From assembly GCA_964502525.1 (NCBI GenBank), contig CAZCXH010000005.1:1-63152 (forward strand): DNA of 63,152 nucleotides, in the 5' to 3' direction. The notes below the pieces were generated by a model. That model did no database searches, was not told the origin of the DNA, and worked only from the letters and a program-made list of their open reading frames with translations. The number at the start of each line of letters is the position of its first letter. Position 1 is the first letter of the stretch. This DNA is from an uncultured Chitinophagaceae bacterium. Its GTDB lineage: Bacteria > Bacteroidota > Bacteroidia > Chitinophagales > CAIOSU01. The position numbers were made by a program, and so were the translations under genes. Below are positions 1 through 63,152 of the stretch, one piece after another.

Positions 1-35
1 TTCTTAGAACAACTGCCTGTTTTGCGGAAGTTATT

Positions 36-3000
36 TTGAAAGTGTTGCTAAGATATTTCGGCAAAATCTCTTTTTTTCAAACTTTCGGAATAAATTCGCC
101 CGGTCTGAAAGCTATTTCCGTCATATCTCTTCTGTTTGCAGGCTGCGTTGGCTTTGCGCAGGAAACATTTCCCGTAAACGGCATTGCGGATGAACGCCCG
201 GAAAGTTTCGCATTCACCAACGCGGTGATTCATCAGGATTATAAAACGATTATCGAAAACGGAACGCTGCTGATTCAAAAAGGCAAGGTCGTTGGTGCCG
301 GAACACAGGTTGCTGTTCCAAAAGATGCTGTCATCATTGATCTGAAAGGGCTGCACGTATATCCATCGTTCATTGACCTTTATACCGACTATGGCGTGGA
401 GCCGGTGAAGAAACCCGAAGGTGACTCATGGAAGCAATCCCGTTTTGACTCTGGAAAAAAAGGAGCGTTCGGATGGAATGAGGCGGTCAAGCCGGAAGTT
501 AATGCCGCTGAATTATTCAAAACAAACGACCGCGCGGCAGGCGATTTCAGAAAACTCGGATTCGGCACGGTGCTCACCCATCAAAGGGATGGAATTGCAC
601 GCGGCTCAGGCGCGTTGGTAACGCTGGGCAACAAGCGCGAGAATGAAGAAATCATCAAAGCCGAAGCCTCCGCTCACTATTCCTTTGAAAAAGGCGCTTC
701 GCTGCAGGATTATCCAAGCTCGCTGATGGGGGCGATTGCCCTGCTGAGGCAAACTTATCTCGATGCGCAGTGGTATGAAGCGGTAAAAGGCAAAGTGCCT
801 TATAATATCTCTTTGGAGGCTTGGAACGAACTTCAGGCGCTGCCTCAAATTTTTGAGGAGCGTGATGTGTTTGCTCTGTTGCGTGCAGAACGTGTTGCCG
901 ATGAGTTTGGCGTTCAATATATCTATAAGGCCGGAGGGGATGAGTACAAGCGCCTCAATGAAGTGAAGGAAACCAAAGCGTCCTTCATCGTCCCCGTGAA
1001 TTTTCCGGATGCGTATGATGTCGAAAATCCTTTCGATGCCTCACGATTGTCACTCGCTGCCATGAAATCGTGGGAGATGGCTCCCGCCAATCTTTCCATG
1101 CTGAACACAGCCGGAGTTGAGTTCGCCATCACCACCGATGGGTTGCAGGATAAAAATGCTTTCATGAATAATCTTCGGAAGGCAATCAAATATGGATTGC
1201 CCGAGGAAGCTGCCTTGAAAGCGCTTACTTACACTCCCGCGAAAATGCTGGGCGTGCAGGACAAAGCCGGCTCGCTCCATAAAGGGACGCTGGCAAATTT
1301 CATCATCGCATCCGGAACGATTTTCGATGAAAAAACGCGCATTCTCGAAAACTGGATTCAGGGTGAAAAATTTGTGATTGATAATGCTGTCCCTGAAAAA
1401 ATAGATGGAGACTACCGCCTGACTTTCGCAGAATTCAACTATAAGCTGGCTGTTGAAGGCAGCCCTTTCAACATTAAAGCCAAAGTTCATTTGACGGACA
1501 GCACGGATGTGGAAGCGCACTTCAGCCGCACGAATAATAACGTCAACATCTCTTTCAACCAGACCAATCAAAAAGATAAAACGGAGATGGTTCGCCTGAG
1601 CGGGTTGATTGAAAAGGAAAAATGGTCGGGCAAGGGGCAACTCAGCAGCGGCAGATGGGTTGACTGGGAGGCGCGCTTAGAAAAACCATCGGATAAGAAA
1701 GAAGAGGAAAAACGCGACACGCTTCTTCCTGTTGGAAAAGTTATTTATCCGTTTGTTGCTTACGGTTATTCCGAGCCGCCAAAACAGGAAACGGTATTGC
1801 TGAAGAACGCCACCGTTTGGACGAATGAAAAAGAGGGCATCCTGCAAAACGCGGATGTGCTGATTAAAGACGGACAAATATCCGCTGTTGGAAAAAATCT
1901 TTCGGACAAAGATGCGCGCGTGATTGACGCCACCGGCAAGCATGTGACATCAGGCATCATTGATGAACACTCGCACATCGCCATCAGCCGGGGTGTGAAT
2001 GAGTGGACACATGCAAGTTCAGCGGAGGTAAGAATCGGAGATGTGGTGAATCCTGAAGACATCAATATTTATCGTCAACTGGCAGGAGGCGTTACAGTGG
2101 CGCAGTTGCTCCACGGCTCTGCAAATCCAATTGGCGGTCAGGCGCAGCTCATCAAATTGCGGTGGGGATATTCGCCCGAAAAAATGAAGATGGAAAACGC
2201 TCCGAAGTTCATCAAGTTTGCGCTGGGTGAAAACGTCAAGCGTTCCAACTGGGACGAGGCGCCCTACCCCCGCTATCCGCAAACCCGCATGGGCGTTGAG
2301 CAGGTGTATATTGACCACTTCACGCGGGCGCTGGAATATGACAAAAAACAAAAGGAATTTTCTGCGCTTTCAAAAAAGCAAAAGGAAACTGACGTTCCCC
2401 CACGAAGGGATTTGGAGTTGGAAGCGCTGCTTGAAATTTTGAAGCGGGAAAGATTCATCACGTGCCATTCCTATGTGCAGTCAGAGATTAACATGCTGAT
2501 GAAGGTGGCGGAAAAGTTTGGCTTCCGCGTCAACACGTTCACGCATGTTCTCGAAGGATACAAGATTGCCGGCAAAATAAAGGCGCATGGCGCAAATGCT
2601 TCAACCTTTGCCGATTGGTGGGCATACAAGTATGAAGTGATGGAAGCCACTCCTTACAATGCAGCGATATTGACTGAAGCAGGCGTGAACACCGCCATTA
2701 ATTCCGATGATGCGGAGATGGGGAGAAGGTTGAACCAGGAAGCCGCAAAGACGGTGAAATATGGCGGCATGAGCGAGGAAGAAGCATGGAAAATGGTGAC
2801 GCTGAATCCAGCGAAGATGCTCCGCATTGACGGGCATATCGGGAGCCTGAAAGCCGGAAAGGACGCAGATGTGGTGCTTTGGTCAGATAATCCATTGTCA
2901 ATATACGCCAAAGCGGAGAAGACTTTCGTGGACGGGATTTGTTTCTATGACAGGGAAAAAGATTTGCAAATAAGGCAGGAAATTTCGGATGAGCGGGCAA

Positions 3001-3098
3001 GGCTCATTCAAAAAATGGCAGGCGCGAAAAAAGCCGGAGAGAAAACGCAGAAGCCATCGGGGACGATGGAACGGATTTGGCATTGCGAGGATGAGTAG
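36..3098 (+). CDS. large two-domain amidohydrolase family protein, probably exported
   Basis: 1020-aa ORF with a hydrophobic leader (ISVISLLFAGCVGFAQ). It has the metal-binding signature DEHSHIAISRG and a C-terminal GSLKAGKDADVVLW motif typical of the amidohydrolase superfamily. The start is TTG/GTG and the frame is open to the window edge, so the start is uncertain. Confidence 0.8.
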   Translation: MKVLLRYFGKISFFQTFGINSPGLKAISVISLLFAGCVGFAQETFPVNGIADERPESFAFTNAVIHQDYKTIIENGTLLIQKGKVVGAGTQVAVPKDAVIIDLKGLHVYPSFIDLYTDYGVEPVKKPEGDSWKQSRFDSGKKGAFGWNEAVKPEVNAAELFKTNDRAAGDFRKLGFGTVLTHQRDGIARGSGALVTLGNKRENEEIIKAEASAHYSFEKGASLQDYPSSLMGAIALLRQTYLDAQWYEAVKGKVPYNISLEAWNELQALPQIFEERDVFALLRAERVADEFGVQYIYKAGGDEYKRLNEVKETKASFIVPVNFPDAYDVENPFDASRLSLAAMKSWEMAPANLSMLNTAGVEFAITTDGLQDKNAFMNNLRKAIKYGLPEEAALKALTYTPAKMLGVQDKAGSLHKGTLANFIIASGTIFDEKTRILENWIQGEKFVIDNAVPEKIDGDYRLTFAEFNYKLAVEGSPFNIKAKVHLTDSTDVEAHFSRTNNNVNISFNQTNQKDKTEMVRLSGLIEKEKWSGKGQLSSGRWVDWEARLEKPSDKKEEEKRDTLLPVGKVIYPFVAYGYSEPPKQETVLLKNATVWTNEKEGILQNADVLIKDGQISAVGKNLSDKDARVIDATGKHVTSGIIDEHSHIAISRGVNEWTHASSAEVRIGDVVNPEDINIYRQLAGGVTVAQLLHGSANPIGGQAQLIKLRWGYSPEKMKMENAPKFIKFALGENVKRSNWDEAPYPRYPQTRMGVEQVYIDHFTRALEYDKKQKEFSALSKKQKETDVPPRRDLELEALLEILKRERFITCHSYVQSEINMLMKVAEKFGFRVNTFTHVLEGYKIAGKIKAHGANASTFADWWAYKYEVMEATPYNAAILTEAGVNTAINSDDAEMGRRLNQEAAKTVKYGGMSEEEAWKMVTLNPAKMLRIDGHIGSLKAGKDADVVLWSDNPLSIYAKAEKTFVDGICFYDREKDLQIRQEISDERARLIQKMAGAKKAGEKTQKPSGTMERIWHCEDE

Positions 3099-3208
3099 TA
3101 ATTATAAAACTGTGAATCGTAATATAAGAGGTAAAATTGTCAGCAGAGTCCGCCTGCGTCAAAGGTACTTCACTTCGGTTGTCTTACTGTGTCGGGCTGG
3201 CGCGATTG

Positions 3209-3441
3209 CTTGCGCTCTCTTTTGCTTTTGCTTACCTTGATTTCCATTTAACCGGAATTATGCAGTTGAAAATCAAAACAGCCGTTAACGCAAAGTGCGC
3301 AAAGGTTTCGCAAAGTTCGCCAAGAAGAAATGCTTACAGAAAGAGCTTTGACTAAATGCGCATCAGCATGTTGTTTTGGGTCGGCAAAATATTTGAACTG
3401 CATAAATCCGGTTTAAAGCCAAAAGTGAATGTGAGCGCAAG
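3209..3441. repeat. long imperfect inverted repeat (MITE-like or large hairpin) with an internal CGCAAAG x4 direct repeat
   Basis: Core arms are TTTAACCGGAATTATGCAGTTGAAAAT (3247-3273) and ATTTGAACTGCATAAATCCGGTTTAAA (3391-3417), complementary apart from a few mismatches and one indel. Outer perfect 9-bp arms are CTTGCGCTC (3209-3217) and GAGCGCAAG (3433-3441). CGCAAAG recurs at 3289, 3298 and 3309, with CGCCAAG at 3318. Confidence 0.55.
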
Positions 3442-3473
3442 TGCGTGGCGTGTTTGGCTGTCTTGTCCGTGCG

Positions 3474-3881
3474 TTATCGTTCAATGTGTTCCATAAACTG
3501 TTGTAACGTCATTGTCCTGATGGGTGGGAAGTCGTTGTTGCCCAATGCTAAAAGTTGTCTGTCGTTGGTAACGAGAATGTCTGCTGCTGCGGCAAGGTAC
3601 GTGTCGGAAAACTTGTTGTCGTCTGTGTCGCCTGCAACAAGTTGGAAGTTATAGTACACTGCATGAAGTGAAATGTTCTCTGCTGTCAGCAATACGCCAA
3701 GCAGGTTATGAGTTACTTCCATTCCCCAGAACTCTGTGAACTTTTCTTCATACTCCAATAGTATCTCTGATGAAACACAAAGCGTGTATTGCTTTTCGAG
3801 AAACCCATCGAATACTTTTCTGTAAGGGGACTTCTTGCCGATGCAACTGATAAAACAGTTGGTGTCTAAAACGACATTCAC
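3474..3881 (-). CDS. PIN-domain toxin (type II TA toxin component)
   Basis: 135-aa ORF starting MNVVLDTNCFISCIG (PIN Asp near the N-terminus). Acidic residues follow in LLEYEE and DTDDNKF, and VTNDRQL lies near the C-terminus. A small partner ORF sits 11 nt upstream. Confidence 0.8.
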   Translation of the reverse strand: MNVVLDTNCFISCIGKKSPYRKVFDGFLEKQYTLCVSSEILLEYEEKFTEFWGMEVTHNLLGVLLTAENISLHAVYYNFQLVAGDTDDNKFSDTYLAAAADILVTNDRQLLALGNNDFPPIRTMTLQQFMEHIER

Positions 3882-3892
3882 TTAGCCGGAAG

Positions 3893-4102
3893 TTACTTGG
3901 ACGATTTACTCAGCCACTCTTTGTAAATGGATGCTGTATAATTGCGGTCTTTTTCTTCCTTGTCAATGGCAGCGTCCAATTTCTTGCGGAAATAGAAATT
4001 GAGCAATGACTTCACTTCCTGTAATTGCTTCTCGTCAGTGATATGCTTGAAACTTTTGAGAAGTTCCAGTTGCATTTGAGTTAGTTTGTTAGACACAATC
4101 AT
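3893..4102 (-). CDS. putative antitoxin partner of the PIN toxin
   Basis: Small ORF immediately upstream of the PIN gene on the same strand. I prefer the ATG at 4102 (MIVSNKLTQMQLELLKSF...) over the longer track ORF. There is no recognisable domain, so the call rests on position only. Confidence 0.5.
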   Translation of the reverse strand: MIVSNKLTQMQLELLKSFKHITDEKQLQEVKSLLNFYFRKKLDAAIDKEEKDRNYTASIYKEWLSKSSK

Positions 4103-4257
4103 AATCAAGAATCGTTTAGGTAAAACTAAGGAATTTGCAAGAAGTGTCATCAATCATCATATTTGTAATAATATATAACTTCAGCCCCTGAGCGGAATAC
4201 CTAAGCCTTATCATCGTAGTTGCAGGTGTTTCAAGATTTCATTCTACAAAAAGTTCG

Positions 4258-5103
4258 TTACTTCTTCTTTAACTTCTTCGTGGTTTTTAGAAGTTTCTTG
4301 TCCTCCGCCTTTACTTTTCGCTCTATTTTTTTCAAGTCCTCCTCTGCTGGTAAACTCTCCGGTCGGATGCCGCTCTTCAATAGAAGTCCTCTCACATCCG
4401 TGTTGTTCTTGACGTGTTCCCTTGTAATATCAGGTTCGTTTGCCATATCATTTTTGCGGATGTTCACATTTGTCAATTCGTTGGCAAAGTCCTTCGCTTT
4501 GATAGTGATGGTCGGCAAAAAATCGGCAAGCGGTCTGTTGTCGGGCATGCCAAGTCTTGTCTTCATGTCCAAAGTAGTCTTGCCGCCAAACAATGCCTGG
4601 TCGCCCTTACTTCTTATCCGTCCGAAGCCCGGATTGTCAATGCCCTTCTGAAAAATCAGTCCTGAAAGTTCCTTCTCCGAAATGGTGAGTTTTTCTCTCG
4701 CCTGCAACCGCTCCCATTCCTTTAACCGTTGCTCCAAGAGTTCCTGCTTTCTCGTTTGTACCGCAAAGTAGTTCATCGCAAATGCGATTTCCTCTTTACG
4801 AGGGTCTCCGTTTTGAGCAATCAGATAACAGGCATACCTTGTGAGCATGGTGTCCTCAATTTCGCGCTTTGCGCCTGAACCCAGGTCAACCATTTTGTTG
4901 ACGTCAACAAAATGGTCTGAAACTTCTTGCCTGGCATTAGCGCAGGCAGTCTTTGCCTTTTCAATAACCTTTAGGAAATTTCTCCACTCATCATAGCCTA
5001 ACAAGGTTTGCAGGTCTCTTGCAAACCAGAATTCCACATCTTCGGCTTGGTGAGCTGCTAATTCAAAACTGCTGTGAAGCCGTGAAATGATTTCCTTTTT
5101 CAT
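4258..5103 (-). CDS. dinD: DNA-damage-inducible protein D
   Basis: 281-aa ORF containing VEFWFARDLQTLLGYDEWRNF and RYACYLIAQNGDPRKEEIA. Both closely match the conserved core of E. coli DinD as I remember it. Confidence 0.85.
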   Translation of the reverse strand: MKKEIISRLHSSFELAAHQAEDVEFWFARDLQTLLGYDEWRNFLKVIEKAKTACANARQEVSDHFVDVNKMVDLGSGAKREIEDTMLTRYACYLIAQNGDPRKEEIAFAMNYFAVQTRKQELLEQRLKEWERLQAREKLTISEKELSGLIFQKGIDNPGFGRIRSKGDQALFGGKTTLDMKTRLGMPDNRPLADFLPTITIKAKDFANELTNVNIRKNDMANEPDITREHVKNNTDVRGLLLKSGIRPESLPAEEDLKKIERKVKAEDKKLLKTTKKLKKK

Positions 5104-5330
5104 TCCGAATGATCGGAACTAAACTACGAAAACAGTTTTGAACTTTTATTGGAAGAAACCTCATTGCTTTAGTTTGGAAATTATGTCAAGTTTCAAATCA
5201 GGGCGAAGGTTATCCAGCATTTGCAGGTAACCGTTTATGATGGAAGCGTTGATGTCGGGCGTTTTCATATTTCAAAAAACAGAAAAAATGCCAGACAAAC
5301 TTTACCTCGTGCCGGTAATTACACCATACC

Positions 5331-5583
5331 TCAATCAAACACCCACTTCATCTCCACCCTTCTGTTCATCTGCCTGCCTTTCTCGGTATCATTGGGAGCG
5401 ATAGGTTGAGTGTCGCCATGATACTCTACCTGAACCTGCTTTTTTGAAACGCCTTTCGACAGCAAATAAAAAATCAAAAGAGAATGCTTCCCTTTTTAGC
5501 TTGCCGCAGAATAGCCACTCGGCTTTGCCGGAAATTGTTTGTCTGTCGTCCGTGAAGCCTTTAGTGTGTTGTACTGCCGTCAT
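5331..5583 (-). pseudogene. frameshifted remnant of an OmpA-family C-terminal (peptidoglycan-binding) domain
   Basis: One minus-strand frame reads YLLSKGVSKKQVQVEYHGDTQPIAPNDTEKGRQMNRRVEMKWVFD* with its stop at 5331-5333. This is a canonical OmpA_C tail (compare GYGETKPVASNDTEEGMQLNRRVQFEILKK in the gene at 25699). The upstream part (..GFTDDRQ.., the GHTD region) is in a different frame, and no N-terminal domain is present. Confidence 0.6.
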
Positions 5584-5894
5584 AGCATTTCTGCTAACTT
5601 TGAATTTAAACTTTAAACTTTAAACTTTGGACTTAAATCCATTACTGACGAAAAGGGCAGGTAAATAGAAGTGATTGTGCCGATGCGGAGTGGAAAAGGA
5701 TCAAAAAGGAAAATCCATTAAAACCCCGTCCTCATCAAAAGCTTCCAAGGGACGATTTAAAAATGAACGGAAGAAAAAACTGCAAGCGGGATCCAAACAA
5801 ATAAAGTTGCACCGGGAGGGAAAAATCAAGCTGAAATCGTTAGACGAACTCATCCGTGAGCTATCGCTAACCATAAACCGAAGTTTTACAACCT

Positions 5895-6884
5895 ATGGCA
5901 ACAGAAATAAAGACATGGCAAATCGTTAACGGGAAATTGACCGCGATTTCATCTTCACTTGCCGACAACGGGAGAAAAGAGCGGGACGACCTTGAACAGT
6001 GGATTAAGAGCAATCCCGAAATTTTAGGGAATGACATTGCGATCATTGGAGAGCAGGTTCAAACCAAGTCAGGACCGCTGGACTTTTTGGGAATTGACCG
6101 CTATGGTAACTTGGTTATTGTCGAACTTAAACGCGACAAATTACCAAGAGAAGTATTAGCACAAGCTATTGACTACGCTTCTGACATTTCACTCTACGAA
6201 CCGGATTACCTAAATGAGATTTGCCAGGGATTTACCGGACAGGCGCTTGGTGATTATTTAGCAGAGAAATTTCCTGAGACAAACTTTGAAGAGGTCGCAG
6301 TGAACCAAGCGCAACGGCTTTTATTGGTTGGTTTTGCAATCGAGGAACCACTTCACCGCATGATTGAGTGGCTTTCGGAGAAGTACAGTGTTGCGATTAA
6401 CGCTATCGTACTTCATTACGTCAAGAGCAAAAACGGTGATGAACTTCTTTCACGGACTGTAATCATTCCAGAGGATGTCGAACGGGAAAAGGTGAATAAG
6501 AAAAAGTTTGTTATCGAAATGTCCAACGAACCTGGGAACTACGATGATGCAGCCTTAAAGGAGCAACTCAAAAAGTATTTATCAAAAAATTTGTGGTCGT
6601 CAAGGAGAATACGAGACTATTTCCTACCAGCACTATTGAAAAATGGAAAAGTGACAAGAGAGCAAATGAAAAAAGAGTTTGTCAAACTGAAAGGCGCTGA
6701 AAATGAAAGTCAAGCGGGATATTTTTTGGCTCTCATATCACAGCAGATTGGACACAAGTGGAAGGACTATTTGCGCCAAGTAATAAGCTATGAAACGCCC
6801 AACAACAACTGGGAGAAAGATAACTTCAGCGTGAGACCGGAGTATAAGCACCTTGTTCAAGAAGTACTGGAAGAGATGAAGTGA
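5895..6884 (+). CDS. NucS/DUF91-like PD-(D/E)xK nuclease domain fused to an uncharacterised C-terminal domain
   Basis: 329-aa ORF. GPLDFLGIDRYGNLVIVELKRDKLPREVLAQAIDYASD is the D...(D/E)xK core seen in NucS C-terminal/RecB-like nucleases. Residues ~200-329 are Lys/Glu-rich with no motif I recognise. Confidence 0.6.
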   Translation: MATEIKTWQIVNGKLTAISSSLADNGRKERDDLEQWIKSNPEILGNDIAIIGEQVQTKSGPLDFLGIDRYGNLVIVELKRDKLPREVLAQAIDYASDISLYEPDYLNEICQGFTGQALGDYLAEKFPETNFEEVAVNQAQRLLLVGFAIEEPLHRMIEWLSEKYSVAINAIVLHYVKSKNGDELLSRTVIIPEDVEREKVNKKKFVIEMSNEPGNYDDAALKEQLKKYLSKNLWSSRRIRDYFLPALLKNGKVTREQMKKEFVKLKGAENESQAGYFLALISQQIGHKWKDYLRQVISYETPNNNWEKDNFSVRPEYKHLVQEVLEEMK

Positions 6885-6992
6885 GAAAGATTGGCGATAA
6901 TTGAAAAAAAGAAAAATATATCGGCTAAAGAGTTGGAGCATTGGCTTCAGGAGTTGTTCCATAAACTGATTCTTGCACAAAAGCTATCTATT

Positions 6993-8306
6993 ATGAATTA
7001 TGCTTTTTTAATAAATTCATGCCGATCATCCGTGTTGTCCTTTTTTCTTTTACTTATTGGATTTCATCATTCGTTGTCCCAGGTCCCCACCCCCGCTCCC
7101 AGGCAAACCCAGCGGATCATCATTCGCGGGGGCACTGCCCACATCGGCAACGGACAAGTTATTGAAAACTGCGTCATTCATTTTGAAAATGGGAAATTCA
7201 CGCATGTCGGAACTGCAGGGGAATTCATTCCGGACGACAACACAAAAATCATTGATGCCACCGGCAAGCACATTTATCCGGGGCTGATTGCAGCCAACAC
7301 CAACCTCGGTCTTTCTGAAGTAGAGGCGGTTCGCGCTACACTTGATTTCAACGAAACGGGCGAAATGAACCCCAACGCGCGCTCGGTCATCGCATACAAT
7401 ACAGATTCAAAAATTATTCCTACTGTCCGCTCCAACGGAGTGCTGCTGGCGCAAATCACTCCGAGAGGAGGAATTCTTTCCGGCACGTCATCAGTTGTCC
7501 AGTTGGATGCCTGGAACTGGGAAGATGCCGCTTACAAAACGGACATCGGCATCCATTTGAACTGGCCTTCAAAATTCAACTTCTCCGGATGGTGGGCTGA
7601 ACCGGGCGGCATGAAGCCCAACGATGATTATTCCAAGCAAATAGGCATCCTGCGCGATTTCTTCAATGAAGGGAAAGCCTATTCCGGTTCACCTCAACCT
7701 GCGGAAATCAACCAGCGTTTCGAGTCCATGAAGGGGCTGTTCAATGGAGAGAAGAAATTATTTGTTCATGTGAATGAGGCAAGCGAAATCATGGAAGCGG
7801 TTGAATTCAGCCGTCAGTTCAATCTGAAAATGGTGGTGGTGGGCGGCAGGGATTCGTGGATGGTTGCTGACCGGCTGAAGGCAAATAGCATCCCCGTCAT
7901 TTTGCAATCGCTGCTTGAACTTCCTGCCAGGCAGGATGATGACGTTGACATTCTGTATAAACTTCCTTATCTGTTGCAGCAGGCGGGCGTGGAATTTTGC
8001 CTGAGTCATAACGGAAACTGGGATCAGCGCAACCTTCCGTTTGAGGCCGGCACGGCAGCGGCTTACGGCTTGTCCAAAGAAGAAGCGTTGATGGCGGTCA
8101 CATTGTCCCCGGCAAAAATTTTAGGGATAGAAAACTCTGCCGGCTCCATTGAAGCCGGAAAGGATGCAACTTTGGTCATCTCATCGGGGGATTTGCTGGA
8201 TATGCGAACCAGCCTTGTGGAAGCGGCTTTCATCAGCGGCAGGCAAATTGATCTCGATGATCTGCACAAGCAGTTGTACAGAAAATACAGGGCAAAGTAC
8301 CAGTAA
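6993..8306 (+). CDS. amidohydrolase family protein (exported)
   Basis: The ATG at 6993 gives a signal-like leader, MNYAFLINSCRSSVLSFFLLLIGFHHSLSQ. The C-terminal motif GSIEAGKDATLVI is typical of amidohydrolases. The track ORF start at 6891 is probably an over-extension. Confidence 0.8.
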   Translation: MNYAFLINSCRSSVLSFFLLLIGFHHSLSQVPTPAPRQTQRIIIRGGTAHIGNGQVIENCVIHFENGKFTHVGTAGEFIPDDNTKIIDATGKHIYPGLIAANTNLGLSEVEAVRATLDFNETGEMNPNARSVIAYNTDSKIIPTVRSNGVLLAQITPRGGILSGTSSVVQLDAWNWEDAAYKTDIGIHLNWPSKFNFSGWWAEPGGMKPNDDYSKQIGILRDFFNEGKAYSGSPQPAEINQRFESMKGLFNGEKKLFVHVNEASEIMEAVEFSRQFNLKMVVVGGRDSWMVADRLKANSIPVILQSLLELPARQDDDVDILYKLPYLLQQAGVEFCLSHNGNWDQRNLPFEAGTAAAYGLSKEEALMAVTLSPAKILGIENSAGSIEAGKDATLVISSGDLLDMRTSLVEAAFISGRQIDLDDLHKQLYRKYRAKYQ

Positions 8307-8331
8307 TGAAATTCTTCATTACATTTAGGGC

Positions 8332-8874
8332 GTGATAGTTCCGGTCGAAAAACATTTCAACCAGATAGAAGCGCAACGAAACGCGCTGCTTAACGAGATT
8401 TCCAGGCTTTCACACGCGCAACAAAACTTCAAGCCGTCACGCGAATCGTGGAGCATCCTGCAGGTATTGAATCATTTGGTTTATTCAGAAACCAACACCG
8501 TGAAATACATGAACAAGAAAATGCTGGGCATTGCGGCTGCGGAAAAGTCAGGGATATACGCCAAGGTGCGCATGTTTGTACTAAACGCGTTTCTCCGCTC
8601 ACCGCTGAAGTTCAAAGCGCCAAAAGCCGCGCTGCCGGTTCAGGAGGAAGTTTATGTTTTTGACAATATGAAAAAGCAATGGGATGACGTCCGGTTCCAA
8701 TTCGGAAAAATCATTGACCAATTGGGAAACGCGGATGCAGACAAGCTGATATTCAAACACCCCATCTCCGGAAAATTCAACATCTACCAGACGATGTCGT
8801 TTCTGGAAGAGCATATCGAGCATCATAAAAAACAAATCGGGAGAATAAAATCTTCTCCTTTATTTCCTTCTTGA
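8332..8874 (+). CDS. DinB-family (DinB_2-like) four-helix metal-binding protein
   Basis: 180-aa ORF with a GTG start. His-containing helices (LNHLVYSE, EEHIEHHKKQI) are typical of the DinB/YfiT superfamily. Confidence 0.65.
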   Translation: MIVPVEKHFNQIEAQRNALLNEISRLSHAQQNFKPSRESWSILQVLNHLVYSETNTVKYMNKKMLGIAAAEKSGIYAKVRMFVLNAFLRSPLKFKAPKAALPVQEEVYVFDNMKKQWDDVRFQFGKIIDQLGNADADKLIFKHPISGKFNIYQTMSFLEEHIEHHKKQIGRIKSSPLFPS

Positions 8875-8875
8875 C

Positions 8876-8883
8876 TATTTTTG
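8876..8883 (+). promoter_or_regulatory. Bacteroidota -7 box-like motif (TAnnTTTG)
   Basis: TATTTTTG lies 42 nt upstream of the ATG at 8925 and matches the TAnnTTTG consensus for Bacteroidota sigma-A promoters. I found no convincing -33 element. Confidence 0.3.
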
Positions 8884-8924
8884 GAAAATCATTTTTTTAA
8901 ATTTTTTAACTAAAACCCTGCATC

Positions 8925-9773
8925 ATGAAGAAGATAATTTTCAAAACCGCATCTGTTCTTTTTTTCGTTTTCGTTTATCAGTTTTCATTCGGGCAGCTTG
9001 ATATTCCGCGTCCCAGCCCAACGGGCAAAGTGACACAGGCGGTTGGCCTGAATGAAATCACCATTGAGTATTCACGCCCCAGTGTGAAGGGAAGGGTGAT
9101 CTATGGCGACCTCGTTCCTTACGGTAAATTGTGGCGCACGGGGGCGAATGCCGCCACAAAAATCACGCTGAAGGATGATGCGAAATTTGAAGGCAAGGAT
9201 GTTCCGAAAGGGGAGTATTCATTGCTCACCATCCCCATGCAAACCGAATGGACCATCATCATCAACAAAGATCCCAAAGCAGGCGTGAATGATTACGACC
9301 AAACCAAAGACCAGGCGCGCTTTACGGTAAAGCCTTCGAAAGTGGCTGAAAAGGTGGAAACTTTCACGATAGATATTTCGAATATCGAAATGACAGGCGC
9401 GACTATTGATCTGGTATGGGAAAACACCAAAGCATCCTTCAAAATGACGACCGAAGTGGACAGCAAGGTGATGAAGCAGATTGACGAAGCGATGAAAGGC
9501 GTTTCGTCAAACACCTATTACCGGGCGGCTGTTTATTATTTTGACACGGGCAAGGATTTGAACAAGGCGCTTGAATGGATTAACCTTTCTCTGAAGGATA
9601 ATGAAAAATTCTGGATGCTGCATTCGAAAGCCAAGATACAGGCGGCTTTGGGCGATTACAAAGGCGCCATCGAAACAGCCGGCAAGTCAAAGGAGGCTGC
9701 CATCAAGGAAAAGAGCGATGACTATGTGCTCCTGAACGATAAGGCGATTGTGGAGTGGAGCAAGAAGAAGTAA
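8925..9773 (+). CDS. DUF2911 domain protein with C-terminal TPR-like region
   Basis: It has a signal peptide. ITIEYSRPSVKGRVIYGDLVPYGKLWRTGANAATKITL matches the DUF2911 core as I remember it. Confidence 0.75.
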   Translation: MKKIIFKTASVLFFVFVYQFSFGQLDIPRPSPTGKVTQAVGLNEITIEYSRPSVKGRVIYGDLVPYGKLWRTGANAATKITLKDDAKFEGKDVPKGEYSLLTIPMQTEWTIIINKDPKAGVNDYDQTKDQARFTVKPSKVAEKVETFTIDISNIEMTGATIDLVWENTKASFKMTTEVDSKVMKQIDEAMKGVSSNTYYRAAVYYFDTGKDLNKALEWINLSLKDNEKFWMLHSKAKIQAALGDYKGAIETAGKSKEAAIKEKSDDYVLLNDKAIVEWSKKK

Positions 9774-9784
9774 CGATAAACTCA

Positions 9785-9819
9785 AACCTGACAGGTCTCA
9801 AAGACCTGTCAGGTTTTTT
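9785..9819. terminator. bidirectional intrinsic terminator hairpin
   Basis: Perfect 14-bp stem AACCTGACAGGTCT / AGACCTGTCAGGTT with a 3-nt loop, followed by TTTTTT. It lies between convergent genes, and the minus-strand gene's stop codon is inside the stem. Confidence 0.6.
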
Positions 9820-10064
9820 AGGTTTTTTCTCACCGCAGCCTCATCCGCATCAATCTCCAGTTTTTTGAATGGAGCTGTGAATCCTGAAACGATTCTGATT
9901 TTCGATTTCGGCAATCCGAGTTTTTCAGATAAAAATTTAATCAATCCGTCATTGGCTTTTCCGTCATGCGCTGGCGCTTTGATTTTGATGACGATTGTTC
10001 CGTCAGCCGCAAGGGAGATTTGATTCACCCTGCTGCCCGGTTTCGCTTTGATGTGAAGGAACAT
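9798..10064 (-). CDS. DUF167 (YggU/UPF0235) family protein
   Basis: 88-aa ORF. KAKPGSRVNQI...IKIKAPAHDGKANDGLIKFLSEKLG matches the YggU family pattern. Confidence 0.75.
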   Translation of the reverse strand: MFLHIKAKPGSRVNQISLAADGTIVIKIKAPAHDGKANDGLIKFLSEKLGLPKSKIRIVSGFTAPFKKLEIDADEAAVRKNLKNLTGL

Positions 10065-10065
10065 G

Positions 10066-11757
10066 CTATGCCGTTTGTTTGCTGAAGTTCTGAAACAGCC
10101 ACCCGAAAATCATCACCAGCAGGCACCCGATCAAATTGAGCCAGAGATATTCGATATTCAGGAGTTCCATCTTGTCCAGGGTATAAACCGCAGCTACAAC
10201 TATTTCTGCGATAACCGCTGCGAGAAATACCGGAGTTCCTTTCACCTGTTTGAGAAAAAATGCCGTCAGGAAAACTCCGAGAATCGTTCCGTAAAATAAA
10301 GAGCCGACAATATTCACCGCCTGAATCAGGTTTTCAAACAGCGAGGCGAGAATGGCAAACAGCATGGCAAGGAACCCGAACAGCGCGGTGAAAAATTTGG
10401 AAGCAATCACATAATGCCGGTCTGGCGCTTCGGGCTTGAAATTTCGCTTGTAGATGTCAACCACTGCGGTGGATGCAAGCGCATTCAATTCTGAAGAAGT
10501 GGATGACATGGCAGCAGAGAAAATCACCGCGAGCAGCAGCCCGATGATTCCGATGGGCATGAAGTTCATCACGAAGTAGATGAAGATGTAATCCGAATCT
10601 TTTTTCTCCAGATCAGGATTAACTGACGCGACTACTCCCTGCGCTCTTTTTCTCAACTTATTTTCTTCTTCAAGGCGGTTGTTAATCGCTTCCTGCATCT
10701 CGTGCGTCATTCGTAAATCGTCATTCGAAATTCCACTCAATATCTGTTCGCGTTTCTGTTCAAATAATCCTTTCTGCGCACGTTCTAATTCTGCAACCTC
10801 TTCGGTTTTCACTGCCCGTGCTTTCTCCAGAGCCACTTCATTGAAATAAACAGGAGGAGCGTTCAGTTGAAAAAACACAAACACCATCACGCCCGTCAGC
10901 AGAATCACAAATTGCATTGGTATTTTCAGTAATCCGTTGAAAAGCAGCCCGATCCTGCTTTCGCGCACGGACTGTCCGCCAAGATAGCGCGCCACCTGCG
11001 ATTGGTCGGTGCCGAAATAGGCAAGCTGCAGAAACAATCCTCCCAGCAAACCCGACCACACGTTGTAGCGGTTGCCCAAATCAAAGTTCCAGTCAATGAT
11101 ATTCATCTTGCCCATTTTGCCCGCCACCTGTATTGCCTGCTTGAATGAAATTTGCCCTGATAATTTCCACACCACAATTCCAAACGCAATGAACAACCCG
11201 CCCATCATCACCGCCATTTGCTGCTTGTGGGTTTCATTCACTGCTTTTGTGCCGCCTATCACGGTGTAAAAAATCACCAGCAGGCTGATGAACGCAATGG
11301 TGAAATTCAGCGACCACTGGAGAATTTGCGACAGGATGATTGCAGGCGCATAGATCGTGATGCCCGCTGCCAATCCGCGCTGCAGCAAAAACAAACACGC
11401 GGTGAGGATCCGTGTTTTTCGGTCAAAACGTGATTCCAAAAATTCATAAGCCGTGTAAACTTTCAGCTTGTAAAACAGCGGTATGAACACCGCGCAGATA
11501 ATCACCATGGCGAGCGGCAGTCCGAAATAAAACTGGATGAAGCGCATGCCGTCTTCATAAGCCTGCCCGGGCGTGGAAAGGAAGGTGATGGCGCTTGCCT
11601 GCGTTGCCATCACCGACACGCACACCACCCACCACTTCGATTGGTGATCGCCCAGCAGATAACTTTTGATATTCCCGCTGCCCTTTGTTTTCCACGCTCC
11701 GTAAAAAGCGATGAACAAAAGCGTACCGAGCATTACTGTCCAGTCAATCCAGCTCAT
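10066..11757 (-). CDS. sodium:solute symporter family transporter
   Basis: 563-aa polytopic membrane protein with SSF-like N-terminal helices and a long cytoplasmic coiled insertion. The assignment comes from overall composition and motifs. Confidence 0.8.
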   Translation of the reverse strand: MSWIDWTVMLGTLLFIAFYGAWKTKGSGNIKSYLLGDHQSKWWVVCVSVMATQASAITFLSTPGQAYEDGMRFIQFYFGLPLAMVIICAVFIPLFYKLKVYTAYEFLESRFDRKTRILTACLFLLQRGLAAGITIYAPAIILSQILQWSLNFTIAFISLLVIFYTVIGGTKAVNETHKQQMAVMMGGLFIAFGIVVWKLSGQISFKQAIQVAGKMGKMNIIDWNFDLGNRYNVWSGLLGGLFLQLAYFGTDQSQVARYLGGQSVRESRIGLLFNGLLKIPMQFVILLTGVMVFVFFQLNAPPVYFNEVALEKARAVKTEEVAELERAQKGLFEQKREQILSGISNDDLRMTHEMQEAINNRLEEENKLRKRAQGVVASVNPDLEKKDSDYIFIYFVMNFMPIGIIGLLLAVIFSAAMSSTSSELNALASTAVVDIYKRNFKPEAPDRHYVIASKFFTALFGFLAMLFAILASLFENLIQAVNIVGSLFYGTILGVFLTAFFLKQVKGTPVFLAAVIAEIVVAAVYTLDKMELLNIEYLWLNLIGCLLVMIFGWLFQNFSKQTA

Positions 11758-11881
11758 CCCAGCAACTCTGTGATAATGGAGTAAAGAATAATTTGCAACA
11801 GGAGGAATGCGATTACCGCTATGTAGATGCGGCTCCAGGAATGGAGAAGGGGCGGCTTGTCGCTATATCGGTCCACTCCGT

Positions 11882-12217
11882 CTAATTTTTAAGCAAAGTC
11901 TCAATCTCATCTTTCAAGACGGGAATATCCTTCACAATTATTTTCCAGACGATGGCATTATTCACGGCATCATAAGCGTGAACGACTTTGTTGCGGGTGT
12001 CTATAATTTGCCGGACGTATGAAATATTTATATCCGGTTGAGTCTTGATTATCTTCCCGATTGCCTCGCCAATAATGGACAGTTCTCTTTCCACTGCTCT
12101 GCGGGTGGTATAGTCACGGAGGTATTCGTTGTAATCTCTTTTGCCTTTCAGATGAATATCTATTCCGTTGATGGCGCCTGCGACATCGTGCAGCAGTTTT
12201 TTCACCTCATCATCCAT
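11882..12217 (-). CDS. hepT: HepT-like HEPN ribonuclease toxin (DUF86)
   Basis: It carries the Rx4-6H motif (RNKVVHAY). The ATG at 12217 overlaps the upstream nucleotidyltransferase stop by 8 nt, and the longer track ORF is an over-extension. Confidence 0.8.
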   Translation of the reverse strand: MDDEVKKLLHDVAGAINGIDIHLKGKRDYNEYLRDYTTRRAVERELSIIGEAIGKIIKTQPDINISYVRQIIDTRNKVVHAYDAVNNAIVWKIIVKDIPVLKDEIETLLKN

Positions 12218-12515
12218 AGATGAGCGTCTTGGTTTTTTCAATAACCTTAATAAAATAAGGATTGACAATGGTTTCCTCAGCAACCAGGTCAACTTCCCTG
12301 TTCAGCAATTTTTGTAATTCATACATCGCCTTAAAATAGTGCTCTCCGTATTCGATGGGATCAATTCCTTCTTCCATTTTAATGATTAAATCCACATCAC
12401 TTTCATCATTGAAATCATCGGTGCAAACAGAGCCGAATGCGTATGCCTTGGTTATCCTGTGTGATTTAAGGATCCGGGTAAGTTCTTCAAGGTTATTTTT
12501 TAAAATTGCCTGCAT
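12210..12515 (-). CDS. mntA: MntA-type minimal nucleotidyltransferase antitoxin
   Basis: 101-aa ORF with GS...D.D nucleotidyltransferase motifs (AFGSVCTDDFNDESDVDLII). It is translationally coupled to hepT. Confidence 0.8.
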   Translation of the reverse strand: MQAILKNNLEELTRILKSHRITKAYAFGSVCTDDFNDESDVDLIIKMEEGIDPIEYGEHYFKAMYELQKLLNREVDLVAEETIVNPYFIKVIEKTKTLIYG

Positions 12516-12533
12516 GATGCAAAAATAGCAATA

Positions 12534-15041
12534 TCACTTTTGCGCACTTTCATACCCAACCATATTCGCCATCAACCTGTATGCTCCCGGAACACCGGCA
12601 GGCAGTTGTCTGAAAAAAGAAATTCCTGTGTACATGAAAGTTCCCTTGCCATAGCTTGAAAGCAGCAGGCTTCCTTTTAATGCGTCTTCTCCCGGATCAG
12701 CACAGGAAAACAAAGGAGCATAGTTGCTGTCCCATTCGCTGGCGAAATACAAGCCGCGTTCCTGAACCCAGCCTTGAAAATCTTTTTCCGTGATTTTGTT
12801 GGGATAATTGAAAACCGGATTCTTCGCATCAATCATCGTCATGGGCGCTTCTTCCACCGTCACCCTGCCGCGTCCGATTTTGAAGGGATACGGACCAAAA
12901 TCATTCGTGAGCAAGCCCGCTGTGGTTTGATATTGAACGATGACGTTGCCGCCATTCTTCACATAATTCATCAGGTTTTCCTTTTGATACGGCAGCCATT
13001 TCTCGGTGTTGTAAGCGCGAATCCCGATGAGAACCGCATTAAACTGTGAGAGATTGACCGATGAAAATTTTTCTTTCGAAAGATAAGTGACGTTGTATCC
13101 TGCCTGCTGCAATCCATCGCCCACTTCATCTCCCGCGCCTTTGATGTAAGCGATGTTCGTTCCGTCTTTTTTTAAATCAAGCTTGACGACTTTGATTTTA
13201 GCCACAGGAAACAGAACCTGATAAGGAATATGATCGTAGGCAATTTCGATGTAGTCACGGCCGAAATATTCAATATCGTAACGCGCTTCGGTAATGGGTT
13301 TGAATGTTGGACGCAATTCGAATTCGAGATTTCCCGCAGCAGGCGTCAGCAGGAATTTCACTTCATGCTCATCGCCTTTCCTGGCAAGATTCACAAGAAC
13401 GCTGGCAGGCTCTGACTTCCATCCGTCCGGCAAATTGATGAAAGCAACATCCCCGGTAATGCTGTCTTTCCATGCTTTCACGGTGACGGTAATTTCCTTT
13501 GGCTTGTCATCAGAAAATACCAGAACGGACTGCTGCGGATGAATGGTTCTGTCGGGTGAAACAACAAACGGGCGGTAAATCTCGCCTTTGACCCTGTCCG
13601 TCCATTTGTATTCTACGGGGCGGCAATGCCGTATTGCAACTCCATTAACAACTAAATCAAAGCAAGCCTCCAATGGCGGGAAGTTTTCCGGCAATGCGCG
13701 CATCTTTTCATCCGCTACCGGATACATTCCCGGAGTCTTCTGTTCCCGCGACAACCAATAAGGCAGGCTGACTTCACCCGAAATCAGTCTTAGAGAATCC
13801 GTCAAAATCTCCGGCTTGTTGAATTGCAACATTTTGTTCTGCGTATTGGAGGATCCGCTCGAATAGCTCACTGCATTCAATTTTACATCAGCGGGCGAAC
13901 GGTTGATGGCAACCGTTTTGACGATGACATCCGATGTGGAAGAAAAATCCGAAGCAGCGCTTTCCAGAAACAATCCGCACACCGCATAAATCACCTGCTC
14001 CAATTCTTCTTTTTTGTTTTCGCTCCAGAAATCTTTTTTCTCTTTCAGCAACTGATAAGCCTCAAGAAGATGGGGAAGAATTTTCATTCTATCCTTCGCA
14101 TCAAATTCATCGTAAGCGCGTTTCAGCAGTTGCGAAATTTTCCCGCTTCCGCTCACGCGATTCCATGTGCAGTCAATATCTTCAAACAAATTTTTCTTCG
14201 CCTGCGCGCCTTTCACAAATTCGAGATATTCAATTTCGCTTCCCCTGTTTTCCGCTGCGCCAAAACCCTGGCTCTTGTGCATGGAGCGGCTGCGCGCGGC
14301 AATCTCAGTCACCGACTCTCCCAGTTCGGAAATATAGGCTCCCACATCAATCATGATTTTACCGGTGGTATCAAGCTTTGTTTTTGATTGCTGATAATAC
14401 CACGTGGAAGTGTTCCAATACAACCGTTTCGCCTGCCACGCTTCGACAGCTTTTAGCTGTTCGGGAAAAATTTTCGGATCAGCGGCCATGTCGAATGCCT
14501 TTTCTGCGAGATAAGCAGATGCGGAGTGATGTCCGTGCGTGTCGTAATTATATTTCAGGGGAGGGAAACGGGTGAGGATCACATCGGGCTTGAGCTTCCG
14601 GATCACATAAACCATGTCCTTCAGCACTTCATTCTCATCCCATTTCTGCAGTGTCTCCGAATATGTTTTTGAATATCCGAAATCGTTGGCGCTGGAGAAA
14701 AACTGCCGTCCTCCGTCAATCCTTCTTGCCGCAAGCAATTCCTGCGTACGAATCAGCCCCAGCAATGCGCCCTGCTCGGTTCCTATCAAATTTTGCCCGC
14801 CATCACCGCGTGTCAGCGACATATAAGCGACATCAAGATTTTCTTTTTGCGCGAAGTAAGTGATCATGCGTGTATTCTCGTCATCGGGATGCGCTGCAAT
14901 GTAGAGAACGCTTCCGAGCGTGTTCAGCTTTTTCAGCATCAGCAGGATCTCGCCCGTGTTGTAGTTGCGGGGTTGGGAGTGAGACGGCAGATAAGAGATG
15001 TTGAGAATCAGAAGGAAGAAAAGCAAGAGATGGCGCATCAT
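12534..15041 (-). CDS. PIG-L/LmbE-family deacetylase with large C-terminal extension
   Basis: 835-aa ORF with a signal peptide and the LmbE signature AAHPDDEN. The C-terminal third resembles a ThuA/class-I amidotransferase-like fold, and that part is a low-certainty call. Confidence 0.75.
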   Translation of the reverse strand: MMRHLLLFFLLILNISYLPSHSQPRNYNTGEILLMLKKLNTLGSVLYIAAHPDDENTRMITYFAQKENLDVAYMSLTRGDGGQNLIGTEQGALLGLIRTQELLAARRIDGGRQFFSSANDFGYSKTYSETLQKWDENEVLKDMVYVIRKLKPDVILTRFPPLKYNYDTHGHHSASAYLAEKAFDMAADPKIFPEQLKAVEAWQAKRLYWNTSTWYYQQSKTKLDTTGKIMIDVGAYISELGESVTEIAARSRSMHKSQGFGAAENRGSEIEYLEFVKGAQAKKNLFEDIDCTWNRVSGSGKISQLLKRAYDEFDAKDRMKILPHLLEAYQLLKEKKDFWSENKKEELEQVIYAVCGLFLESAASDFSSTSDVIVKTVAINRSPADVKLNAVSYSSGSSNTQNKMLQFNKPEILTDSLRLISGEVSLPYWLSREQKTPGMYPVADEKMRALPENFPPLEACFDLVVNGVAIRHCRPVEYKWTDRVKGEIYRPFVVSPDRTIHPQQSVLVFSDDKPKEITVTVKAWKDSITGDVAFINLPDGWKSEPASVLVNLARKGDEHEVKFLLTPAAGNLEFELRPTFKPITEARYDIEYFGRDYIEIAYDHIPYQVLFPVAKIKVVKLDLKKDGTNIAYIKGAGDEVGDGLQQAGYNVTYLSKEKFSSVNLSQFNAVLIGIRAYNTEKWLPYQKENLMNYVKNGGNVIVQYQTTAGLLTNDFGPYPFKIGRGRVTVEEAPMTMIDAKNPVFNYPNKITEKDFQGWVQERGLYFASEWDSNYAPLFSCADPGEDALKGSLLLSSYGKGTFMYTGISFFRQLPAGVPGAYRLMANMVGYESAQK

Positions 15042-15099
15042 GTGTGTCTTTTTGGAAGCCGCAAATTAAAGGATTTTGGGACGCATCCTTTACCCGGAA

Positions 15100-16635
15100 T
15101 CAGGATGTCAACTTTCTCGCAAAACGATTGCCTGCCCAAAAGATGAAACAGACCGGATAGAAATAAAGAAAAAATTCGGTGGGATAAATATATCTCGGAA
15201 CGGGAGTGACGGTTAAAGAAAGAAGTATATAATTCATCAGCACCGTCACAAAGAACAACTGAATCGCCAGCAGATGATGGTCATGAATTTTCAGGATAAT
15301 CAGTGATGCAGAAACAAAAAAAGTCAGCCAGAAAAAAATAACCCAAGCGTAGTTATAGAACAGTTTGTTGTAAACAACCTGATAGTAGTGATTGAGTTTG
15401 ATTCCAATTTTTTCATTGGGGAAATTGCTCATGTAGTCTTCGGAGGTGACGATGCCGGTTTTTGTCAGTTTTGTTTTCTGCAAAATCTGATCTGCGTACT
15501 CATGAAAAATCAGGCGGAATGTGTCTTCCGAATCTTTAAAGAAGGTGAAATGGTCGCCCACTTCGATGGCAGATTTGCGCCTGTTCAGATCGTTATAGTA
15601 AAAGAAATAATCGCTTCCCGTGACTTTGAAATAATTGATGAAATTGACGGCAACGAACTTGCAATACGGGACAAAATTTTTCATCCGTGAATTTTTTGCC
15701 AGCGCTTTCAGTTCATCCGGATTGGTCTGATAGACATCCCAAAAAAGAAAGAACTTGTTGTAGTTTTCAAGGGTAAATATTTCAGTCAGCTTTGAATAAG
15801 AGTATGAATTCCTGATGGTTTCCTTCTCGTCATGAGTGAAGGTATGGTTGACAGAATCAATTACCGCCTGCGTTTGCGGAGAATATCCGCCTGACTCGTC
15901 TAAGAAAAAAATGGCGCTGCCGATATTCGGAAGAACCTGAAACTTGCTGAAAGAGAAAGACCCGAAAGTCAATTTGTTATAGCCGAGAAACAGGATGACC
16001 GATACTGTCAATGGCGCGAACAGCGCAAGGTTCTGCTTGTGATTTCTTCGGAGAATATTGTAAAGAAATACAATTCCAAAAACGGGTATCAGAAAGAAAG
16101 CCTGTGGCCGCAGCAGAACTGCAACCGTGTAAAGCGCTGACAGTATCAGATAATGAGAAGCCCTATTGGAGGAGAAGGCAATGAACAGAAAGAAGACAAC
16201 CAATAAAATAACCCAGGTGAAAAGTCCTGTTGGGTTGATATAAGTTTCGAAGAACAAACATTTTCCGGATGAATAAAAAATCAGCGCTGTGAAAAGGAAC
16301 GGCCAATTCAAAAAAGAAAGACGTTTGTTGATCAGATATTGGGCGCAAATCAGAGTCGCCAGGCTGATGAGCGATTGAGCCATGAATATCCGGGAAGTGC
16401 TCAGATGCGCCATCTCCGCTCCAAACAGGAACAAAGGATAAGCAGGAGTGCGCTGATCAAAAACCGGCAGAGAGCCTTTAAGAAGGGCAATTACCGGATA
16501 GTAATAGCCGAATGTGTCCCTGCAAAATCCGGGAATATCATAGTGTAAAAAATAAGTGAGCTTAGTGACGAGAAAGCAAATGATGTACAGCAGAACGCTG
16601 AATAAAAAGAAATTACTTTTTATCCATGCTTTCAT
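15100..16635 (-). CDS. polytopic membrane protein, possibly a GT-C-fold glycosyltransferase
   Basis: 511-aa ORF with about 9 N-terminal TM helices, a ~200-aa soluble insert and C-terminal TM helices. This is an ArnT/PMT-like layout. The gene is visibly AT-rich compared with its neighbours. Confidence 0.45.
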   Translation of the reverse strand: MKAWIKSNFFLFSVLLYIICFLVTKLTYFLHYDIPGFCRDTFGYYYPVIALLKGSLPVFDQRTPAYPLFLFGAEMAHLSTSRIFMAQSLISLATLICAQYLINKRLSFLNWPFLFTALIFYSSGKCLFFETYINPTGLFTWVILLVVFFLFIAFSSNRASHYLILSALYTVAVLLRPQAFFLIPVFGIVFLYNILRRNHKQNLALFAPLTVSVILFLGYNKLTFGSFSFSKFQVLPNIGSAIFFLDESGGYSPQTQAVIDSVNHTFTHDEKETIRNSYSYSKLTEIFTLENYNKFFLFWDVYQTNPDELKALAKNSRMKNFVPYCKFVAVNFINYFKVTGSDYFFYYNDLNRRKSAIEVGDHFTFFKDSEDTFRLIFHEYADQILQKTKLTKTGIVTSEDYMSNFPNEKIGIKLNHYYQVVYNKLFYNYAWVIFFWLTFFVSASLIILKIHDHHLLAIQLFFVTVLMNYILLSLTVTPVPRYIYPTEFFLYFYPVCFIFWAGNRFARKLTS

Positions 16636-16638
16636 TCA

Positions 16639-18126
16639 TCAGTCTTTAGTGATTGGGTGCGGAACCTTTCTTCCGGCTTCAAACGAATCCTGACCTGCAA
16701 TGCCTGATTCATGGTATTCAGCGTCCTCGTTCACATTCCAGACATCGTATAACTGTTTTCCCGCAATAATATTTTTTGCCGCAAGCATGGCGGTCATCAT
16801 GGAGTGATCCTGGTTGTTGTACTTATGCATTCCGTTTCTTCCGGTAAGATATAATCCTTTGTAGGGCTTGATTCCCTCTTTGATTGAATTGACATGCTCC
16901 TTATAGAGGTCATCATAAACGGGATATGCTTTTTTCTGCCGCACCACGCAGCCATCAACAACATCCGCAGCTTTTGCAAGTCCAATCTTCTCGATCTCTG
17001 TCTTGGCTAATTGGATTAAATCAACATCCTTGCCCGTCCACAAACCGTCTCCCTCGAAGCAGAAATATTCCAACCCGTAGCAGCAGAATTTTTCATCAGG
17101 TATCATTTCAGGCGACCATGATTTGAAATTCTGAATCCTGCCGACTTTCACCTGCGGGTCATGGATGTAAATCCAGTTGTCGTCAAACACCTTTTTGTCT
17201 TCGAGGATCAGCATCACCGTCAGAAAATCGCGGTAACGCAGGCTGTTTGCGGCTTTTATCGCTTCCGGGGGCAAACCGGGCGTAATGCCGCTGACGAGTT
17301 CCCGCATAGGCATGGTAGAGATCACCGCATCAAATTCATTCTGCGCTGCAATTCCATTTTGCTGCGTTGCAATCGCCCATCGCGCTGTGTCAGGAAAATA
17401 TCGAATTCCGTTAACCTTTGTTCCCATTAACACCCTGCCGCCTTTTGCCCTCACTTTTTCCGCGCACACTTCCCACATCATGCCTGGACCTTTGCGGGGA
17501 TACCGGAATGAATCTATCAGCGTTTTGATGACTTTTGATGAATCGTCAGGCTTGTTCGAGCCGCTGAACAACGCATTATAAATTGCGGTAATCAGCGAAA
17601 GTCCTTTGATCCTTTGCGCAGCCCAGTCTGCTGAAATTTCGCTGCAGTCCATTCCCCAAACCTTTTCGGTATAGGTCTTGAAAAAAATCCGGAACAGCCT
17701 TTTGCCAAACTGATTGCTCACCCAATCTTCAAAATTTTTCGGATTCTTCACCGGGAAAAGCTTTGCCTTTAAATAAGACAACATGCAGAGCGAAGCTTCG
17801 ATAATGCCAAGGTTGCCCAGCGCCTCAAACGCTTTCAGCGGGTAAGAGTAAAATTTACCTCCATAAAAAATCCTCGACTTGCGCGGGCGGATAATAAGAT
17901 CATCGCCCAGAATCTCCGTCCAGAAATCTTCCACTTCTTTTGATTTTGAAAAAAAGCGGTGACCGCCAATGTCGAAGTGATAACCCTTGTATTTTTCAGT
18001 GCGCGAGATGCCACCGACATAAACGGGATGCTCTTCAAAGACGGTGACGTCAACGTTTTCTTTAACCAGCAAATAAGCCGCAGTCAAGCCGGCAGGACCT
18101 GCGCCTATGATGGCAACCTTCTTCAT
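16639..18126 (-). CDS. NAD(P)/FAD-dependent oxidoreductase (amine-oxidase / UDP-galactopyranose-mutase-like fold)
   Basis: It has an N-terminal dinucleotide-binding motif, [19 protein letters not shown]. It ends 3 nt before the downstream membrane-protein gene. Confidence 0.75.
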
Positions 18127-18345
18127 TTATTTTTGGGGAACTGAATTGAAAGTAAACGCAAATTTACCCAAAGCAGAAAGAATTATAGAAGATTGGCAAA
18201 TGCAGGAACCAGCGGATTAAAGGGAAAATCTCCGGGCAAGTAAGAGCACTAATTCGTAATCCTAAAGGTAATATCCGGGATTTTGCGGGTACGGAGCTGT
18301 TTTGGAATGGACATAGGTTGGCGATTTTTGGGTTATGAAATAACC

Positions 18346-18388
18346 CTCAGGGGAGCAGTGCGCTCAGGGGAGAATAAAACTCAGGGGA
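18346..18388 (+). repeat. three CTCAGGGGA direct repeats with exact 17-bp spacing
   Basis: CTCAGGGGA occurs at 18346, 18363 and 18380, in the spacer downstream of the ATPase gene. Confidence 0.6.
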
Positions 18389-18424
18389 AGAAAGTGATGA
18401 TGTAACGAGGCGGTCTGGCGGTTA

Positions 18425-19567
18425 TTATTTTCTGAAATAAATTTTTTGCAGCCATCTTTTAAAAAGCGGATCAAGCAGGATGATTTTCTGACCAAGCGTG
18501 TCAATGATTTCCTTGTTGGCAAGCGCCTGCTTGATGCGGTTGATATTGCCCGATGTGCCCAGCCGGTAAGCGGTGATGATTTCCTGCGAGCTGAACTGCT
18601 CCACCTCATCGCACATGGCCCTCAAGAAATTCACCTGTGTGTTGGAAAGCCCGTCAACCATTGACTGGAATAAGACACTGTTCTGTGCGAGCATCGCTTC
18701 AAAAGCAGCATCCAATGTCTTTCCATCGCAATTTTTAGATGTACGCAACCAGCAATTCTGCGCAAACTGCTGCACGTAGAAAGGGTGGTTTTCCATCGAA
18801 TCAGCAACCCTTCCCGCAAGTTCGGGGCTTATTTTTTTCCCGGTGTCTGAAAATCTTTTCACAATGAATTTCTCCCAATATTCTTTGGCGATCTTTTCGA
18901 GGAACATCACGTCACCGAATTTATAAAACGGCATCGAGGGACTGGAGAATACTTCCATCAGCACGTGCCGCTTGCTTCCATACAGGCAGTAAGATGCGCG
19001 CTTGTGATGCTGCCAGTGCGCGCGCAGCTTTTTTTGCAGCGCCAGGGGATCATCGAAGTGGGCGATGTTCTGGAATTCGTCAATGCACACGATGACGGAT
19101 ATTCCTTTTTCCTTCGAAATAGTTTCCGGCAGGTTGATGATCTCATCGGGATGCCTCTTGACATCTTTCCAGTCAAGACTGAAGGAAAATTCCTGCAGGG
19201 GATCGGGGCTGAGGTTGATCTTCGGGATGATGTTGCGGAAAAATTGCTTCGTATCCTTCATCCGCTCCTCCCATTTTGTTGACGAAGCCTTGATGAGCTG
19301 TTCGGCAAGCATTTGATAAAACCCCTCTTCCGTCCTCACGTTGAACAGGTCAATAAAGCAAAAAATGATTTTTTGGTTTTTACCCCCTGCATCCTTTGCA
19401 GCTTTCGCCACCAATGACGATTTCCCCCACCTCCTCGGAGACACGAGGATGGTATTGATCCCGGAGGTAAAATTTCCAGCCAGATGCTCCCGTTCGCTCT
19501 CCCGGTCGGTAAAGTCAGCTCCCGAGGCTATTCTGCCGAAAATAAATGGAACCCGTTTTTCTGCCAT
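18425..19567 (-). CDS. AAA-type ATP-binding protein (archaeal-ATPase/DUF234-like)
   Basis: It has a Walker A PRRWGKSSL and a Walker B-like VIVCIDEFQ. The ATG at 19567 (MAEKRVPFIFGR) is preferred over the TTG at 19588. Confidence 0.7.
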   Translation of the reverse strand: MAEKRVPFIFGRIASGADFTDRESEREHLAGNFTSGINTILVSPRRWGKSSLVAKAAKDAGGKNQKIIFCFIDLFNVRTEEGFYQMLAEQLIKASSTKWEERMKDTKQFFRNIIPKINLSPDPLQEFSFSLDWKDVKRHPDEIINLPETISKEKGISVIVCIDEFQNIAHFDDPLALQKKLRAHWQHHKRASYCLYGSKRHVLMEVFSSPSMPFYKFGDVMFLEKIAKEYWEKFIVKRFSDTGKKISPELAGRVADSMENHPFYVQQFAQNCWLRTSKNCDGKTLDAAFEAMLAQNSVLFQSMVDGLSNTQVNFLRAMCDEVEQFSSQEIITAYRLGTSGNINRIKQALANKEIIDTLGQKIILLDPLFKRWLQKIYFRK

Positions 19568-19591
19568 CTGCCGAAGATTATGAGGCAAAGA

Positions 19592-19644
19592 TAACTTACA
19601 ACTTTGTAACTTACAACTTTGTAACTTACAACATTGTAAGTTTG
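19592..19644. promoter_or_regulatory. tandem 15-bp repeats containing palindromic TTGTAAnTTACAA boxes (operator-like)
   Basis: The unit TAACTTACAACTTTG is present three times. TTGTAACTTACAA is at 19604-19616 and 19619-19631. An 8-bp inverted repeat, ACTTACAA..TTGTAAGT, spans 19624-19641. The array lies 25-77 nt upstream of the ATPase ATG and directly after the TBDR stop. Confidence 0.5.
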
Positions 19645-19645
19645 T

Positions 19646-22447
19646 TCAGAACTCATGGGCCAACCTTACCATTGACAGCCTGCCGATGTGAGGCGCACCG
19701 GGAAACGGCTGATAATTGCTCCCGATAAGATTCTGAATGCTCAATGCTATTTCCGTCTTTTTGGAGAACCATAGTTTGTAAGTGAGGTTCAAATCAAGAA
19801 CATTGTAAGCCTCGACCGGACCGACATACACGCCTGAGTTTGCCGGAAAGCCCTGTTGCCAGCGCCAGCGCAAGCCTGCTTCCAAGCCGATCTTCTCGAT
19901 GTTATAGCTCGCGTTCAATGCTATTTTATTTTTCGGGGCATTCAGCGCAATGTAACCGAACTGCGCTTCTTCATCAGGGATGGAATCTTCGCTCATCCAT
20001 GAGTAGGATGCGCCCAGACGGAAGCCTTTGGTGACAAAGAATGTCGCGCCAATATCAATTCCATAGACTGTCAGGTCTCCAATGTTGCTATAGGAGAGGA
20101 TCATTTCACCCTTCTTGTTTTCTACGGGGGTAACGGTGCCAAAGGGCAGCCCGGAAAATATCCTGATGAATTCATCATCCACCCTGCCATCGCTGTTTCC
20201 CAACTCAGGATTCTTGTCAAGGAACTCTTCAAGAACGCTTATAAATATATAATCATCTTCCGGACCGGGTGATGACCCATAGAGGTTAAATGTTATTGAA
20301 TCGGCAAAGCCTTCCGGGGCAACGAATACTCCGGGCGAAACCAGCGAAATGGCGCTGATGAACCGCTTTTTATCCATCCTGTAAAAATCTGCCGTGAGCA
20401 TCAGCCGGTCGAACAGCATTCCTTTGTAGCCAATCTCATAACTCTGGGTGATTGCATTCGTCAGCGGCTTCACGTCTTTGATTTTTGCCGGATCAATAGT
20501 TCCGCGGAAACGGAACTCAGTGAGATCAAGCGATTTGATGATGTTGAGAGCGGTATCGAGATTCTCAGGGACGATCGTGTTGACAAGACCACGAGCCAGA
20601 TTTTCAGGAAATCCCTGGGCGCTGAACTGCTCTATCACCACATCCTTGATTGCATCAAAGCCCAGTTCTGTCAGGATCGGATCGTTCAGATTATTGTAGG
20701 CTGCCGGATTGGAGCCAAGAGGGGAGAGGTATTGAGGAAGGGTGGGGGTGCCTTCTACGTAAGGATTGTTCGCATACTGATAATTGAACCCGTCACGGTT
20801 GCCCTCAGCCATAATAGGGATGTTAATATAGGGAACATATCCCTGTATCACGTCTAAACTCAGATTGGTGCTGCCCGGTGAATCAAACGCCCTGTTGTAA
20901 GTGGCGCGCAGCGTGTGTTTCTCAGTGGGCTTGTAAACGAAGGCAGCGCGGGGAGAGAAGAAAATGCCGTTAACGAAAGTGTGATAGTCGCCACGAACCG
21001 CTCCCACCAGCGTGATTTTTTTATGGACGTCAAAGTCGCCCTGCAGGTACAAGCCCAATTCATTGATGTTGTCATCATCCTCATTTTTGCCATAAAGCGT
21101 GCGGTCGGTATTCGGGTTGGTGATGAAGGCGTCACCGCCATAGGTGAAACGTATTTGTTCAATCGGCTTCCAGCTATGCTGCAGTTGTATTACGAAGAAT
21201 TTGCTCTTGTCAATCACCCGGTTGCCGCTGCGCAGCAGGCGCGTGTCGCCCGAGTTGGAGAAGTTGGAATAAAACTGGGCGAACAATTCTTTCCATTTGA
21301 ACCGCGCCTGGGCGTAGAAATATTTCCAGTTGATTACCTGTGAGGCGCCCAGCCCTGTCATTTCCACGTTGGAGCCGTTGCGGAAGCCGCCCGAGAAAAT
21401 CAGCTCCGTTTGCGGACGCAGGCGGCAGTCAATACGGGCATCCGCGCTGTAGGAGATGATGTTATTATCACGGCTGTTGTCAACAGGTCCTTCGATAGTG
21501 TCGTTGCCTTCGGCAGTCTGGCGAATCACAAAGACGGTGTCAGGTTCCGCAGGATCAACGTAGGGCCAGTCGTCTCCGTTGAAATAATTGCCGGATATTT
21601 TATATCCTACTTTTTTGCTGATTTTGCCGCCATGCCACACGTTGGCGCTCCACACATCACGGTTGCCCCAGTCGCGCGTTGAGTCATCCTGCTGCCCTTC
21701 TATGCCGTACGCCATTGTCGCTCTGGTTTTGAATTTCTCCTTCATGTCGAGTGGCGACTTGGTGATGATATGCACCACACCGCTTGCTGCATTCGGACCA
21801 TACAATGCGGATGCCGGACCCTTCACCACTTCGATACGCTCGATGTCTTCCGTACTGGTGGGGATGAGTTGGAAGGCATTCACGCGCAGCGAAGGCACAC
21901 TGCCGATGCGGTTATCCACCGCTGTGAACAGTGAGGCGGAGAACACGTTGTTGAACCCGCGTGTCACCACGTTGCCGCTCACAAGGCTTGTCGGGATGAT
22001 GTCAACACCAGGAGTGCCTTCGATATTTTTAAAGAGGTTGATGGGAATGCTGTTGCGGATTTGTGCCGCATTTACCACCGTTATCGCTGATGGAGAATTA
22101 AGGATTTTCTCCTCGCGCTTCGAGCCGCTGATTACCACCTGATCGAGGTCAACCTCGGTTTCGCCCAACGCAATGCTCAACGGAACCTTAATTTCCGTTG
22201 CTGGAATTTCTTTTTCGGAAAATCCGATAAACGTAAATATCAGCGCTGAGGCATCAGACGGTAATTCCAAAGAGAAACTCCCGTTAATATCCGTGATTGT
22301 TCCGGTTGTTGTTCCTTTTACCTTCACGCTGACTCCTACCAGAGGTTCCCCGTTTCTGGCGTCAGTGACGATTCCGGTGACGATTTGCTGGGAATATGCC
22401 GCACAAAACAGGCAGCACAGGGTGATGACTAGCAAAATATTTCTCAT
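19646..22447 (-). CDS. TonB-dependent receptor with CarboxypepD_reg-like N-domain
   Basis: The start at M48 gives the signal peptide MRNILLVITLCCLFCAAYSQQ. A carboxypeptidase-regulatory-like domain (VTGIVTDARNGEPLVGVSVKVKGTT) and a plug follow, then a beta-barrel ending in a terminal aromatic residue (..LAHEF). Confidence 0.85.
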   Translation of the reverse strand: MRNILLVITLCCLFCAAYSQQIVTGIVTDARNGEPLVGVSVKVKGTTTGTITDINGSFSLELPSDASALIFTFIGFSEKEIPATEIKVPLSIALGETEVDLDQVVISGSKREEKILNSPSAITVVNAAQIRNSIPINLFKNIEGTPGVDIIPTSLVSGNVVTRGFNNVFSASLFTAVDNRIGSVPSLRVNAFQLIPTSTEDIERIEVVKGPASALYGPNAASGVVHIITKSPLDMKEKFKTRATMAYGIEGQQDDSTRDWGNRDVWSANVWHGGKISKKVGYKISGNYFNGDDWPYVDPAEPDTVFVIRQTAEGNDTIEGPVDNSRDNNIISYSADARIDCRLRPQTELIFSGGFRNGSNVEMTGLGASQVINWKYFYAQARFKWKELFAQFYSNFSNSGDTRLLRSGNRVIDKSKFFVIQLQHSWKPIEQIRFTYGGDAFITNPNTDRTLYGKNEDDDNINELGLYLQGDFDVHKKITLVGAVRGDYHTFVNGIFFSPRAAFVYKPTEKHTLRATYNRAFDSPGSTNLSLDVIQGYVPYINIPIMAEGNRDGFNYQYANNPYVEGTPTLPQYLSPLGSNPAAYNNLNDPILTELGFDAIKDVVIEQFSAQGFPENLARGLVNTIVPENLDTALNIIKSLDLTEFRFRGTIDPAKIKDVKPLTNAITQSYEIGYKGMLFDRLMLTADFYRMDKKRFISAISLVSPGVFVAPEGFADSITFNLYGSSPGPEDDYIFISVLEEFLDKNPELGNSDGRVDDEFIRIFSGLPFGTVTPVENKKGEMILSYSNIGDLTVYGIDIGATFFVTKGFRLGASYSWMSEDSIPDEEAQFGYIALNAPKNKIALNASYNIEKIGLEAGLRWRWQQGFPANSGVYVGPVEAYNVLDLNLTYKLWFSKKTEIALSIQNLIGSNYQPFPGAPHIGRLSMVRLAHEF

Positions 22448-22673
22448 AGGCATTCCCAAAATAAGGTTTCGTCTTGAGGCTGCCAAATTAGAAATAATTG
22501 TTATCTCGAAACAAGTGAAAAATGAACTATAGACGGCCCGAAGGACGCACATCAAAGCAGAATGGCTTTCATCAGGAATCAGCGTCATCCGCGGTAAAAA
22601 TTTTCAGCCGTTATGGAAAAATCCAACCATCCGCATCTTCAATTCCAAACCATTCATTCACTTCTAAAAATTT

Positions 22674-25049
22674 ATGCTTATGAAAAACCAATTTCAAAAA
22701 ATGAAGATAGCGCTGCTTTCGGCAGGAATATTTCTTATCCCGGCTGTTGCGACCTTTAGTTGCAATGCTCAGGGTAGAATTATAGAAAGCGGGAATACCG
22801 ATGATAAAACGCTCTCTCCCTATTTTTTCGTAAAAAGCGACAATCCCGATGTTGACCAGATGCCGCTGAAAGAAACATCGGCAGAAGTGAATATCGCAGG
22901 GGTGATTGCCAATGTGGTCGTGAAGCAGGTGTATTTTAATTCGGGCAAGAAAACCCTCGAAGCGATTTACATTTTTCCGGGTTCTACACGGGCGGCAGTG
23001 TATGCGATGAGGATGAGAGTGGGTGAAAGAATCTTAACTGCAAAGATTGATGAGCGTGAAAAAGCGCGGAAAGATTATGAAGCCGCTAAGCAACAAGGCA
23101 AAACCACTTCGCTGCTGGAACAGCAGCGTCCTAATGTTTTTCAGATGAACGTTGCCAATATCCTTCCCGGAGATACCATCACCGTTGAGTTGAAATATAC
23201 GGAATCGCTGGTTCCGGAAAGCGGTATTTACGAGTTTGTTTATCCAACGGTGGTTGGTCCTAGATATTCCAATCAGCCGGTGGCGACCGCATCAGTTTCC
23301 GAGTTTTGGGTGGAGAATCCCTATACGCATTCGGGAGAAAAGCCATCTTACAAGTTTGACATCAGCGCCACTATCAATGCCGGAATGCCAATCAAGGAAG
23401 TAACCTGTTCTTCGCATGACGTCAAAGTGAATTTTACCGGAAAATCAAGCGCGACAGTTTTGCTGAAAAACGATGAGAGTCACAGCGGCAACCGCGACTA
23501 TATCCTGAAGTACAGACTTGCCGGCTCGATGGTTGAATCGGGAGTGTTGTTGTATAAAGGCGAAAAAGAAAATTTCTTCCTCGCCATGCTGCAGCCGCCA
23601 CAGCGCGTGATGCCCGACCAAATCCCGGGGAGGGAATACATTTTTATCGTTGACGTTTCCGGCTCGATGTATGGTTATCCGCTTGAAATCTCCAAGAAGC
23701 TGCTGAAAGATTTGATCGGCAGCCTGCGCCCGACAGACAAATTCAACGTGTTGCTTTTTGCAGGCGGAAATTCGGTGATGTCGGAAAAATCGCTTGCAGC
23801 CACGAAAGAGAATATCAACAAAGCGGTTCATCTTATAGAAAACCAGCAGGGTGGAGGAGGAACGGAATTGCTGCCTGCATTGCAGCGGGCAATGAACATA
23901 CCCAAGCAGGAAGATTTCTCGCGGACGGTTGTGATCGCAACGGATGGTTATGTCACCGTTGAAAAAGAGGCGTTCGATTTGATCCGCAACAACCTCGGCA
24001 ATTCCAATTTCTTCACGTTCGGAATTGGCACAAGCGTGAACCGCTACATCATCGAAGGCATGGCAAGGGTTGGGAATGGAGAGCCTTTTGTGATAACGGA
24101 AGAAGGCGAGGCAGCGGCTAAGGCTGATAAATTCAGGGAATACATTCAAAGCCCCGTGCTGACGAACGTGAAAGTTGATTTCGGAAAATTCGAAGTGTAT
24201 GACGTGGAGCCGGTGAATATTTCAGATATGCTTGCTGAACGCCCTGTGCTGGTTTTCGGAAAATGGAAAGGCGATCCTCTTGGGACAATGAAGTTTACCG
24301 GCATTACGGGTGAAAAAAATTATGAGGCATGCCTCGAAGTGAATTCGGGGTTGGCGGGCACAGACAATTCGGCATTGAAGTATTTGTGGGCGCGGCAGAA
24401 AATCGCATTGCTCGATGATTATGGAAAATTTGGAAGCGATCAGGATTTGATCAATCAGGTCACGCAACTCGGATTGGAGTACAACCTGCTTACGGCTTAC
24501 ACTTCATTCATTGCGATTGATTCAGTGGTGCGGGGAGATGGTAAAGTGATAGCCGTGAAACAGCCGCTGCCCTTGCCTGAAGGCGTTTCTGATTACGCGG
24601 TTGGGACTCCGGGCAGCATTACCACTTATGGGGGCATAGGAAACTATGCGCCAAAAATGAAGTTGCAATACAATATGTCTGTTGCTGAAACCGCTTATGA
24701 GGAAAAATCAGAAGATGATTCTGATGGCGACTCGGTTTTCATGACGGTCGAGCAGATGCCGGAATTTTCTGGAGGAGGACAGCAAAGCATGATAAATTTT
24801 ATCCAGCAGAATCTGCATTATCCGGATAATGCCAAAGCGAAGAAAATAGAAGGCATTGTTTACGTCAGCTTCGTTGTTGATGAAACCGGCAAAATCACGG
24901 ATGTGAAAGTTGAAAAAGGCATGTCAAAGGAATTGGATGCGGAAGCCGTTCGGGTGGTTAAAAAAATGCCACCATGGAAACCGGGCATGCAAAAAGGCAA
25001 AGCGGTGAAAACGAGGATGGTGTTGCCGATAAAATTTTCATTGTCCTGA
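22674..25049 (+). CDS. VIT + von Willebrand factor A + TonB C-terminal domain fusion protein
   Basis: It has a signal peptide, a VIT-like N-domain, a vWA MIDAS motif (DVSGSM) and a C-terminal TonB_C-like module (MPEFSGGGQQSMINFIQQNLHYP...GIVYVSFVVDETGKITDVKV). Confidence 0.8.
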   Translation: MLMKNQFQKMKIALLSAGIFLIPAVATFSCNAQGRIIESGNTDDKTLSPYFFVKSDNPDVDQMPLKETSAEVNIAGVIANVVVKQVYFNSGKKTLEAIYIFPGSTRAAVYAMRMRVGERILTAKIDEREKARKDYEAAKQQGKTTSLLEQQRPNVFQMNVANILPGDTITVELKYTESLVPESGIYEFVYPTVVGPRYSNQPVATASVSEFWVENPYTHSGEKPSYKFDISATINAGMPIKEVTCSSHDVKVNFTGKSSATVLLKNDESHSGNRDYILKYRLAGSMVESGVLLYKGEKENFFLAMLQPPQRVMPDQIPGREYIFIVDVSGSMYGYPLEISKKLLKDLIGSLRPTDKFNVLLFAGGNSVMSEKSLAATKENINKAVHLIENQQGGGGTELLPALQRAMNIPKQEDFSRTVVIATDGYVTVEKEAFDLIRNNLGNSNFFTFGIGTSVNRYIIEGMARVGNGEPFVITEEGEAAAKADKFREYIQSPVLTNVKVDFGKFEVYDVEPVNISDMLAERPVLVFGKWKGDPLGTMKFTGITGEKNYEACLEVNSGLAGTDNSALKYLWARQKIALLDDYGKFGSDQDLINQVTQLGLEYNLLTAYTSFIAIDSVVRGDGKVIAVKQPLPLPEGVSDYAVGTPGSITTYGGIGNYAPKMKLQYNMSVAETAYEEKSEDDSDGDSVFMTVEQMPEFSGGGQQSMINFIQQNLHYPDNAKAKKIEGIVYVSFVVDETGKITDVKVEKGMSKELDAEAVRVVKKMPPWKPGMQKGKAVKTRMVLPIKFSLS

Positions 25050-25072
25050 TATTTTTCGGAGCATAGCGGCTG

Positions 25073-25105
25073 AAAGGGGGTGTCCAAAAAGGACATCCCT
25101 TTTTT
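25073..25105 (+). terminator. intrinsic terminator
   Basis: Stem GGGGGTGTCC / GGACATCCC(TT) with G-U wobbles and an AAAAA loop, followed by a T-run, 24 nt after the stop at 25049. Confidence 0.55.
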
Positions 25106-25169
25106 GCCTTTTGTGTATTGCTTTGGAGCGCTTATCACGAGAGATGATTACTTTCGCCAAAATCCCGTT

Positions 25170-25607
25170 ATGTATCCTGTCGTATTGCAAACGCATTCTG
25201 TAATGCGCTACTTAGTGCTGCTGATGCTGGTGGTGGTGATTGTCCGTTTCATATTCGCCAAAATTTTTAAAAGACAGTACAACAACCTTGATGACAAATT
25301 AAATCTCATCACACTCCTGTTCGTGCACCTTCAATTCCTGCTGGGACTGGCATTGTTTTTTATTAGTCCCCTTATTGCTTCTGCGATGTCAAACATGGCG
25401 GCAGCCATGAAAGAGCCGGAACTGAGGTTTTGGTCGGTGGAGCACACTACGCTGATGGTTCTTGCCGTGATTTTAATCACCGTTGGACGGATCAGGTCGA
25501 AGTCCAACGGGTTGCGAAGCGATGAAAAATTCAGAAGGTTGATTATTTTTTATTCGATTGGATTCGTGCTCATTGTTGCAGGAGTGCCGTGGGAGAGAAT
25601 ATTCTAA
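25170..25607 (+). CDS. small 4-TM membrane protein, unknown function
   Basis: I chose the ATG at 25170 (MYPVVLQTHSVMRYLVLLMLVVV). There are four hydrophobic segments and no motif I recognise. Confidence 0.5.
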   Translation: MYPVVLQTHSVMRYLVLLMLVVVIVRFIFAKIFKRQYNNLDDKLNLITLLFVHLQFLLGLALFFISPLIASAMSNMAAAMKEPELRFWSVEHTTLMVLAVILITVGRIRSKSNGLRSDEKFRRLIIFYSIGFVLIVAGVPWERIF

Positions 25608-25698
25608 AAAAAATTATATCCGCCTTGCAGAAAAAACATAACTTGAGTTTCTATTTTTTCATTTTATTCTGGCGAAAAACAAAACAATAATTTTCAAA

Positions 25699-27288
25699 AT
25701 GAATTTGCGGTTTAATAAATTGATTGTTCAGCCGTTCTGTTTGGCCGCTCTGTTGCTGATTGGATCAACCGTTCAGGCTCAGGGAACTGATTCCATAAAT
25801 GTTGTTCCCAATTTGGTATTCGATTCGGAACCTGAAAACCTCGGCAGCAATATCAATTCTGAATATGCCGAAGCCCTGCCTGTGATTGCCCCTGACGGAA
25901 GGAGCATATATTTCGTGAGAAAAAATCATCCCCAAAACTTTGACGCCAATTTCGAGGCGAACGATGATATCTGGTATTCAACCCTCGACAGCAGCGGCAA
26001 CTGGACTCCCGCTGTGAACATAGACTATCCCCTTAACAACAGCCATCACAACTTTGTATGCTCCGTTACGCCTGACGGCAATATGCTTCTGCTCGGCAAC
26101 CAGTATTTCAAAGACGGCTCAACCGCTGGTGGCGCGTCCATTTCCGTGATGGGGAAAAAAGGCTGGGAGTTTCCGAAGAATCTGAAGATCGAAGACTTCC
26201 AAAATAATGCCGCTCATATTGAAATCAGCATGACCGGTGATGGGAAGGCGCTGCTGATGACCATCCAGACGGATGACGCCATCGGTGCCCGGGATATTTA
26301 CGTCAGCCTTCGCAAAGACGAGCATATATGGACAAAACCTCTCAGCCTCGGAGCTGTGGTTAATTCTGCCGGTGATGAAGCAACGCCCTTTTTAGCGTCT
26401 GACGGCAAAACGCTCTACTTCGCCACCGATGGCCGGCCGGGTTATGGAGGCTATGACGTTTTCATGGCAAAACGCCAGGATTCCACATGGACAAATTGGA
26501 GCGAGCCGCTCAACCTGGGCAATGGCATTAACTCGGCTGCGAAAGAAGCTTACTACCGCATCCCCGCATCGGGCGATTACGCCTATTATGTTTCTGAAAA
26601 AAACTCACTGGGAAGCACGGATATTTTCCGGATAAAACTGCCGCAGGAAATTCGCCCCGACCCGGTGGTGCTGGTGTATGGCACCGTTTACAACAAAAAA
26701 ACGCTGAAGCCGATTGGCAATGCGAATGTTAAATATGAAATTTTACCAGGAGGTGAGGAAGCCGGCATAGCGCGCTCCGAGCCTGACAGCGGCACCTACA
26801 AGATAGTGCTGCCCTATGGGAAATTTTACGGCATCCTCGCAAAAGCCGAAGGGTTCATATCGGTTTCCGACAACTTAGACCTTGCTCAGGTGGCGGAATA
26901 CAAAGAGATTCGGAAAGACCTTTATCTCGCGCCCGTGGAAGTAGGGGAGGTGGTGCGGCTGAATAATATTTTCTTCGACTATGACAAAGCCACACTGCGC
27001 CCTGAATCATTTCCCGAATTAGACCGCGTGGTAACTTTTTTGAAAGACAACAGAAAAGTGGAGATTGAACTGTCTGGGCATACGGATAATAGGGGCAGCG
27101 ATGATTACAACCTTTCCCTCTCGCAAAACCGCGCAAAGGCGGTTGTTGATTACATTATCCAGCAAGGCATTGACTCTTCGCGGCTTGTCGCCAAAGGATA
27201 TGGCGAAACAAAGCCCGTTGCATCCAATGACACTGAAGAAGGAATGCAACTGAACAGAAGGGTGCAGTTTGAGATATTGAAGAAGTAA
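25699..27288 (+). CDS. OmpA-family protein with TolB-like beta-propeller repeats
   Basis: It has a signal peptide, repeated TolB/WD40-like units (..PDGRSIYF.., ..SDGKTLYFA..) and a C-terminal OmpA domain (NNIFFDYDKATLRPES...GHTDNRGSDDYNLSLSQNRA...NRRVQFEI). Confidence 0.85.
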   Translation: MNLRFNKLIVQPFCLAALLLIGSTVQAQGTDSINVVPNLVFDSEPENLGSNINSEYAEALPVIAPDGRSIYFVRKNHPQNFDANFEANDDIWYSTLDSSGNWTPAVNIDYPLNNSHHNFVCSVTPDGNMLLLGNQYFKDGSTAGGASISVMGKKGWEFPKNLKIEDFQNNAAHIEISMTGDGKALLMTIQTDDAIGARDIYVSLRKDEHIWTKPLSLGAVVNSAGDEATPFLASDGKTLYFATDGRPGYGGYDVFMAKRQDSTWTNWSEPLNLGNGINSAAKEAYYRIPASGDYAYYVSEKNSLGSTDIFRIKLPQEIRPDPVVLVYGTVYNKKTLKPIGNANVKYEILPGGEEAGIARSEPDSGTYKIVLPYGKFYGILAKAEGFISVSDNLDLAQVAEYKEIRKDLYLAPVEVGEVVRLNNIFFDYDKATLRPESFPELDRVVTFLKDNRKVEIELSGHTDNRGSDDYNLSLSQNRAKAVVDYIIQQGIDSSRLVAKGYGETKPVASNDTEEGMQLNRRVQFEILKK

Positions 27289-30018
27289 TCAGGATGTCCC
27301 AACGTTTATAGTACTCTCCTCCGCCATTTTCACCGCCTGTTCCATTGTCATTCTCTTTCCGGATTCATAAGCCTGTGTGAATTCAGGTTCCGGCAGGATT
27401 CTGTGCAATTCAGCAGTTACACTTTCGTGCAACGCGCGGTCAGAAACCCAAAATGCATAGCCGATGGCTTTGATGGACGCATCCACTCTTCCTATCAGGT
27501 GCGCGGCTTTCAGGGTTTCACCACGCGAAAGCGCAATGCTTGACAGTCCGAGCATGCCGGCTGCAACAATCACATTCTCGCCTGTAAGACGCCCGCTGCT
27601 GATGGCGGTTTCATATTCCTTTTTAGCATTTTCCAAATCCTGCATCTCGCGGTAGCTGTGCCCCATCCCAACGTATGCCCATCCGCTGATTATTTTAAAT
27701 CCGGATTGTTGATAGCGCTGCAGGCTCATATTGAATGCCGGAATTGCCTCCGCGAATTTTCCGAGCGCGTTCAACATGTTGCCTTTCTGCATCATGGCGA
27801 TGCCCGACATCATGCTGTTGCCTGTTTGCAGGCTCAGGCGCTCGGCTTCATCAATCAACTGTTGCGCCATCTCCAGTTTTCCTGCGTTGGCTACCGCTTC
27901 TGCGAGCGTAGCCGATGCCGCGATGATGCTGTAAGGGTCGTTATATTCCTCTCCTAATTTTTTTGCCTCCATCAATATGTCGAGTGCAACAAGTTCACCG
28001 CAGCTCAGGTGGGTGACTCCCAGGTAAATCATCGCCCGCACGAGTGATGATTTCATTCCCAACTCCCGGAACAACTCAACGCTTTGCTTCAGGTCTCTTT
28101 TCCCTTTTTCGTAGCTTCCTGTGCTGAACATCACGATGCCTGATGAAAGCAGCGTGCCTGCAAAAATCACTTTATCATCTTTGCTAATTAATTCCATTGC
28201 CGTGCTGTCATGGGCGATATGCGCGGCTTCAATCCATTGAGCGGCTTCGCCTAATCTTCCCCGCATCATCCAGCAATGATTCAGCGCGCGCACCACACGC
28301 CATGCATCGCGGTAGCGGTTTGCTTCCACCGAGTTCCAGAATGCCGCGCGCAGATTCTGGTAATCCCGCTCAATGCGGTCAAACGCAGGATTATCGCTCA
28401 CTAACCATGCATCAGGATTCACTTTCTCGGCAAGCTCAATAAAATAACCGGTGTGCGCCTTCTTCACAGCGGACGCTTCAGCGCTGCGCAACAGCATATC
28501 TGTGGCGTATTCAAGCACTGTTTGCAACATTGTAAAGCGCGGCTCAACAGTTGCATCGCGCTCATTGTAATATGAAAATGTGCGGATGAGCCCGAAGTCG
28601 AGCAGCTTTTCGGTGGCATCCATGATGTCGCAATCCAGGGCGCCTGCCCTTTCTGCTACCGACTGTGCCGAATCGAGCGTCCACCCGTCACTGAACACGG
28701 CAAGATGCCTGAATAATTTCTGACAGGAAGGATCGAGCAGGTTGTAGCTCCAGTCAATGGTGGCGCGAAGCGTTTTCTGGCGGTCGGGCAAATCGCGGTG
28801 CCCGTGTGAGAGCAGGTCGAGCGTTTTGTTCATGCGGCTTTGCAAAGCTGCCGGGCTGAGAAATTTTGTGCGTGAAGCGGCAAGCTCGATGGCGAGCGGC
28901 AGTCCGTCAAGCCTGCGGCAGATTTCCGAAATAGCGCGCACGTTTTCATCATCCAACGGCACATTCAGGTTCACTGCCCTGGCGCGCTGAATGAATAATT
29001 CCACCGAAGGAAATTTCAAAATTTCACTGCGGGAAAAAATCCGTTCACCTTCCGCATGTTGCAGCGGCTGAACCGGGATGACATATTCCCCACGGATGTG
29101 CAGCGGTGTGCGGCTGGTAACAATGATTTTGATGCAGTTGCAGTGTTCCAGCATTTCACTTAGCGCTACTGCCGCTCCAACGATTTGCTCGAAGTTGTCG
29201 AGCACCAGCAAAATATTTTTATCGCACAGGTAATCAAAGAGCGTGGTTTTGATAGCCTGCTTTCCGGAATCAAACAAGCCCAATACATGCGCAATCATAG
29301 CGGGCAGCAACGTTTCATCGGTAACAGAAGAAAGCGGCACGTAGTATAATCCGTCTTTGAAACGCTCTTTGATATTGTTCGCAAATTGAATGGCAAGGCG
29401 CGTTTTACCGGTGCCACCGGTGCCGGTGAGTGTAACGAGGCCGACATCAGGCCGTGCGATTAATTCTCCAAGTTCCTGCAATTCTTTTTCACGACCCAGA
29501 AGCGCAGAATGAATGACAGGAAGATTGGATTTGTGTTCATGCTTTTGCAAGGGCTGCTCAAATTTTTCAGACAGCAGCAAAGCCAAATCATTCTCGAGCA
29601 GCTCCCGTAATTCTTCCGCAGAAGAAAAATTCCTGTAACAGACATTTCCGCTCTTTTCGATTTGCTTCAGCAGCGCAGCGAGTTTTTCATCGCGGCTGCC
29701 GGAAGGCTGTTTTACATAAATGAGCCGCGTTTTCCCTTCGGAAAGGAGGTATTCATCCTCTAATCCTGAAATGGTCATGTCCGGAGCAATCCAGCCGTAG
29801 CTGTTCCAATAGATGCCGACAAAAATGTGGCTCTGCTCCAAATATGCGCGATACAACTCGCGTGGCGGATGCGGACGCGCGCCCAATTCAAACAGTACGG
29901 GCGTGAGACGCAGTTTCGTGATTGCCTCTGTTGCCGCTTTGCGCTCATCCGCCAGTTCCTGTATCGTGGAACTGATAAACACGCGCACACGCTGGTCGGG
30001 GGTTTTGATTGCAGGCAT
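27289..30018 (-). CDS. STAND/NB-ARC-type NTPase with DUF4062-like N-domain and C-terminal TPR array (NLR-like)
   Basis: The N-domain reads VRVFISSTIQELADERKAATEAI...HIFVGIYWNSYGW. It has a Walker A GTGGTGKTRLA, a Walker B LLVLDNFEQ and GLPLAIELAA. About 350 aa of TPR-like helical repeats follow. Confidence 0.75.
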   Translation of the reverse strand: MPAIKTPDQRVRVFISSTIQELADERKAATEAITKLRLTPVLFELGARPHPPRELYRAYLEQSHIFVGIYWNSYGWIAPDMTISGLEDEYLLSEGKTRLIYVKQPSGSRDEKLAALLKQIEKSGNVCYRNFSSAEELRELLENDLALLLSEKFEQPLQKHEHKSNLPVIHSALLGREKELQELGELIARPDVGLVTLTGTGGTGKTRLAIQFANNIKERFKDGLYYVPLSSVTDETLLPAMIAHVLGLFDSGKQAIKTTLFDYLCDKNILLVLDNFEQIVGAAVALSEMLEHCNCIKIIVTSRTPLHIRGEYVIPVQPLQHAEGERIFSRSEILKFPSVELFIQRARAVNLNVPLDDENVRAISEICRRLDGLPLAIELAASRTKFLSPAALQSRMNKTLDLLSHGHRDLPDRQKTLRATIDWSYNLLDPSCQKLFRHLAVFSDGWTLDSAQSVAERAGALDCDIMDATEKLLDFGLIRTFSYYNERDATVEPRFTMLQTVLEYATDMLLRSAEASAVKKAHTGYFIELAEKVNPDAWLVSDNPAFDRIERDYQNLRAAFWNSVEANRYRDAWRVVRALNHCWMMRGRLGEAAQWIEAAHIAHDSTAMELISKDDKVIFAGTLLSSGIVMFSTGSYEKGKRDLKQSVELFRELGMKSSLVRAMIYLGVTHLSCGELVALDILMEAKKLGEEYNDPYSIIAASATLAEAVANAGKLEMAQQLIDEAERLSLQTGNSMMSGIAMMQKGNMLNALGKFAEAIPAFNMSLQRYQQSGFKIISGWAYVGMGHSYREMQDLENAKKEYETAISSGRLTGENVIVAAGMLGLSSIALSRGETLKAAHLIGRVDASIKAIGYAFWVSDRALHESVTAELHRILPEPEFTQAYESGKRMTMEQAVKMAEESTINVGTS

Positions 30019-30147
30019 GAGCGTAAAGTTAAAAATTTGCGGGACGGGCGTCCAGATCGGAGTTCTGAGCTATATGGAAGCTCATCAACGTTTTTGTGGC
30101 GGTGGGGATTGCGAGAGGAATCCGGCTTTGAGCTGTACGATTTTCGA

Positions 30148-30170
30148 CCGTAAACAAGTAAACCGTAAAC
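30148..30170. repeat. GTTTACGG-family short repeat cluster (reverse orientation)
   Basis: CCGTAAACAAGTAAACCGTAAAC lies just downstream of the FMN reductase stop. Related clusters are at 30755-30805 and 60566-60595. Confidence 0.6.
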
Positions 30171-30173
30171 GCA

Positions 30174-30743
30174 TCACTTCCTTACCATCTCCTCAAACGA
30201 AATGCCCGGGCAGATGTGCTTGCGAATGTAGTCAGTGTGATTTGTGGCGATTTGCCGGATAGCTTTCTCTGTCGGCTCGTCAAGGCAGTTACCGTTCGCG
30301 TCAAACATTTTCTGAACGTTCGCAACCGAAATGGAAAAAGGCAACACGATTGAACCCACATGCGCGCAGACGCTCCTCAAGTGCTCCAATGATTTCACCG
30401 CACCGATTCTTCCCGCAGCCACACCAAGCAGCGACACCGGCTTCCCTTGCAGCTTTGAAGGGAACGCGAGATTTTCAATCACCAGCTTCATCACGCTGCT
30501 GAATGTGCCGTGATATTCAGGCGTGGCGAGAATCACGCCCACTGCGCTCCCAACAATCTCCTGCAACTTTTTGCTGTCGTTATCACCCGTCATGCCCGGC
30601 ATATTCAGCCGGAAATCACCCGGGTCAATGGCAACCGCTTCCACATCGCTTTGTTTCTTCAACTCGTCCAGCACTAACCGCAACGCATAGCTGGTGTAGT
30701 TGTTTTTCCTGACGCTGCCTTGTATAGTTACAATTTTTATCAT
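30174..30743 (-). CDS. NADPH-dependent FMN reductase
   Basis: 189-aa flavodoxin-like ORF (MIKIVTIQGSVRKNNYTS...ATPEYHGTFS), typical of the NAD(P)H:FMN reductase family. Confidence 0.8.
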   Translation of the reverse strand: MIKIVTIQGSVRKNNYTSYALRLVLDELKKQSDVEAVAIDPGDFRLNMPGMTGDNDSKKLQEIVGSAVGVILATPEYHGTFSSVMKLVIENLAFPSKLQGKPVSLLGVAAGRIGAVKSLEHLRSVCAHVGSIVLPFSISVANVQKMFDANGNCLDEPTEKAIRQIATNHTDYIRKHICPGISFEEMVRK

Positions 30744-30754
30744 TTGTCTTGAAT

Positions 30755-30805
30755 GGTTTACGCGCTTACGGTTTACTGTTTACATGTTGTCAGACAATCG
30801 TAAAC
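30755..30805. repeat. GTTTACGG-family repeat cluster with hairpin
   Basis: GGTTTACGCGCTTACGGTTTACTGTTTAC is followed by the hairpin GTTTACATGTTGTC A GACAATCGTAAAC. It lies immediately upstream of the FMN reductase start. Confidence 0.6.
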
Positions 30806-30847
30806 ATATATGCCGGCTTTCCTTGCACCTTGAACCTGCTCCTAACC

Positions 30848-31720
30848 TCACACTCCCATTGGCACCTCCATCAGCAGGAACTCCGCATCCGCATCAGATT
30901 TGATGGAGAGCTTATCGGTGTTCCACACGCCCATCCCGTCACGCGCATTCAACGGTTGCCCGTTAATTGTCACGTTGCCGTTCAGCACAAACGCATAAAC
31001 TCCATTACCGTTTTTCCTGATTTGATAATCTTTTGACACGTCCTTGTCCCACTTGCCGAGATGAAACCACGCATCCTGGTGCACCCATACGCCCGCATCA
31101 TCGGCATTGGGCGACACGATCTGCTGCAGCTTGTTGTGGCGGTCTTCCAGCTTCAGGGTGATCTGGTCGTAGCGGGGAGCCACGTTGCGCTTGTTCGGAA
31201 AAATCCATATCTGTAAAAACTTCACGCGCTTGTCTTTGTTCTTGTTGTATTCGCTGTGCGTAATGCCTGAGCCTGCGCTCATCACCTGCACATCGCCATT
31301 GCGGATCACCGCCACGTTGCCCATGCTGTCCTTGTGTTCAAGGTCGCCTTCCAGCGGAATCGAGACAATCTCCATATTGTCATGCGGATGCGTGCTGAAG
31401 CCCATGCCCGACTCCACCGTGTCGTCATTCAGCACGCGCAGCACTCCGAAGTGCATCCGCTCGGGATTGTAGTAGTTGGCAAAACTGAACGTGTGATAAC
31501 TCTTCAGCCAGCCGTGGTCGGCATGACCGCGCGTGGCTGCCTTGTGCAAAACCGTATTCGTCATGATGGTTGATTTCGTATGTGGTAAATGATTAAATCC
31601 GATAACCTCCAATTCCTTCAGCTCGTCAATGCCATTCTTAATCACATTGCCGAGCGCTGCTGTGGAGGCGAACATGCCAGTCCCCAGCAACCCTTTTTTC
31701 AGAAAATCTTTTCTGTCCAT
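30848..31720 (-). CDS. pirin family protein with Tat-like leader
   Basis: The ATG at 31720 gives MDRKDFLKKGLLGTGMFASTAALG. The cupin core HPHDNMEIVSIPLEG is typical of pirins. Confidence 0.85.
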   Translation of the reverse strand: MDRKDFLKKGLLGTGMFASTAALGNVIKNGIDELKELEVIGFNHLPHTKSTIMTNTVLHKAATRGHADHGWLKSYHTFSFANYYNPERMHFGVLRVLNDDTVESGMGFSTHPHDNMEIVSIPLEGDLEHKDSMGNVAVIRNGDVQVMSAGSGITHSEYNKNKDKRVKFLQIWIFPNKRNVAPRYDQITLKLEDRHNKLQQIVSPNADDAGVWVHQDAWFHLGKWDKDVSKDYQIRKNGNGVYAFVLNGNVTINGQPLNARDGMGVWNTDKLSIKSDADAEFLLMEVPMGV

Positions 31721-31831
31721 GATAAGCGGCTTAACACAAAGATGCGTTGCAAGGTTCAAAGTGCAAATTTTTTTAAAACAAACGGGGCGGCAGGGCAACA
31801 CGCATTTAAATCAGTCAGATTATCAACCCCT

Positions 31832-31976
31832 TTCATTGCCGTTGGCTTCAGCCAACGGTTTAAGAATTGAGAGATCAACAGGCTTTAGCCAAATTTTTTT
31901 GTTTTTGGCAAGGTTGGGCTAAAGCCCATCATTCCCGCTCTTTTCACCTCAGTTGGCTGAAGCCAACGGCAATGAA
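31832..31976. repeat. nested palindromic repeat element, family R1 (copy 1)
   Basis: Perfect 25-bp terminal inverted repeats, TTCATTGCCGTTGGCTTCAGCCAAC and GTTGGCTGAAGCCAACGGCAATGAA. Each arm contains its own 8-bp hairpin (CCGTTGGC TTCA GCCAACGG). There is an inner GGCTTTAGCC / GGCTAAAGCC inverted repeat. A second copy is at 52684-52821. Confidence 0.85.
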
Positions 31977-32047
31977 GCTATCCAACATTTTAATGCGTGT
32001 TGCCCTGAACGGGTCTGTGAACCTTCTGCCCAGAAGCTGCTTCAAAC

Positions 32048-33607
32048 TTAAGAATGACGGGGCGCAGGGTTTGAAAACTTTGCCCTCATCACAACGCCAA
32101 AATCTTTCTTTTCTATTTTGCTGTCCAGCCATGCAATAAAGTCAAAATATTCCAACCCGATCTTTTCATAAGGGTCTTTGTTGAGTTTGTTCAACTCTGC
32201 GCGCAGCACTTTGAACGATTGAAGCAATTCTTTTTGATTGCGGATTCGCTCTAATTTCCGCAGATAGTGAAGTATTACCGTTTCCATTTTATAGAGACGC
32301 TTCTTTTTGAAGAGGTAACGATAGGTTGACTTAATGATGTAGGGCAGCAACAGGTTGTTGCCCAGTTCAAAGTGGATTATCAGCCGCATGATGCGCAACA
32401 CTGCAACAATATCTTCCCGCGTGCCTGTTTCGGCCTTATTGGCAACGACATCAACGCAATCAAGCGCTTCCCTGAACCGTTTTACCCCGAACTTGATTTT
32501 AGCCAACTCATAGTACAACAACGTAAGGCTATGCCCGGTGAGCAATTTGCGGTAATGCGTTATGCGGGATATTGCTTCGTTTGCCAGGATGTTTCCTCTT
32601 TCAAAATTTCCGCTGTACCAATAATAACTTAACTCTTCGCGATAGGACAACTCGAAAATTTTCAGGCGATTCAGATCCCGCTTTCCTGATTTATATGTGT
32701 CCGGGATCGCCCGCATGCGCGCGAGCGTTCTCAGAAACTCGGCATATTGCTGATTGTCATTTTGCGCCATCGCCAGGCTGTAAAGCGAGCCGATGTAGCG
32801 CGTCATGCGTTCTTCTATCAGATGCGGCTTTTCTTCCAGGGTTTGGACATGGAGCATGGAGAATTTATAGTATGTGCTGCTGTCCTGCATCGCGAAAGCG
32901 CAAATTTTGTGGGAATGGTAAAATGAAATTTTCGCTTCATAGGATAACGCTTTCCGCACGTCCCGGAGCAGCGGATGGTTCATAATGGTTGCATATTCTT
33001 TCCGTGTTTTTGCATCCCTGACAACTCCGCTTTTCTGATGCAGGATAAAGAGACGGTCGTTGAGCACGCTGTATCTGTTTTGATTGTTGAGAAGGGCGTT
33101 GATGCGCGCTTTCTCACCTGCGAGATCTTCCAGAGGACGACTCATTCGCTCCTGCTCGAATGAATACAGAATGGTCATTCTTTCCCATTCAAGGATGTCG
33201 AGCAGCGCAATAAAATTTTCGTAGTGCCTTGCTATCTTTTTCCCCTGCTGAATGAACCGGAAAGCCTCCCCATACAGCGCCTTGTTAAATAAGATTTCAA
33301 TTTGATGAATAAGTATCTTTAACCGGATGTCAGCCGATGATTGCAGATGAAAGGCATGGAGGCTTTTTAAGATGTTCGGATAGAGCTGATACTTCGTTTC
33401 GGCAAAGCTTTCCGCGAGTGGCCGGGTGCTAATCCTCTTTTTCAGTTTGCCTTCATCATACTCTTCCTGCGAATCCATCAAATCAAATAAGCGGATATAG
33501 TTGCTGTCGTCCTTCAGCGAATTCCATTTTGCGAATGCTTTAAAATACCACTTCTCCTGCTTGGACAATGATTTTATCAGGCGAAATAGGCTATCTGGAC
33601 TTTTCAT
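32048..33607 (-). CDS. hypothetical all-helical (TPR-like) protein
   Basis: 519-aa ORF with coding-like composition and no antisense competitor of similar length. There is no catalytic motif I recognise. Confidence 0.6.
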   Translation of the reverse strand: MKSPDSLFRLIKSLSKQEKWYFKAFAKWNSLKDDSNYIRLFDLMDSQEEYDEGKLKKRISTRPLAESFAETKYQLYPNILKSLHAFHLQSSADIRLKILIHQIEILFNKALYGEAFRFIQQGKKIARHYENFIALLDILEWERMTILYSFEQERMSRPLEDLAGEKARINALLNNQNRYSVLNDRLFILHQKSGVVRDAKTRKEYATIMNHPLLRDVRKALSYEAKISFYHSHKICAFAMQDSSTYYKFSMLHVQTLEEKPHLIEERMTRYIGSLYSLAMAQNDNQQYAEFLRTLARMRAIPDTYKSGKRDLNRLKIFELSYREELSYYWYSGNFERGNILANEAISRITHYRKLLTGHSLTLLYYELAKIKFGVKRFREALDCVDVVANKAETGTREDIVAVLRIMRLIIHFELGNNLLLPYIIKSTYRYLFKKKRLYKMETVILHYLRKLERIRNQKELLQSFKVLRAELNKLNKDPYEKIGLEYFDFIAWLDSKIEKKDFGVVMRAKFSNPAPRHS

Positions 33608-33773
33608 CCAATTTTGTTCTTTTTTTTAAAAATGCTATTGAAATACTTCTGTTTGGAATATAGTATTGATTTTGGACTTTTCACAGTATTTCTTTTTTTG
33701 AATTTTATTTTTCATGCCTGTTCGCCAAATTTGAACCCGTTAGTACTTTTATTTAACCACAAAATCTTTTTTT

Positions 33774-35777
33774 ATGAAACACCTTTACACTTTTCATTTT
33801 TTAACAGCCCTTGTGCGGTGCATGCGGGCTGAATTTGCTTTGCTATTCGCGCTGCTGACGTTACTGACGGCATCTGCTCATGCACAGCACCGTTCGTGCA
33901 GCGCCCATGAGATACATGCTCGGAAAATGGCTTCCGACACGCAGTATGCCGCTTCGCACCGGGCGCTGGAAGATTATACCGTCCGGTACCTGGATGAGTA
34001 TCTGCTGCGGAATGAGGCGGCAAACAAAACCGGATTGATTACCGTTCCGGTTGTTTTTCATATCATCAGCAATGGCGAGCCGGTGGGCACGGGAGCCAAC
34101 ATTGCCGATGCCCAAATCCTCAGCCAGTTGCAGGTGCTGAATGAAGATATGCGCAGGACGAACCCGGATGCGGTAAACACGCCTGCACGGTTCCAAGGCG
34201 TTGCAGCAGATTGCCAAGTGGAGTTTTGCATTGCGCTGCAAGACCCGCAGGGAGTGCCTGCTTTAGGCATCAACCGGATAAACGGAGGTCAGCCCGATTG
34301 GGATGTTCAGCAAATTGAAAATCTTAAGCCTACGCTTGCCTGGGACCCCAACCGTTACCTCAATATCTATGTGCTGGATCTTTTTACCCGAACAGGAGCC
34401 TTGGGCTTTGCGACATTTCCTGTTTCACCCGTTCCATTGAATGACGGCATTGTGTGCGATTTCAGAACGGTCGGCAGGTTTCCTGCAAATCCCTTTAACA
34501 ACTTTTTCAACGGGAGTTTCAATCTGGGCAGAACTGCCACGCATGAAATCGGACATTGGCTCAATTGCTTTCACATCTGGGGTGATGACGGAAACCTCTG
34601 CATCGGTTCCGATAACGTGGGCGATACGCCCAATCAAGCGGGACCTACGCCCGGTTGCCCCCAAGGCGGCAATGTCATCTTCAGTTGCAATAATGCGCCC
34701 AATGGCAACATGTTTATGAACTACCTTGATTTAACCGATGATGCCTGCATGAACATGTATTCCCTCGGGCAAAAAGTGAGGATGGATGCAACGTTTGATT
34801 TTATCAGGACAGGTTTTCTCAACAGCACCCGGTGCGACAGATTGTTCACCACCACCAATATCACGGCAGTGGCAGCAACCCTTACCTGGAGCCCGTGGAT
34901 TGGCGTTGCAGGCTATAATGTGCGCTGGAGAATAATTGGCGGCAATGGTGTCTGGACAAACGGCTTTGCGGCTGTCAACACGCTCAATATAGCAGGGCTT
35001 ACTCCCAGCCCCAATCCGGCAGCGTTCCAGTTTACTGCCTATGAATGGCAGGTGCAGCCGATATTTGCAAACGGAACAGGGGCATTCTCAGGTTCTCAGC
35101 TATTCAGAACATTGGGCTTAGCTCCCCCGGTGGTATGCCCGTATGATCCGAATGAAAATGCCGTTTTCGGACCTTACCTGATGCCCGGAACACAAAACCA
35201 GGGGATCATCTGTCCGGCAACCGACAGGGACCGTTTTGTCATCATGAACAACTACATGCAGGGAGGAACTCTGCGGATCATACTGAGCAACCTTGTGCTG
35301 GATTATGATATTGAACTTAGAAATGTGGCAAACAACAATTTGCTTGCATCCTCTGTCAATGCAGGATTGGTAAATGATACTATCCGTTATTCCAACTTCC
35401 CGATGGGAAATTATTATGTGTATGTGTTTGCCAAAATGCCCGGTATTGTAGCGGTGCAGCCCTACACTGTAAGAATGCTTCTTTTTCCTCCGGGAGCCCC
35501 TCTTCCTCCCGGCATGAGGACTGCCCCAGAAACTGCCCTGCGGGTTTATCCTAATCCTGCTAAAGATGTCATCAGCATTTCTCTCAGCGGAACAGAGGGT
35601 GACTTCACGGCAATGTTGAGCGACCTAACGGGAAAAACACTGAAGTATTTTTCCGGAAACGTATTCACCGGAGAAAATCGCACGTTCCCCGTTGATGACC
35701 TTGAAAGCGGTATTTATTTTCTGCGGGTCAGAGCAGGTAAGGAACAATTCACCGAGAAAATCTGCATCGCGCGATAA
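33774..35777 (+). CDS. secreted zinc metalloprotease (M43/pappalysin-like) with T9SS C-terminal sorting domain
   Basis: It has the HEIGHWLNCFH zinc motif, a signal peptide and a C-terminal RVYPNPAKDVISISL...GIYFLRVRAG..ICIAR Por-secretion tail. Confidence 0.75.
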   Translation: MKHLYTFHFLTALVRCMRAEFALLFALLTLLTASAHAQHRSCSAHEIHARKMASDTQYAASHRALEDYTVRYLDEYLLRNEAANKTGLITVPVVFHIISNGEPVGTGANIADAQILSQLQVLNEDMRRTNPDAVNTPARFQGVAADCQVEFCIALQDPQGVPALGINRINGGQPDWDVQQIENLKPTLAWDPNRYLNIYVLDLFTRTGALGFATFPVSPVPLNDGIVCDFRTVGRFPANPFNNFFNGSFNLGRTATHEIGHWLNCFHIWGDDGNLCIGSDNVGDTPNQAGPTPGCPQGGNVIFSCNNAPNGNMFMNYLDLTDDACMNMYSLGQKVRMDATFDFIRTGFLNSTRCDRLFTTTNITAVAATLTWSPWIGVAGYNVRWRIIGGNGVWTNGFAAVNTLNIAGLTPSPNPAAFQFTAYEWQVQPIFANGTGAFSGSQLFRTLGLAPPVVCPYDPNENAVFGPYLMPGTQNQGIICPATDRDRFVIMNNYMQGGTLRIILSNLVLDYDIELRNVANNNLLASSVNAGLVNDTIRYSNFPMGNYYVYVFAKMPGIVAVQPYTVRMLLFPPGAPLPPGMRTAPETALRVYPNPAKDVISISLSGTEGDFTAMLSDLTGKTLKYFSGNVFTGENRTFPVDDLESGIYFLRVRAGKEQFTEKICIAR

Positions 35778-35816
35778 AGGCAAGCAGTACTGTTTGGTTT
35801 TTTTTCTCATTCGACA

Positions 35817-35862
35817 AAAGGCAACAAACAAATTGAAAAAGGCAATTTGTTTGTTGCCTTTT
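35817..35862 (+). terminator. intrinsic terminator hairpin
   Basis: Perfect 19-bp stem AAAGGCAACAAACAAATTG / CAATTTGTTTGTTGCCTTT with a 7-nt loop and a T-rich 3' side, 40 nt after the protease stop. Confidence 0.6.
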
Positions 35863-36220
35863 GCACTTTGTCTATTTCTTGGAGATTGTTTGCCCCGCCT
35901 CGCTTAATAATGACAAGGAGTTGTTTAACAAGAGCAATGAGCACCGCAGAAATATAACCGAGCCGGCAATTCTGGGTGCCGTGTTCTCGAAAATGGGCTG
36001 CTACTTCAGCGCCCACCTGGTCAATAAGGCCCCAAGCAGGTTTGCAATAATACGCTAACCTGTAAACCAAAAACCATGAAAGGTGTATTCAACAATTTAG
36101 CGCAACACGCTAAGGTTCGATGATCGGAAACTCTTTTTCTCTTTTGTTTATTTCGGGCGAACTAAATTTGATTAAGAAATGGCATTAATCTTGTTATTGG
36201 TTTGCTCAAAAAAAGCAGAA

Positions 36221-36733
36221 ATGAAGAAATTTCTAATGTTCATTGTATTTGCGGTTCCGGCTGCGCTGCTGAATGCACAGGTAAAGGAAGCATTTACAGA
36301 TAAAAAACTCCCTTCAGTGGAAATATTGACGCTTGATGGCAAAAAGGTGAGTATAGCTGATTACGGGAAAAACGGAAAAATCACCATTCTGAATTTCTGG
36401 GCTACATGGTGCGGACCGTGCAAGCTGGAGTTGAACAACATCAGCGACATTTACGATGACTGGAAAAAGGATTACAATGCAGAGTTGATCGCCATATCCA
36501 TAGATGATGCGAGGAATACGGCCAAGGTGAAATCATTCGTGCAGGCGCAAGGTTGGGACTTCGAGGTGCTGCTCGATCCGAACCAGGATTTGAAGCGCGC
36601 TTTCAATTTCCAGATGCCCCCATACACAGTATTGACAGACGCTGAAGGCACGATAGTTTCAACGCACCTCGGCTACAAAAATGGCGATGAATTGATATTA
36701 GAAGATAAACTGAAGCAATTAACGAAGAAGTAG
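36221..36733 (+). CDS. TlpA-family thiol:disulfide oxidoreductase
   Basis: It has the thioredoxin motif WATWCGPC. A signal peptide starts at the ATG at 36221 (MKKFLMFIVFAVPAALLNAQ). Confidence 0.8.
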   Translation: MKKFLMFIVFAVPAALLNAQVKEAFTDKKLPSVEILTLDGKKVSIADYGKNGKITILNFWATWCGPCKLELNNISDIYDDWKKDYNAELIAISIDDARNTAKVKSFVQAQGWDFEVLLDPNQDLKRAFNFQMPPYTVLTDAEGTIVSTHLGYKNGDELILEDKLKQLTKK

Positions 36734-36735
36734 CG

Positions 36736-37446
36736 CTATTCCTTCGAGAGGGATTCTGTAAAAATCACATTCATTGTCGCATCAAACACCCGGATCATGT
36801 AGATGCCTTTGGAGAGGGTGTTGATGTCAAACTTCTGAACGGTTTCGATGTTATTGGGCGCCTGGGAAAACGAGAGCATTCTTCTTCCGAAAATATTGAA
36901 TATCTCAACTGTTGAAACCTCATTCACGGGAAGGTTTTTTATCAGGATATAGTCTTTGGCCGGATTGGGGTAAATGCGGATTTTATCGTTCTGAAAAGAC
37001 TTGTCCAAACCTACAACCCCGTCTGATACCGTTCCCTTAAATACACTCTGCACCACAGTATTGGCGCTGTCGCCAATCACCCAGGCTCTCATTGTAACAA
37101 ACCCTTCTCCTTCGCTGCGGTCATGAATAAAATGCACATCTAAATTTGATTCCGCCATAGGAGGGATTGTATCAGGATAGGGTGAGCGGATAATCTCTTT
37201 CGTAAAACACTCATTGGAGCCGCAAATCAGCGTATAGGACCATGCAGAAGGTATCGCTTCATGTGTTTTTTCCCATTTGATGAACATCTGATTATTAGTA
37301 TAATTTCTCACCGTACCCTCTGCAACAATTTCCAACTCGCCCCTCGTTTGCTCGGTAACAAAAAATGTATCATTGCTGAATGATATCTGCGCGCAAAGAG
37401 AAGATGCCGCAAGTACCGTCAAAACCAGTGAAGAAACCCTTTTCAT
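36736..37446 (-). CDS. T9SS-sorted secreted protein, unknown function
   Basis: The ATG at 37446 gives the signal peptide MKRVSSLVLTVLAASSLCAQ. The C-terminal IRIYPNPAKDYILIKNL...GIYMIRV is a T9SS sorting domain. Confidence 0.65.
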   Translation of the reverse strand: MKRVSSLVLTVLAASSLCAQISFSNDTFFVTEQTRGELEIVAEGTVRNYTNNQMFIKWEKTHEAIPSAWSYTLICGSNECFTKEIIRSPYPDTIPPMAESNLDVHFIHDRSEGEGFVTMRAWVIGDSANTVVQSVFKGTVSDGVVGLDKSFQNDKIRIYPNPAKDYILIKNLPVNEVSTVEIFNIFGRRMLSFSQAPNNIETVQKFDINTLSKGIYMIRVFDATMNVIFTESLSKE

Positions 37447-37583
37447 TGCCTTTACCGTCCTTGAGTTGCAACCAAATATACAAAAATACCCGTGACAATA
37501 CAAAGAATTTAACGAAGAATTAACAAAAATTAACCGGAAATTGTATCTTTGAGATGCTCTCAAAACCTTCAAAACAACAGGTC

Positions 37584-39407
37584 ATGAAAAAAATATCCAT
37601 TATCACCGTTGCGTGTGCATTTCTTTTTGCGAATGCATCCGCACAGGGAATACCTGCCCCGACCACTATCAAAAAGAAAAAAGTTCTGTTGGAATTATAT
37701 TCTGGGATTCACTGCCAGTTTTGCCCAACGGGTGACCGGGTAGCAAAGGAATTGGCAGAGGCGAATCCGGGCAAGGTCATCATTTTTGATATACAGGCCG
37801 GTATTTATGCCGCACCGTACCCCGGAGAACCGGACTACCGCACTCCATTCGGTGACGGACTGGAGGCTCTGATAGATCTCACCGGATATCCAGCGGGGGT
37901 TGTCAACCGCCATATTTTCGCGGGATGGGGGCAGGCGCCCAACGGCTTGGCTATGCCAACTAATCGCTTTGCCGCTGCCGCCAGCCAAATAATGTCTCAG
38001 GATGCTTCTGCGAATATTGGGGTGGAGGCTGAAATTGACGTGCAGACAAGGCTTCTCACGGTGAATGTTCAGGTTTATTACACGGGTAATCCCTCAACCA
38101 CCACCAACAAACTCAGCGTAGCTATTTTGCAGGACAATCTTATTGGTCCTCAAATCATAGGTTCGGGCGTTACTCCCGATCCCGACCTTGTTCTGCCGAA
38201 TGGACTATATAATCACAGTCACATGCTCCGCCACTTGCTCACAACAACCTTCGGGCAGAATATATCGCCCGCTATAGCCGGCTCTACAATTGATAAAACT
38301 TATTCATATCTGATCAGGGACAGCATTTACGAAATTCCAGCAGTGCTGGGCGATCTCAAGATTGTGGTTTTCCTCGCTGAAAACACCAAGGAGATCATCA
38401 ACGCTGAAGTTGTGAAACCGGTGTTCACCAACTTCCAATATACTCTTGACACAAAGGCTGTGGATGCCGGAATCTCGGAAGAGCCTGTGTGCGGAGGGTA
38501 CAGCAGCACTCCATTTGTAAAATTCATGAACAACGGCAGCCAAACAGTCACCTCGCTGGCTGTTGATTACACCATCAACGGCAGTATTAACAAAACCTAT
38601 CAGTGGACAGGCAATGTGGCGCCTTTCAGCGAAGCGCAAATTGATTTAACCCCAATCAACTACTATCCGCTCGAAACGAATACGCTTTCCGTCACTATCA
38701 AAAATCCCAACGGAAGCGCTGATCAAAATTCATCGAATGACGGGTATGATTATGAATTTGAATCAGCCCCCGATGCCTCCAATACTGTAATAATGAAGCT
38801 TCAGCTTGACCGTTATGGGGCGGAGGTTTCATGGAAACTGCAAAATTCAGGCGGAGCCGAACTTTATAGCGGGGGTCCTTACGCTAACGTTTCTTCAACG
38901 AGTCCGCTTCCCGCACCCATCCGCGACACATTCAGCCTGACATCCGCTGACTGTTATGAGCTGGTGGTCATTGATACATTCGGTGACGGCATACTGGGAA
39001 CCAACGTTGGTTTCACCCTGACGGATAATGAAGGTTTGGTGATTGTTTCCAATTACGCCAACTATGAATATGAAGGACGGGTTTCATTTGGCGTGGATGC
39101 GCCTAAAGTGGATTCATCCGATGTATTCACGGCTGTCGGTGACGCAAATGCGCTCGAAGGAATAAGGGTTTATCCCAATCCGGCTTCGGACGTGATTAAT
39201 ATCATTCTTCCGTCAGAGAACATCAGTAATTTGAACATCCATCTTTCCAATTTCCTTGGTCAAACGGTGATGACGCTCGCTGAAAATGAACAACAAAGGA
39301 GCGGCAATTTTCAGGTTAACACGGCAGGGTTACCTCCGGGAATTTATTTCCTGCAGTTTGCGGCCGGTGAAAACAGACATGCTCAAAAAATTGTAATCGC
39401 CAACTGA
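37584..39407 (+). CDS. thioredoxin-fold (Omp28-related-like) surface protein with T9SS C-terminal domain
   Basis: It has a signal peptide from the ATG at 37584, LLELYSGIHCQFCPTGD resembling the Omp28-related family, and a C-terminal RVYPNPASDVINI...GIYFLQF tail. Confidence 0.6.
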   Translation: MKKISIITVACAFLFANASAQGIPAPTTIKKKKVLLELYSGIHCQFCPTGDRVAKELAEANPGKVIIFDIQAGIYAAPYPGEPDYRTPFGDGLEALIDLTGYPAGVVNRHIFAGWGQAPNGLAMPTNRFAAAASQIMSQDASANIGVEAEIDVQTRLLTVNVQVYYTGNPSTTTNKLSVAILQDNLIGPQIIGSGVTPDPDLVLPNGLYNHSHMLRHLLTTTFGQNISPAIAGSTIDKTYSYLIRDSIYEIPAVLGDLKIVVFLAENTKEIINAEVVKPVFTNFQYTLDTKAVDAGISEEPVCGGYSSTPFVKFMNNGSQTVTSLAVDYTINGSINKTYQWTGNVAPFSEAQIDLTPINYYPLETNTLSVTIKNPNGSADQNSSNDGYDYEFESAPDASNTVIMKLQLDRYGAEVSWKLQNSGGAELYSGGPYANVSSTSPLPAPIRDTFSLTSADCYELVVIDTFGDGILGTNVGFTLTDNEGLVIVSNYANYEYEGRVSFGVDAPKVDSSDVFTAVGDANALEGIRVYPNPASDVINIILPSENISNLNIHLSNFLGQTVMTLAENEQQRSGNFQVNTAGLPPGIYFLQFAAGENRHAQKIVIAN

Positions 39408-39415
39408 GCGGTTGG

Positions 39416-40027
39416 TTAATGAAGGGAGGCGAACCGGTAACCCGCTTCGCTGAAAAACTGCAAAATTCCCGGAAGCGCATATTTCATCTTCGACTCTGCT
39501 TTCACGCTGTCATGCATGACGATGATTGAGCCATCCTGACAGTGGCGCAATACATTTTTCAGGCACATTTCAGGTGATGTGTTTTCATCAAAGTCCCAGC
39601 TCAGCACATCCCACATCACAATCTTGTATTGTTTTTTCAGATAATTCATCTGCGCAAGGGAAATTTTTCCGTAAGGCGGGCGGAATAAATTGCTTTTCAC
39701 CACTTCGGAACATTGCGCGATGTCGTCATAATAAATCTCATCATCTGTATCCCATCCATTCAGATGATGATAAGTGTGGTTTCCAACCACATGTCCTTTT
39801 TTCAAAATGTTTTCATAAAGCCGGGGATGCGCGGCCGCGTTTTCTCCAATACAGAAAAAAGTAGCCTTCGCATTATATTCATCCAAAGCATCAAGGGCGA
39901 AATCCGTTATGCCGGGAGTCGGCCCGTCATCAAACGTCAGGAACAGCGACCTGTCTTTTACCGGAATCCTCCACAGCAGCCCCGGAAACAGGCGCCAGAA
40001 GAATCCCGGAATTTTTGCAACGCGCAT
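39416..40027 (-). CDS. polysaccharide deacetylase (NodB homology) family protein
   Basis: It has the LTFDDGP motif and the HTYHH His cluster typical of CE4 deacetylases. Confidence 0.8.
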   Translation of the reverse strand: MRVAKIPGFFWRLFPGLLWRIPVKDRSLFLTFDDGPTPGITDFALDALDEYNAKATFFCIGENAAAHPRLYENILKKGHVVGNHTYHHLNGWDTDDEIYYDDIAQCSEVVKSNLFRPPYGKISLAQMNYLKKQYKIVMWDVLSWDFDENTSPEMCLKNVLRHCQDGSIIVMHDSVKAESKMKYALPGILQFFSEAGYRFASLH

Positions 40028-40067
40028 TCTTTAATAAAAATAAGAAAAATGAGAACTTTAGCCCCCG

Positions 40068-41609
40068 ATGAGTCAAGTTAGAGTTCGTTTCGCGCCCAGC
40101 CCGACAGGTCCGCTTCATATCGGTGGAGTAAGAACCGCCTTGTATAATTATCTTTTTGCAAGAAAAAACAAAGGTGCGTTCATCCTGCGCATAGAGGATA
40201 CCGACCAGCAGCGTTATGTGCCGCAGGCGGAGCAATACATTATTGATTCGCTGAAATGGTGCGGGCTGGAATACGATGAGGGACCGGCTGTTGGCGGTCC
40301 GTTCGCGCCATACCGCCAGTCAGAGCGAAAAGCCATTTACCGTCAATATGCGGATAAACTGGTCGAAAGCAATCATGCCTACATAGCATTTGACACTTCG
40401 CAAGAGATAGAGGAAATGCGGAATCGTTTGAAAACGAAGGAAAATCCATCCCCGCAATATGATCATGCTTCGAGAATGCAGATGAAAAATTCGCTTGTGC
40501 TGGGAAAAGCGGAGGTTCAGCGGCTGATTGACGCGGGACATAGCTATGTGATTCGCGCGAAGATGCCTGCGGTGGGCGATGTTGCCTTCAATGACCTTGT
40601 AAGGGACGAAGTGAATTTCAGCGCTTCCCTGCTTGATGACAAGGTGCTGTTCAAATCAGACGGGATGCCAACATATCACCTCGCCAATGTGGTGGATGAT
40701 TATTTAATGAAAATCACCCATGTGATTCGAGGGGAAGAATGGCTGCCGTCCACTCCGCTTCATGTATTGCTGTACAGGTTTTTCGGCTGGGAAGATGTGA
40801 TGCCGCAGTTTGCGCACCTTCCGCTCATCCTGCGTCCTGACGGCAACGGCAAACTCAGCAAGCGCGATGGCGACAGGCTCGGATTTCCGGTATTTCCGTT
40901 GAGCTGGAAGGATGAAGAAAGCGGTGAAGAATCAAAAGGATTCCGCGAGCGAGGGTTTCTGCCTGAAGCATTTATCAACATGCTCGTCTTCCTGGGTTGG
41001 AACCCCGGCACTGAGCAGGAAATTTTCAGCATGAATGAATTGGTTGAGGCGTTTTCGCTGGAACGAATCGTAAAATCAGGCGCCAAATTCGACCCCGCTA
41101 AGGCGGGATGGTTCAACCAGCAATATTTAAGGAAAAAATCTGAAAAACAACTGGCGGAGCTGCTGAAGCCTGTCTTGCAAGAACACGGAATTGAAAGAGA
41201 TGAAGCTTTTCTTCAAAGATTCTGCGGATTGCTGCTCGACAGGGTGACGCTCATCCATGATTTCTGGGAACAGGGCAGTTATTTTTTCGTCAAGCCGGCA
41301 CGCTATGATGAGAAAACGCTGCGAAAACGCTGGAAGCCTGACAGCGCTGTGATTTTCGAAAAGCTAATTGCTGAATTGCGGACATTAAAGGATTTCTCCG
41401 CCCAATCCATTGACAAGTTTGTTCATGATTTTGCTTCAACCAATAATCTCGTCATGGGGGATATCCTTCCGTCTTTCAGGATCATGCTCACCGGTGCAAC
41501 ACAGGGTCCGGCAGTGTTTGATATAGCGGCATTGCTTGGCAAAGAAGAAGTGATTGCAAGGATGAAATCCGGTGTGGAGCAATTTGGGAAGGTGCTCTTA
41601 AATAGTTAA
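40068..41609 (+). CDS. gltX: glutamate--tRNA ligase
   Basis: It has the class I HIGH motif (PTGPLHIGGVRTALYNY), the KMSKS-type motif KLSKR and an overall GltX-like sequence. Confidence 0.95.
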   Translation: MSQVRVRFAPSPTGPLHIGGVRTALYNYLFARKNKGAFILRIEDTDQQRYVPQAEQYIIDSLKWCGLEYDEGPAVGGPFAPYRQSERKAIYRQYADKLVESNHAYIAFDTSQEIEEMRNRLKTKENPSPQYDHASRMQMKNSLVLGKAEVQRLIDAGHSYVIRAKMPAVGDVAFNDLVRDEVNFSASLLDDKVLFKSDGMPTYHLANVVDDYLMKITHVIRGEEWLPSTPLHVLLYRFFGWEDVMPQFAHLPLILRPDGNGKLSKRDGDRLGFPVFPLSWKDEESGEESKGFRERGFLPEAFINMLVFLGWNPGTEQEIFSMNELVEAFSLERIVKSGAKFDPAKAGWFNQQYLRKKSEKQLAELLKPVLQEHGIERDEAFLQRFCGLLLDRVTLIHDFWEQGSYFFVKPARYDEKTLRKRWKPDSAVIFEKLIAELRTLKDFSAQSIDKFVHDFASTNNLVMGDILPSFRIMLTGATQGPAVFDIAALLGKEEVIARMKSGVEQFGKVLLNS

Positions 41610-41662
41610 TTCATTGGTTGGATTAATGCGTACTTTGTGATTCGTAAATCGTAATTTGAATT

Positions 41663-41899
41663 ATGCCCAGGAAAAAGTCAAAAACAGGAAAGCCGCAACT
41701 GCACAAAGAATTGGAAGGCTTTGAAATGTCAGTCAATGAATTCGGTGAAATCAAGAGCACCATGCCTATTGACAAGATCAATGAATTCCTGAACCGCAAT
41801 GTTGACGATAAAAAATTCAGGGAAAGGGATGACCAGGAAGAAATCAAGAAAGGCAAGTTTGCGGGCAAATCTAAAAGCGGAAACAAGAAACCAGAATGA
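41663..41899 (+). CDS. small basic hypothetical protein
   Basis: 78-aa Lys-rich ORF with no competing ORF of better quality. Function is unknown. Confidence 0.4.
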   Translation: MPRKKSKTGKPQLHKELEGFEMSVNEFGEIKSTMPIDKINEFLNRNVDDKKFRERDDQEEIKKGKFAGKSKSGNKKPE

Positions 41900-41947
41900 A
41901 GACCGGTTTTCTATTCGTCAATCGTCATTCGTAATTCGTGATCAAAA

Positions 41948-42021
41948 GGGGTTGTAGCTCAGTTGGCTAGAGCGCTTCGTTCGCAACGAAGAGGTCGGGA
42001 GTTCGACTCTCCTCAACTCCA
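41948..42021 (+). tRNA. tRNA-Ala (anticodon CGC)
   Basis: Hand-folded cloverleaf. The acceptor stem is GGGGTTG/CAACTCC with the G3:U70 alanine identity pair. The D arm is GCTC-AGTTGGCTA-GAGC, the anticodon stem is CTTCG/CGAAG with loop TTCGCAA, and the T arm is GGGAG-TTCGACT-CTCCT. The discriminator is A and no CCA is encoded. Confidence 0.9.
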
Positions 42022-42338
42022 CTTCAGGAAACCGCTATCATCGTCCTTTGAAAAACTCAGCAAGCGTCATTGCGAAGTCACCGCATGCTATGCGCGATGA
42101 GCGACTGAAGCAACCGGCACTGATTTGGTATAAGCCCCGAAATCTGCTGACCGGTAGCTGGCGATTATCTTTGCAAACTTGTCAAAACGCGCATGATTGA
42201 ATCAATTATATTCTTTTTGCTGCTGTTGCTTTTGCTCATTGCCTTTAGCTATTCTTCCTGCAGGGTCCGCTTCAATTTTCCTGCGTTGAAAGCGCTCCCC
42301 CTTGTGTTTGTGCAAGCATCAACCAAATTAATACTCAC

Positions 42339-43547
42339 ATGAATCAGGAACGTCTGATTTCGGTGCAAAGCGCCCGGCAATTGCTGGAGCAAAACATAAT
42401 TTCCCTCGCCAGGGAAGAATCTTCGCTGATAGATGCATGTGAAAAAATTTTAGCTGAAGATGTTTATGCCCCTGCAAATCATCCTTTGTTCAACCAGGCT
42501 GCGGTAGATGGTTTCGCGGTGCGATTTGAGGATGTGTCAAACGGCAATCCGCTTTTTATTGCCGGTGAGGTGAAAGCTGGAGAAAAACCATCAGTTCAGG
42601 TAAGCGGTGGCAAGGCGGTCAGGATTTTTACGGGTGCCGCGGTTCCGGCAGGAGCGGATACCGTGCTGATGCAGGAAGATGCTGAATGGGATGACAGGCA
42701 GGTGAAATTTCACGGCACTCGGTTCAAACGGGGCAGCAATGTGAGGGCGAACGGAGAGCAATTCAAAAAAGGAGATGTGGTATTGCGCAAAGGCGCGGTT
42801 CTTGCCCCCGGTGCAATCGGACTCCTTGCTTCATTGGGAATCGGCAAAGTGAAAATCCATCAGCCGCCAAAAGTAAAGCTGCTGATTACCGGAAGCGAAT
42901 TAGTGACTGCCTCCTCCGGAAAAAACGGCCGCGAACTTCCAGAAGGAAAAATTTTCGAATCAAATGGAATCATGCTGCAAGCCGCGCTGAAGTCAACCGG
43001 GTTTCATTCTTCCGTTGGCTATATCCCCGATGACGCCAGGCAACTTGCTCAAGCAATCGCGGATGCGAAGAAAGATTATTCAATCCTGCTTATTACCGGA
43101 GGCGTGTCGGTTGGCAATTATGATTTCACGCCTGCTGCGCTGGAGCAAAATGGGATCAATCCCGTGTTTCATGGCGTGGCGCAGAAACCAGGCAAGCCGC
43201 TGCTTTTCGCTCGTGACAAGGATTGCACAGTGTTCGGGCTTCCCGGAAATCCCGGATCGGTACTCACCTGTTTTTATGTTTATGTATTGCCTTATCTCAG
43301 AGCTTGTGCGCAAGCAAATGCGTTCAAGCCATCATGTTTTCTCCCGCTCGCCAATGAATATCACAAGCCAAGGGGTAAAACAATTTTTATTGCGGCCAAG
43401 GCCGGTAAAAACGGATTGGAAATTTTATCATGGCAGCAATCCTACATGCTCCGCTCATGGGGCGAGGCGGATGGCGTGGCGGAATTGGAGGAGCAATCGG
43501 AAAATTTCGCGCAAGGGCAGATGATTCCCATGCATTTTTTCAAATGA
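42339..43547 (+). CDS. moeA: molybdopterin molybdenumtransferase
   Basis: 402-aa ORF with MoeA-like domains (..AVDGFAV.., ..ITGGVSVGNYDF.., ..GLPGNPGS..). Confidence 0.9.
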   Translation: MNQERLISVQSARQLLEQNIISLAREESSLIDACEKILAEDVYAPANHPLFNQAAVDGFAVRFEDVSNGNPLFIAGEVKAGEKPSVQVSGGKAVRIFTGAAVPAGADTVLMQEDAEWDDRQVKFHGTRFKRGSNVRANGEQFKKGDVVLRKGAVLAPGAIGLLASLGIGKVKIHQPPKVKLLITGSELVTASSGKNGRELPEGKIFESNGIMLQAALKSTGFHSSVGYIPDDARQLAQAIADAKKDYSILLITGGVSVGNYDFTPAALEQNGINPVFHGVAQKPGKPLLFARDKDCTVFGLPGNPGSVLTCFYVYVLPYLRACAQANAFKPSCFLPLANEYHKPRGKTIFIAAKAGKNGLEILSWQQSYMLRSWGEADGVAELEEQSENFAQGQMIPMHFFK

Positions 43548-44146
43548 AAATAAAGTTCAGATACCCCTTTGATGAGACGACAGGCGCTGTGCTGGCTGGC
43601 GGCAGGAGCAGCCGGATGGGGCGCGACAAAGGATTAATGGAAATGGATGGAATAGCGTTGACGGAACGCATGTGGCGCTTGCTCAAGGAGGTTTGCCCGA
43701 AAGCCATAATCATCGCCAATCGAAACGGCTATGAAAAAATTGGAGCTGAAGTTTACAACGACCTGATTCCGGGAAAGGGCCCGATGGGCGGCATTCACAC
43801 CGCGCTTCAGAAAGCTGAAACGCCATTTGTGCTTACCTTAGCATGCGATATGCCGTTTGCGAATGCCCGGATGCTGAACTACATCATCCAGCATGCCGGG
43901 ACAAAGTATGATGCAGTGGTGCCGGTTCATGAGAACATGCCACAGCCGCTTTGCGCGGTTTATCAGAAAACCTGCCTGCCGGGGCTGGAAGAAATGATGA
44001 ACAAAGGAAATTACAAGCTGCAATATCTGCTGGCTACCGTGAGTACACGGCTTTTAATGATTGATAAAAAGAAGGATTGGTACAGTCCGAATTTATTCAT
44101 GAATGTCAATACCCCTGATGATTTTCAAAAAGCATTGCAGGCATGA
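43544..44146 (+). CDS. mobA: molybdenum cofactor guanylyltransferase
   Basis: The ATG at 43544 overlaps the moeA stop (ATGA). The N-terminal motif AVLAGGRSSRMGRDKGL is the MobA-type LAGG signature. Confidence 0.8.
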   Translation: MKIKFRYPFDETTGAVLAGGRSSRMGRDKGLMEMDGIALTERMWRLLKEVCPKAIIIANRNGYEKIGAEVYNDLIPGKGPMGGIHTALQKAETPFVLTLACDMPFANARMLNYIIQHAGTKYDAVVPVHENMPQPLCAVYQKTCLPGLEEMMNKGNYKLQYLLATVSTRLLMIDKKKDWYSPNLFMNVNTPDDFQKALQA

Positions 44147-44373
44147 AAGTGAAAGTGCTTTTCTTCGGATATGTGGCTCAGACGACCGGCATTACAGGCA
44201 TGGTGATGAGCGCAAGCGATACGGACCAGTTGCGGGAGATGCTTTCAAAGCAATTTCCTTCACTTGCGCAAATGCCCCTTGCGATTGCGCTGAATTATGA
44301 TATCATCAAGGAAAACACACGGCTGAATGAAAATGACGAGGTAGCGTTTCTTCCACCATTTGCAGGAGGGTAG
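44143..44373 (+). CDS. moaD: molybdopterin synthase sulfur-carrier subunit
   Basis: 76-aa ubiquitin-like ORF ending in Gly-Gly (PPFAGG). Its start overlaps the mobA stop. Confidence 0.8.
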   Translation: MKVKVLFFGYVAQTTGITGMVMSASDTDQLREMLSKQFPSLAQMPLAIALNYDIIKENTRLNENDEVAFLPPFAGG

Positions 44374-44451
44374 CATGGAGCAGGAAATCAATTCATCGAA
44401 AGGGAAATGGCAAAGAACGAAACGTCAAGATGGAAGCAAAACACATAAACC

Positions 44452-45387
44452 ATGATAGACATTACTGACAAGAGTTTTACGCTGCGCATGGCGCGCGCAC
44501 AAGCGGTAGTGGTTGCCGGCAATGAAAAAACGATAGAAGCGGTGGCAAGCAACACCGTGCCCAAAGGCAATGTCACCGAAGCGGCACGGGTTGCCGCATT
44601 ACTCGCCATCAAGCGTACGCATGAACTGCTGCCCCACTGCCATCCCCTGCCGGTTGAGTTCGCACAGGTGCAGTTTTCGTTTGATAAAAATGAAATACAT
44701 ATTGAGGCGGAAGTGAAAACGATTTACCGAACGGGTGTGGAGATGGAAGCATTGCACGGAGCCGCGACCGCAGCGCTCACCGTTTACGATATGCTCAAAC
44801 CTATTGACAAAAATCTGGAAATCAGATCCATCCGCCTGCTGGAAAAGAGCGGTGGCAAATCCGATTATAATGACAAGTTCAGCAAAGAGCTTTCAGCAGC
44901 AGTGGTAGTCATCTCTGATTCGGTTTCTGCCGGGAAGAAAAAAGACACGGCAGGCAAAGCGGTGGGCGCGCATCTCGAAAAGCTTGAAGTAAAAGTTGCG
45001 GAATACATCGTGGTTCCCGATGAGTTGCCGCAAATCCAGCAGACTGTGAAAACTCTCGCTAAACGCGGCATCGCGCTCATTGCGCTCACCGGAGGTACGG
45101 GCATCTCCCCCCGCGACATCACCCCCGAAGCGGTCACCCCGATATTGGAAAAAGAACTGCCAGGTGTGATGGAAGCCGCGCGCTGGTATGGGCAGGAGCG
45201 CATGCCTTATGCCATGCTTTCGCGCGGAGTGGCGGGCATAATCGGCAAATCGCTGGTGGTGACGCTCCCCGGCTCCACGCGGGGCGCTGCCGAATCCATG
45301 AAGGCGCTGTTCCCGTCACTGTTTCACATCTACAAAGTGCTGAACCCGGAGTATAAGCATGAGGACCGGATAGTGATGGTGAAGTAG
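44452..45387 (+). CDS. moaC: bifunctional MoaC (cyclic pyranopterin monophosphate synthase) / MoaB-MogA-like protein
   Basis: The N-terminal half is MoaC-like (..VEMEALHGAATAALTVYDMLK..). The C-terminal half is MoaB/MogA-like (VVVISDSVSAG...LTGGTGISPRDITPEA). Confidence 0.85.
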   Translation: MIDITDKSFTLRMARAQAVVVAGNEKTIEAVASNTVPKGNVTEAARVAALLAIKRTHELLPHCHPLPVEFAQVQFSFDKNEIHIEAEVKTIYRTGVEMEALHGAATAALTVYDMLKPIDKNLEIRSIRLLEKSGGKSDYNDKFSKELSAAVVVISDSVSAGKKKDTAGKAVGAHLEKLEVKVAEYIVVPDELPQIQQTVKTLAKRGIALIALTGGTGISPRDITPEAVTPILEKELPGVMEAARWYGQERMPYAMLSRGVAGIIGKSLVVTLPGSTRGAAESMKALFPSLFHIYKVLNPEYKHEDRIVMVK

Positions 45388-45640
45388 AAGGGATGGGAGA
45401 CTCTAATGGCGATTCAGCCTTTCGCAACAATGTTTTTTCTTATGAGGATCCTTCAATCCTGAAGCCGCTTTTAAATGAATCGGGTGCAGATATACCATCG
45501 GTAAACAGATTTCCGAACTTGTACCAAATAGTACCCGGTGGTATATCCTCCGAAGAAGTCCGGAGTTCTTCGGGCCCGTCAGGGTTTCGTTTTTCACGCT
45601 TGTTTCGGATTAAAATATATCTTTGAAGTAATCGCCTCTC

Positions 45641-48439
45641 ATGCAGCATCTTTCATTTACAGTTAACGACAAGGACTATGAACTGCTGGTTGAGGCTGAT
45701 GAAACGCTGGCGAGTGTCATCCGATACCGTTTGCAACTCACCGGTACGAAAATCGGCTGCGAGCAGGGTTCATGTGGCGCTTGCACGGTGTTGGCCAATG
45801 GCAAGCCGGTGTTGAGTTGCATCAGTCCTGCGCTGAAGTTTCAGGCTTGCAAGATACAAACCATCGAGGGGGTTGAAATGAACGGCACACTCCACCCGGT
45901 GCAGCAAAAATTCATCGAGAAGGGCGCCCTGCAATGCGGCTACTGCACACCGGGCATGGTGCTTACCGCAAAAGCCTTTCTGGAAAAAAATCCTAACCCG
46001 ACCGTTGCCGAAATCAAGGAAGCCATCTCGGGAAACCTCTGCCGCTGCACAGGCTACAAGAAAATTATTGAGGCTGTCCGTGAAGCAGCAGATGCCATGA
46101 CAGGCAAAAATGAAGCGCCCGCATCCGCAAAAAAGCCGGAGGGCGAATACGCCATTATCGGCAAATCGCTTCCGATTATTGAAGCCCGTGAAAAAGTAAC
46201 GGGAAGAGCAGGATATGCCGATGATATTCCAATAGCCGGTGCGCTGGTGTGCAAGTTTCTGCGGTCATCCGTTCCCCATGCCATCATCCGGGAAATTGAT
46301 ACCAGCGCGGCAGAACAAATGAAAGGCGTCCATGCGGTGGTGACGGGGAAGGAGTTGCCTGAAACATTTGGCGTACTGCCTATCTCACAAGACCAGACTG
46401 CGCTTGCCATTGACAAGGTGCGCTTCGTTGGGGAGATCGTGGCTGCCGTGGCTGCCGACAGCGCGGCTATCGCTGACGAGGCGCTGCAGAAAATAAAAAT
46501 CAAATACAAACCACTGCCCGCATATCTCCGGTGGGAAGACTCCCTCAGACCTGCTTCCGGTGATGAATTGATTCACCGCTATTCTGACAAATACAAATGC
46601 AACACGCATAAGGTGGCGGAACTTCGGTTTGGCGACCAGCAGCGCGATTTCAATGATGCCGCCCATGTGCTGGAGGATACGTTTGATTTCGCAGGATTGA
46701 ATCATGCGTTCACCGAGCCGCATGCCTGCGTTGCGTGGTGGGAAAAAGGCGACAATCTCACGCTGATTACAGCCACGCAGGTTCCGCATTATGTGCATCT
46801 TGCCTTATCGAAAGTATTGAAAGTTCCCACCGGTAAGATACGCGTGGTAAAGCCAACCATAGGTAGCGGATTTGGCGGCAAGAGCGATCCCTTTGCGCAT
46901 GAAATCATTGCCGCTCACCTGTCGCGGAAAACAGGAAAGCCTGTGAAGGTGCGCCTTTCCAGGGAGGAGGTGTTTCTCACGAATCATGGACGCCACCCGA
47001 CTCACCTCTCGATGAAAATGGGAATGGACAAAGAAGGCAGGTTCAAATCGCTCGATGCCGATATTGTGATTGACGGAGGCGCCTTTGGCAGCTTTGGCGT
47101 GGTTACCACCTACTATAATGGCGTTTTGCTGCAGGCGCCTTACCATCTCAATAGTTTTGGTTTTAAATCCACCAGGGTTTACACCAACAAGCCGCCCTGT
47201 GGCGCCATGCGCGGACATGGCGCGGTGAATCCGCGGTTTGCCATGGAAGTTTTGATTGACCGGATAGCCGAAAAAGCGGGCATGGACCCCTGCGAGCTGC
47301 GGCTCAGGAATTTCTTGAATGAAAATTCATTTACGCTCGGACAATACCGCATCACGAGCAACGGCATAGCGGATGCGCTCACCACCGTGGTGGCGCAAAG
47401 CGGCTGGAAGAACAAATTCAGAAAGCTTCCTCACGGTCGGGGAGTTGGCGCTGCCTGCGGATTCTTCATCAGCGGCTCGGCATTGCCAATAATATGGAAT
47501 GAATATCCGCAGTCGGTGGTGCATCTGAAAGCGGATTTTGACGGACGCGTGGTGATCTATTCCGGTGCCAGTGACATCGGACAGGGAAGCGATACCATGC
47601 TGGCGATGGTGGTAGCGGAAACGCTGGGCATATCGGTGGACAAAACTTACGTTCATGCGGGCGATACGCTTTTCACTCCGGTTGACCTGGGAAGCTATTC
47701 CAGCCGGGTGACGTTCATGGCGGGCAATGCAGCAAAAATGGCTGCTGAAAAAATGAGAGATGAAATTTTAAAAGCAGTGGCGAAAAAACACGGGCAGCCG
47801 GTGAGCAGGTTTGCGGTGAAAGCCAGCAGCGTGTTAAGCGATGATGGAAAAATAAACATGCCGTGGGAAAAGGCGATTGAAATTGCCATGGCGCATCGCG
47901 GAGCGCTGAATACAAGCGGCTATTACAACTCTCCGAAATTGGGTGGCGACTTCAAGGGAGCGGGAGCGGGCTTAAGCCCTTCTTACAGTTTCGGGGCGAT
48001 GATTGCCGAAGTCGAAGTCAGCCATGAAACCGGGCAGGTGAAAGTGCTGAATCTGTGGGGCGCGCATGATTGCGGAAGGGCGATTAATCCATTGTCGGTG
48101 GAGGGGCAGTTGGAGGGTTCCTGGCACATGGGCATGGGGCAGGCGGTGAGCGAAGCGATGCATTATTACAATGGATTGCTGCTCAACCCCAACTTCCTCG
48201 AATACAAAATGCCGACCTCAAAGGATATTCCTGAGTTTCACACGAATATTATCGAGAGCGGTGACCCGGAAGGTCCCTTTGGGGCGAAGGAGTGCGGTGA
48301 GGGCGCCCTGCATCCTTCCGTTCCGGCAATCGCCAATGCCATTTACGATGCGGTTGGTGTCAGGGTGAAGCAACTGCCGATTAATGCGGAGCAGATTCTG
48401 CAGGGCATCCGAAAGCAAAAGGAGGTTAGCGAGGTATGA
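45641..48439 (+). CDS. xanthine dehydrogenase/aldehyde oxidoreductase family enzyme, fused [2Fe-2S] + molybdopterin-binding subunits
   Basis: It has N-terminal ferredoxin motifs CEQGSCGACTV and QCGYCTPG...CRCTGY. A ~770-aa Mo-pterin-binding large-subunit region follows (..GGGFGGK-like GSGFGGKSD..). Confidence 0.85.
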   Translation: MQHLSFTVNDKDYELLVEADETLASVIRYRLQLTGTKIGCEQGSCGACTVLANGKPVLSCISPALKFQACKIQTIEGVEMNGTLHPVQQKFIEKGALQCGYCTPGMVLTAKAFLEKNPNPTVAEIKEAISGNLCRCTGYKKIIEAVREAADAMTGKNEAPASAKKPEGEYAIIGKSLPIIEAREKVTGRAGYADDIPIAGALVCKFLRSSVPHAIIREIDTSAAEQMKGVHAVVTGKELPETFGVLPISQDQTALAIDKVRFVGEIVAAVAADSAAIADEALQKIKIKYKPLPAYLRWEDSLRPASGDELIHRYSDKYKCNTHKVAELRFGDQQRDFNDAAHVLEDTFDFAGLNHAFTEPHACVAWWEKGDNLTLITATQVPHYVHLALSKVLKVPTGKIRVVKPTIGSGFGGKSDPFAHEIIAAHLSRKTGKPVKVRLSREEVFLTNHGRHPTHLSMKMGMDKEGRFKSLDADIVIDGGAFGSFGVVTTYYNGVLLQAPYHLNSFGFKSTRVYTNKPPCGAMRGHGAVNPRFAMEVLIDRIAEKAGMDPCELRLRNFLNENSFTLGQYRITSNGIADALTTVVAQSGWKNKFRKLPHGRGVGAACGFFISGSALPIIWNEYPQSVVHLKADFDGRVVIYSGASDIGQGSDTMLAMVVAETLGISVDKTYVHAGDTLFTPVDLGSYSSRVTFMAGNAAKMAAEKMRDEILKAVAKKHGQPVSRFAVKASSVLSDDGKINMPWEKAIEIAMAHRGALNTSGYYNSPKLGGDFKGAGAGLSPSYSFGAMIAEVEVSHETGQVKVLNLWGAHDCGRAINPLSVEGQLEGSWHMGMGQAVSEAMHYYNGLLLNPNFLEYKMPTSKDIPEFHTNIIESGDPEGPFGAKECGEGALHPSVPAIANAIYDAVGVRVKQLPINAEQILQGIRKQKEVSEV

Positions 48440-49386
48440 ACTCCGGGTATGCCATTCAAACTGAGAAAAAATTCCTGATGCCTGAATCAGCAGAGGAAGC
48501 GCTGAAGATGGCGCTTGTCTCAGGCGGCAACTTCAAATACATAGCCGGAGGCACCGATGTGATGGTAAACCGTTTTCAGGCGAATGAAACTTCGCGTTGC
48601 CTGATTGACCTTAGCCGCATTCAGGAGTTGAAAAAGGTGGAAAAGGACGAGACATTCTTGAATATCGGGGCAATGGTGTGTCTTGACGAACTGGCGCATT
48701 TTGCTGAAATATCTTCTGAGTTTCCGGCACTGATTGAAGCAGCGGCATCGGTGGGTTCTCCGCTGATCAGAAGCAGCGCGACATTGGGCGGAAATATTTT
48801 GTGTGAAAACCGATGCTCCTATTACAATCAGTCGGGATTCTGGCGTGAAGCTGTCGGCTTTTGCCTGAAATGCGAAGGCGACATCTGCATCGCCACGGGC
48901 AGCTTAAAATTATGCTACTCAAAATTTGTTTCCGATACCGCCCCCGCTTTGATTTGCCTGGATGCCCGGATTGAGATTGCGGATGAAAAAGGCGCTGACG
49001 TTTTACCCCTCGAGGAAATTTATACCGGTGATGGCGTTCAGCCGGTGAGCCTGCCAAAAACCGCCCTTGTAAAAAAAATACTGCTTCCTCTGAATCAGGG
49101 ATTCAAAGCGGTTTTTAAAAAGCTAAGGCAGCGCGAGAGCCTTGATTTTTCTTCGCTCACCACCTGCGTTTCCCTGAATAAAGAGGGAAAACTTAAAATT
49201 TCTATCGGGGGTGTTGACCCCAAGCCGGTGACCGTGGCGGGAGATGCAAAGAGCAATTATCAGGAATTGATTGAGAAAGCGTATAAAAAATGCAGAGCGA
49301 TTGACAATGATACCTATTCCCGCACCTACCGGAAAGACATGATTAAAACATTTCTGAAAAAAAGTTTTAAAGAGTTAGGATTGTGA
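48436..49386 (+). CDS. FAD-binding subunit of the molybdenum hydroxylase (CoxM/XdhB-like)
   Basis: Its start overlaps the upstream stop. It has the AGGTDVMV FAD-binding motif of the molybdopterin dehydrogenase FAD domain. Confidence 0.8.
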   Translation: MNSGYAIQTEKKFLMPESAEEALKMALVSGGNFKYIAGGTDVMVNRFQANETSRCLIDLSRIQELKKVEKDETFLNIGAMVCLDELAHFAEISSEFPALIEAAASVGSPLIRSSATLGGNILCENRCSYYNQSGFWREAVGFCLKCEGDICIATGSLKLCYSKFVSDTAPALICLDARIEIADEKGADVLPLEEIYTGDGVQPVSLPKTALVKKILLPLNQGFKAVFKKLRQRESLDFSSLTTCVSLNKEGKLKISIGGVDPKPVTVAGDAKSNYQELIEKAYKKCRAIDNDTYSRTYRKDMIKTFLKKSFKELGL

Positions 49387-49397
49387 TTTGGCAGAAA

Positions 49398-49485
49398 GGC
49401 AGTTCTGAAAATTCGACCACTTACTCCCTCTCCATCTGGAGAGGGAAGGGGTGAGGCGATAAAAAGAGCAATTTTTAGAACTGCC
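49398..49485. repeat. palindromic repeat element, family R2 (GGAGAGGG/GGGGTGAGG type) inside an outer inverted repeat
   Basis: The outer inverted repeat is GGCAGTTCTGAAAATT / AATTTTTAGAACTGCC with one mismatch. It encloses CTCCCTCTCCATCTGGAGAGGGAAGGGGTGAGGC. Related copies are at 54001-54144. Confidence 0.65.
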
Positions 49486-49556
49486 CTTAAGAGAGAACGA
49501 GAGACGAGGGCAAGATGCGGGGATGCGTGAAAATATCATACTCTGTAACATTAAAC

Positions 49557-50399
49557 ATGAATTCGAAGGAAATATATTGGCACTCTATTGACAGTCTGAA
49601 AATCTACGGCAGATACTGGGCTCCCGGCAAGGACGTCAAAGGCGTTGTTTGCCTCGTGCATGGCATGGGCGAACATTGCAACAGGTACGATTTTGTTGGG
49701 AAATTTTTTTCGGATAACGGAATTGCTTTGGTTGCCTACGATCAGCGCGGGCATGGCAAGTCCGAGGGAAAACGCGGACACACTCCCTCCTATGAACACC
49801 TTTTGCAGGACGTGGATGTCCTGATCAGGAAAGCGAAGGAATTGTTTCCCGAGAAACCGATTATTCTTTACGGGCACAGCTTAGGCGGGAATATCGTGCT
49901 GAACTATGTCATGCGGAAAAAGCCCAATCTCAAAGGCGTGATCGCTTCAAGCCCTTACCTGAAGCTCGCCTTTGAGCCGCCCGCGTTCAAAGTGAAACTG
50001 GGACAATGGATGAAAAATATTTATCCCGCGTTAAGCCAGCCGACCGGACTGGATGCGAAAGCAATTTCAAGGATTCCCGAAGAAGTAAGGAAATACGAAG
50101 AAGATCCGCTGGTGCATGACAAGATAACCGCGATGATGTTCACCTGCACGCATGACGCAGGCTTGCGGGCTTTGGCTAATCCGCAGGAACTTGATTTGCC
50201 GCTGTTGATTTTTCATGGAACCGCTGACAGGCTCACCTCATACAATGCATCAAAAGAATTTGCGGGAAAGGTAAAAGGCGATGTAACCTTCAAGTCATTT
50301 GAAGGAGCGTATCACGAAACTCATAATGACTTATGCCGCAATGAAGTGCTGGCGATGCTGAAGGAGTGGGTGGTGCGGCATTTTAATATCCCCGGATGA
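49557..50399 (+). CDS. alpha/beta hydrolase (lysophospholipase/monoacylglycerol lipase-like)
   Basis: It has an HGMGEH oxyanion region and the nucleophile elbow GHSLGG. The ATG at 49557 is preferred. Confidence 0.8.
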   Translation: MNSKEIYWHSIDSLKIYGRYWAPGKDVKGVVCLVHGMGEHCNRYDFVGKFFSDNGIALVAYDQRGHGKSEGKRGHTPSYEHLLQDVDVLIRKAKELFPEKPIILYGHSLGGNIVLNYVMRKKPNLKGVIASSPYLKLAFEPPAFKVKLGQWMKNIYPALSQPTGLDAKAISRIPEEVRKYEEDPLVHDKITAMMFTCTHDAGLRALANPQELDLPLLIFHGTADRLTSYNASKEFAGKVKGDVTFKSFEGAYHETHNDLCRNEVLAMLKEWVVRHFNIPG

Positions 50400-51675
50400 T
50401 TTTGTTATAAAGAAACGCCATAACCGCAGTAATTAAAAAGAAGGCGAGCAGCAGAAGGCTTTCGATTTCAATTTGCGCCATTCCTCCTCCCCGCAGGAAT
50501 AAATCATTGAAAGCCTCCAACCCCCAGTTCATTGGGGAGAGTTTCCCGACTTTTTGCATCATTTCCGGCATCACATAAGACGGCACCCAGATGCCCCCCA
50601 GTGCCGCCATGATCACCACTGAGATAGAGCCAAAGACCGCAGCTTGCTGATGCGTGTTGAACAGCGTACCTACTAATAAACCATAGCCGATAGCCGCAAA
50701 CGCGATGCAAACGGAGATGATGGCGAGCGCCATGATGCCGGAGCCTAACTGTAATTTTGGAAGCCCCAACAGCGGCATCACAAACACTCCCACGGCAAGC
50801 ATTGAAACCAACTGGGCAAAACAGACCAGAAAATACACTGCGAATTTTCCTGATATTTGAATTGTAAAGGAACCGGGCAGCGTCTTCAACCTGGCAAGCA
50901 CACCCGACTCCCTTTCCTTGATGATGTTGCTTGCCAGCGGTATCACGATAAAGAACATGGCGAAGATGGTCCATGCGGGCACGTTGTGCTGAACGGAGGT
51001 GGAAAACAGCATCTCCCGTTCGGGATTGCCGGTGCTGATTTCGCTTATTCTGATGAATCCTTCTTCCGGCAAACTCAACTCAACTTTCTCCTCCGCCACT
51101 TCATTCAATTGCTTGTTCAGGGATTCCAGGATATGCTGCGTTTCCAGCTTTGAGGCATATTTTTCCAGCGACCCCTTCACGGCAGTTTTCAGCGAATGTT
51201 TAGCCGCAGGATCAAAAAAGATTTTAATCAGCGCTGAATCCATGCTCCTGTTCTCCATCGAATCATCCGTCAAGCCCATATCGGCCAATGCGCTTTTGAC
51301 CATCGCCTCGGAATTACTTTGAATTATTTCCGACACGCCCGGGGGGATGATCACTGCTATTTTGTATTTGCCGCCCGAAACGGATTTGACGGCAGCCTCT
51401 TCCGTTGCCTTTAAATCATCAATGGTTTTAGTAATGGAAAAGATGCGCGAGCCTTCCAGCCCCTTTTCAATCACTTGCCCGATTTCGCCCCGGTCGTCAT
51501 TCACCAAAACGAGAGGTATCTGCGCCTCCTGGTAATCGCGGAACGGGGCGTCCTGTATCAGCGACATGATGATGATCAGCGCCACCGGCATCAGGAACAG
51601 CATGGCAAGCCCTCCCCTGTCGCGGATAAGCAGCAGTAATTCTTTGACGAAGGATGCAACCGCTTTATCAAGCAT
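50383..51675 (-). CDS. ABC-2 type transporter permease
   Basis: 430-aa ORF with an N-terminal TM helix, a large extracytoplasmic loop and a C-terminal 5-TM ABC-2 bundle. It overlaps the ATPase gene by 8 nt. Confidence 0.8.
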   Translation of the reverse strand: MLDKAVASFVKELLLLIRDRGGLAMLFLMPVALIIIMSLIQDAPFRDYQEAQIPLVLVNDDRGEIGQVIEKGLEGSRIFSITKTIDDLKATEEAAVKSVSGGKYKIAVIIPPGVSEIIQSNSEAMVKSALADMGLTDDSMENRSMDSALIKIFFDPAAKHSLKTAVKGSLEKYASKLETQHILESLNKQLNEVAEEKVELSLPEEGFIRISEISTGNPEREMLFSTSVQHNVPAWTIFAMFFIVIPLASNIIKERESGVLARLKTLPGSFTIQISGKFAVYFLVCFAQLVSMLAVGVFVMPLLGLPKLQLGSGIMALAIISVCIAFAAIGYGLLVGTLFNTHQQAAVFGSISVVIMAALGGIWVPSYVMPEMMQKVGKLSPMNWGLEAFNDLFLRGGGMAQIEIESLLLLAFFLITAVMAFLYNKIIRGY

Positions 51676-52420
51676 CCGTCAAGTCGTGTTCAGTGAGGTC
51701 AAGAAAAACGCTTTCAAGGTCGGTGCAGCCTGCGTTGGCAGCAATCAGATCCTGCGGTACGCCCTGGCAAATTATTTTTCCCCTGTCCATGATAGCTACG
51801 CGTGTGCAGAATTTTTCAGCTTCGCCCAATTGGTGGGAAGTGTAAACTATCGTGGCGCCCTGTTCATTCATCTTCAGCAGGTGATCGAGGATTATTTTTT
51901 TGGAATGGATGTCAATCGCCACTGTCGGCTCATCGAGAATCAGAATTTGCGGCTGATGCAGTATGCCCGCAATCATATTCATCCTTCTTTTCATCCCTTC
52001 GGAGAAGGTGTTGATGATCTGGCCGGCACTTGAAGCGAGTGAAAACAAGTTAAGATAATAATCAATCCTGTTTTCCAGTTCCTGACTTCCGATTCCGTAC
52101 ATCCTGCCGAAAAAAGCGAGGTTTTCCCGGGCGGTAAGATTTTCGTAGAGCGCAATGCTTTGCGGAACCACGCCTATCACCGGCTTTATCCTTGCAAAAT
52201 CCTGTTCCACGGAGAGTCCGTTGATAAAAACTTTTCCGGCTGTTGATTCCAGTAATCCGGTAAGAATGGATAATGTTGTCGTTTTTCCCGCTCCATTAGG
52301 TCCCAGCAACCCGAAGATTTCCTTTTTGCTGACCTCAAGTGAAAGATCCTCAACAACCGGCTTTTCCCTGTTCTTGTAGCATTTGGTGATGCCTTCTATC
52401 CTGATGATACTCTCCTTCAT
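51668..52420 (-). CDS. ABC transporter ATP-binding protein
   Basis: It has a Walker A GPNGAGKTT, the signature FSEGMKRR and a Walker B ILILDEPT. Confidence 0.9.
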   Translation of the reverse strand: MKESIIRIEGITKCYKNREKPVVEDLSLEVSKKEIFGLLGPNGAGKTTTLSILTGLLESTAGKVFINGLSVEQDFARIKPVIGVVPQSIALYENLTARENLAFFGRMYGIGSQELENRIDYYLNLFSLASSAGQIINTFSEGMKRRMNMIAGILHQPQILILDEPTVAIDIHSKKIILDHLLKMNEQGATIVYTSHQLGEAEKFCTRVAIMDRGKIICQGVPQDLIAANAGCTDLESVFLDLTEHDLTDA

Positions 52421-52496
52421 GATGATTTAAAAGTTCAGAAATGCAGAAACCACACAGGATGTGGGGCAGCAGTAATCGTTATTCGGAGTTCACCTA

Positions 52497-52574
52497 TTAA
52501 TCCCGAAGGGATGACATAATTATAGCGATCACATTGAACACCTGTCTCTGAACCCCGAAGGGGTGACATGATTA
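52497..52574 (+). repeat. two direct copies of a CCCGAAGGG-hairpin repeat
   Basis: TCCCGAAGGGATGACATAATTA (52501-52522) and CCCCGAAGGGGTGACATGATTA (52553-52574). Confidence 0.6.
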
Positions 52575-52683
52575 GTCTTACTCTATCCATTCAAACAAAT
52601 ATTTCTCATTGTGCTTAATCTGAAACTTTTTCAGAAACCTAATATAACATGAGTTATGGATTCAAAACTACCTCGCAACTATC

Positions 52684-52821
52684 TTCATTGCCGTCCGCTT
52701 TAGCGGACGGGTTGAGAATCAAGAGCAAAAGGGCTTTAGCCAAAATCCTAACTCAAATTTTTTGGCTAAAGCCTCATGGCCTCATGCCTTTTTCCCGTCC
52801 GCTAAAGCGGACGGCAATGAA
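52684..52821. repeat. nested palindromic repeat element, family R1 (copy 2)
   Basis: Perfect 27-28-bp terminal inverted repeats, TTCATTGCCGTCCGCTTTAGCGGACGG and CCGTCCGCTAAAGCGGACGGCAATGAA. The inner perfect 14-bp inverted repeat is GGCTTTAGCCAAAA / TTTTGGCTAAAGCC. The arm hairpin is CCGTCCGC TTTA GCGGACGG. Confidence 0.85.
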
Positions 52822-52831
52822 TTTCAATAAG

Positions 52832-52934
52832 TTATACCGAAACAAGTCAGGTTTTCGAAAATTGAACCGTAGAATATTCGGTATTAACCGAGAGTACGTC
52901 TCGTTCCTTCGGAAACTCGACTACTCTCGGTATA
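52832..52934 (+). repeat. structured ~103-nt repeat, family R3 (copy X)
   Basis: By hand alignment it differs from the reverse complement of 60616-60718 by 7 substitutions and 2 single-base indels. It contains the hairpins ATACCGAA...TTCGGTAT and CCGAGAGTA...TACTCTCGG. Confidence 0.85.
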
Positions 52935-52985
52935 ATATGAAATTCACAATGTGTTCCCCTTTGGTTCCTGCATTTTTATCGGAAC

Positions 52986-53984
52986 TTAGAACAGCTTCAT
53001 CAATTTTCTGAATATATTTTCTTCCCTGTCGGCACAGTCCAATAAAATTTGCGAGAGCGTATCATAAGAACCATTGCTTGTTTCGCGCCCCTTGCACACC
53101 CTCCCACCGAGAAATGCGAACTCGCGCCAGCGGTCGCCTGTTTCGGTCATTTCCTTTGAAATATCAAAAAGGTTCTTTCGGTTTAACACCTGCGAAGCTT
53201 CCTGCAGGAATGCCGCAAAGATAAATCTGAACCCTGCTCCCCCAGTGCCGATCTCCTCCTGCATGCGGATGATATTTCCCAAATAGAGCGCTGCCTTTTC
53301 ATCACCGAGCCTGGAAGGATATTTCTGCAGCCGCCTTGCGAGCATCCTGATGCTTTTGACTCCAAAAAGCGGCACGGGGATGGTTGCCATGTCGCTTGCG
53401 GTTTTTTTGATGCCTTTGATGATGGGGCGCGACAAATCAACACTTGCGGGGACATTCACCGGGTAATACATCCTCCCCTTCGGTTCCGGCAAGCCCTTCG
53501 GGAAACGCGCCCTCAATAAATCGTTATATGAAATCACGGCTGGCTCCTCCATCACTGGGTCGCTGATAATGTAATTGCCATTCTCTTTTCCGAAAGCCAC
53601 GATGTTATGACCGTTAAAGTGGAAGCGAAATGCCCTCGGCAGATAAGGCAGGTAGAAAACACTGGTCATCAACCCGACAGGCTGCCCGGATTCAAGCATC
53701 TTGTCGAGCGCATCCATCCCTTCGATTTTATCCCTGAACTTTTTTACTTCCACCTTCACGCCCAAACGCTTTGTTACTCTCTTGAAAATATGCCCCGGCA
53801 GGATGCGGTAGGATGTAACAGGAATGTTATGTATTTTCAGAAAAGGGAAATGGCTGAAAAACAAGCCGGATCCGATTCCGAAAGCCATCGGTTCGCTCAA
53901 CTCCAAGCCATGAAACCGCAGCAGCCCGGAGGTGACGCCATTTTCGCAATGAGCGGATTGTATATGCCGGTAGGGAATTCTCAA
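52986..53984 (-). CDS. BtrH N-terminal domain (papain-like/C39-like) protein
   Basis: HCENGVTSGLLRFHGLELSEPMAFGIGSGLFF matches the BtrH_N pattern. Genes of this type accompany flexirubin-type clusters. Confidence 0.7.
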   Translation of the reverse strand: MRIPYRHIQSAHCENGVTSGLLRFHGLELSEPMAFGIGSGLFFSHFPFLKIHNIPVTSYRILPGHIFKRVTKRLGVKVEVKKFRDKIEGMDALDKMLESGQPVGLMTSVFYLPYLPRAFRFHFNGHNIVAFGKENGNYIISDPVMEEPAVISYNDLLRARFPKGLPEPKGRMYYPVNVPASVDLSRPIIKGIKKTASDMATIPVPLFGVKSIRMLARRLQKYPSRLGDEKAALYLGNIIRMQEEIGTGGAGFRFIFAAFLQEASQVLNRKNLFDISKEMTETGDRWREFAFLGGRVCKGRETSNGSYDTLSQILLDCADREENIFRKLMKLF

Positions 53985-54000
53985 TGAAATGTTTATTTAC

Positions 54001-54144
54001 AAGCCTCACCCCGCCCCTCTCCGAAGGAGAGGGTGTCCAAGCAGTTTTCTTTTCCGGACATAAAATGATGGAATTTTTCTTCAAAGCCATACCGTCCGGA
54101 CTCCCCTCTCCTTTGGAGAGGGGGTGGGGGTGGGGGTGAGGCTT
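54001..54144. repeat. inverted pair of family R2 repeats
   Basis: The left arm is AAGCCTCACCCCGCCCCTCTCCGAAGGAGAGGGTGTCC (54001-54038). The right arm is GGACTCCCCTCTCCTTTGGAGAGGGGGTGGGGGTGGGGGTGAGGCTT (54098-54144). Each arm has its own CCTCTCC/GGAGAGG hairpin. Confidence 0.75.
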
Positions 54145-54542
54145 TAGTCCAGTTTTGAAATATCGTTCGCATCAATTTTAAACACATGAGCATAATTCCG
54201 AACAATTTCCGGTTCCAAAGCAGCGAAAACATCCGGTTTCAGGTGTTCCCTGATTTTTCCGACAGAAAGTCCGGCATACTTGCTCAACAGTTTTTCATCC
54301 ATCATGTTTTTCGCCATGTGATAAGCCAAAGGACTTAACTCTCCTTTCAACACTTTTTCTTTCGCATCCGCTATTTCCTTATTCACGACATCCCACGCTC
54401 TTTCCAGCGCGACATTTTCAGGCTCCCATCCAACACTTTTTACGGTGGTGTACCTGCCGTCTTTGTCAACCGCGTACTTCAATACCTTGAATTTTCCTTC
54501 GAGCATATTCGCGTCATCCTGGGGCACTTTGTCCTTGTCCAT
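54144..54542 (-). CDS. hypothetical protein within the pigment cluster
   Basis: 132-aa ORF packed 5 nt downstream of the hotdog-fold gene. There is no motif I recognise, and its stop overlaps the R2 repeat. Confidence 0.55.
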   Translation of the reverse strand: MDKDKVPQDDANMLEGKFKVLKYAVDKDGRYTTVKSVGWEPENVALERAWDVVNKEIADAKEKVLKGELSPLAYHMAKNMMDEKLLSKYAGLSVGKIREHLKPDVFAALEPEIVRNYAHVFKIDANDISKLD

Positions 54543-54547
54543 TCGAT

Positions 54548-54973
54548 TCAGGCTGATTTATCCATGAAAATCTTCATCTCACAATCTGCAACCGGCTTCC
54601 CTTCACAAGTTATTTCTCCCTTTGCAACCGCAACATCCATTATTTCGGTTTCAATTTTAATTTTGGTCTGAATTTTTCTTCCTGCTTCGGGGAGGAAATG
54701 TATGCGAAGATTCTTTATTCCTCCGATATAGCCTAAAGGCGGTTTTCCGATCGAGCCGCTTTTCACTTCTTTGGTAAAAAGGTAGCCGGAATTGAGGGCG
54801 GCAGTCTGCGCGATATTTTCAATCAATCCTGATTCGGTGAACATTCCGTTTTCACAAAAAATATTATCAGCCCTGATTTCCAGGACAGAAACGGTTTCGT
54901 TGCCTTCTGTGGAGATATGCTCGTCTATCATTATCATTGGAGGTCGCTGCGGGATGAAATCGGCTATGTTCAT
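54548..54973 (-). CDS. hotdog-fold protein (FabZ/FabA-like dehydratase or thioesterase)
   Basis: 141-aa ORF. Its size, the PQRPPMIMIDE N-terminal motif typical of FabZ-like proteins, and its cluster context support the call. Confidence 0.6.
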   Translation of the reverse strand: MNIADFIPQRPPMIMIDEHISTEGNETVSVLEIRADNIFCENGMFTESGLIENIAQTAALNSGYLFTKEVKSGSIGKPPLGYIGGIKNLRIHFLPEAGRKIQTKIKIETEIMDVAVAKGEITCEGKPVADCEMKIFMDKSA

Positions 54974-55027
54974 ACTCTGGGTATTTCACAGATTCCATCT
55001 CTCCGGCAGATGGAATCTGTTATAGAA

Positions 55028-56167
55028 CTAAACAACTCTCACCAGTCCATAAGAATAGCTGAACCTTGCGCTTTCAGGCACCATCAGCAGGATGCTTTCG
55101 CCTGATTGCAACCTGCCGGAATGGAACAGTTCATTCAGCATCAGGTAAACCGAGGCGGAGCCGACATTGCCCACGCGCGGCAGATTATAGAACCATTTGG
55201 AGCGATCAATATGCACACCAATGCTTTCCAAGCCTTTCGCTACCCGTTCAACAAAATATTCAGATGAAAGATGCGGCAGGAGGTAATCCACGGAAGATGC
55301 ATCGAAGTTTCTCTTAGTCATGATCCTTTTCAGGGCTAACCCACCGTATTTCACGATGTTTTCTCCGAGCATTTTTACATCCTGCTTCATGGCAAACACC
55401 GAACTGTCAAGCCATCCCTGCGGGTTATACTTTTTCCAGCCTATCACTTCCCCGCCATTCAGCTTCTCCCCGCCAGCATACATGCATGATGCCAGTTCGT
55501 TGGCAAACGAAACGTTTTCAATCCATTCGATTTCAAGAGAAAGATCCTCAGAAGACTCCGGTTGCAATAGGGCAGCGCCAGCCCCATCGGAAAGCATCCA
55601 CCGCAGAAAATCTTTTTCAAAAGCTATTATCGGGTCTTCCATCAACTGGGCAAGCTTCTTTGATTCTTCCTCAAAATACTGGGACCTGAATATCGGGGAC
55701 AATAGCTCGGAACCGAGGCTGACGGCATTCTTTGCATTGCCTGCCAAGACGGAAAGGTATGCGTAATTCAGGGCATGCATCCCTGCGCTGCACGCGCCCG
55801 AAGGAGAGATGATGTCCATCGGCCTGCCGCCCAATTCGCCATGAACCATTGACGCATGCGAAGGCAGCATCTGGTCAACCATTGAGGTGCCGCAGGCGAG
55901 CAGGTCAATATCTTCAACACCGAATTCATCATCAAACAGCCCGCGTACCGCGTTGGCTGCCATCTGGGCGTTGGTGTGCGTGATATTCCCCTGCTTATCC
56001 AGTCCATAATAGCGCGTCTTGATGCCGTTGTTTCTTAAAACAACCTGCCTGGACTTGGAAGGCTTGCCATTGACGCGCCCCAGGTAATACTCCATTTCAT
56101 CGTTTGAAACGGCATCGTTTGGGAAATAGGCGGACAGCCTTGTTATGTAAACTCTCGCTTTCAACAA
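55028..56167 (-). CDS. darB: KAS III-like dialkylresorcinol condensing enzyme
   Basis: It has the active-site Cys context PSGACSAGMHALNYA and lies next to darA. The start is uncertain: there is no ATG near the expected N-terminus (..LLKARVYITRLSAYFPND..), so a TTG at ~56164-56167 is likely. The track ORF start at 56299 is an over-extension. Confidence 0.75.
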   Translation of the reverse strand: MLKARVYITRLSAYFPNDAVSNDEMEYYLGRVNGKPSKSRQVVLRNNGIKTRYYGLDKQGNITHTNAQMAANAVRGLFDDEFGVEDIDLLACGTSMVDQMLPSHASMVHGELGGRPMDIISPSGACSAGMHALNYAYLSVLAGNAKNAVSLGSELLSPIFRSQYFEEESKKLAQLMEDPIIAFEKDFLRWMLSDGAGAALLQPESSEDLSLEIEWIENVSFANELASCMYAGGEKLNGGEVIGWKKYNPQGWLDSSVFAMKQDVKMLGENIVKYGGLALKRIMTKRNFDASSVDYLLPHLSSEYFVERVAKGLESIGVHIDRSKWFYNLPRVGNVGSASVYLMLNELFHSGRLQSGESILLMVPESARFSYSYGLVRVV

Positions 56168-56297
56168 CTGGAATCGGTTCCGAAAAATCGCACTCAAAAT
56201 TAGCTGGAGTTTGTTGCGGAAGCAAATAATGAAGTTGGGTGATTGTAAACAAGTCAAAGGAGCATTATATGTTTCTGAAAAGCCTAACTTAGCGAAC

Positions 56298-56678
56298 ATG
56301 AGATATACGGAAGCAAGACGATATATCGCAAATGCAAAAGAAATCCTCCGGGAAAAAGCGGGAAGGGAAAATGGTCGTTATTCCGACCGGAAATATGTTC
56401 AGATGGCAGGTAATACTGCATGGAACGGTGTTCTCTATGCCGTCAATACCTGGCTGAAAGCTAAGAATATTGAACGCCCTGCGCAACCACGGCCGGATGT
56501 AGAATGGTACCAAATGCATCTATCCAAACACAACCGAAAACTTAATAAGCATTTTACAGATGCGTATGATATCCTGCATAAATATCTGGGCTATGACGGA
56601 GCGCTGGATGCCAGCATCTCAAGGGCAGGACTTAGCCATGCTGAAAGTCTCATCTCTATTTGTGAGAAAGACTCATAA
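56298..56678 (+). CDS. DUF5618-like small helical protein, antisense to the pigment operon
   Basis: The ATG at 56298 gives MRYTEARRYIANAKEILREKAGRENGRYSDRKYVQMAGNTAWNGVLYAV...AYDILHKYLGYDGAL. From memory this matches the Bacteroidota DUF5618 family. Its stop overlaps the darA stop by 6 nt. Confidence 0.55.
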   Translation: MRYTEARRYIANAKEILREKAGRENGRYSDRKYVQMAGNTAWNGVLYAVNTWLKAKNIERPAQPRPDVEWYQMHLSKHNRKLNKHFTDAYDILHKYLGYDGALDASISRAGLSHAESLISICEKDS

Positions 56679-57599
56679 AGTGACGGACTTGTTGCCGAGA
56701 TAATACTGAACCTTCCTCTCGATGGAATCTTTGCTGAGTTTGATTTTCAGGAAAGTCAGCAGCGTAGTGATTGGGGATAAAACAAAAACACCCAGCGGAA
56801 GAAGAACAAGGAGCAGGAACACCCTGAATCTTCTCCTTGGATCATCGGGCTTGCCCTTGCTGCCAATAAAGTTCGCCCATAGCTTAAACGCCTTTGCGCC
56901 CCTGCCCTCCAATACCATCAGGTTCGGCTTGATTTCCACGGCTCCGCCTTTGTTCAAGGTGGACTGAAGGCTGTCCCATTGATTTGTTTTTAAAGCATTG
57001 ATTATCGGATTCCCGAATCTTTCCGCATTTCTGATATCCTCGTCCGATACTCCGGAAGCCGGAAAAATCTTCAGAAATCCCGATTTTTTCCCGTAAATGA
57101 GCCACCCTATCACCGTGACGAGGCTGACGAGGTTACCGGCATTGTCTGTCAATACAATATTCCCGGCAAGCCTGCCGCCCGCATCATCAATACGCTTTTT
57201 TACTTTCTCCTGGGCGTTGAGCCACATGTTCCTGCATCCGATGATGGTGATGACCGGTTTGCCCTTAATGACTTTTCGTCCCTGTTCTGATTGAAGGAAT
57301 GAGGTTGCCGGAGTGGACGGAGAAAGATACCAGGGCTGGTAAGCCAGAATAATCAGGTCAAAATCCTCTGATGGATTGAAGGAGAAGGGCGCCAACTCGC
57401 ACGGCATTTCCTTCACGATCTCAGGCATGGCGTTGAAAAAGTTCATTGCGCCCCAGGGAAAAGGGAAGGGGACTTGGGGTTTCAACTCCTCAAATATCAA
57501 TTTTATGTCAGTTTGCTGCTTCAGCGGGTTCAGTACGGAATGTACTATTCGTGTCAACTGACCGGTTTGGGAGAAATGGATGACTAAGATTTTCTTCAC
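56673..57599 (-). CDS. darA: dialkylresorcinol condensing enzyme DarA
   Basis: It has a flavodoxin-like N-terminus, MKKILVIHFSQTGQLTRIV, and a C-terminal TM segment. It is paired with a KAS III-like gene. Confidence 0.75.
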   Translation of the reverse strand: MKKILVIHFSQTGQLTRIVHSVLNPLKQQTDIKLIFEELKPQVPFPFPWGAMNFFNAMPEIVKEMPCELAPFSFNPSEDFDLIILAYQPWYLSPSTPATSFLQSEQGRKVIKGKPVITIIGCRNMWLNAQEKVKKRIDDAGGRLAGNIVLTDNAGNLVSLVTVIGWLIYGKKSGFLKIFPASGVSDEDIRNAERFGNPIINALKTNQWDSLQSTLNKGGAVEIKPNLMVLEGRGAKAFKLWANFIGSKGKPDDPRRRFRVFLLLVLLPLGVFVLSPITTLLTFLKIKLSKDSIERKVQYYLGNKSVTL

Positions 57600-57621
57600 A
57601 ATGGCCTTCAGAATCCGGTTC

Positions 57622-57960
57622 CTACTGTCCGTTTTTGATTAGCGCCACAACTTTGCTTACCACGTCTTTTATCTTTTGTTCTTTCAATACACCCGCTTTC
57701 CGGATAATTATTTTCTTATCAGCGGTGAAAATCCGGTTAGGTCTAATATTGCTCTCCATCACCAATTGACCGGTTCTAAAATCCGATGCTCTCAGAACAA
57801 CGGAATAATCATCCTTGACCGTTTGACTTGTAATCTGACAAAGGATAATATCATCTCCCTGGAGATCGGCTAAAACAAATGCGGGACGTTTTTTGGCTCC
57901 GCTCAAATCGGAGAAGGGGAAGGGTACGATAACAATTTCACCCTTTACAAATTTTTCCAT
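57622..57960 (-). CDS. mazF: MazF/PemK-family endoribonuclease toxin
   Basis: KGEIVIVPFPFSDLSGAKKRPAFVLADLQGDDIILCQITSQ is a canonical MazF/PemK N-terminal pattern. Confidence 0.85.
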   Translation of the reverse strand: MEKFVKGEIVIVPFPFSDLSGAKKRPAFVLADLQGDDIILCQITSQTVKDDYSVVLRASDFRTGQLVMESNIRPNRIFTADKKIIIRKAGVLKEQKIKDVVSKVVALIKNGQ

Positions 57961-58160
57961 GCTTCGTCTTCTTCCGGCCTGAGCCAGTCTTTGGCAAGAG
58001 ATGATTGACTTGCGATATCAGTTTGAATTTTATCTTCTCCCGCGCGGAACTTCAGATAATTGAGATAAGAACGCACTTCGTCCAAATAATAATCAGGAAT
58101 ATTCTTGATCTCCTCCTCAATTTTTTTGCGCTGACTCCGTATCCTTTGATTTGTTCTCAT
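57945..58160 (-). CDS. putative antitoxin of the MazF toxin
   Basis: Small ORF overlapping the toxin start by 16 nt. It has an acidic C-terminal tail, LAKDWLRPEEDEAWKNL. The start is the ATG at 58160 or the TTG at 58175. Confidence 0.6.
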   Translation of the reverse strand: MRTNQRIRSQRKKIEEEIKNIPDYYLDEVRSYLNYLKFRAGEDKIQTDIASQSSLAKDWLRPEEDEAWKNL

Positions 58161-58190
58161 TGCCGTATCTGCCAACCAATTTAATCTTTT

Positions 58191-59069
58191 TCAGATTAAT
58201 TCTATTTTTTTCCAGAACCGGTAAAAGTTGAACCACTGATATGGGTATTTTAAAATCATTTTTTCGAGCGTTTCTGCATATTCCTTTACCATTGCGTCAA
58301 TCCCGTTCTGATTTATTTTTCCCGGAGTGGCATAAAGGTGATAATGCGTTTGGGTTTCTTTTAAACCGAAAACAAAAATGTAGGGCACTTTAAGCTTTGT
58401 TGCCAACTGAAAAGGACCTTTCGGAAACTCGGCAGGCTTCCCAAAGAAATCACAAGTTACTGTTTTACTTCCTTCCACAAAGCGGTCGCCATGCATGCAC
58501 ACAAGTTCCTTATTTGCGATTGCTTTGCTGATTTCAAACAGGTGGGACATGTCTTCTTTGACTGTAATGATCCTTATGGTTTTTCTGACTTCGAGTTTAT
58601 CAAGATAGTTCTTGATTTTCTCGCGCTCCGCATCAAACATTACGATGTTTATGACCGCATCTATCTCGCGCAAGAAATGACCGGCAATATCCCAGTTGCC
58701 CACATGACCGCTTATGAGAATGCCGCCCTGCTTGTCAGCAGCCATTTTAACAAGGTTAGCCCGGCCATCGAAATGATAGGTGAATCGGTTGGGAAAGCCC
58801 GCAAAGAGCACAACCTTGTCAATGATCGTCTGCCCGAAAACATAGAAATTTTTATAGATGCCGATGATGGATTTCAGCTTGCCGTAACCCAAGATTTTAT
58901 GGAAATAAAAGAAGTTCGCCCGGAATGCGGAAGGTGATGAAAGGAAAAAATAGAAAGCAACGAAGCGCAGCAGGAGGTAAGCGGGAGAAAGCCCGAAATT
59001 TTTAAGGAGAAATTCGAAAATCCTATACCCAAGAACACTGCCCCGGGATTTACCTGCCCAGGTGGACAT
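58191..59069 (-). CDS. LpxL/lysophospholipid-type acyltransferase
   Basis: It has the HX4D acyltransferase motif (GHVGNWD), an N-terminal hydrophobic anchor, and sits directly after the ACP gene. Confidence 0.75.
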   Translation of the reverse strand: MSTWAGKSRGSVLGYRIFEFLLKNFGLSPAYLLLRFVAFYFFLSSPSAFRANFFYFHKILGYGKLKSIIGIYKNFYVFGQTIIDKVVLFAGFPNRFTYHFDGRANLVKMAADKQGGILISGHVGNWDIAGHFLREIDAVINIVMFDAEREKIKNYLDKLEVRKTIRIITVKEDMSHLFEISKAIANKELVCMHGDRFVEGSKTVTCDFFGKPAEFPKGPFQLATKLKVPYIFVFGLKETQTHYHLYATPGKINQNGIDAMVKEYAETLEKMILKYPYQWFNFYRFWKKIELI

Positions 59070-59329
59070 TAATTCTCAACTGCCGTTTGGTTCACTCTCG
59101 CTTCAATATAGTCATAGAAGTCCCGGAAGGATGCGATGGTCTTGAAATCTTCAGCGTTTACCTTGAAACCGAAGTTGTTCTCGATGACCACTACCATATC
59201 CACATAGTCGAGGCTGTCCAATTCGAGCGTTTCCTTGAGGTTTGCTTCCGGCTGAATTTTTCCTCTTTCAACCTCGAATTCCTCCACCAAAAAATCGTTG
59301 ATGGTGCTGATGATCTCTTCTCTTGTCAT
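59069..59329 (-). CDS. acyl carrier protein
   Basis: 86-aa acidic ORF with the phosphopantetheine site LELDSLDYVDMV. Confidence 0.85.
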   Translation of the reverse strand: MTREEIISTINDFLVEEFEVERGKIQPEANLKETLELDSLDYVDMVVVIENNFGFKVNAEDFKTIASFRDFYDYIEARVNQTAVEN

Positions 59330-59337
59330 TCCGATCG

Positions 59338-60561
59338 CTAATTTCTAAATTTTTTGATTATCAATGATGAGTTTGTTCCACCGAAGCCGAAGGAATTGGA
59401 TAAAAAAATGTCAATGTTCCGTTCAATGGTTTTGTGTGCAATGTTCAGCTTCGCGGTGTCGTCATCAGGATTTTCAAAGTTAATATTTGGAGCGATGAAA
59501 GACTTGCGCATCATCAGCATTGAATAAACCACCTCGCTTGCGCCCGCCATCCAGCATTCATGGCCGGTCATTGATTTGGTGGAACTTACCAGAGGCCGCG
59601 AATCTCCAAACACTTTGTCAATTGCCAAAGCTTCGAAGCGGTCGCCAATCGGAGTTGACGTTGCATGCGCATTGATGTAATCAACTTCCTTTGCGCTGAT
59701 GTTCGCATCCTTCAAAGACATCTCAAGCGCCCTTGCCGGACCTTCTACGCTGGGTTGAGAGATATGACCTGCATTGGAGGAAAAGCCGTAACCAATCACT
59801 TCAGCGAGTATGGGCGCATTTCTTTTTTTTGCAAATTCATAATCTTCAAGAATCAAGGTAGCTGCTCCGCCACTTGGCACCAGTCCATCCCGGCATCTGT
59901 CAAACGGACGTGATGCTTTTTGCGGCTCCGATTCCCGGACAGAAAAAGCGCTGATGCCGTCAAAGCTTCCCATTGAATAAGGATGAATCTCCTGCGCTCC
60001 CCCGCAGATGATGTTTTTTTGGTATCCATGTCGGATCATCAGATAACCCATCCCTATTGCATGGGAGCCGCTGGCGCAGGCACCGCTCACGGTGAAGTTG
60101 ATGCCCTTCAGTTTGAAGATGGTGGCGAGGTTCATCGTTACCGTTGAGTTCATGGACTGGAAAATGGAACCTGAACCGAGCAAAGTGGTATCTTTCTTTT
60201 CCCTAATGACATCAATAGACTCTATTACCGCTTTGGCTGAGCTATCGTTGCCATAAAGGATTCCCGCTTCATTTTGCTCAAGATATGCTTCATCAAGCTT
60301 TGCCATCTTAAGGGCTTCCAGCGTTGCGATATAAGCGAACTCGCCTTCTTCCGCCATTCCAACCCGCTGCTTTCTGTGCAGGAGTTCCTTGAGATTCGGT
60401 CGTTCCACGATGCCGGTGAGCGCTGACCTGAATCCCATTTTCTTGCGCCCTTCATCATAGCCGATTCCGGATTTCCCCTTATAAAGAGACTGAGTCACCT
60501 CATCCAGATTTTTCCCGATGCAGGAATAAATGCCGATGCCGGTGATGACTACTCTGTTCAT
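59338..60561 (-). CDS. beta-ketoacyl-ACP synthase (KAS I/II type)
   Basis: It has the active-site Cys GACASGSHAIG, the His motifs INAHATSTPIGD and MTGHECWMAGA, and a C-terminal SNSFGFGGTNSSL. Confidence 0.9.
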   Translation of the reverse strand: MNRVVITGIGIYSCIGKNLDEVTQSLYKGKSGIGYDEGRKKMGFRSALTGIVERPNLKELLHRKQRVGMAEEGEFAYIATLEALKMAKLDEAYLEQNEAGILYGNDSSAKAVIESIDVIREKKDTTLLGSGSIFQSMNSTVTMNLATIFKLKGINFTVSGACASGSHAIGMGYLMIRHGYQKNIICGGAQEIHPYSMGSFDGISAFSVRESEPQKASRPFDRCRDGLVPSGGAATLILEDYEFAKKRNAPILAEVIGYGFSSNAGHISQPSVEGPARALEMSLKDANISAKEVDYINAHATSTPIGDRFEALAIDKVFGDSRPLVSSTKSMTGHECWMAGASEVVYSMLMMRKSFIAPNINFENPDDDTAKLNIAHKTIERNIDIFLSNSFGFGGTNSSLIIKKFRN

Positions 60562-60565
60562 GTAT

Positions 60566-60595
60566 GTTTACGGTTTACGGTTCACCTGTTTACGG
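60566..60595. repeat. GTTTACGG-family repeat cluster
   Basis: GTTTACGGTTTACGGTTCACCTGTTTACGG lies immediately upstream of the KS start. An inverted AAACCGTAAAC is at 60717-60727, so the two bracket R3 copy Y. Confidence 0.6.
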
Positions 60596-60615
60596 TTTTT
60601 TGGAAGCGTCAGATG

Positions 60616-60718
60616 TATACCAAGAGTAGTCGAATTTCCGGAGGAAAGAGACGTACTCTTGGTTAATACCGAACATTCACAGTTCAATTGTTCGAAAACC
60701 TGACTTGTTTCGGTATAA
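60616..60718 (-). repeat. structured ~103-nt repeat, family R3 (copy Y, inverted relative to copy X)
   Basis: See 52832-52934. Stem 2 here reads CCAAGAGTA...TACTCTTGG, which is a compensatory G:C to A:T change relative to copy X. Confidence 0.85.
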
Positions 60719-60729
60719 ACCGTAAACTT

Positions 60730-61458
60730 TTAAGTGTACAACCCGCCATTAATATTAATCACTTCCCCCGTGATGTATGATGATTTTTCGGAGGCGAGGA
60801 AGCCTACCAGCTCAGCTACCTCTTCCGGAGTGCCGAACCGCTGAACCGGAATCATCGCCTTGAAAGCTTTCTCGTCAATATCCGAAGTCATGTCCGTGGC
60901 GATAAAGCCGGGAGCCACCGCGTTCACCGTAATATTTCTTTTGCCGACTTCCTGAGCCAGCGATTTGGTGGCGCCAATCAATCCGGCTTTTGCCGCAGCA
61001 TAATTGATTTGTCCCGGGTTCCCTTTCACACCGGAGAGAGATACCATATTGATTATCCGTCCATAACGTTTGAGCAGCATATCCTTCAGCACAAACTTCG
61101 TGACATAAAAAAAACTGTTGAGGTTGGTGTCAATCACGCTCTGCCACTCTTCATCTTTCATCCACAGCATGAGGTTGTCTTTTTTGATTCCCGCATTGTT
61201 CACCAGCACCTCGATGGTTTCATCCTTGTGGTTTTCCTTCCATTTGCCGAGCGAAGACTCGACTTCATCTTTGTTTGACACATCAAATTTAAGCAACTCG
61301 CCAGCGCTGCCATTTTGTTTGATTTGCCGTAAGGTATCTTCGGCAGCATTTTCATTGGAGAGATAATTCACGATCACATGGAAACCCATCGCGCCAAGCT
61401 TCAGGCATACAGCCTTTCCGATTCCCCGCGAACCTCCCGTAACTAAAGCATGCTTCAT
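60730..61458 (-). CDS. fabG: 3-oxoacyl-ACP reductase (SDR)
   Basis: It has TGGSRGIGKA cofactor motif, NNAG and the catalytic YAAAKAG. Its start overlaps the ammonia-lyase stop (ATGA). Confidence 0.9.
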   Translation of the reverse strand: MKHALVTGGSRGIGKAVCLKLGAMGFHVIVNYLSNENAAEDTLRQIKQNGSAGELLKFDVSNKDEVESSLGKWKENHKDETIEVLVNNAGIKKDNLMLWMKDEEWQSVIDTNLNSFFYVTKFVLKDMLLKRYGRIINMVSLSGVKGNPGQINYAAAKAGLIGATKSLAQEVGKRNITVNAVAPGFIATDMTSDIDEKAFKAMIPVQRFGTPEEVAELVGFLASEKSSYITGEVININGGLYT

Positions 61459-63023
61459 TCAACCAGATTCAGCCGGTTATTGACAATGTAATCGCGCACC
61501 TTGGTGATGTCGCGGTGCTTCACGGAATCAGCAATAAACTTAGGCACCATTTCGCGCAACACTTGATATGTATTCCTTGAAAAGGACGAAAGCCTGTCTT
61601 CGATATTCAAATAGTCAATGGCTTGCAGGATGGCGATGAACTCAATGGCTAACACCTGGTGGGAGTTATCAATTATCTTTTTGGCAATCAGCGATGCGTT
61701 GGCTCCCATGCTCACAATGTCCTGATTGTCGTTGTTGCTCGGAATGCTGTGGACATACATCGGGAATGAAAGCGTTTGGTTTTCTGCCGTAGTGGACGTG
61801 GCGGTGAACTGCGCTCCCTGCATGCCGAAGTTGAGACCTGGCTTGCCGAGGTTGACATAAGGAGGAAGTTTGTTGTTGTGCTTGTCATTAACGAGGAAGT
61901 TCAACTGCCTTTCCGAAAGCATGGAGAGCTTGGTGATGGCGATTTTCAGCTTGTCCATTTCGAGCGCGGCATAGTCGCCATGGAAATTGCCTCCGTGAAA
62001 CACATTTTGATTTTCGGCATCAATAACCGGGTTGTCATTCACGGAATTCACTTCATCAAGCAGCACCCTTTCCGCGTTGACGAGCGTGTCGTAAACAGGG
62101 CCCAAAATCTGCGGAACACAGCGCAGGGAATAGTATTCCTGCACCTTGTCTTTTAAGACATCCTCCTGAATCTTGCCGTTGTACAGGTAATCCTCTCTCC
62201 TCCTAACGAGGCGGCTGTCTTCCAGCAACTTCTTCATCACACCGGCAATCTTATTCTGCCCGATATGCTTTTTGACGATATTCAGTTCCTTGGAAAAGTG
62301 GTCGTCATAGGATTCCACAATCTCATTGATCATCACGGAAGCAGCCACCATCCAGTCAAGCAGATTTCCTGCACGGATGAGGTTGACGATGCCTATGCCG
62401 GTCATGGCTGCCGTGCCGTTCATGATGGCAAGCCCCTCGCGGATGTGAATTTTAATGGGGTCCAAGCCAGCGTCCTTCAAGACTTTTGCGGTGTCAGCTT
62501 TTTTGCCCTTGTAAACCACCTCGCCTTCACCGATGAGAGCAAGCCCAACATGAGCGAGTTGCACGAGGTCACCGCTGGCGCCCACGCTGCCGTGCTCGTA
62601 AATCTCAGGACAAATGCCGTTGTTGATAAAATCCCTGAGCAGCAAGGCTACTTCCTTATGGATGCCGGAATAGCCGAGCATGAGCGAGGCGAGGCGCACA
62701 GTCATTATAGAGCGGACATAAACCTCAGACAGCGGCTCGCCAATTCCCGCGCAATGACTGCGGATGAGGTTGTATTGGAGGTCAGTCAGGTCCTTGTCTT
62801 CAATCCTGTGCTGTGCCATGGATCCGAAGCCCGTGTTGACGCCATAGATCACCTTGCCTTTGGAGAATGACTTCAGGAACTCAAAGCTCTGCTCCAGCTT
62901 CCTGACGGCATATTCGCTCAGCTCGATTTTCTCGCCATTGAACAGAATCCAGTTAAAGCAGTCGAGGGTAAGGGGCTTGTCTCCGCACTTCACCACATGG
63001 CTCTTGAGGGTTGCGTTCGGCAT
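61455..63023 (-). CDS. aromatic amino acid ammonia-lyase (HAL/TAL family, MIO-dependent)
   Basis: It has the MIO-forming triad in GSVGASGDLVQLAH and an overall HAL/PAL family layout. It is the first gene of the visible pigment operon. Confidence 0.85.
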   Translation of the reverse strand: MPNATLKSHVVKCGDKPLTLDCFNWILFNGEKIELSEYAVRKLEQSFEFLKSFSKGKVIYGVNTGFGSMAQHRIEDKDLTDLQYNLIRSHCAGIGEPLSEVYVRSIMTVRLASLMLGYSGIHKEVALLLRDFINNGICPEIYEHGSVGASGDLVQLAHVGLALIGEGEVVYKGKKADTAKVLKDAGLDPIKIHIREGLAIMNGTAAMTGIGIVNLIRAGNLLDWMVAASVMINEIVESYDDHFSKELNIVKKHIGQNKIAGVMKKLLEDSRLVRRREDYLYNGKIQEDVLKDKVQEYYSLRCVPQILGPVYDTLVNAERVLLDEVNSVNDNPVIDAENQNVFHGGNFHGDYAALEMDKLKIAITKLSMLSERQLNFLVNDKHNNKLPPYVNLGKPGLNFGMQGAQFTATSTTAENQTLSFPMYVHSIPSNNDNQDIVSMGANASLIAKKIIDNSHQVLAIEFIAILQAIDYLNIEDRLSSFSRNTYQVLREMVPKFIADSVKHRDITKVRDYIVNNRLNLVE

Positions 63024-63152
63024 GCAGGTATCAGTTCCGGTTTGCTTGATTTTGGATGCGCCAATTTACAACAAAATATTCTTGCATGCCGAAACAACTC
63101 AGGGCAATCGCATCAAAAATAGGACAAGGGCAAAGGAGCTACTTGAAAAGTA

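Follow-up and report, generated by a model that had tools for sequence, protein, structure and literature searches.

A DUF4062-headed NB-ARC–TPR protein from a Chitinophagaceae bacterium as a candidate NAD+-depleting NLR-like switch

Three preprints from 2026 bear on the function of the DUF4062 (NIR) domain. Osinski et al. (10.64898/2026.05.01.722283) show it to be a TIR-like NADase, Ibarra-Chavez et al. (10.64898/2026.06.25.731849) report a DUF4062 defence family, Evangelion, with data that support a model of NAD+ depletion, and Le Mouellic et al. (10.64898/2026.09.04.749371) find that the DUF4062–STAND–TPR protein PsAvs2 protects against phage through NAD+ depletion, for which the catalytic residue E108 is required. 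The host in which PsAvs2 gave this protection was E. coli, and the protein becomes toxic when the phage terminase large subunit is expressed along with it, which suggests that the terminase activates it. According to this literature the domain splits NAD+ into ADP-ribose (ADPR) and nicotinamide (Nam); the activity of both KpSwz and TEP1 needs the equivalent glutamate, and that of TEP1-TIR increases with concentration. KpSwz, PsAvs2, Vulcan, Vesta and TEP1 are the only proteins for which this activity is known, and the purified human DUF4062–NACHT proteins NWD1, NWD2 and NPHP3 showed none, so a DUF4062 head on a STAND protein is not automatically active. The NIR domain is also present in further NLR-like proteins, and defence genes lie within ten genes of NIR genes in 20.0% of cases against the 3.9% expected. 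In Avs proteins the domain was originally annotated as a CMP hydrolase, and Le Mouellic et al. explicitly speculate on its functional diversification.

The gene described here lies in a window of 63,152 nucleotides, the whole stretch of DNA that was analysed, from an uncultured Chitinophagaceae bacterium; the sequence-bearing runs are DNA from activated-sludge metagenomes only. The gene (27289–30018, on the reverse strand, as are all its features given below) is complete and codes for a DUF4062(NIR)–NB-ARC–TPR STAND protein of 909 residues. The ATG start is given by the ORF list and the translation, and the starts of homologues line up with the N-terminus in an alignment. The full-length AF2 model has a pLDDT of 84.7 and a pTM of 0.79. 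The original prediction had named four parts from the letters alone, a DUF4062-like head, Walker A and B motifs, an NB-ARC/AfsR-type helix and a TPR-like tail, and all are present as judged by Pfam, the translation and AF2. Likewise its comparison of this effector–NTPase–sensor layout with Avs and bacterial NLR-related proteins was right (Pfam, AF2, literature). Its suggestion that DUF4062 has no assigned activity, and that the effector mechanism is therefore undescribed, is outdated and contradicted by the three preprints; this type of mechanism is already known from them and the gene in the window is a new member.

At its 3′ end the gene meets an OmpA-family gene stop to stop with no spacer, just as had been proposed: the OmpA-family gene closes with a TAA whose last base is 27288, and the TCA, the reverse complement of the TGA stop of the STAND gene, starts at 27289. 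In relatives the OmpA gene is 77–83% identical and the STAND gene is not found at the OmpA junction, while an 88%-identical homologue of the STAND protein was found in a genomic context other than that of the window; the position of the gene is therefore accessory. At the 5′ end a spacer of 155 bp (30019–30173) separates the STAND start from the stop of an FMN-reductase gene and contains two copies of GTTTACGG (30148–30155 and 30163–30170), an element present seven times in the window against 0.85 expected. One copy is found at the equivalent site, directly past the FMN-reductase stop, in a syntenic locus (L081). Degenerate and inverted copies of GTTTAC at around 30760–30810 lie upstream of the FMN reductase. 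The repeats do then flank the FMN-reductase gene, as first described, with the nuance that one of the clusters lies within the upstream region of the STAND gene itself. Matches to sigma-70 promoters and terminators in the spacer did not exceed those in shuffled controls, in a scan that does not cover Bacteroidota promoters.

The head (residues 10–155, 29554–29991) is a predicted NADase effector with a TIR-like fold. Pfam matches PF13271 (DUF4062) to residues 12–91 (E = 1.9e-19, 70.1 bits against a cut-off of 24.7), and the AF2 model of the head (pLDDT 81.3, pTM 0.77) has five beta-alpha units with strands at residues 12–16, 39–42, 65–70, 97–103 and 127–131. In a profile search the only meaningful sequence matches in the PDB were KpSwz (E = 7.3e-5) and TEP1 (E = 0.0094). 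Comparison with KpSwz by hhalign gave a probability of 95.2% with 27% identity over the aligned segment. In the profile search the similarity to KpSwz is limited to the head, at residues 8–97. The register of the profile search and of hhalign places an active-site motif at S84-G-L-E87-D-E89-Y90 (29749–29769). Within it hmmsearch and hhalign alike pair E89 (29752–29754) with E97 of KpSwz, a position mutated to alanine in the deposited protein, which makes E89 the putative equivalent of the catalytic KpSwz E97, PsAvs2 E108 and TEP1 E1008. A pairwise phmmer alignment had instead placed E87 opposite KpSwz E97; this was dropped, as the profile search, hhalign and the S-x-x-E-x-E motif all give E89. 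Across alignments of 36 and 28 members of the family S84, G85, E87, D88 and E89 do not vary, and the motif agrees with the 'E-Y' catalytic region reported for Evangelion. [quoted passage not shown]

A further conserved segment, E44-L-G-A-R-P-H-P-P52 (29863–29889), connects strand B to helix B. Here E44, G46, A47, R48, P49 and P52 are invariant, with H50 and P51 nearly so, and the pLDDT of the full-length model is low at residues 45–51. By position alone this is probably the BB loop, a candidate regulatory or active-site loop. Foldseek with the head model returned the TIR domains of RPS4/RRS1 and RUN1, TIR-STING, BcmB and DNPH1, all with a TM of about 0.5, and flavodoxins scored equal to the TIR/NDT-like enzymes, which confirms the class of fold, not the family. 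The KpSwz entry was not returned from the fold library, which ends on 8 April 2026. As the Foldseek search was not discriminating, profile sequence comparisons were used instead. Taken with the literature, the domain scans and structure prediction support the relationship of the head to TIR and nucleoside-deoxyribosyltransferase folds.

Residues ~173–510 (28489–29502) form an NB-ARC-type STAND NTPase made up of an NBD, a helical domain and a winged helix. Pfam assigns NB-ARC to residues 183–426 (E = 2.3e-10, 40.6 bits against a cut-off of 23.5), whereas NACHT (19.1 bits against 26.7) and NPHP3_N fall below their cut-offs. The Walker A, or P-loop, motif GTGGTGKT (residues 199–206) is at 29401–29424, so that its first placing at ~29401–29440 was essentially right, and G199, G201, G202, G204 and K205 are invariant in the family alignment. 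Walker B, LLVLDNFEQ (residues 270–278, 29185–29211), has invariant D274, N275 and E277. After the strand at 297–302 of the AF2 model comes T301-S302-R303 (29110–29118), in which S302 and R303 are invariant and which we take, from what is generally known of NB-ARC motifs, to be sensor I. The GxP helix of the ARC1 helical domain, GLPLAIELAA (residues 372–381, 28876–28905), has invariant G372, P374, L375, A376, E378, L379, A380 and A381. The motifs of the NTPase are thus intact and follow one another in order, from Walker A through Walker B and the sensor-I arginine to GxP (GLPLA). For the full-length model the top Foldseek match was the STAND–TPR protein 6mfv (E = 3.8e-14), and RPP1 (E ~4e-10), ZAR1, NRC, CED-4, Apaf-1 and EfAvs5 were also matched. 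The chassis is of the AfsR/cyclase type, an NB-ARC–TPR arrangement common to AfsR-type regulators and class III cyclases.

The C-terminal residues ~515–900 (27319–28476) form a TPR-like alpha-solenoid, which is the predicted ligand sensor. Pfam finds TPR_MalT and TPR_12 over residues 699–849, and AF2 models the ~400 residues as entirely helical, with ~20 paired helices and a pLDDT mostly above 90. The protein belongs to a large family whose members, of ~900 residues, come from Bacteroidota, Chloroflexota, Actinomycetota and Thorarchaeota; at E ≤ 1e-30 it spans no fewer than 577 genome loci and at least 695 head clusters. Averaged over pairs of members, identity is highest in the head (68%), a region subject to very strong purifying selection, and drops to 49% in the NTPase module and 25% in the TPR region. 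Tandem arrays of paralogues are found at two loci (L024 and L025), and in the second of these the heads are 99–100% identical in nucleotides while the TPR tails are 31% identical. The pattern across the family is thus one of a conserved effector and a diversified sensor, an evolution like that of immune receptors.

The homology of the head to proven NADases, the conserved E89, the intact NTPase and the divergence of the sensor all support the reading that we favour with moderate confidence, in which the protein is a ligand-triggered NLR-like switch, activated by oligomerisation, that depletes NAD+ and is probably antiviral. At rest the DUF4062/NIR NAD+ glycohydrolase would be held inactive on the NB-ARC STAND NTPase, with the TPR solenoid as sensor. 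Binding of a ligand by the solenoid, which by analogy with Avs may be a conserved phage protein, would be followed by nucleotide exchange in the NTPase and then by oligomerisation. The clustered heads would then deplete NAD+, arresting the cell and so aborting the infection. The gene had been described as a singleton, and across 80 homologous loci there is indeed no recurrent partner gene or operon; this fits a self-contained NAD+-depleting effector better than one making a signal for a second protein. The largest cluster of neighbours, from 8 of ~80 loci, groups generic histidine kinases with TPR-cyclases through the domains that they share.

Set against an antiviral switch is the context of the gene. 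Among the individually scanned ORFs between 10066 and 63023 of the window there was no PADLOC defence match beyond generic desaturase and ABC-ATPase ones. The matches obtained at the level of the window (Type I S-like, PDC-S13, PDC-S11 and PDC-S05) are distal, the scans of single ORFs excluding them from 10066–63023. PDB searches with four ORFs in the 4–10 kb region were uninformative except for one amidohydrolase. For the protein itself PADLOC v2 at E ≤ 1 matched only TPR, TRIP13 and mad8, and none of the Avs models, which in PADLOC-DB v2 are those of Avs1–5 and not the newer Avs7–21 or the ~90 sensor clusters that Lee et al. (2026) describe. In the seven homologue contexts that have annotation the surroundings are of a housekeeping or signalling kind, one adjoining dnaA, dnaN and parAB, and contain no defence genes apart from one toxin–antitoxin pair. 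Single-HMM defence matches were found for a handful of the 128 neighbours (within two genes either side at ~42 loci), as a raw count; several of these are generic. The family is also nearly absent from viral contigs, which gave just two distant head-less relatives, one AfsR-like and one cyclase-type; carriage by viruses or prophages was therefore dropped. Since the gene is outside defence islands, has no PADLOC Avs match and shares its chassis with AfsR-type regulators and cyclases, we infer the immune role of the clade rather than read it from its surroundings.

Alternatively, ligand-gated NAD+ hydrolysis could serve an end other than immunity: the solenoid would respond to an endogenous metabolite or stress signal, and the loss of NAD+ would bring on dormancy, the death of cells during development or a shutdown of metabolism in filamentous and complex environmental bacteria. 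We regard this as unlikely. The AfsR/cyclase-type chassis, the housekeeping and signalling contexts with no defence-model match in 10066–63023, the histidine kinases and cyclases among the neighbours, the existence of variants with a cyclase domain (P0110) and the concentration of the family in Chloroflexota, Actinomycetota and Saprospiraceae would all suit it. In MalT, sensors of the TPR_MalT type bind small molecules. On the other hand hypervariable sensors on identical tandem heads are hard to square with one conserved endogenous ligand, and the gene is patchy and its position accessory. One variant of the family has a PNP_UDP_1 phosphorylase-superfamily domain fused N-terminal to the head, a type of domain that Le Mouellic et al. 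(10.64898/2026.09.04.749371) list among those of anti-phage defence. In addition, the bacterial DUF4062 proteins tested to date have all been antiphage.

It is also conceivable, if rather improbable, that the head does not deplete NAD+ in this clade, acting instead on another N-glycosidic substrate in the manner of a nucleotide or CMP hydrolase, producing an NAD+-derived signal or serving only as a module for oligomerisation and protein interaction. A role of the last kind has been proposed for NWD1, NWD2 and NPHP3, which were inactive on NAD+; Foldseek puts the head no nearer to TIR domains than to flavodoxins, DNPH1 or the CMP N-glycosidase BcmB; CMP hydrolase was the first annotation of the domain in Avs proteins; the identity to KpSwz over the hhalign-aligned segment is only 27%; and diversification has been speculated upon by Le Mouellic et al. 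However, the invariance of the catalytic glutamate and its motif under very strong purifying selection argues for catalysis, there is no conserved partner to receive a signal, and the active DUF4062 domains that have been assayed yielded ADPR and Nam only.

More speculative, and in our view doubtful, is the extension that the family is a distinct lineage of pattern-recognition receptors on the AfsR-type NB-ARC–TPR chassis, outside the described Avs clades, with uncatalogued triggers and with sensor cassettes diversifying behind a homogenised, gene-converted NADase head. Were this true, the occurrence of the family in Thorarchaeota would set it beside eukaryotic NIR–NTPase–TPR proteins such as NPHP3 and TTC41, as their prokaryotic counterpart and possibly a relative. 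Finally, a role as an AfsR/MalT-like transcriptional regulator of the neighbouring metabolic genes, for which the partial NCBIfam AfsR similarity (residues 140–473, E = 8.9e-17, 60 bits against a cut-off of 1430), the weak MalT match in the TPR region (12.5 bits against 537) and Pfam TPR_MalT might speak, was rejected and is close to refuted, there being no SARP/BTAD, LuxR or HTH DNA-binding domain (Pfam, E ≤ 1), all NCBIfam scores being far under the family cut-offs, the neighbouring operon not being conserved across the 80 loci and DUF4062 occupying the position of SARP in the AfsR-like relative L084.

The favoured reading, an NAD+-depleting switch, would mean that NLR-like proteins with predicted NADase heads form a large cross-phylum family, in Asgard archaea as well as in environmental bacteria, which PADLOC v2 models do not flag and which appears to lie mostly outside defence islands. 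If the family is antiviral, a good part of the NAD+-depleting immunity of wastewater and soil taxa escapes guilt-by-association methods, and the trigger would extend the catalogue of ligands of bacterial NLR-like sensors. If it is not, a NIR NADase would be acting in endogenous signalling, which is relevant to what TEP1, NWD1/2 and NPHP3 do in animals, where their roles are unexplained. The sharp boundary between nucleotide-identical heads and divergent sensors in the tandem paralogues is a tidy natural case of effector–sensor modularity.

Amongst the described systems PsAvs2 has the same order of parts in a single gene, the DUF4062/NIR head at the N-terminus being followed by a STAND NTPase and then by TPR-like repeats at the C-terminus, and, going by the published description of PsAvs2, the catalytic glutamate is kept in both (E108 in PsAvs2, E89 here). 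The protein described here differs in having no PADLOC Avs match, an NB-ARC/AfsR-type NTPase and a TPR_MalT-like solenoid, and in its setting, PsAvs2 coming from Pseudomonas chlororaphis (Pseudomonadota) whereas this gene is from Bacteroidota and outside a defence island. Swarozyc (KpSwz, PDB 10wc/11cq/11cv) and Evangelion (Eva01) have homologous DUF4062 TIR-like NADase heads and share with it the F14 'VFISST' motif and the S-x-x-E-x-E-Y active-site motif. They are, however, of ~300 residues and lack an NTPase, the head being joined to a short auxiliary region of helices, in contrast to the 909 residues with NB-ARC and TPR found here; for KpSwz the phage portal is the direct activator, whereas here a STAND switch and TPR sensor are inserted.

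In TEP1, NWD1, NWD2, NPHP3 and TTC41 the DUF4062 domain is likewise N-terminal to a STAND NTPase followed by repeats, either WD40 or TPR. The head of TEP1 is a proven NADase, which the head described here resembles weakly (E = 0.0094), and the NTPase of these eukaryotic NIR-NLR-like proteins is of the NACHT type, while here NB-ARC is above its cut-off and NACHT and NPHP3_N are not. The plant TIR-NLRs (RPP1/ROQ1) and the Avs proteins with TIR or SIR2 heads, such as EfAvs5, follow the same logic of sensor repeats, a STAND oligomerisation switch and NADase heads activated by proximity. The head described here is of another family, DUF4062 clustering apart from canonical TIR, and the repeats are TPR rather than LRR. 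The closest NB-ARC–TPR chassis are those of the AfsR/SARP-type and class III cyclase-type proteins of Actinomycetota and of the archaeal 6mfv, with L084 and L085 being 28–29% identical to the protein over the chassis. In the AfsR/SARP- and cyclase-type proteins a SARP DNA-binding domain or a cyclase is found N-terminal to this chassis, where the protein described here has its predicted NADase head.

The open reading frame proposed in the original prediction is real, and its translation gives a protein of 909 residues encoded at window positions 27289-30018 on the minus strand. Pfam places a DUF4062 domain at residues 12-91 (E = 1.9e-19; 70.1 bits, with the gathering threshold at 24.7), an NB-ARC domain at residues 183-426 (E = 2.3e-10, above its cut-off) and TPR_MalT and TPR_12 repeats at residues 699-849, all on the minus strand; NACHT stays below its own Pfam cut-off in this protein. 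The translation also contains every motif that had been named, the Walker A GTGGTGKT at residues 199-206 (29401-29424), the Walker B LLVLDNFEQ at residues 270-278 and GLPLAIELAA at residues 372-381, each on the same strand, and the key residues of the NTPase are invariant across the aligned family members. The gene is convergent with the preceding OmpA-family gene (PD40-OmpA) and the stop codons abut, as had been noted: the TAA of the latter ends at 27288 and the stop of the STAND gene, which reads TCA in plus-strand orientation, starts at 27289, leaving zero intergenic bases in the junction (27286-27291). No terminator-like hairpin was found at this junction. The same stop-to-stop arrangement is kept in the locus syntenic with the window, L081 (7479/7480).

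The DUF4062 head had been described as having no assigned activity, a statement put out of date by three 2026 preprints on this domain, now renamed NIR (Le Mouellic et al, 10.64898/2026.09.04.749371). The Klebsiella Swarozyc protein KpSwz, which the phage portal activates, requires E97 for its defence against phage by abortive infection, and the DUF4062 domain of human TEP1 is an active, E1008-dependent NADase whose activity increases with concentration (Osinski et al, 10.64898/2026.05.01.722283). Members of Evangelion, a single-gene DUF4062 defence family, share a conserved aromatic motif at the N-terminus together with an 'E-Y' catalytic region (Ibarra-Chavez et al, 10.64898/2026.06.25.731849). 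PsAvs2 (WP_273864396.1), a DUF4062-STAND-TPR protein from Pseudomonas chlororaphis, protects E. coli through E108-dependent NAD+ depletion, and its toxicity on co-expression with the large subunit of the phage terminase suggests the terminase as its activator (Le Mouellic et al, 10.64898/2026.09.04.749371). For NIR genes overall, the published share with a defence system within ten genes is 20%, against a background of 3.9%.

When a profile of 28 family heads was searched against all PDB chains, KpSwz (E = 7.3e-5) and TEP1 (E = 0.0094) were the only meaningful matches, and hhalign aligned the family heads with the KpSwz segment at 95.2% probability (E = 2.6e-8). In this register S84-G-L-E87-D-E89-Y90 of the window protein lies opposite S-F-T-E95-K-E97-F of KpSwz, making E89 the equivalent of the catalytic E97, with the tyrosine of the 'E-Y' motif following it. 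An initial pairwise alignment set E87 against E97; this was dropped, as both the profile search and hhalign give E89. Residues F14, S16-S17-T18, S84, G85, E87, D88 and E89 vary little or not at all across the family, and the same holds for the loop G46-A-R-P-H-P-P52, which from its position is probably the BB loop, a regulatory element in KpSwz and TEP1. An AF2 model of residues 1-165 (pLDDT 81.3, pTM 0.77) has five beta-alpha units, and Foldseek assigned it to the flavodoxin/TIR/N-deoxyribosyltransferase fold class with a TM of about 0.5, these classes being undiscriminated and no KpSwz entry returned.

The NB-ARC and TPR chassis that follows the head is of the AfsR type, and the NCBIfam AfsR model covers residues 140-473 (E = 8.9e-17, far under the cut-off of that family). 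For the full-length AF2 model (pLDDT 84.7, pTM 0.79) the top Foldseek match was the archaeal STAND-TPR structure 6mfv (E = 3.8e-14); further matches were plant NLRs, first the TIR-NLR RPP1 and then ZAR1 and the NRCs, together with CED-4 and Apaf-1, and more distantly the SIR2-STAND protein EfAvs5. The only relatives on viral contigs (IMG/VR) carry heads other than DUF4062, their identity over the chassis being 28-29%. One (L084, 7077-10127) has an AfsR-like SARP/BTAD head on an NB-ARC-TPR chassis, and the other is the second (7380-10181) of two adjacent class III cyclase-ATPase-TPR genes (L085, 4336-7521 and 7380-10181).

Searching with the full-length protein matched at least 8000 proteins, the best 120 of which are nearly all of about 900 residues with the same layout and 38-49% identity; nearer relatives share 88, 85, 66 and 61%. 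At least 577 family loci lie in species-representative genomes, ranging over Bacteroidota (Chitinophagia, Saprospiraceae and Flavobacteriales), Chloroflexota, Actinomycetota, Dadabacteria and Thorarchaeota, where three MAGs carry full-length members (L048, L051 at 9974-12697, and L054). Two genes upstream, the L051 contig also encodes a small GTPase of Rab/Ras-like type (7175-8305), and thus appears to be truly Asgard and not contaminating bacterial DNA. When the head alone was used in an exhaustive search, 695 representative clusters were found at E ≤ 1e-30; across the whole head the best 150 of these are 58-80% identical, and the head nearly always forms the N-terminal part of proteins 830-1000 residues long. 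Mean pairwise identity declines steeply along the protein, from 68% for the head through 49% for the NTPase to 25% for the TPR region.

In several genomes the gene is present more than once or in tandem, as with the paralogues at 9974-12736 and 12729-15485 of L024 and those at 7252-9942 and 9986-12661 of L025, from the Dehalococcoidia MAG BPIC01000001. The L025 heads agree at all 146 residues, with 99-100% identity at the DNA level; right past the head DNA identity is 50-73%, and the TPR tails are 31% identical as protein. A third, head-less copy lies upstream (5549-7255). The head-linker junction looks like a boundary of gene conversion or recombination, and a conserved effector with a diversified sensor and apparent gene conversion of the head is as expected for NLR-type receptor families. 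Further effector-like modules appear in variant architectures. A 1228-residue member (L046, 1714-5400) has a phosphorylase-superfamily domain, PNP_UDP_1, ahead of DUF4062, NB-ARC and TPR, PNP being one of the anti-phage defence domains listed by Le Mouellic et al (10.64898/2026.09.04.749371). The 1107-residue protein P0110 has a class III cyclase domain between the head and the NB-ARC-TPR portion. In L023 a DUF4062-NB-ARC-TPR gene continues into a cyclase-AAA_16 gene within one open frame of 2035 residues (9914-16021), which may reflect a fusion, or else an overlooked stop or a frameshift. The homologue P0054 is likewise among the variants.

The window has a G+C content of 47% and looks like Bacteroidota chromosome, since it encodes T9SS-tailed proteins, a SusC-like TonB-dependent receptor and housekeeping genes; the runs holding the sequence are activated-sludge metagenomes. 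Immediate neighbours of the STAND gene are a VIT-VWA-TonB_C protein, a small ORF (orf175), PD40-OmpA, FMN reductase, pirin, a 519-residue protein and an M43 peptidase. The first of these, an unusual fusion of 791 residues (22674-25049, plus strand), is divergent to a CarboxypepD_reg-Plug-TonB-dependent receptor (19646-22588, minus strand) and is conserved in L081. In ORFs scanned one by one over 10066-63023, PADLOC found no defence model beyond generic or weak matches, namely a generic desaturase model and an ABC-type ATPase weakly matching mad3, AriA and mad8; the window protein itself gave only generic TPR and ATPase matches. A pooled scan of window ORFs returned a strong match to a Type I restriction specificity subunit (1.6e-48) and the candidate systems PDC-S13 (3.3e-117), PDC-S11, PDC-S05 and PDC-S18. 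These genes lie at about 3400-10050, or are small ORFs at 52649-53011, 56211-56678 and 57622-57960, and because the individual scans exclude 10066-63023 their distance to the STAND gene exceeds 17 kb.

The sequence GTTTACGG occurs in seven exact copies in the window against 0.85 expected, with sites at 30148-30170, 60566-60595, 60720-60727 and 172-179. Repeats had been reported to flank the FMN reductase gene and copies do occur on both sides, two within the 155-bp spacer between its stop and the STAND start, and degenerate and inverted ones upstream of it (30760-30810). Three tandem copies lie near 60.57 kb, the clusters sit in intergenic spacers, and L081 has the repeat at the equivalent place directly after the FMN-reductase stop (4280-4287). 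Possible roles for the repeat are those of an operator or of a REP-like element.

No recurrent partner gene was found among ORFs within four genes of the family gene at about 80 loci. The largest neighbour cluster (eight loci, at varying positions) comprises generic histidine kinases and TPR-cyclases, and the second largest consists of paralogues of the family gene itself. Single-HMM PADLOC matches were few among 128 neighbours within two genes at about 42 loci: TPR, including adjacent paralogues, three cyclase, and one each to Cas12f (read as TnpB-like), SngC, BrxHI, PDC-S70, PDC-M11B, DpdJ, Csx1 and PD-T4-2_B. Metabolic and signalling genes predominate in Pfam annotation of the same neighbours. 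No classical defence system adjoins the family gene in seven fully annotated contexts, which include that of the 85% homologue, syntenic with the window, that of the 88% homologue, amid glycosyltransferase-type genes, and others beside ftsZ, ligA and tyrS, beside dnaA, dnaN, rnpA, yidC, gidB and parAB, among histidine kinases, or near feoAB with a PIN/DUF433 toxin-antitoxin pair. Relatives whose OmpA is 77-83% identical keep the orf175-OmpA pair and lack both the STAND gene and FMN reductase downstream, so the position of the STAND gene is accessory. The family is a self-contained single gene of patchy location, and at the loci scanned it appears associated with defence islands weakly if at all.

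Building on the domains, motifs, catalytic glutamate, fold and family evolution established directly here, we favour, with moderate confidence, a ligand-gated NAD+-depleting switch. A trigger would be bound by the TPR solenoid, the NB-ARC module would exchange its nucleotide and oligomerise, and the clustered NIR heads would split NAD+ into ADPR and nicotinamide, causing cell arrest; the NADase activity, activation by oligomerisation, trigger and antiviral role are proposed by analogy with PsAvs2, KpSwz and TEP1. It seems unlikely that the same switch answers an endogenous signal, a reading supported by the AfsR/cyclase-type chassis and the housekeeping contexts and opposed by the hypervariable sensor. 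Less likely still, the head might act on a different substrate, make a signalling product or serve as a scaffold, as the inactive NWD1, NWD2 and NPHP3 suggest; the absence of a conserved partner favours direct NAD+ depletion over signal production. Transcriptional regulation is very improbable and was removed from consideration because Pfam found no DNA-binding domain in the window protein.

As an NAD+-depleting switch, the window protein is predicted to work like Avs and TIR-NLR proteins. The effector-NTPase-sensor layout recognised in the original prediction is that of PsAvs2, and the domain search, the predicted structure and published work agree on it. PADLOC-DB v2 contains models for Avs1-5; the window protein matches none of the Avs models, and its NTPase is of the NB-ARC/AfsR type. 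What remains of interest is the size and phyletic breadth of a family undetected by PADLOC, its unusually conserved, apparently gene-converted head, its apparent lack of defence-island association, and the nature of its trigger. Lee et al classified 589 STAND clades, of which 198 are associated with defence and lie scattered among non-defence clades (Nature 2026, PMC13581612). Unlike the window protein, Swarozyc and Evangelion both lack an NTPase, and the eukaryotic NIR-NACHT proteins have one from a different clade. Other NLR-like proteins with a NIR domain are already on record, one of them validated; the window protein is therefore not of a new kind, and adds a member to a known one.
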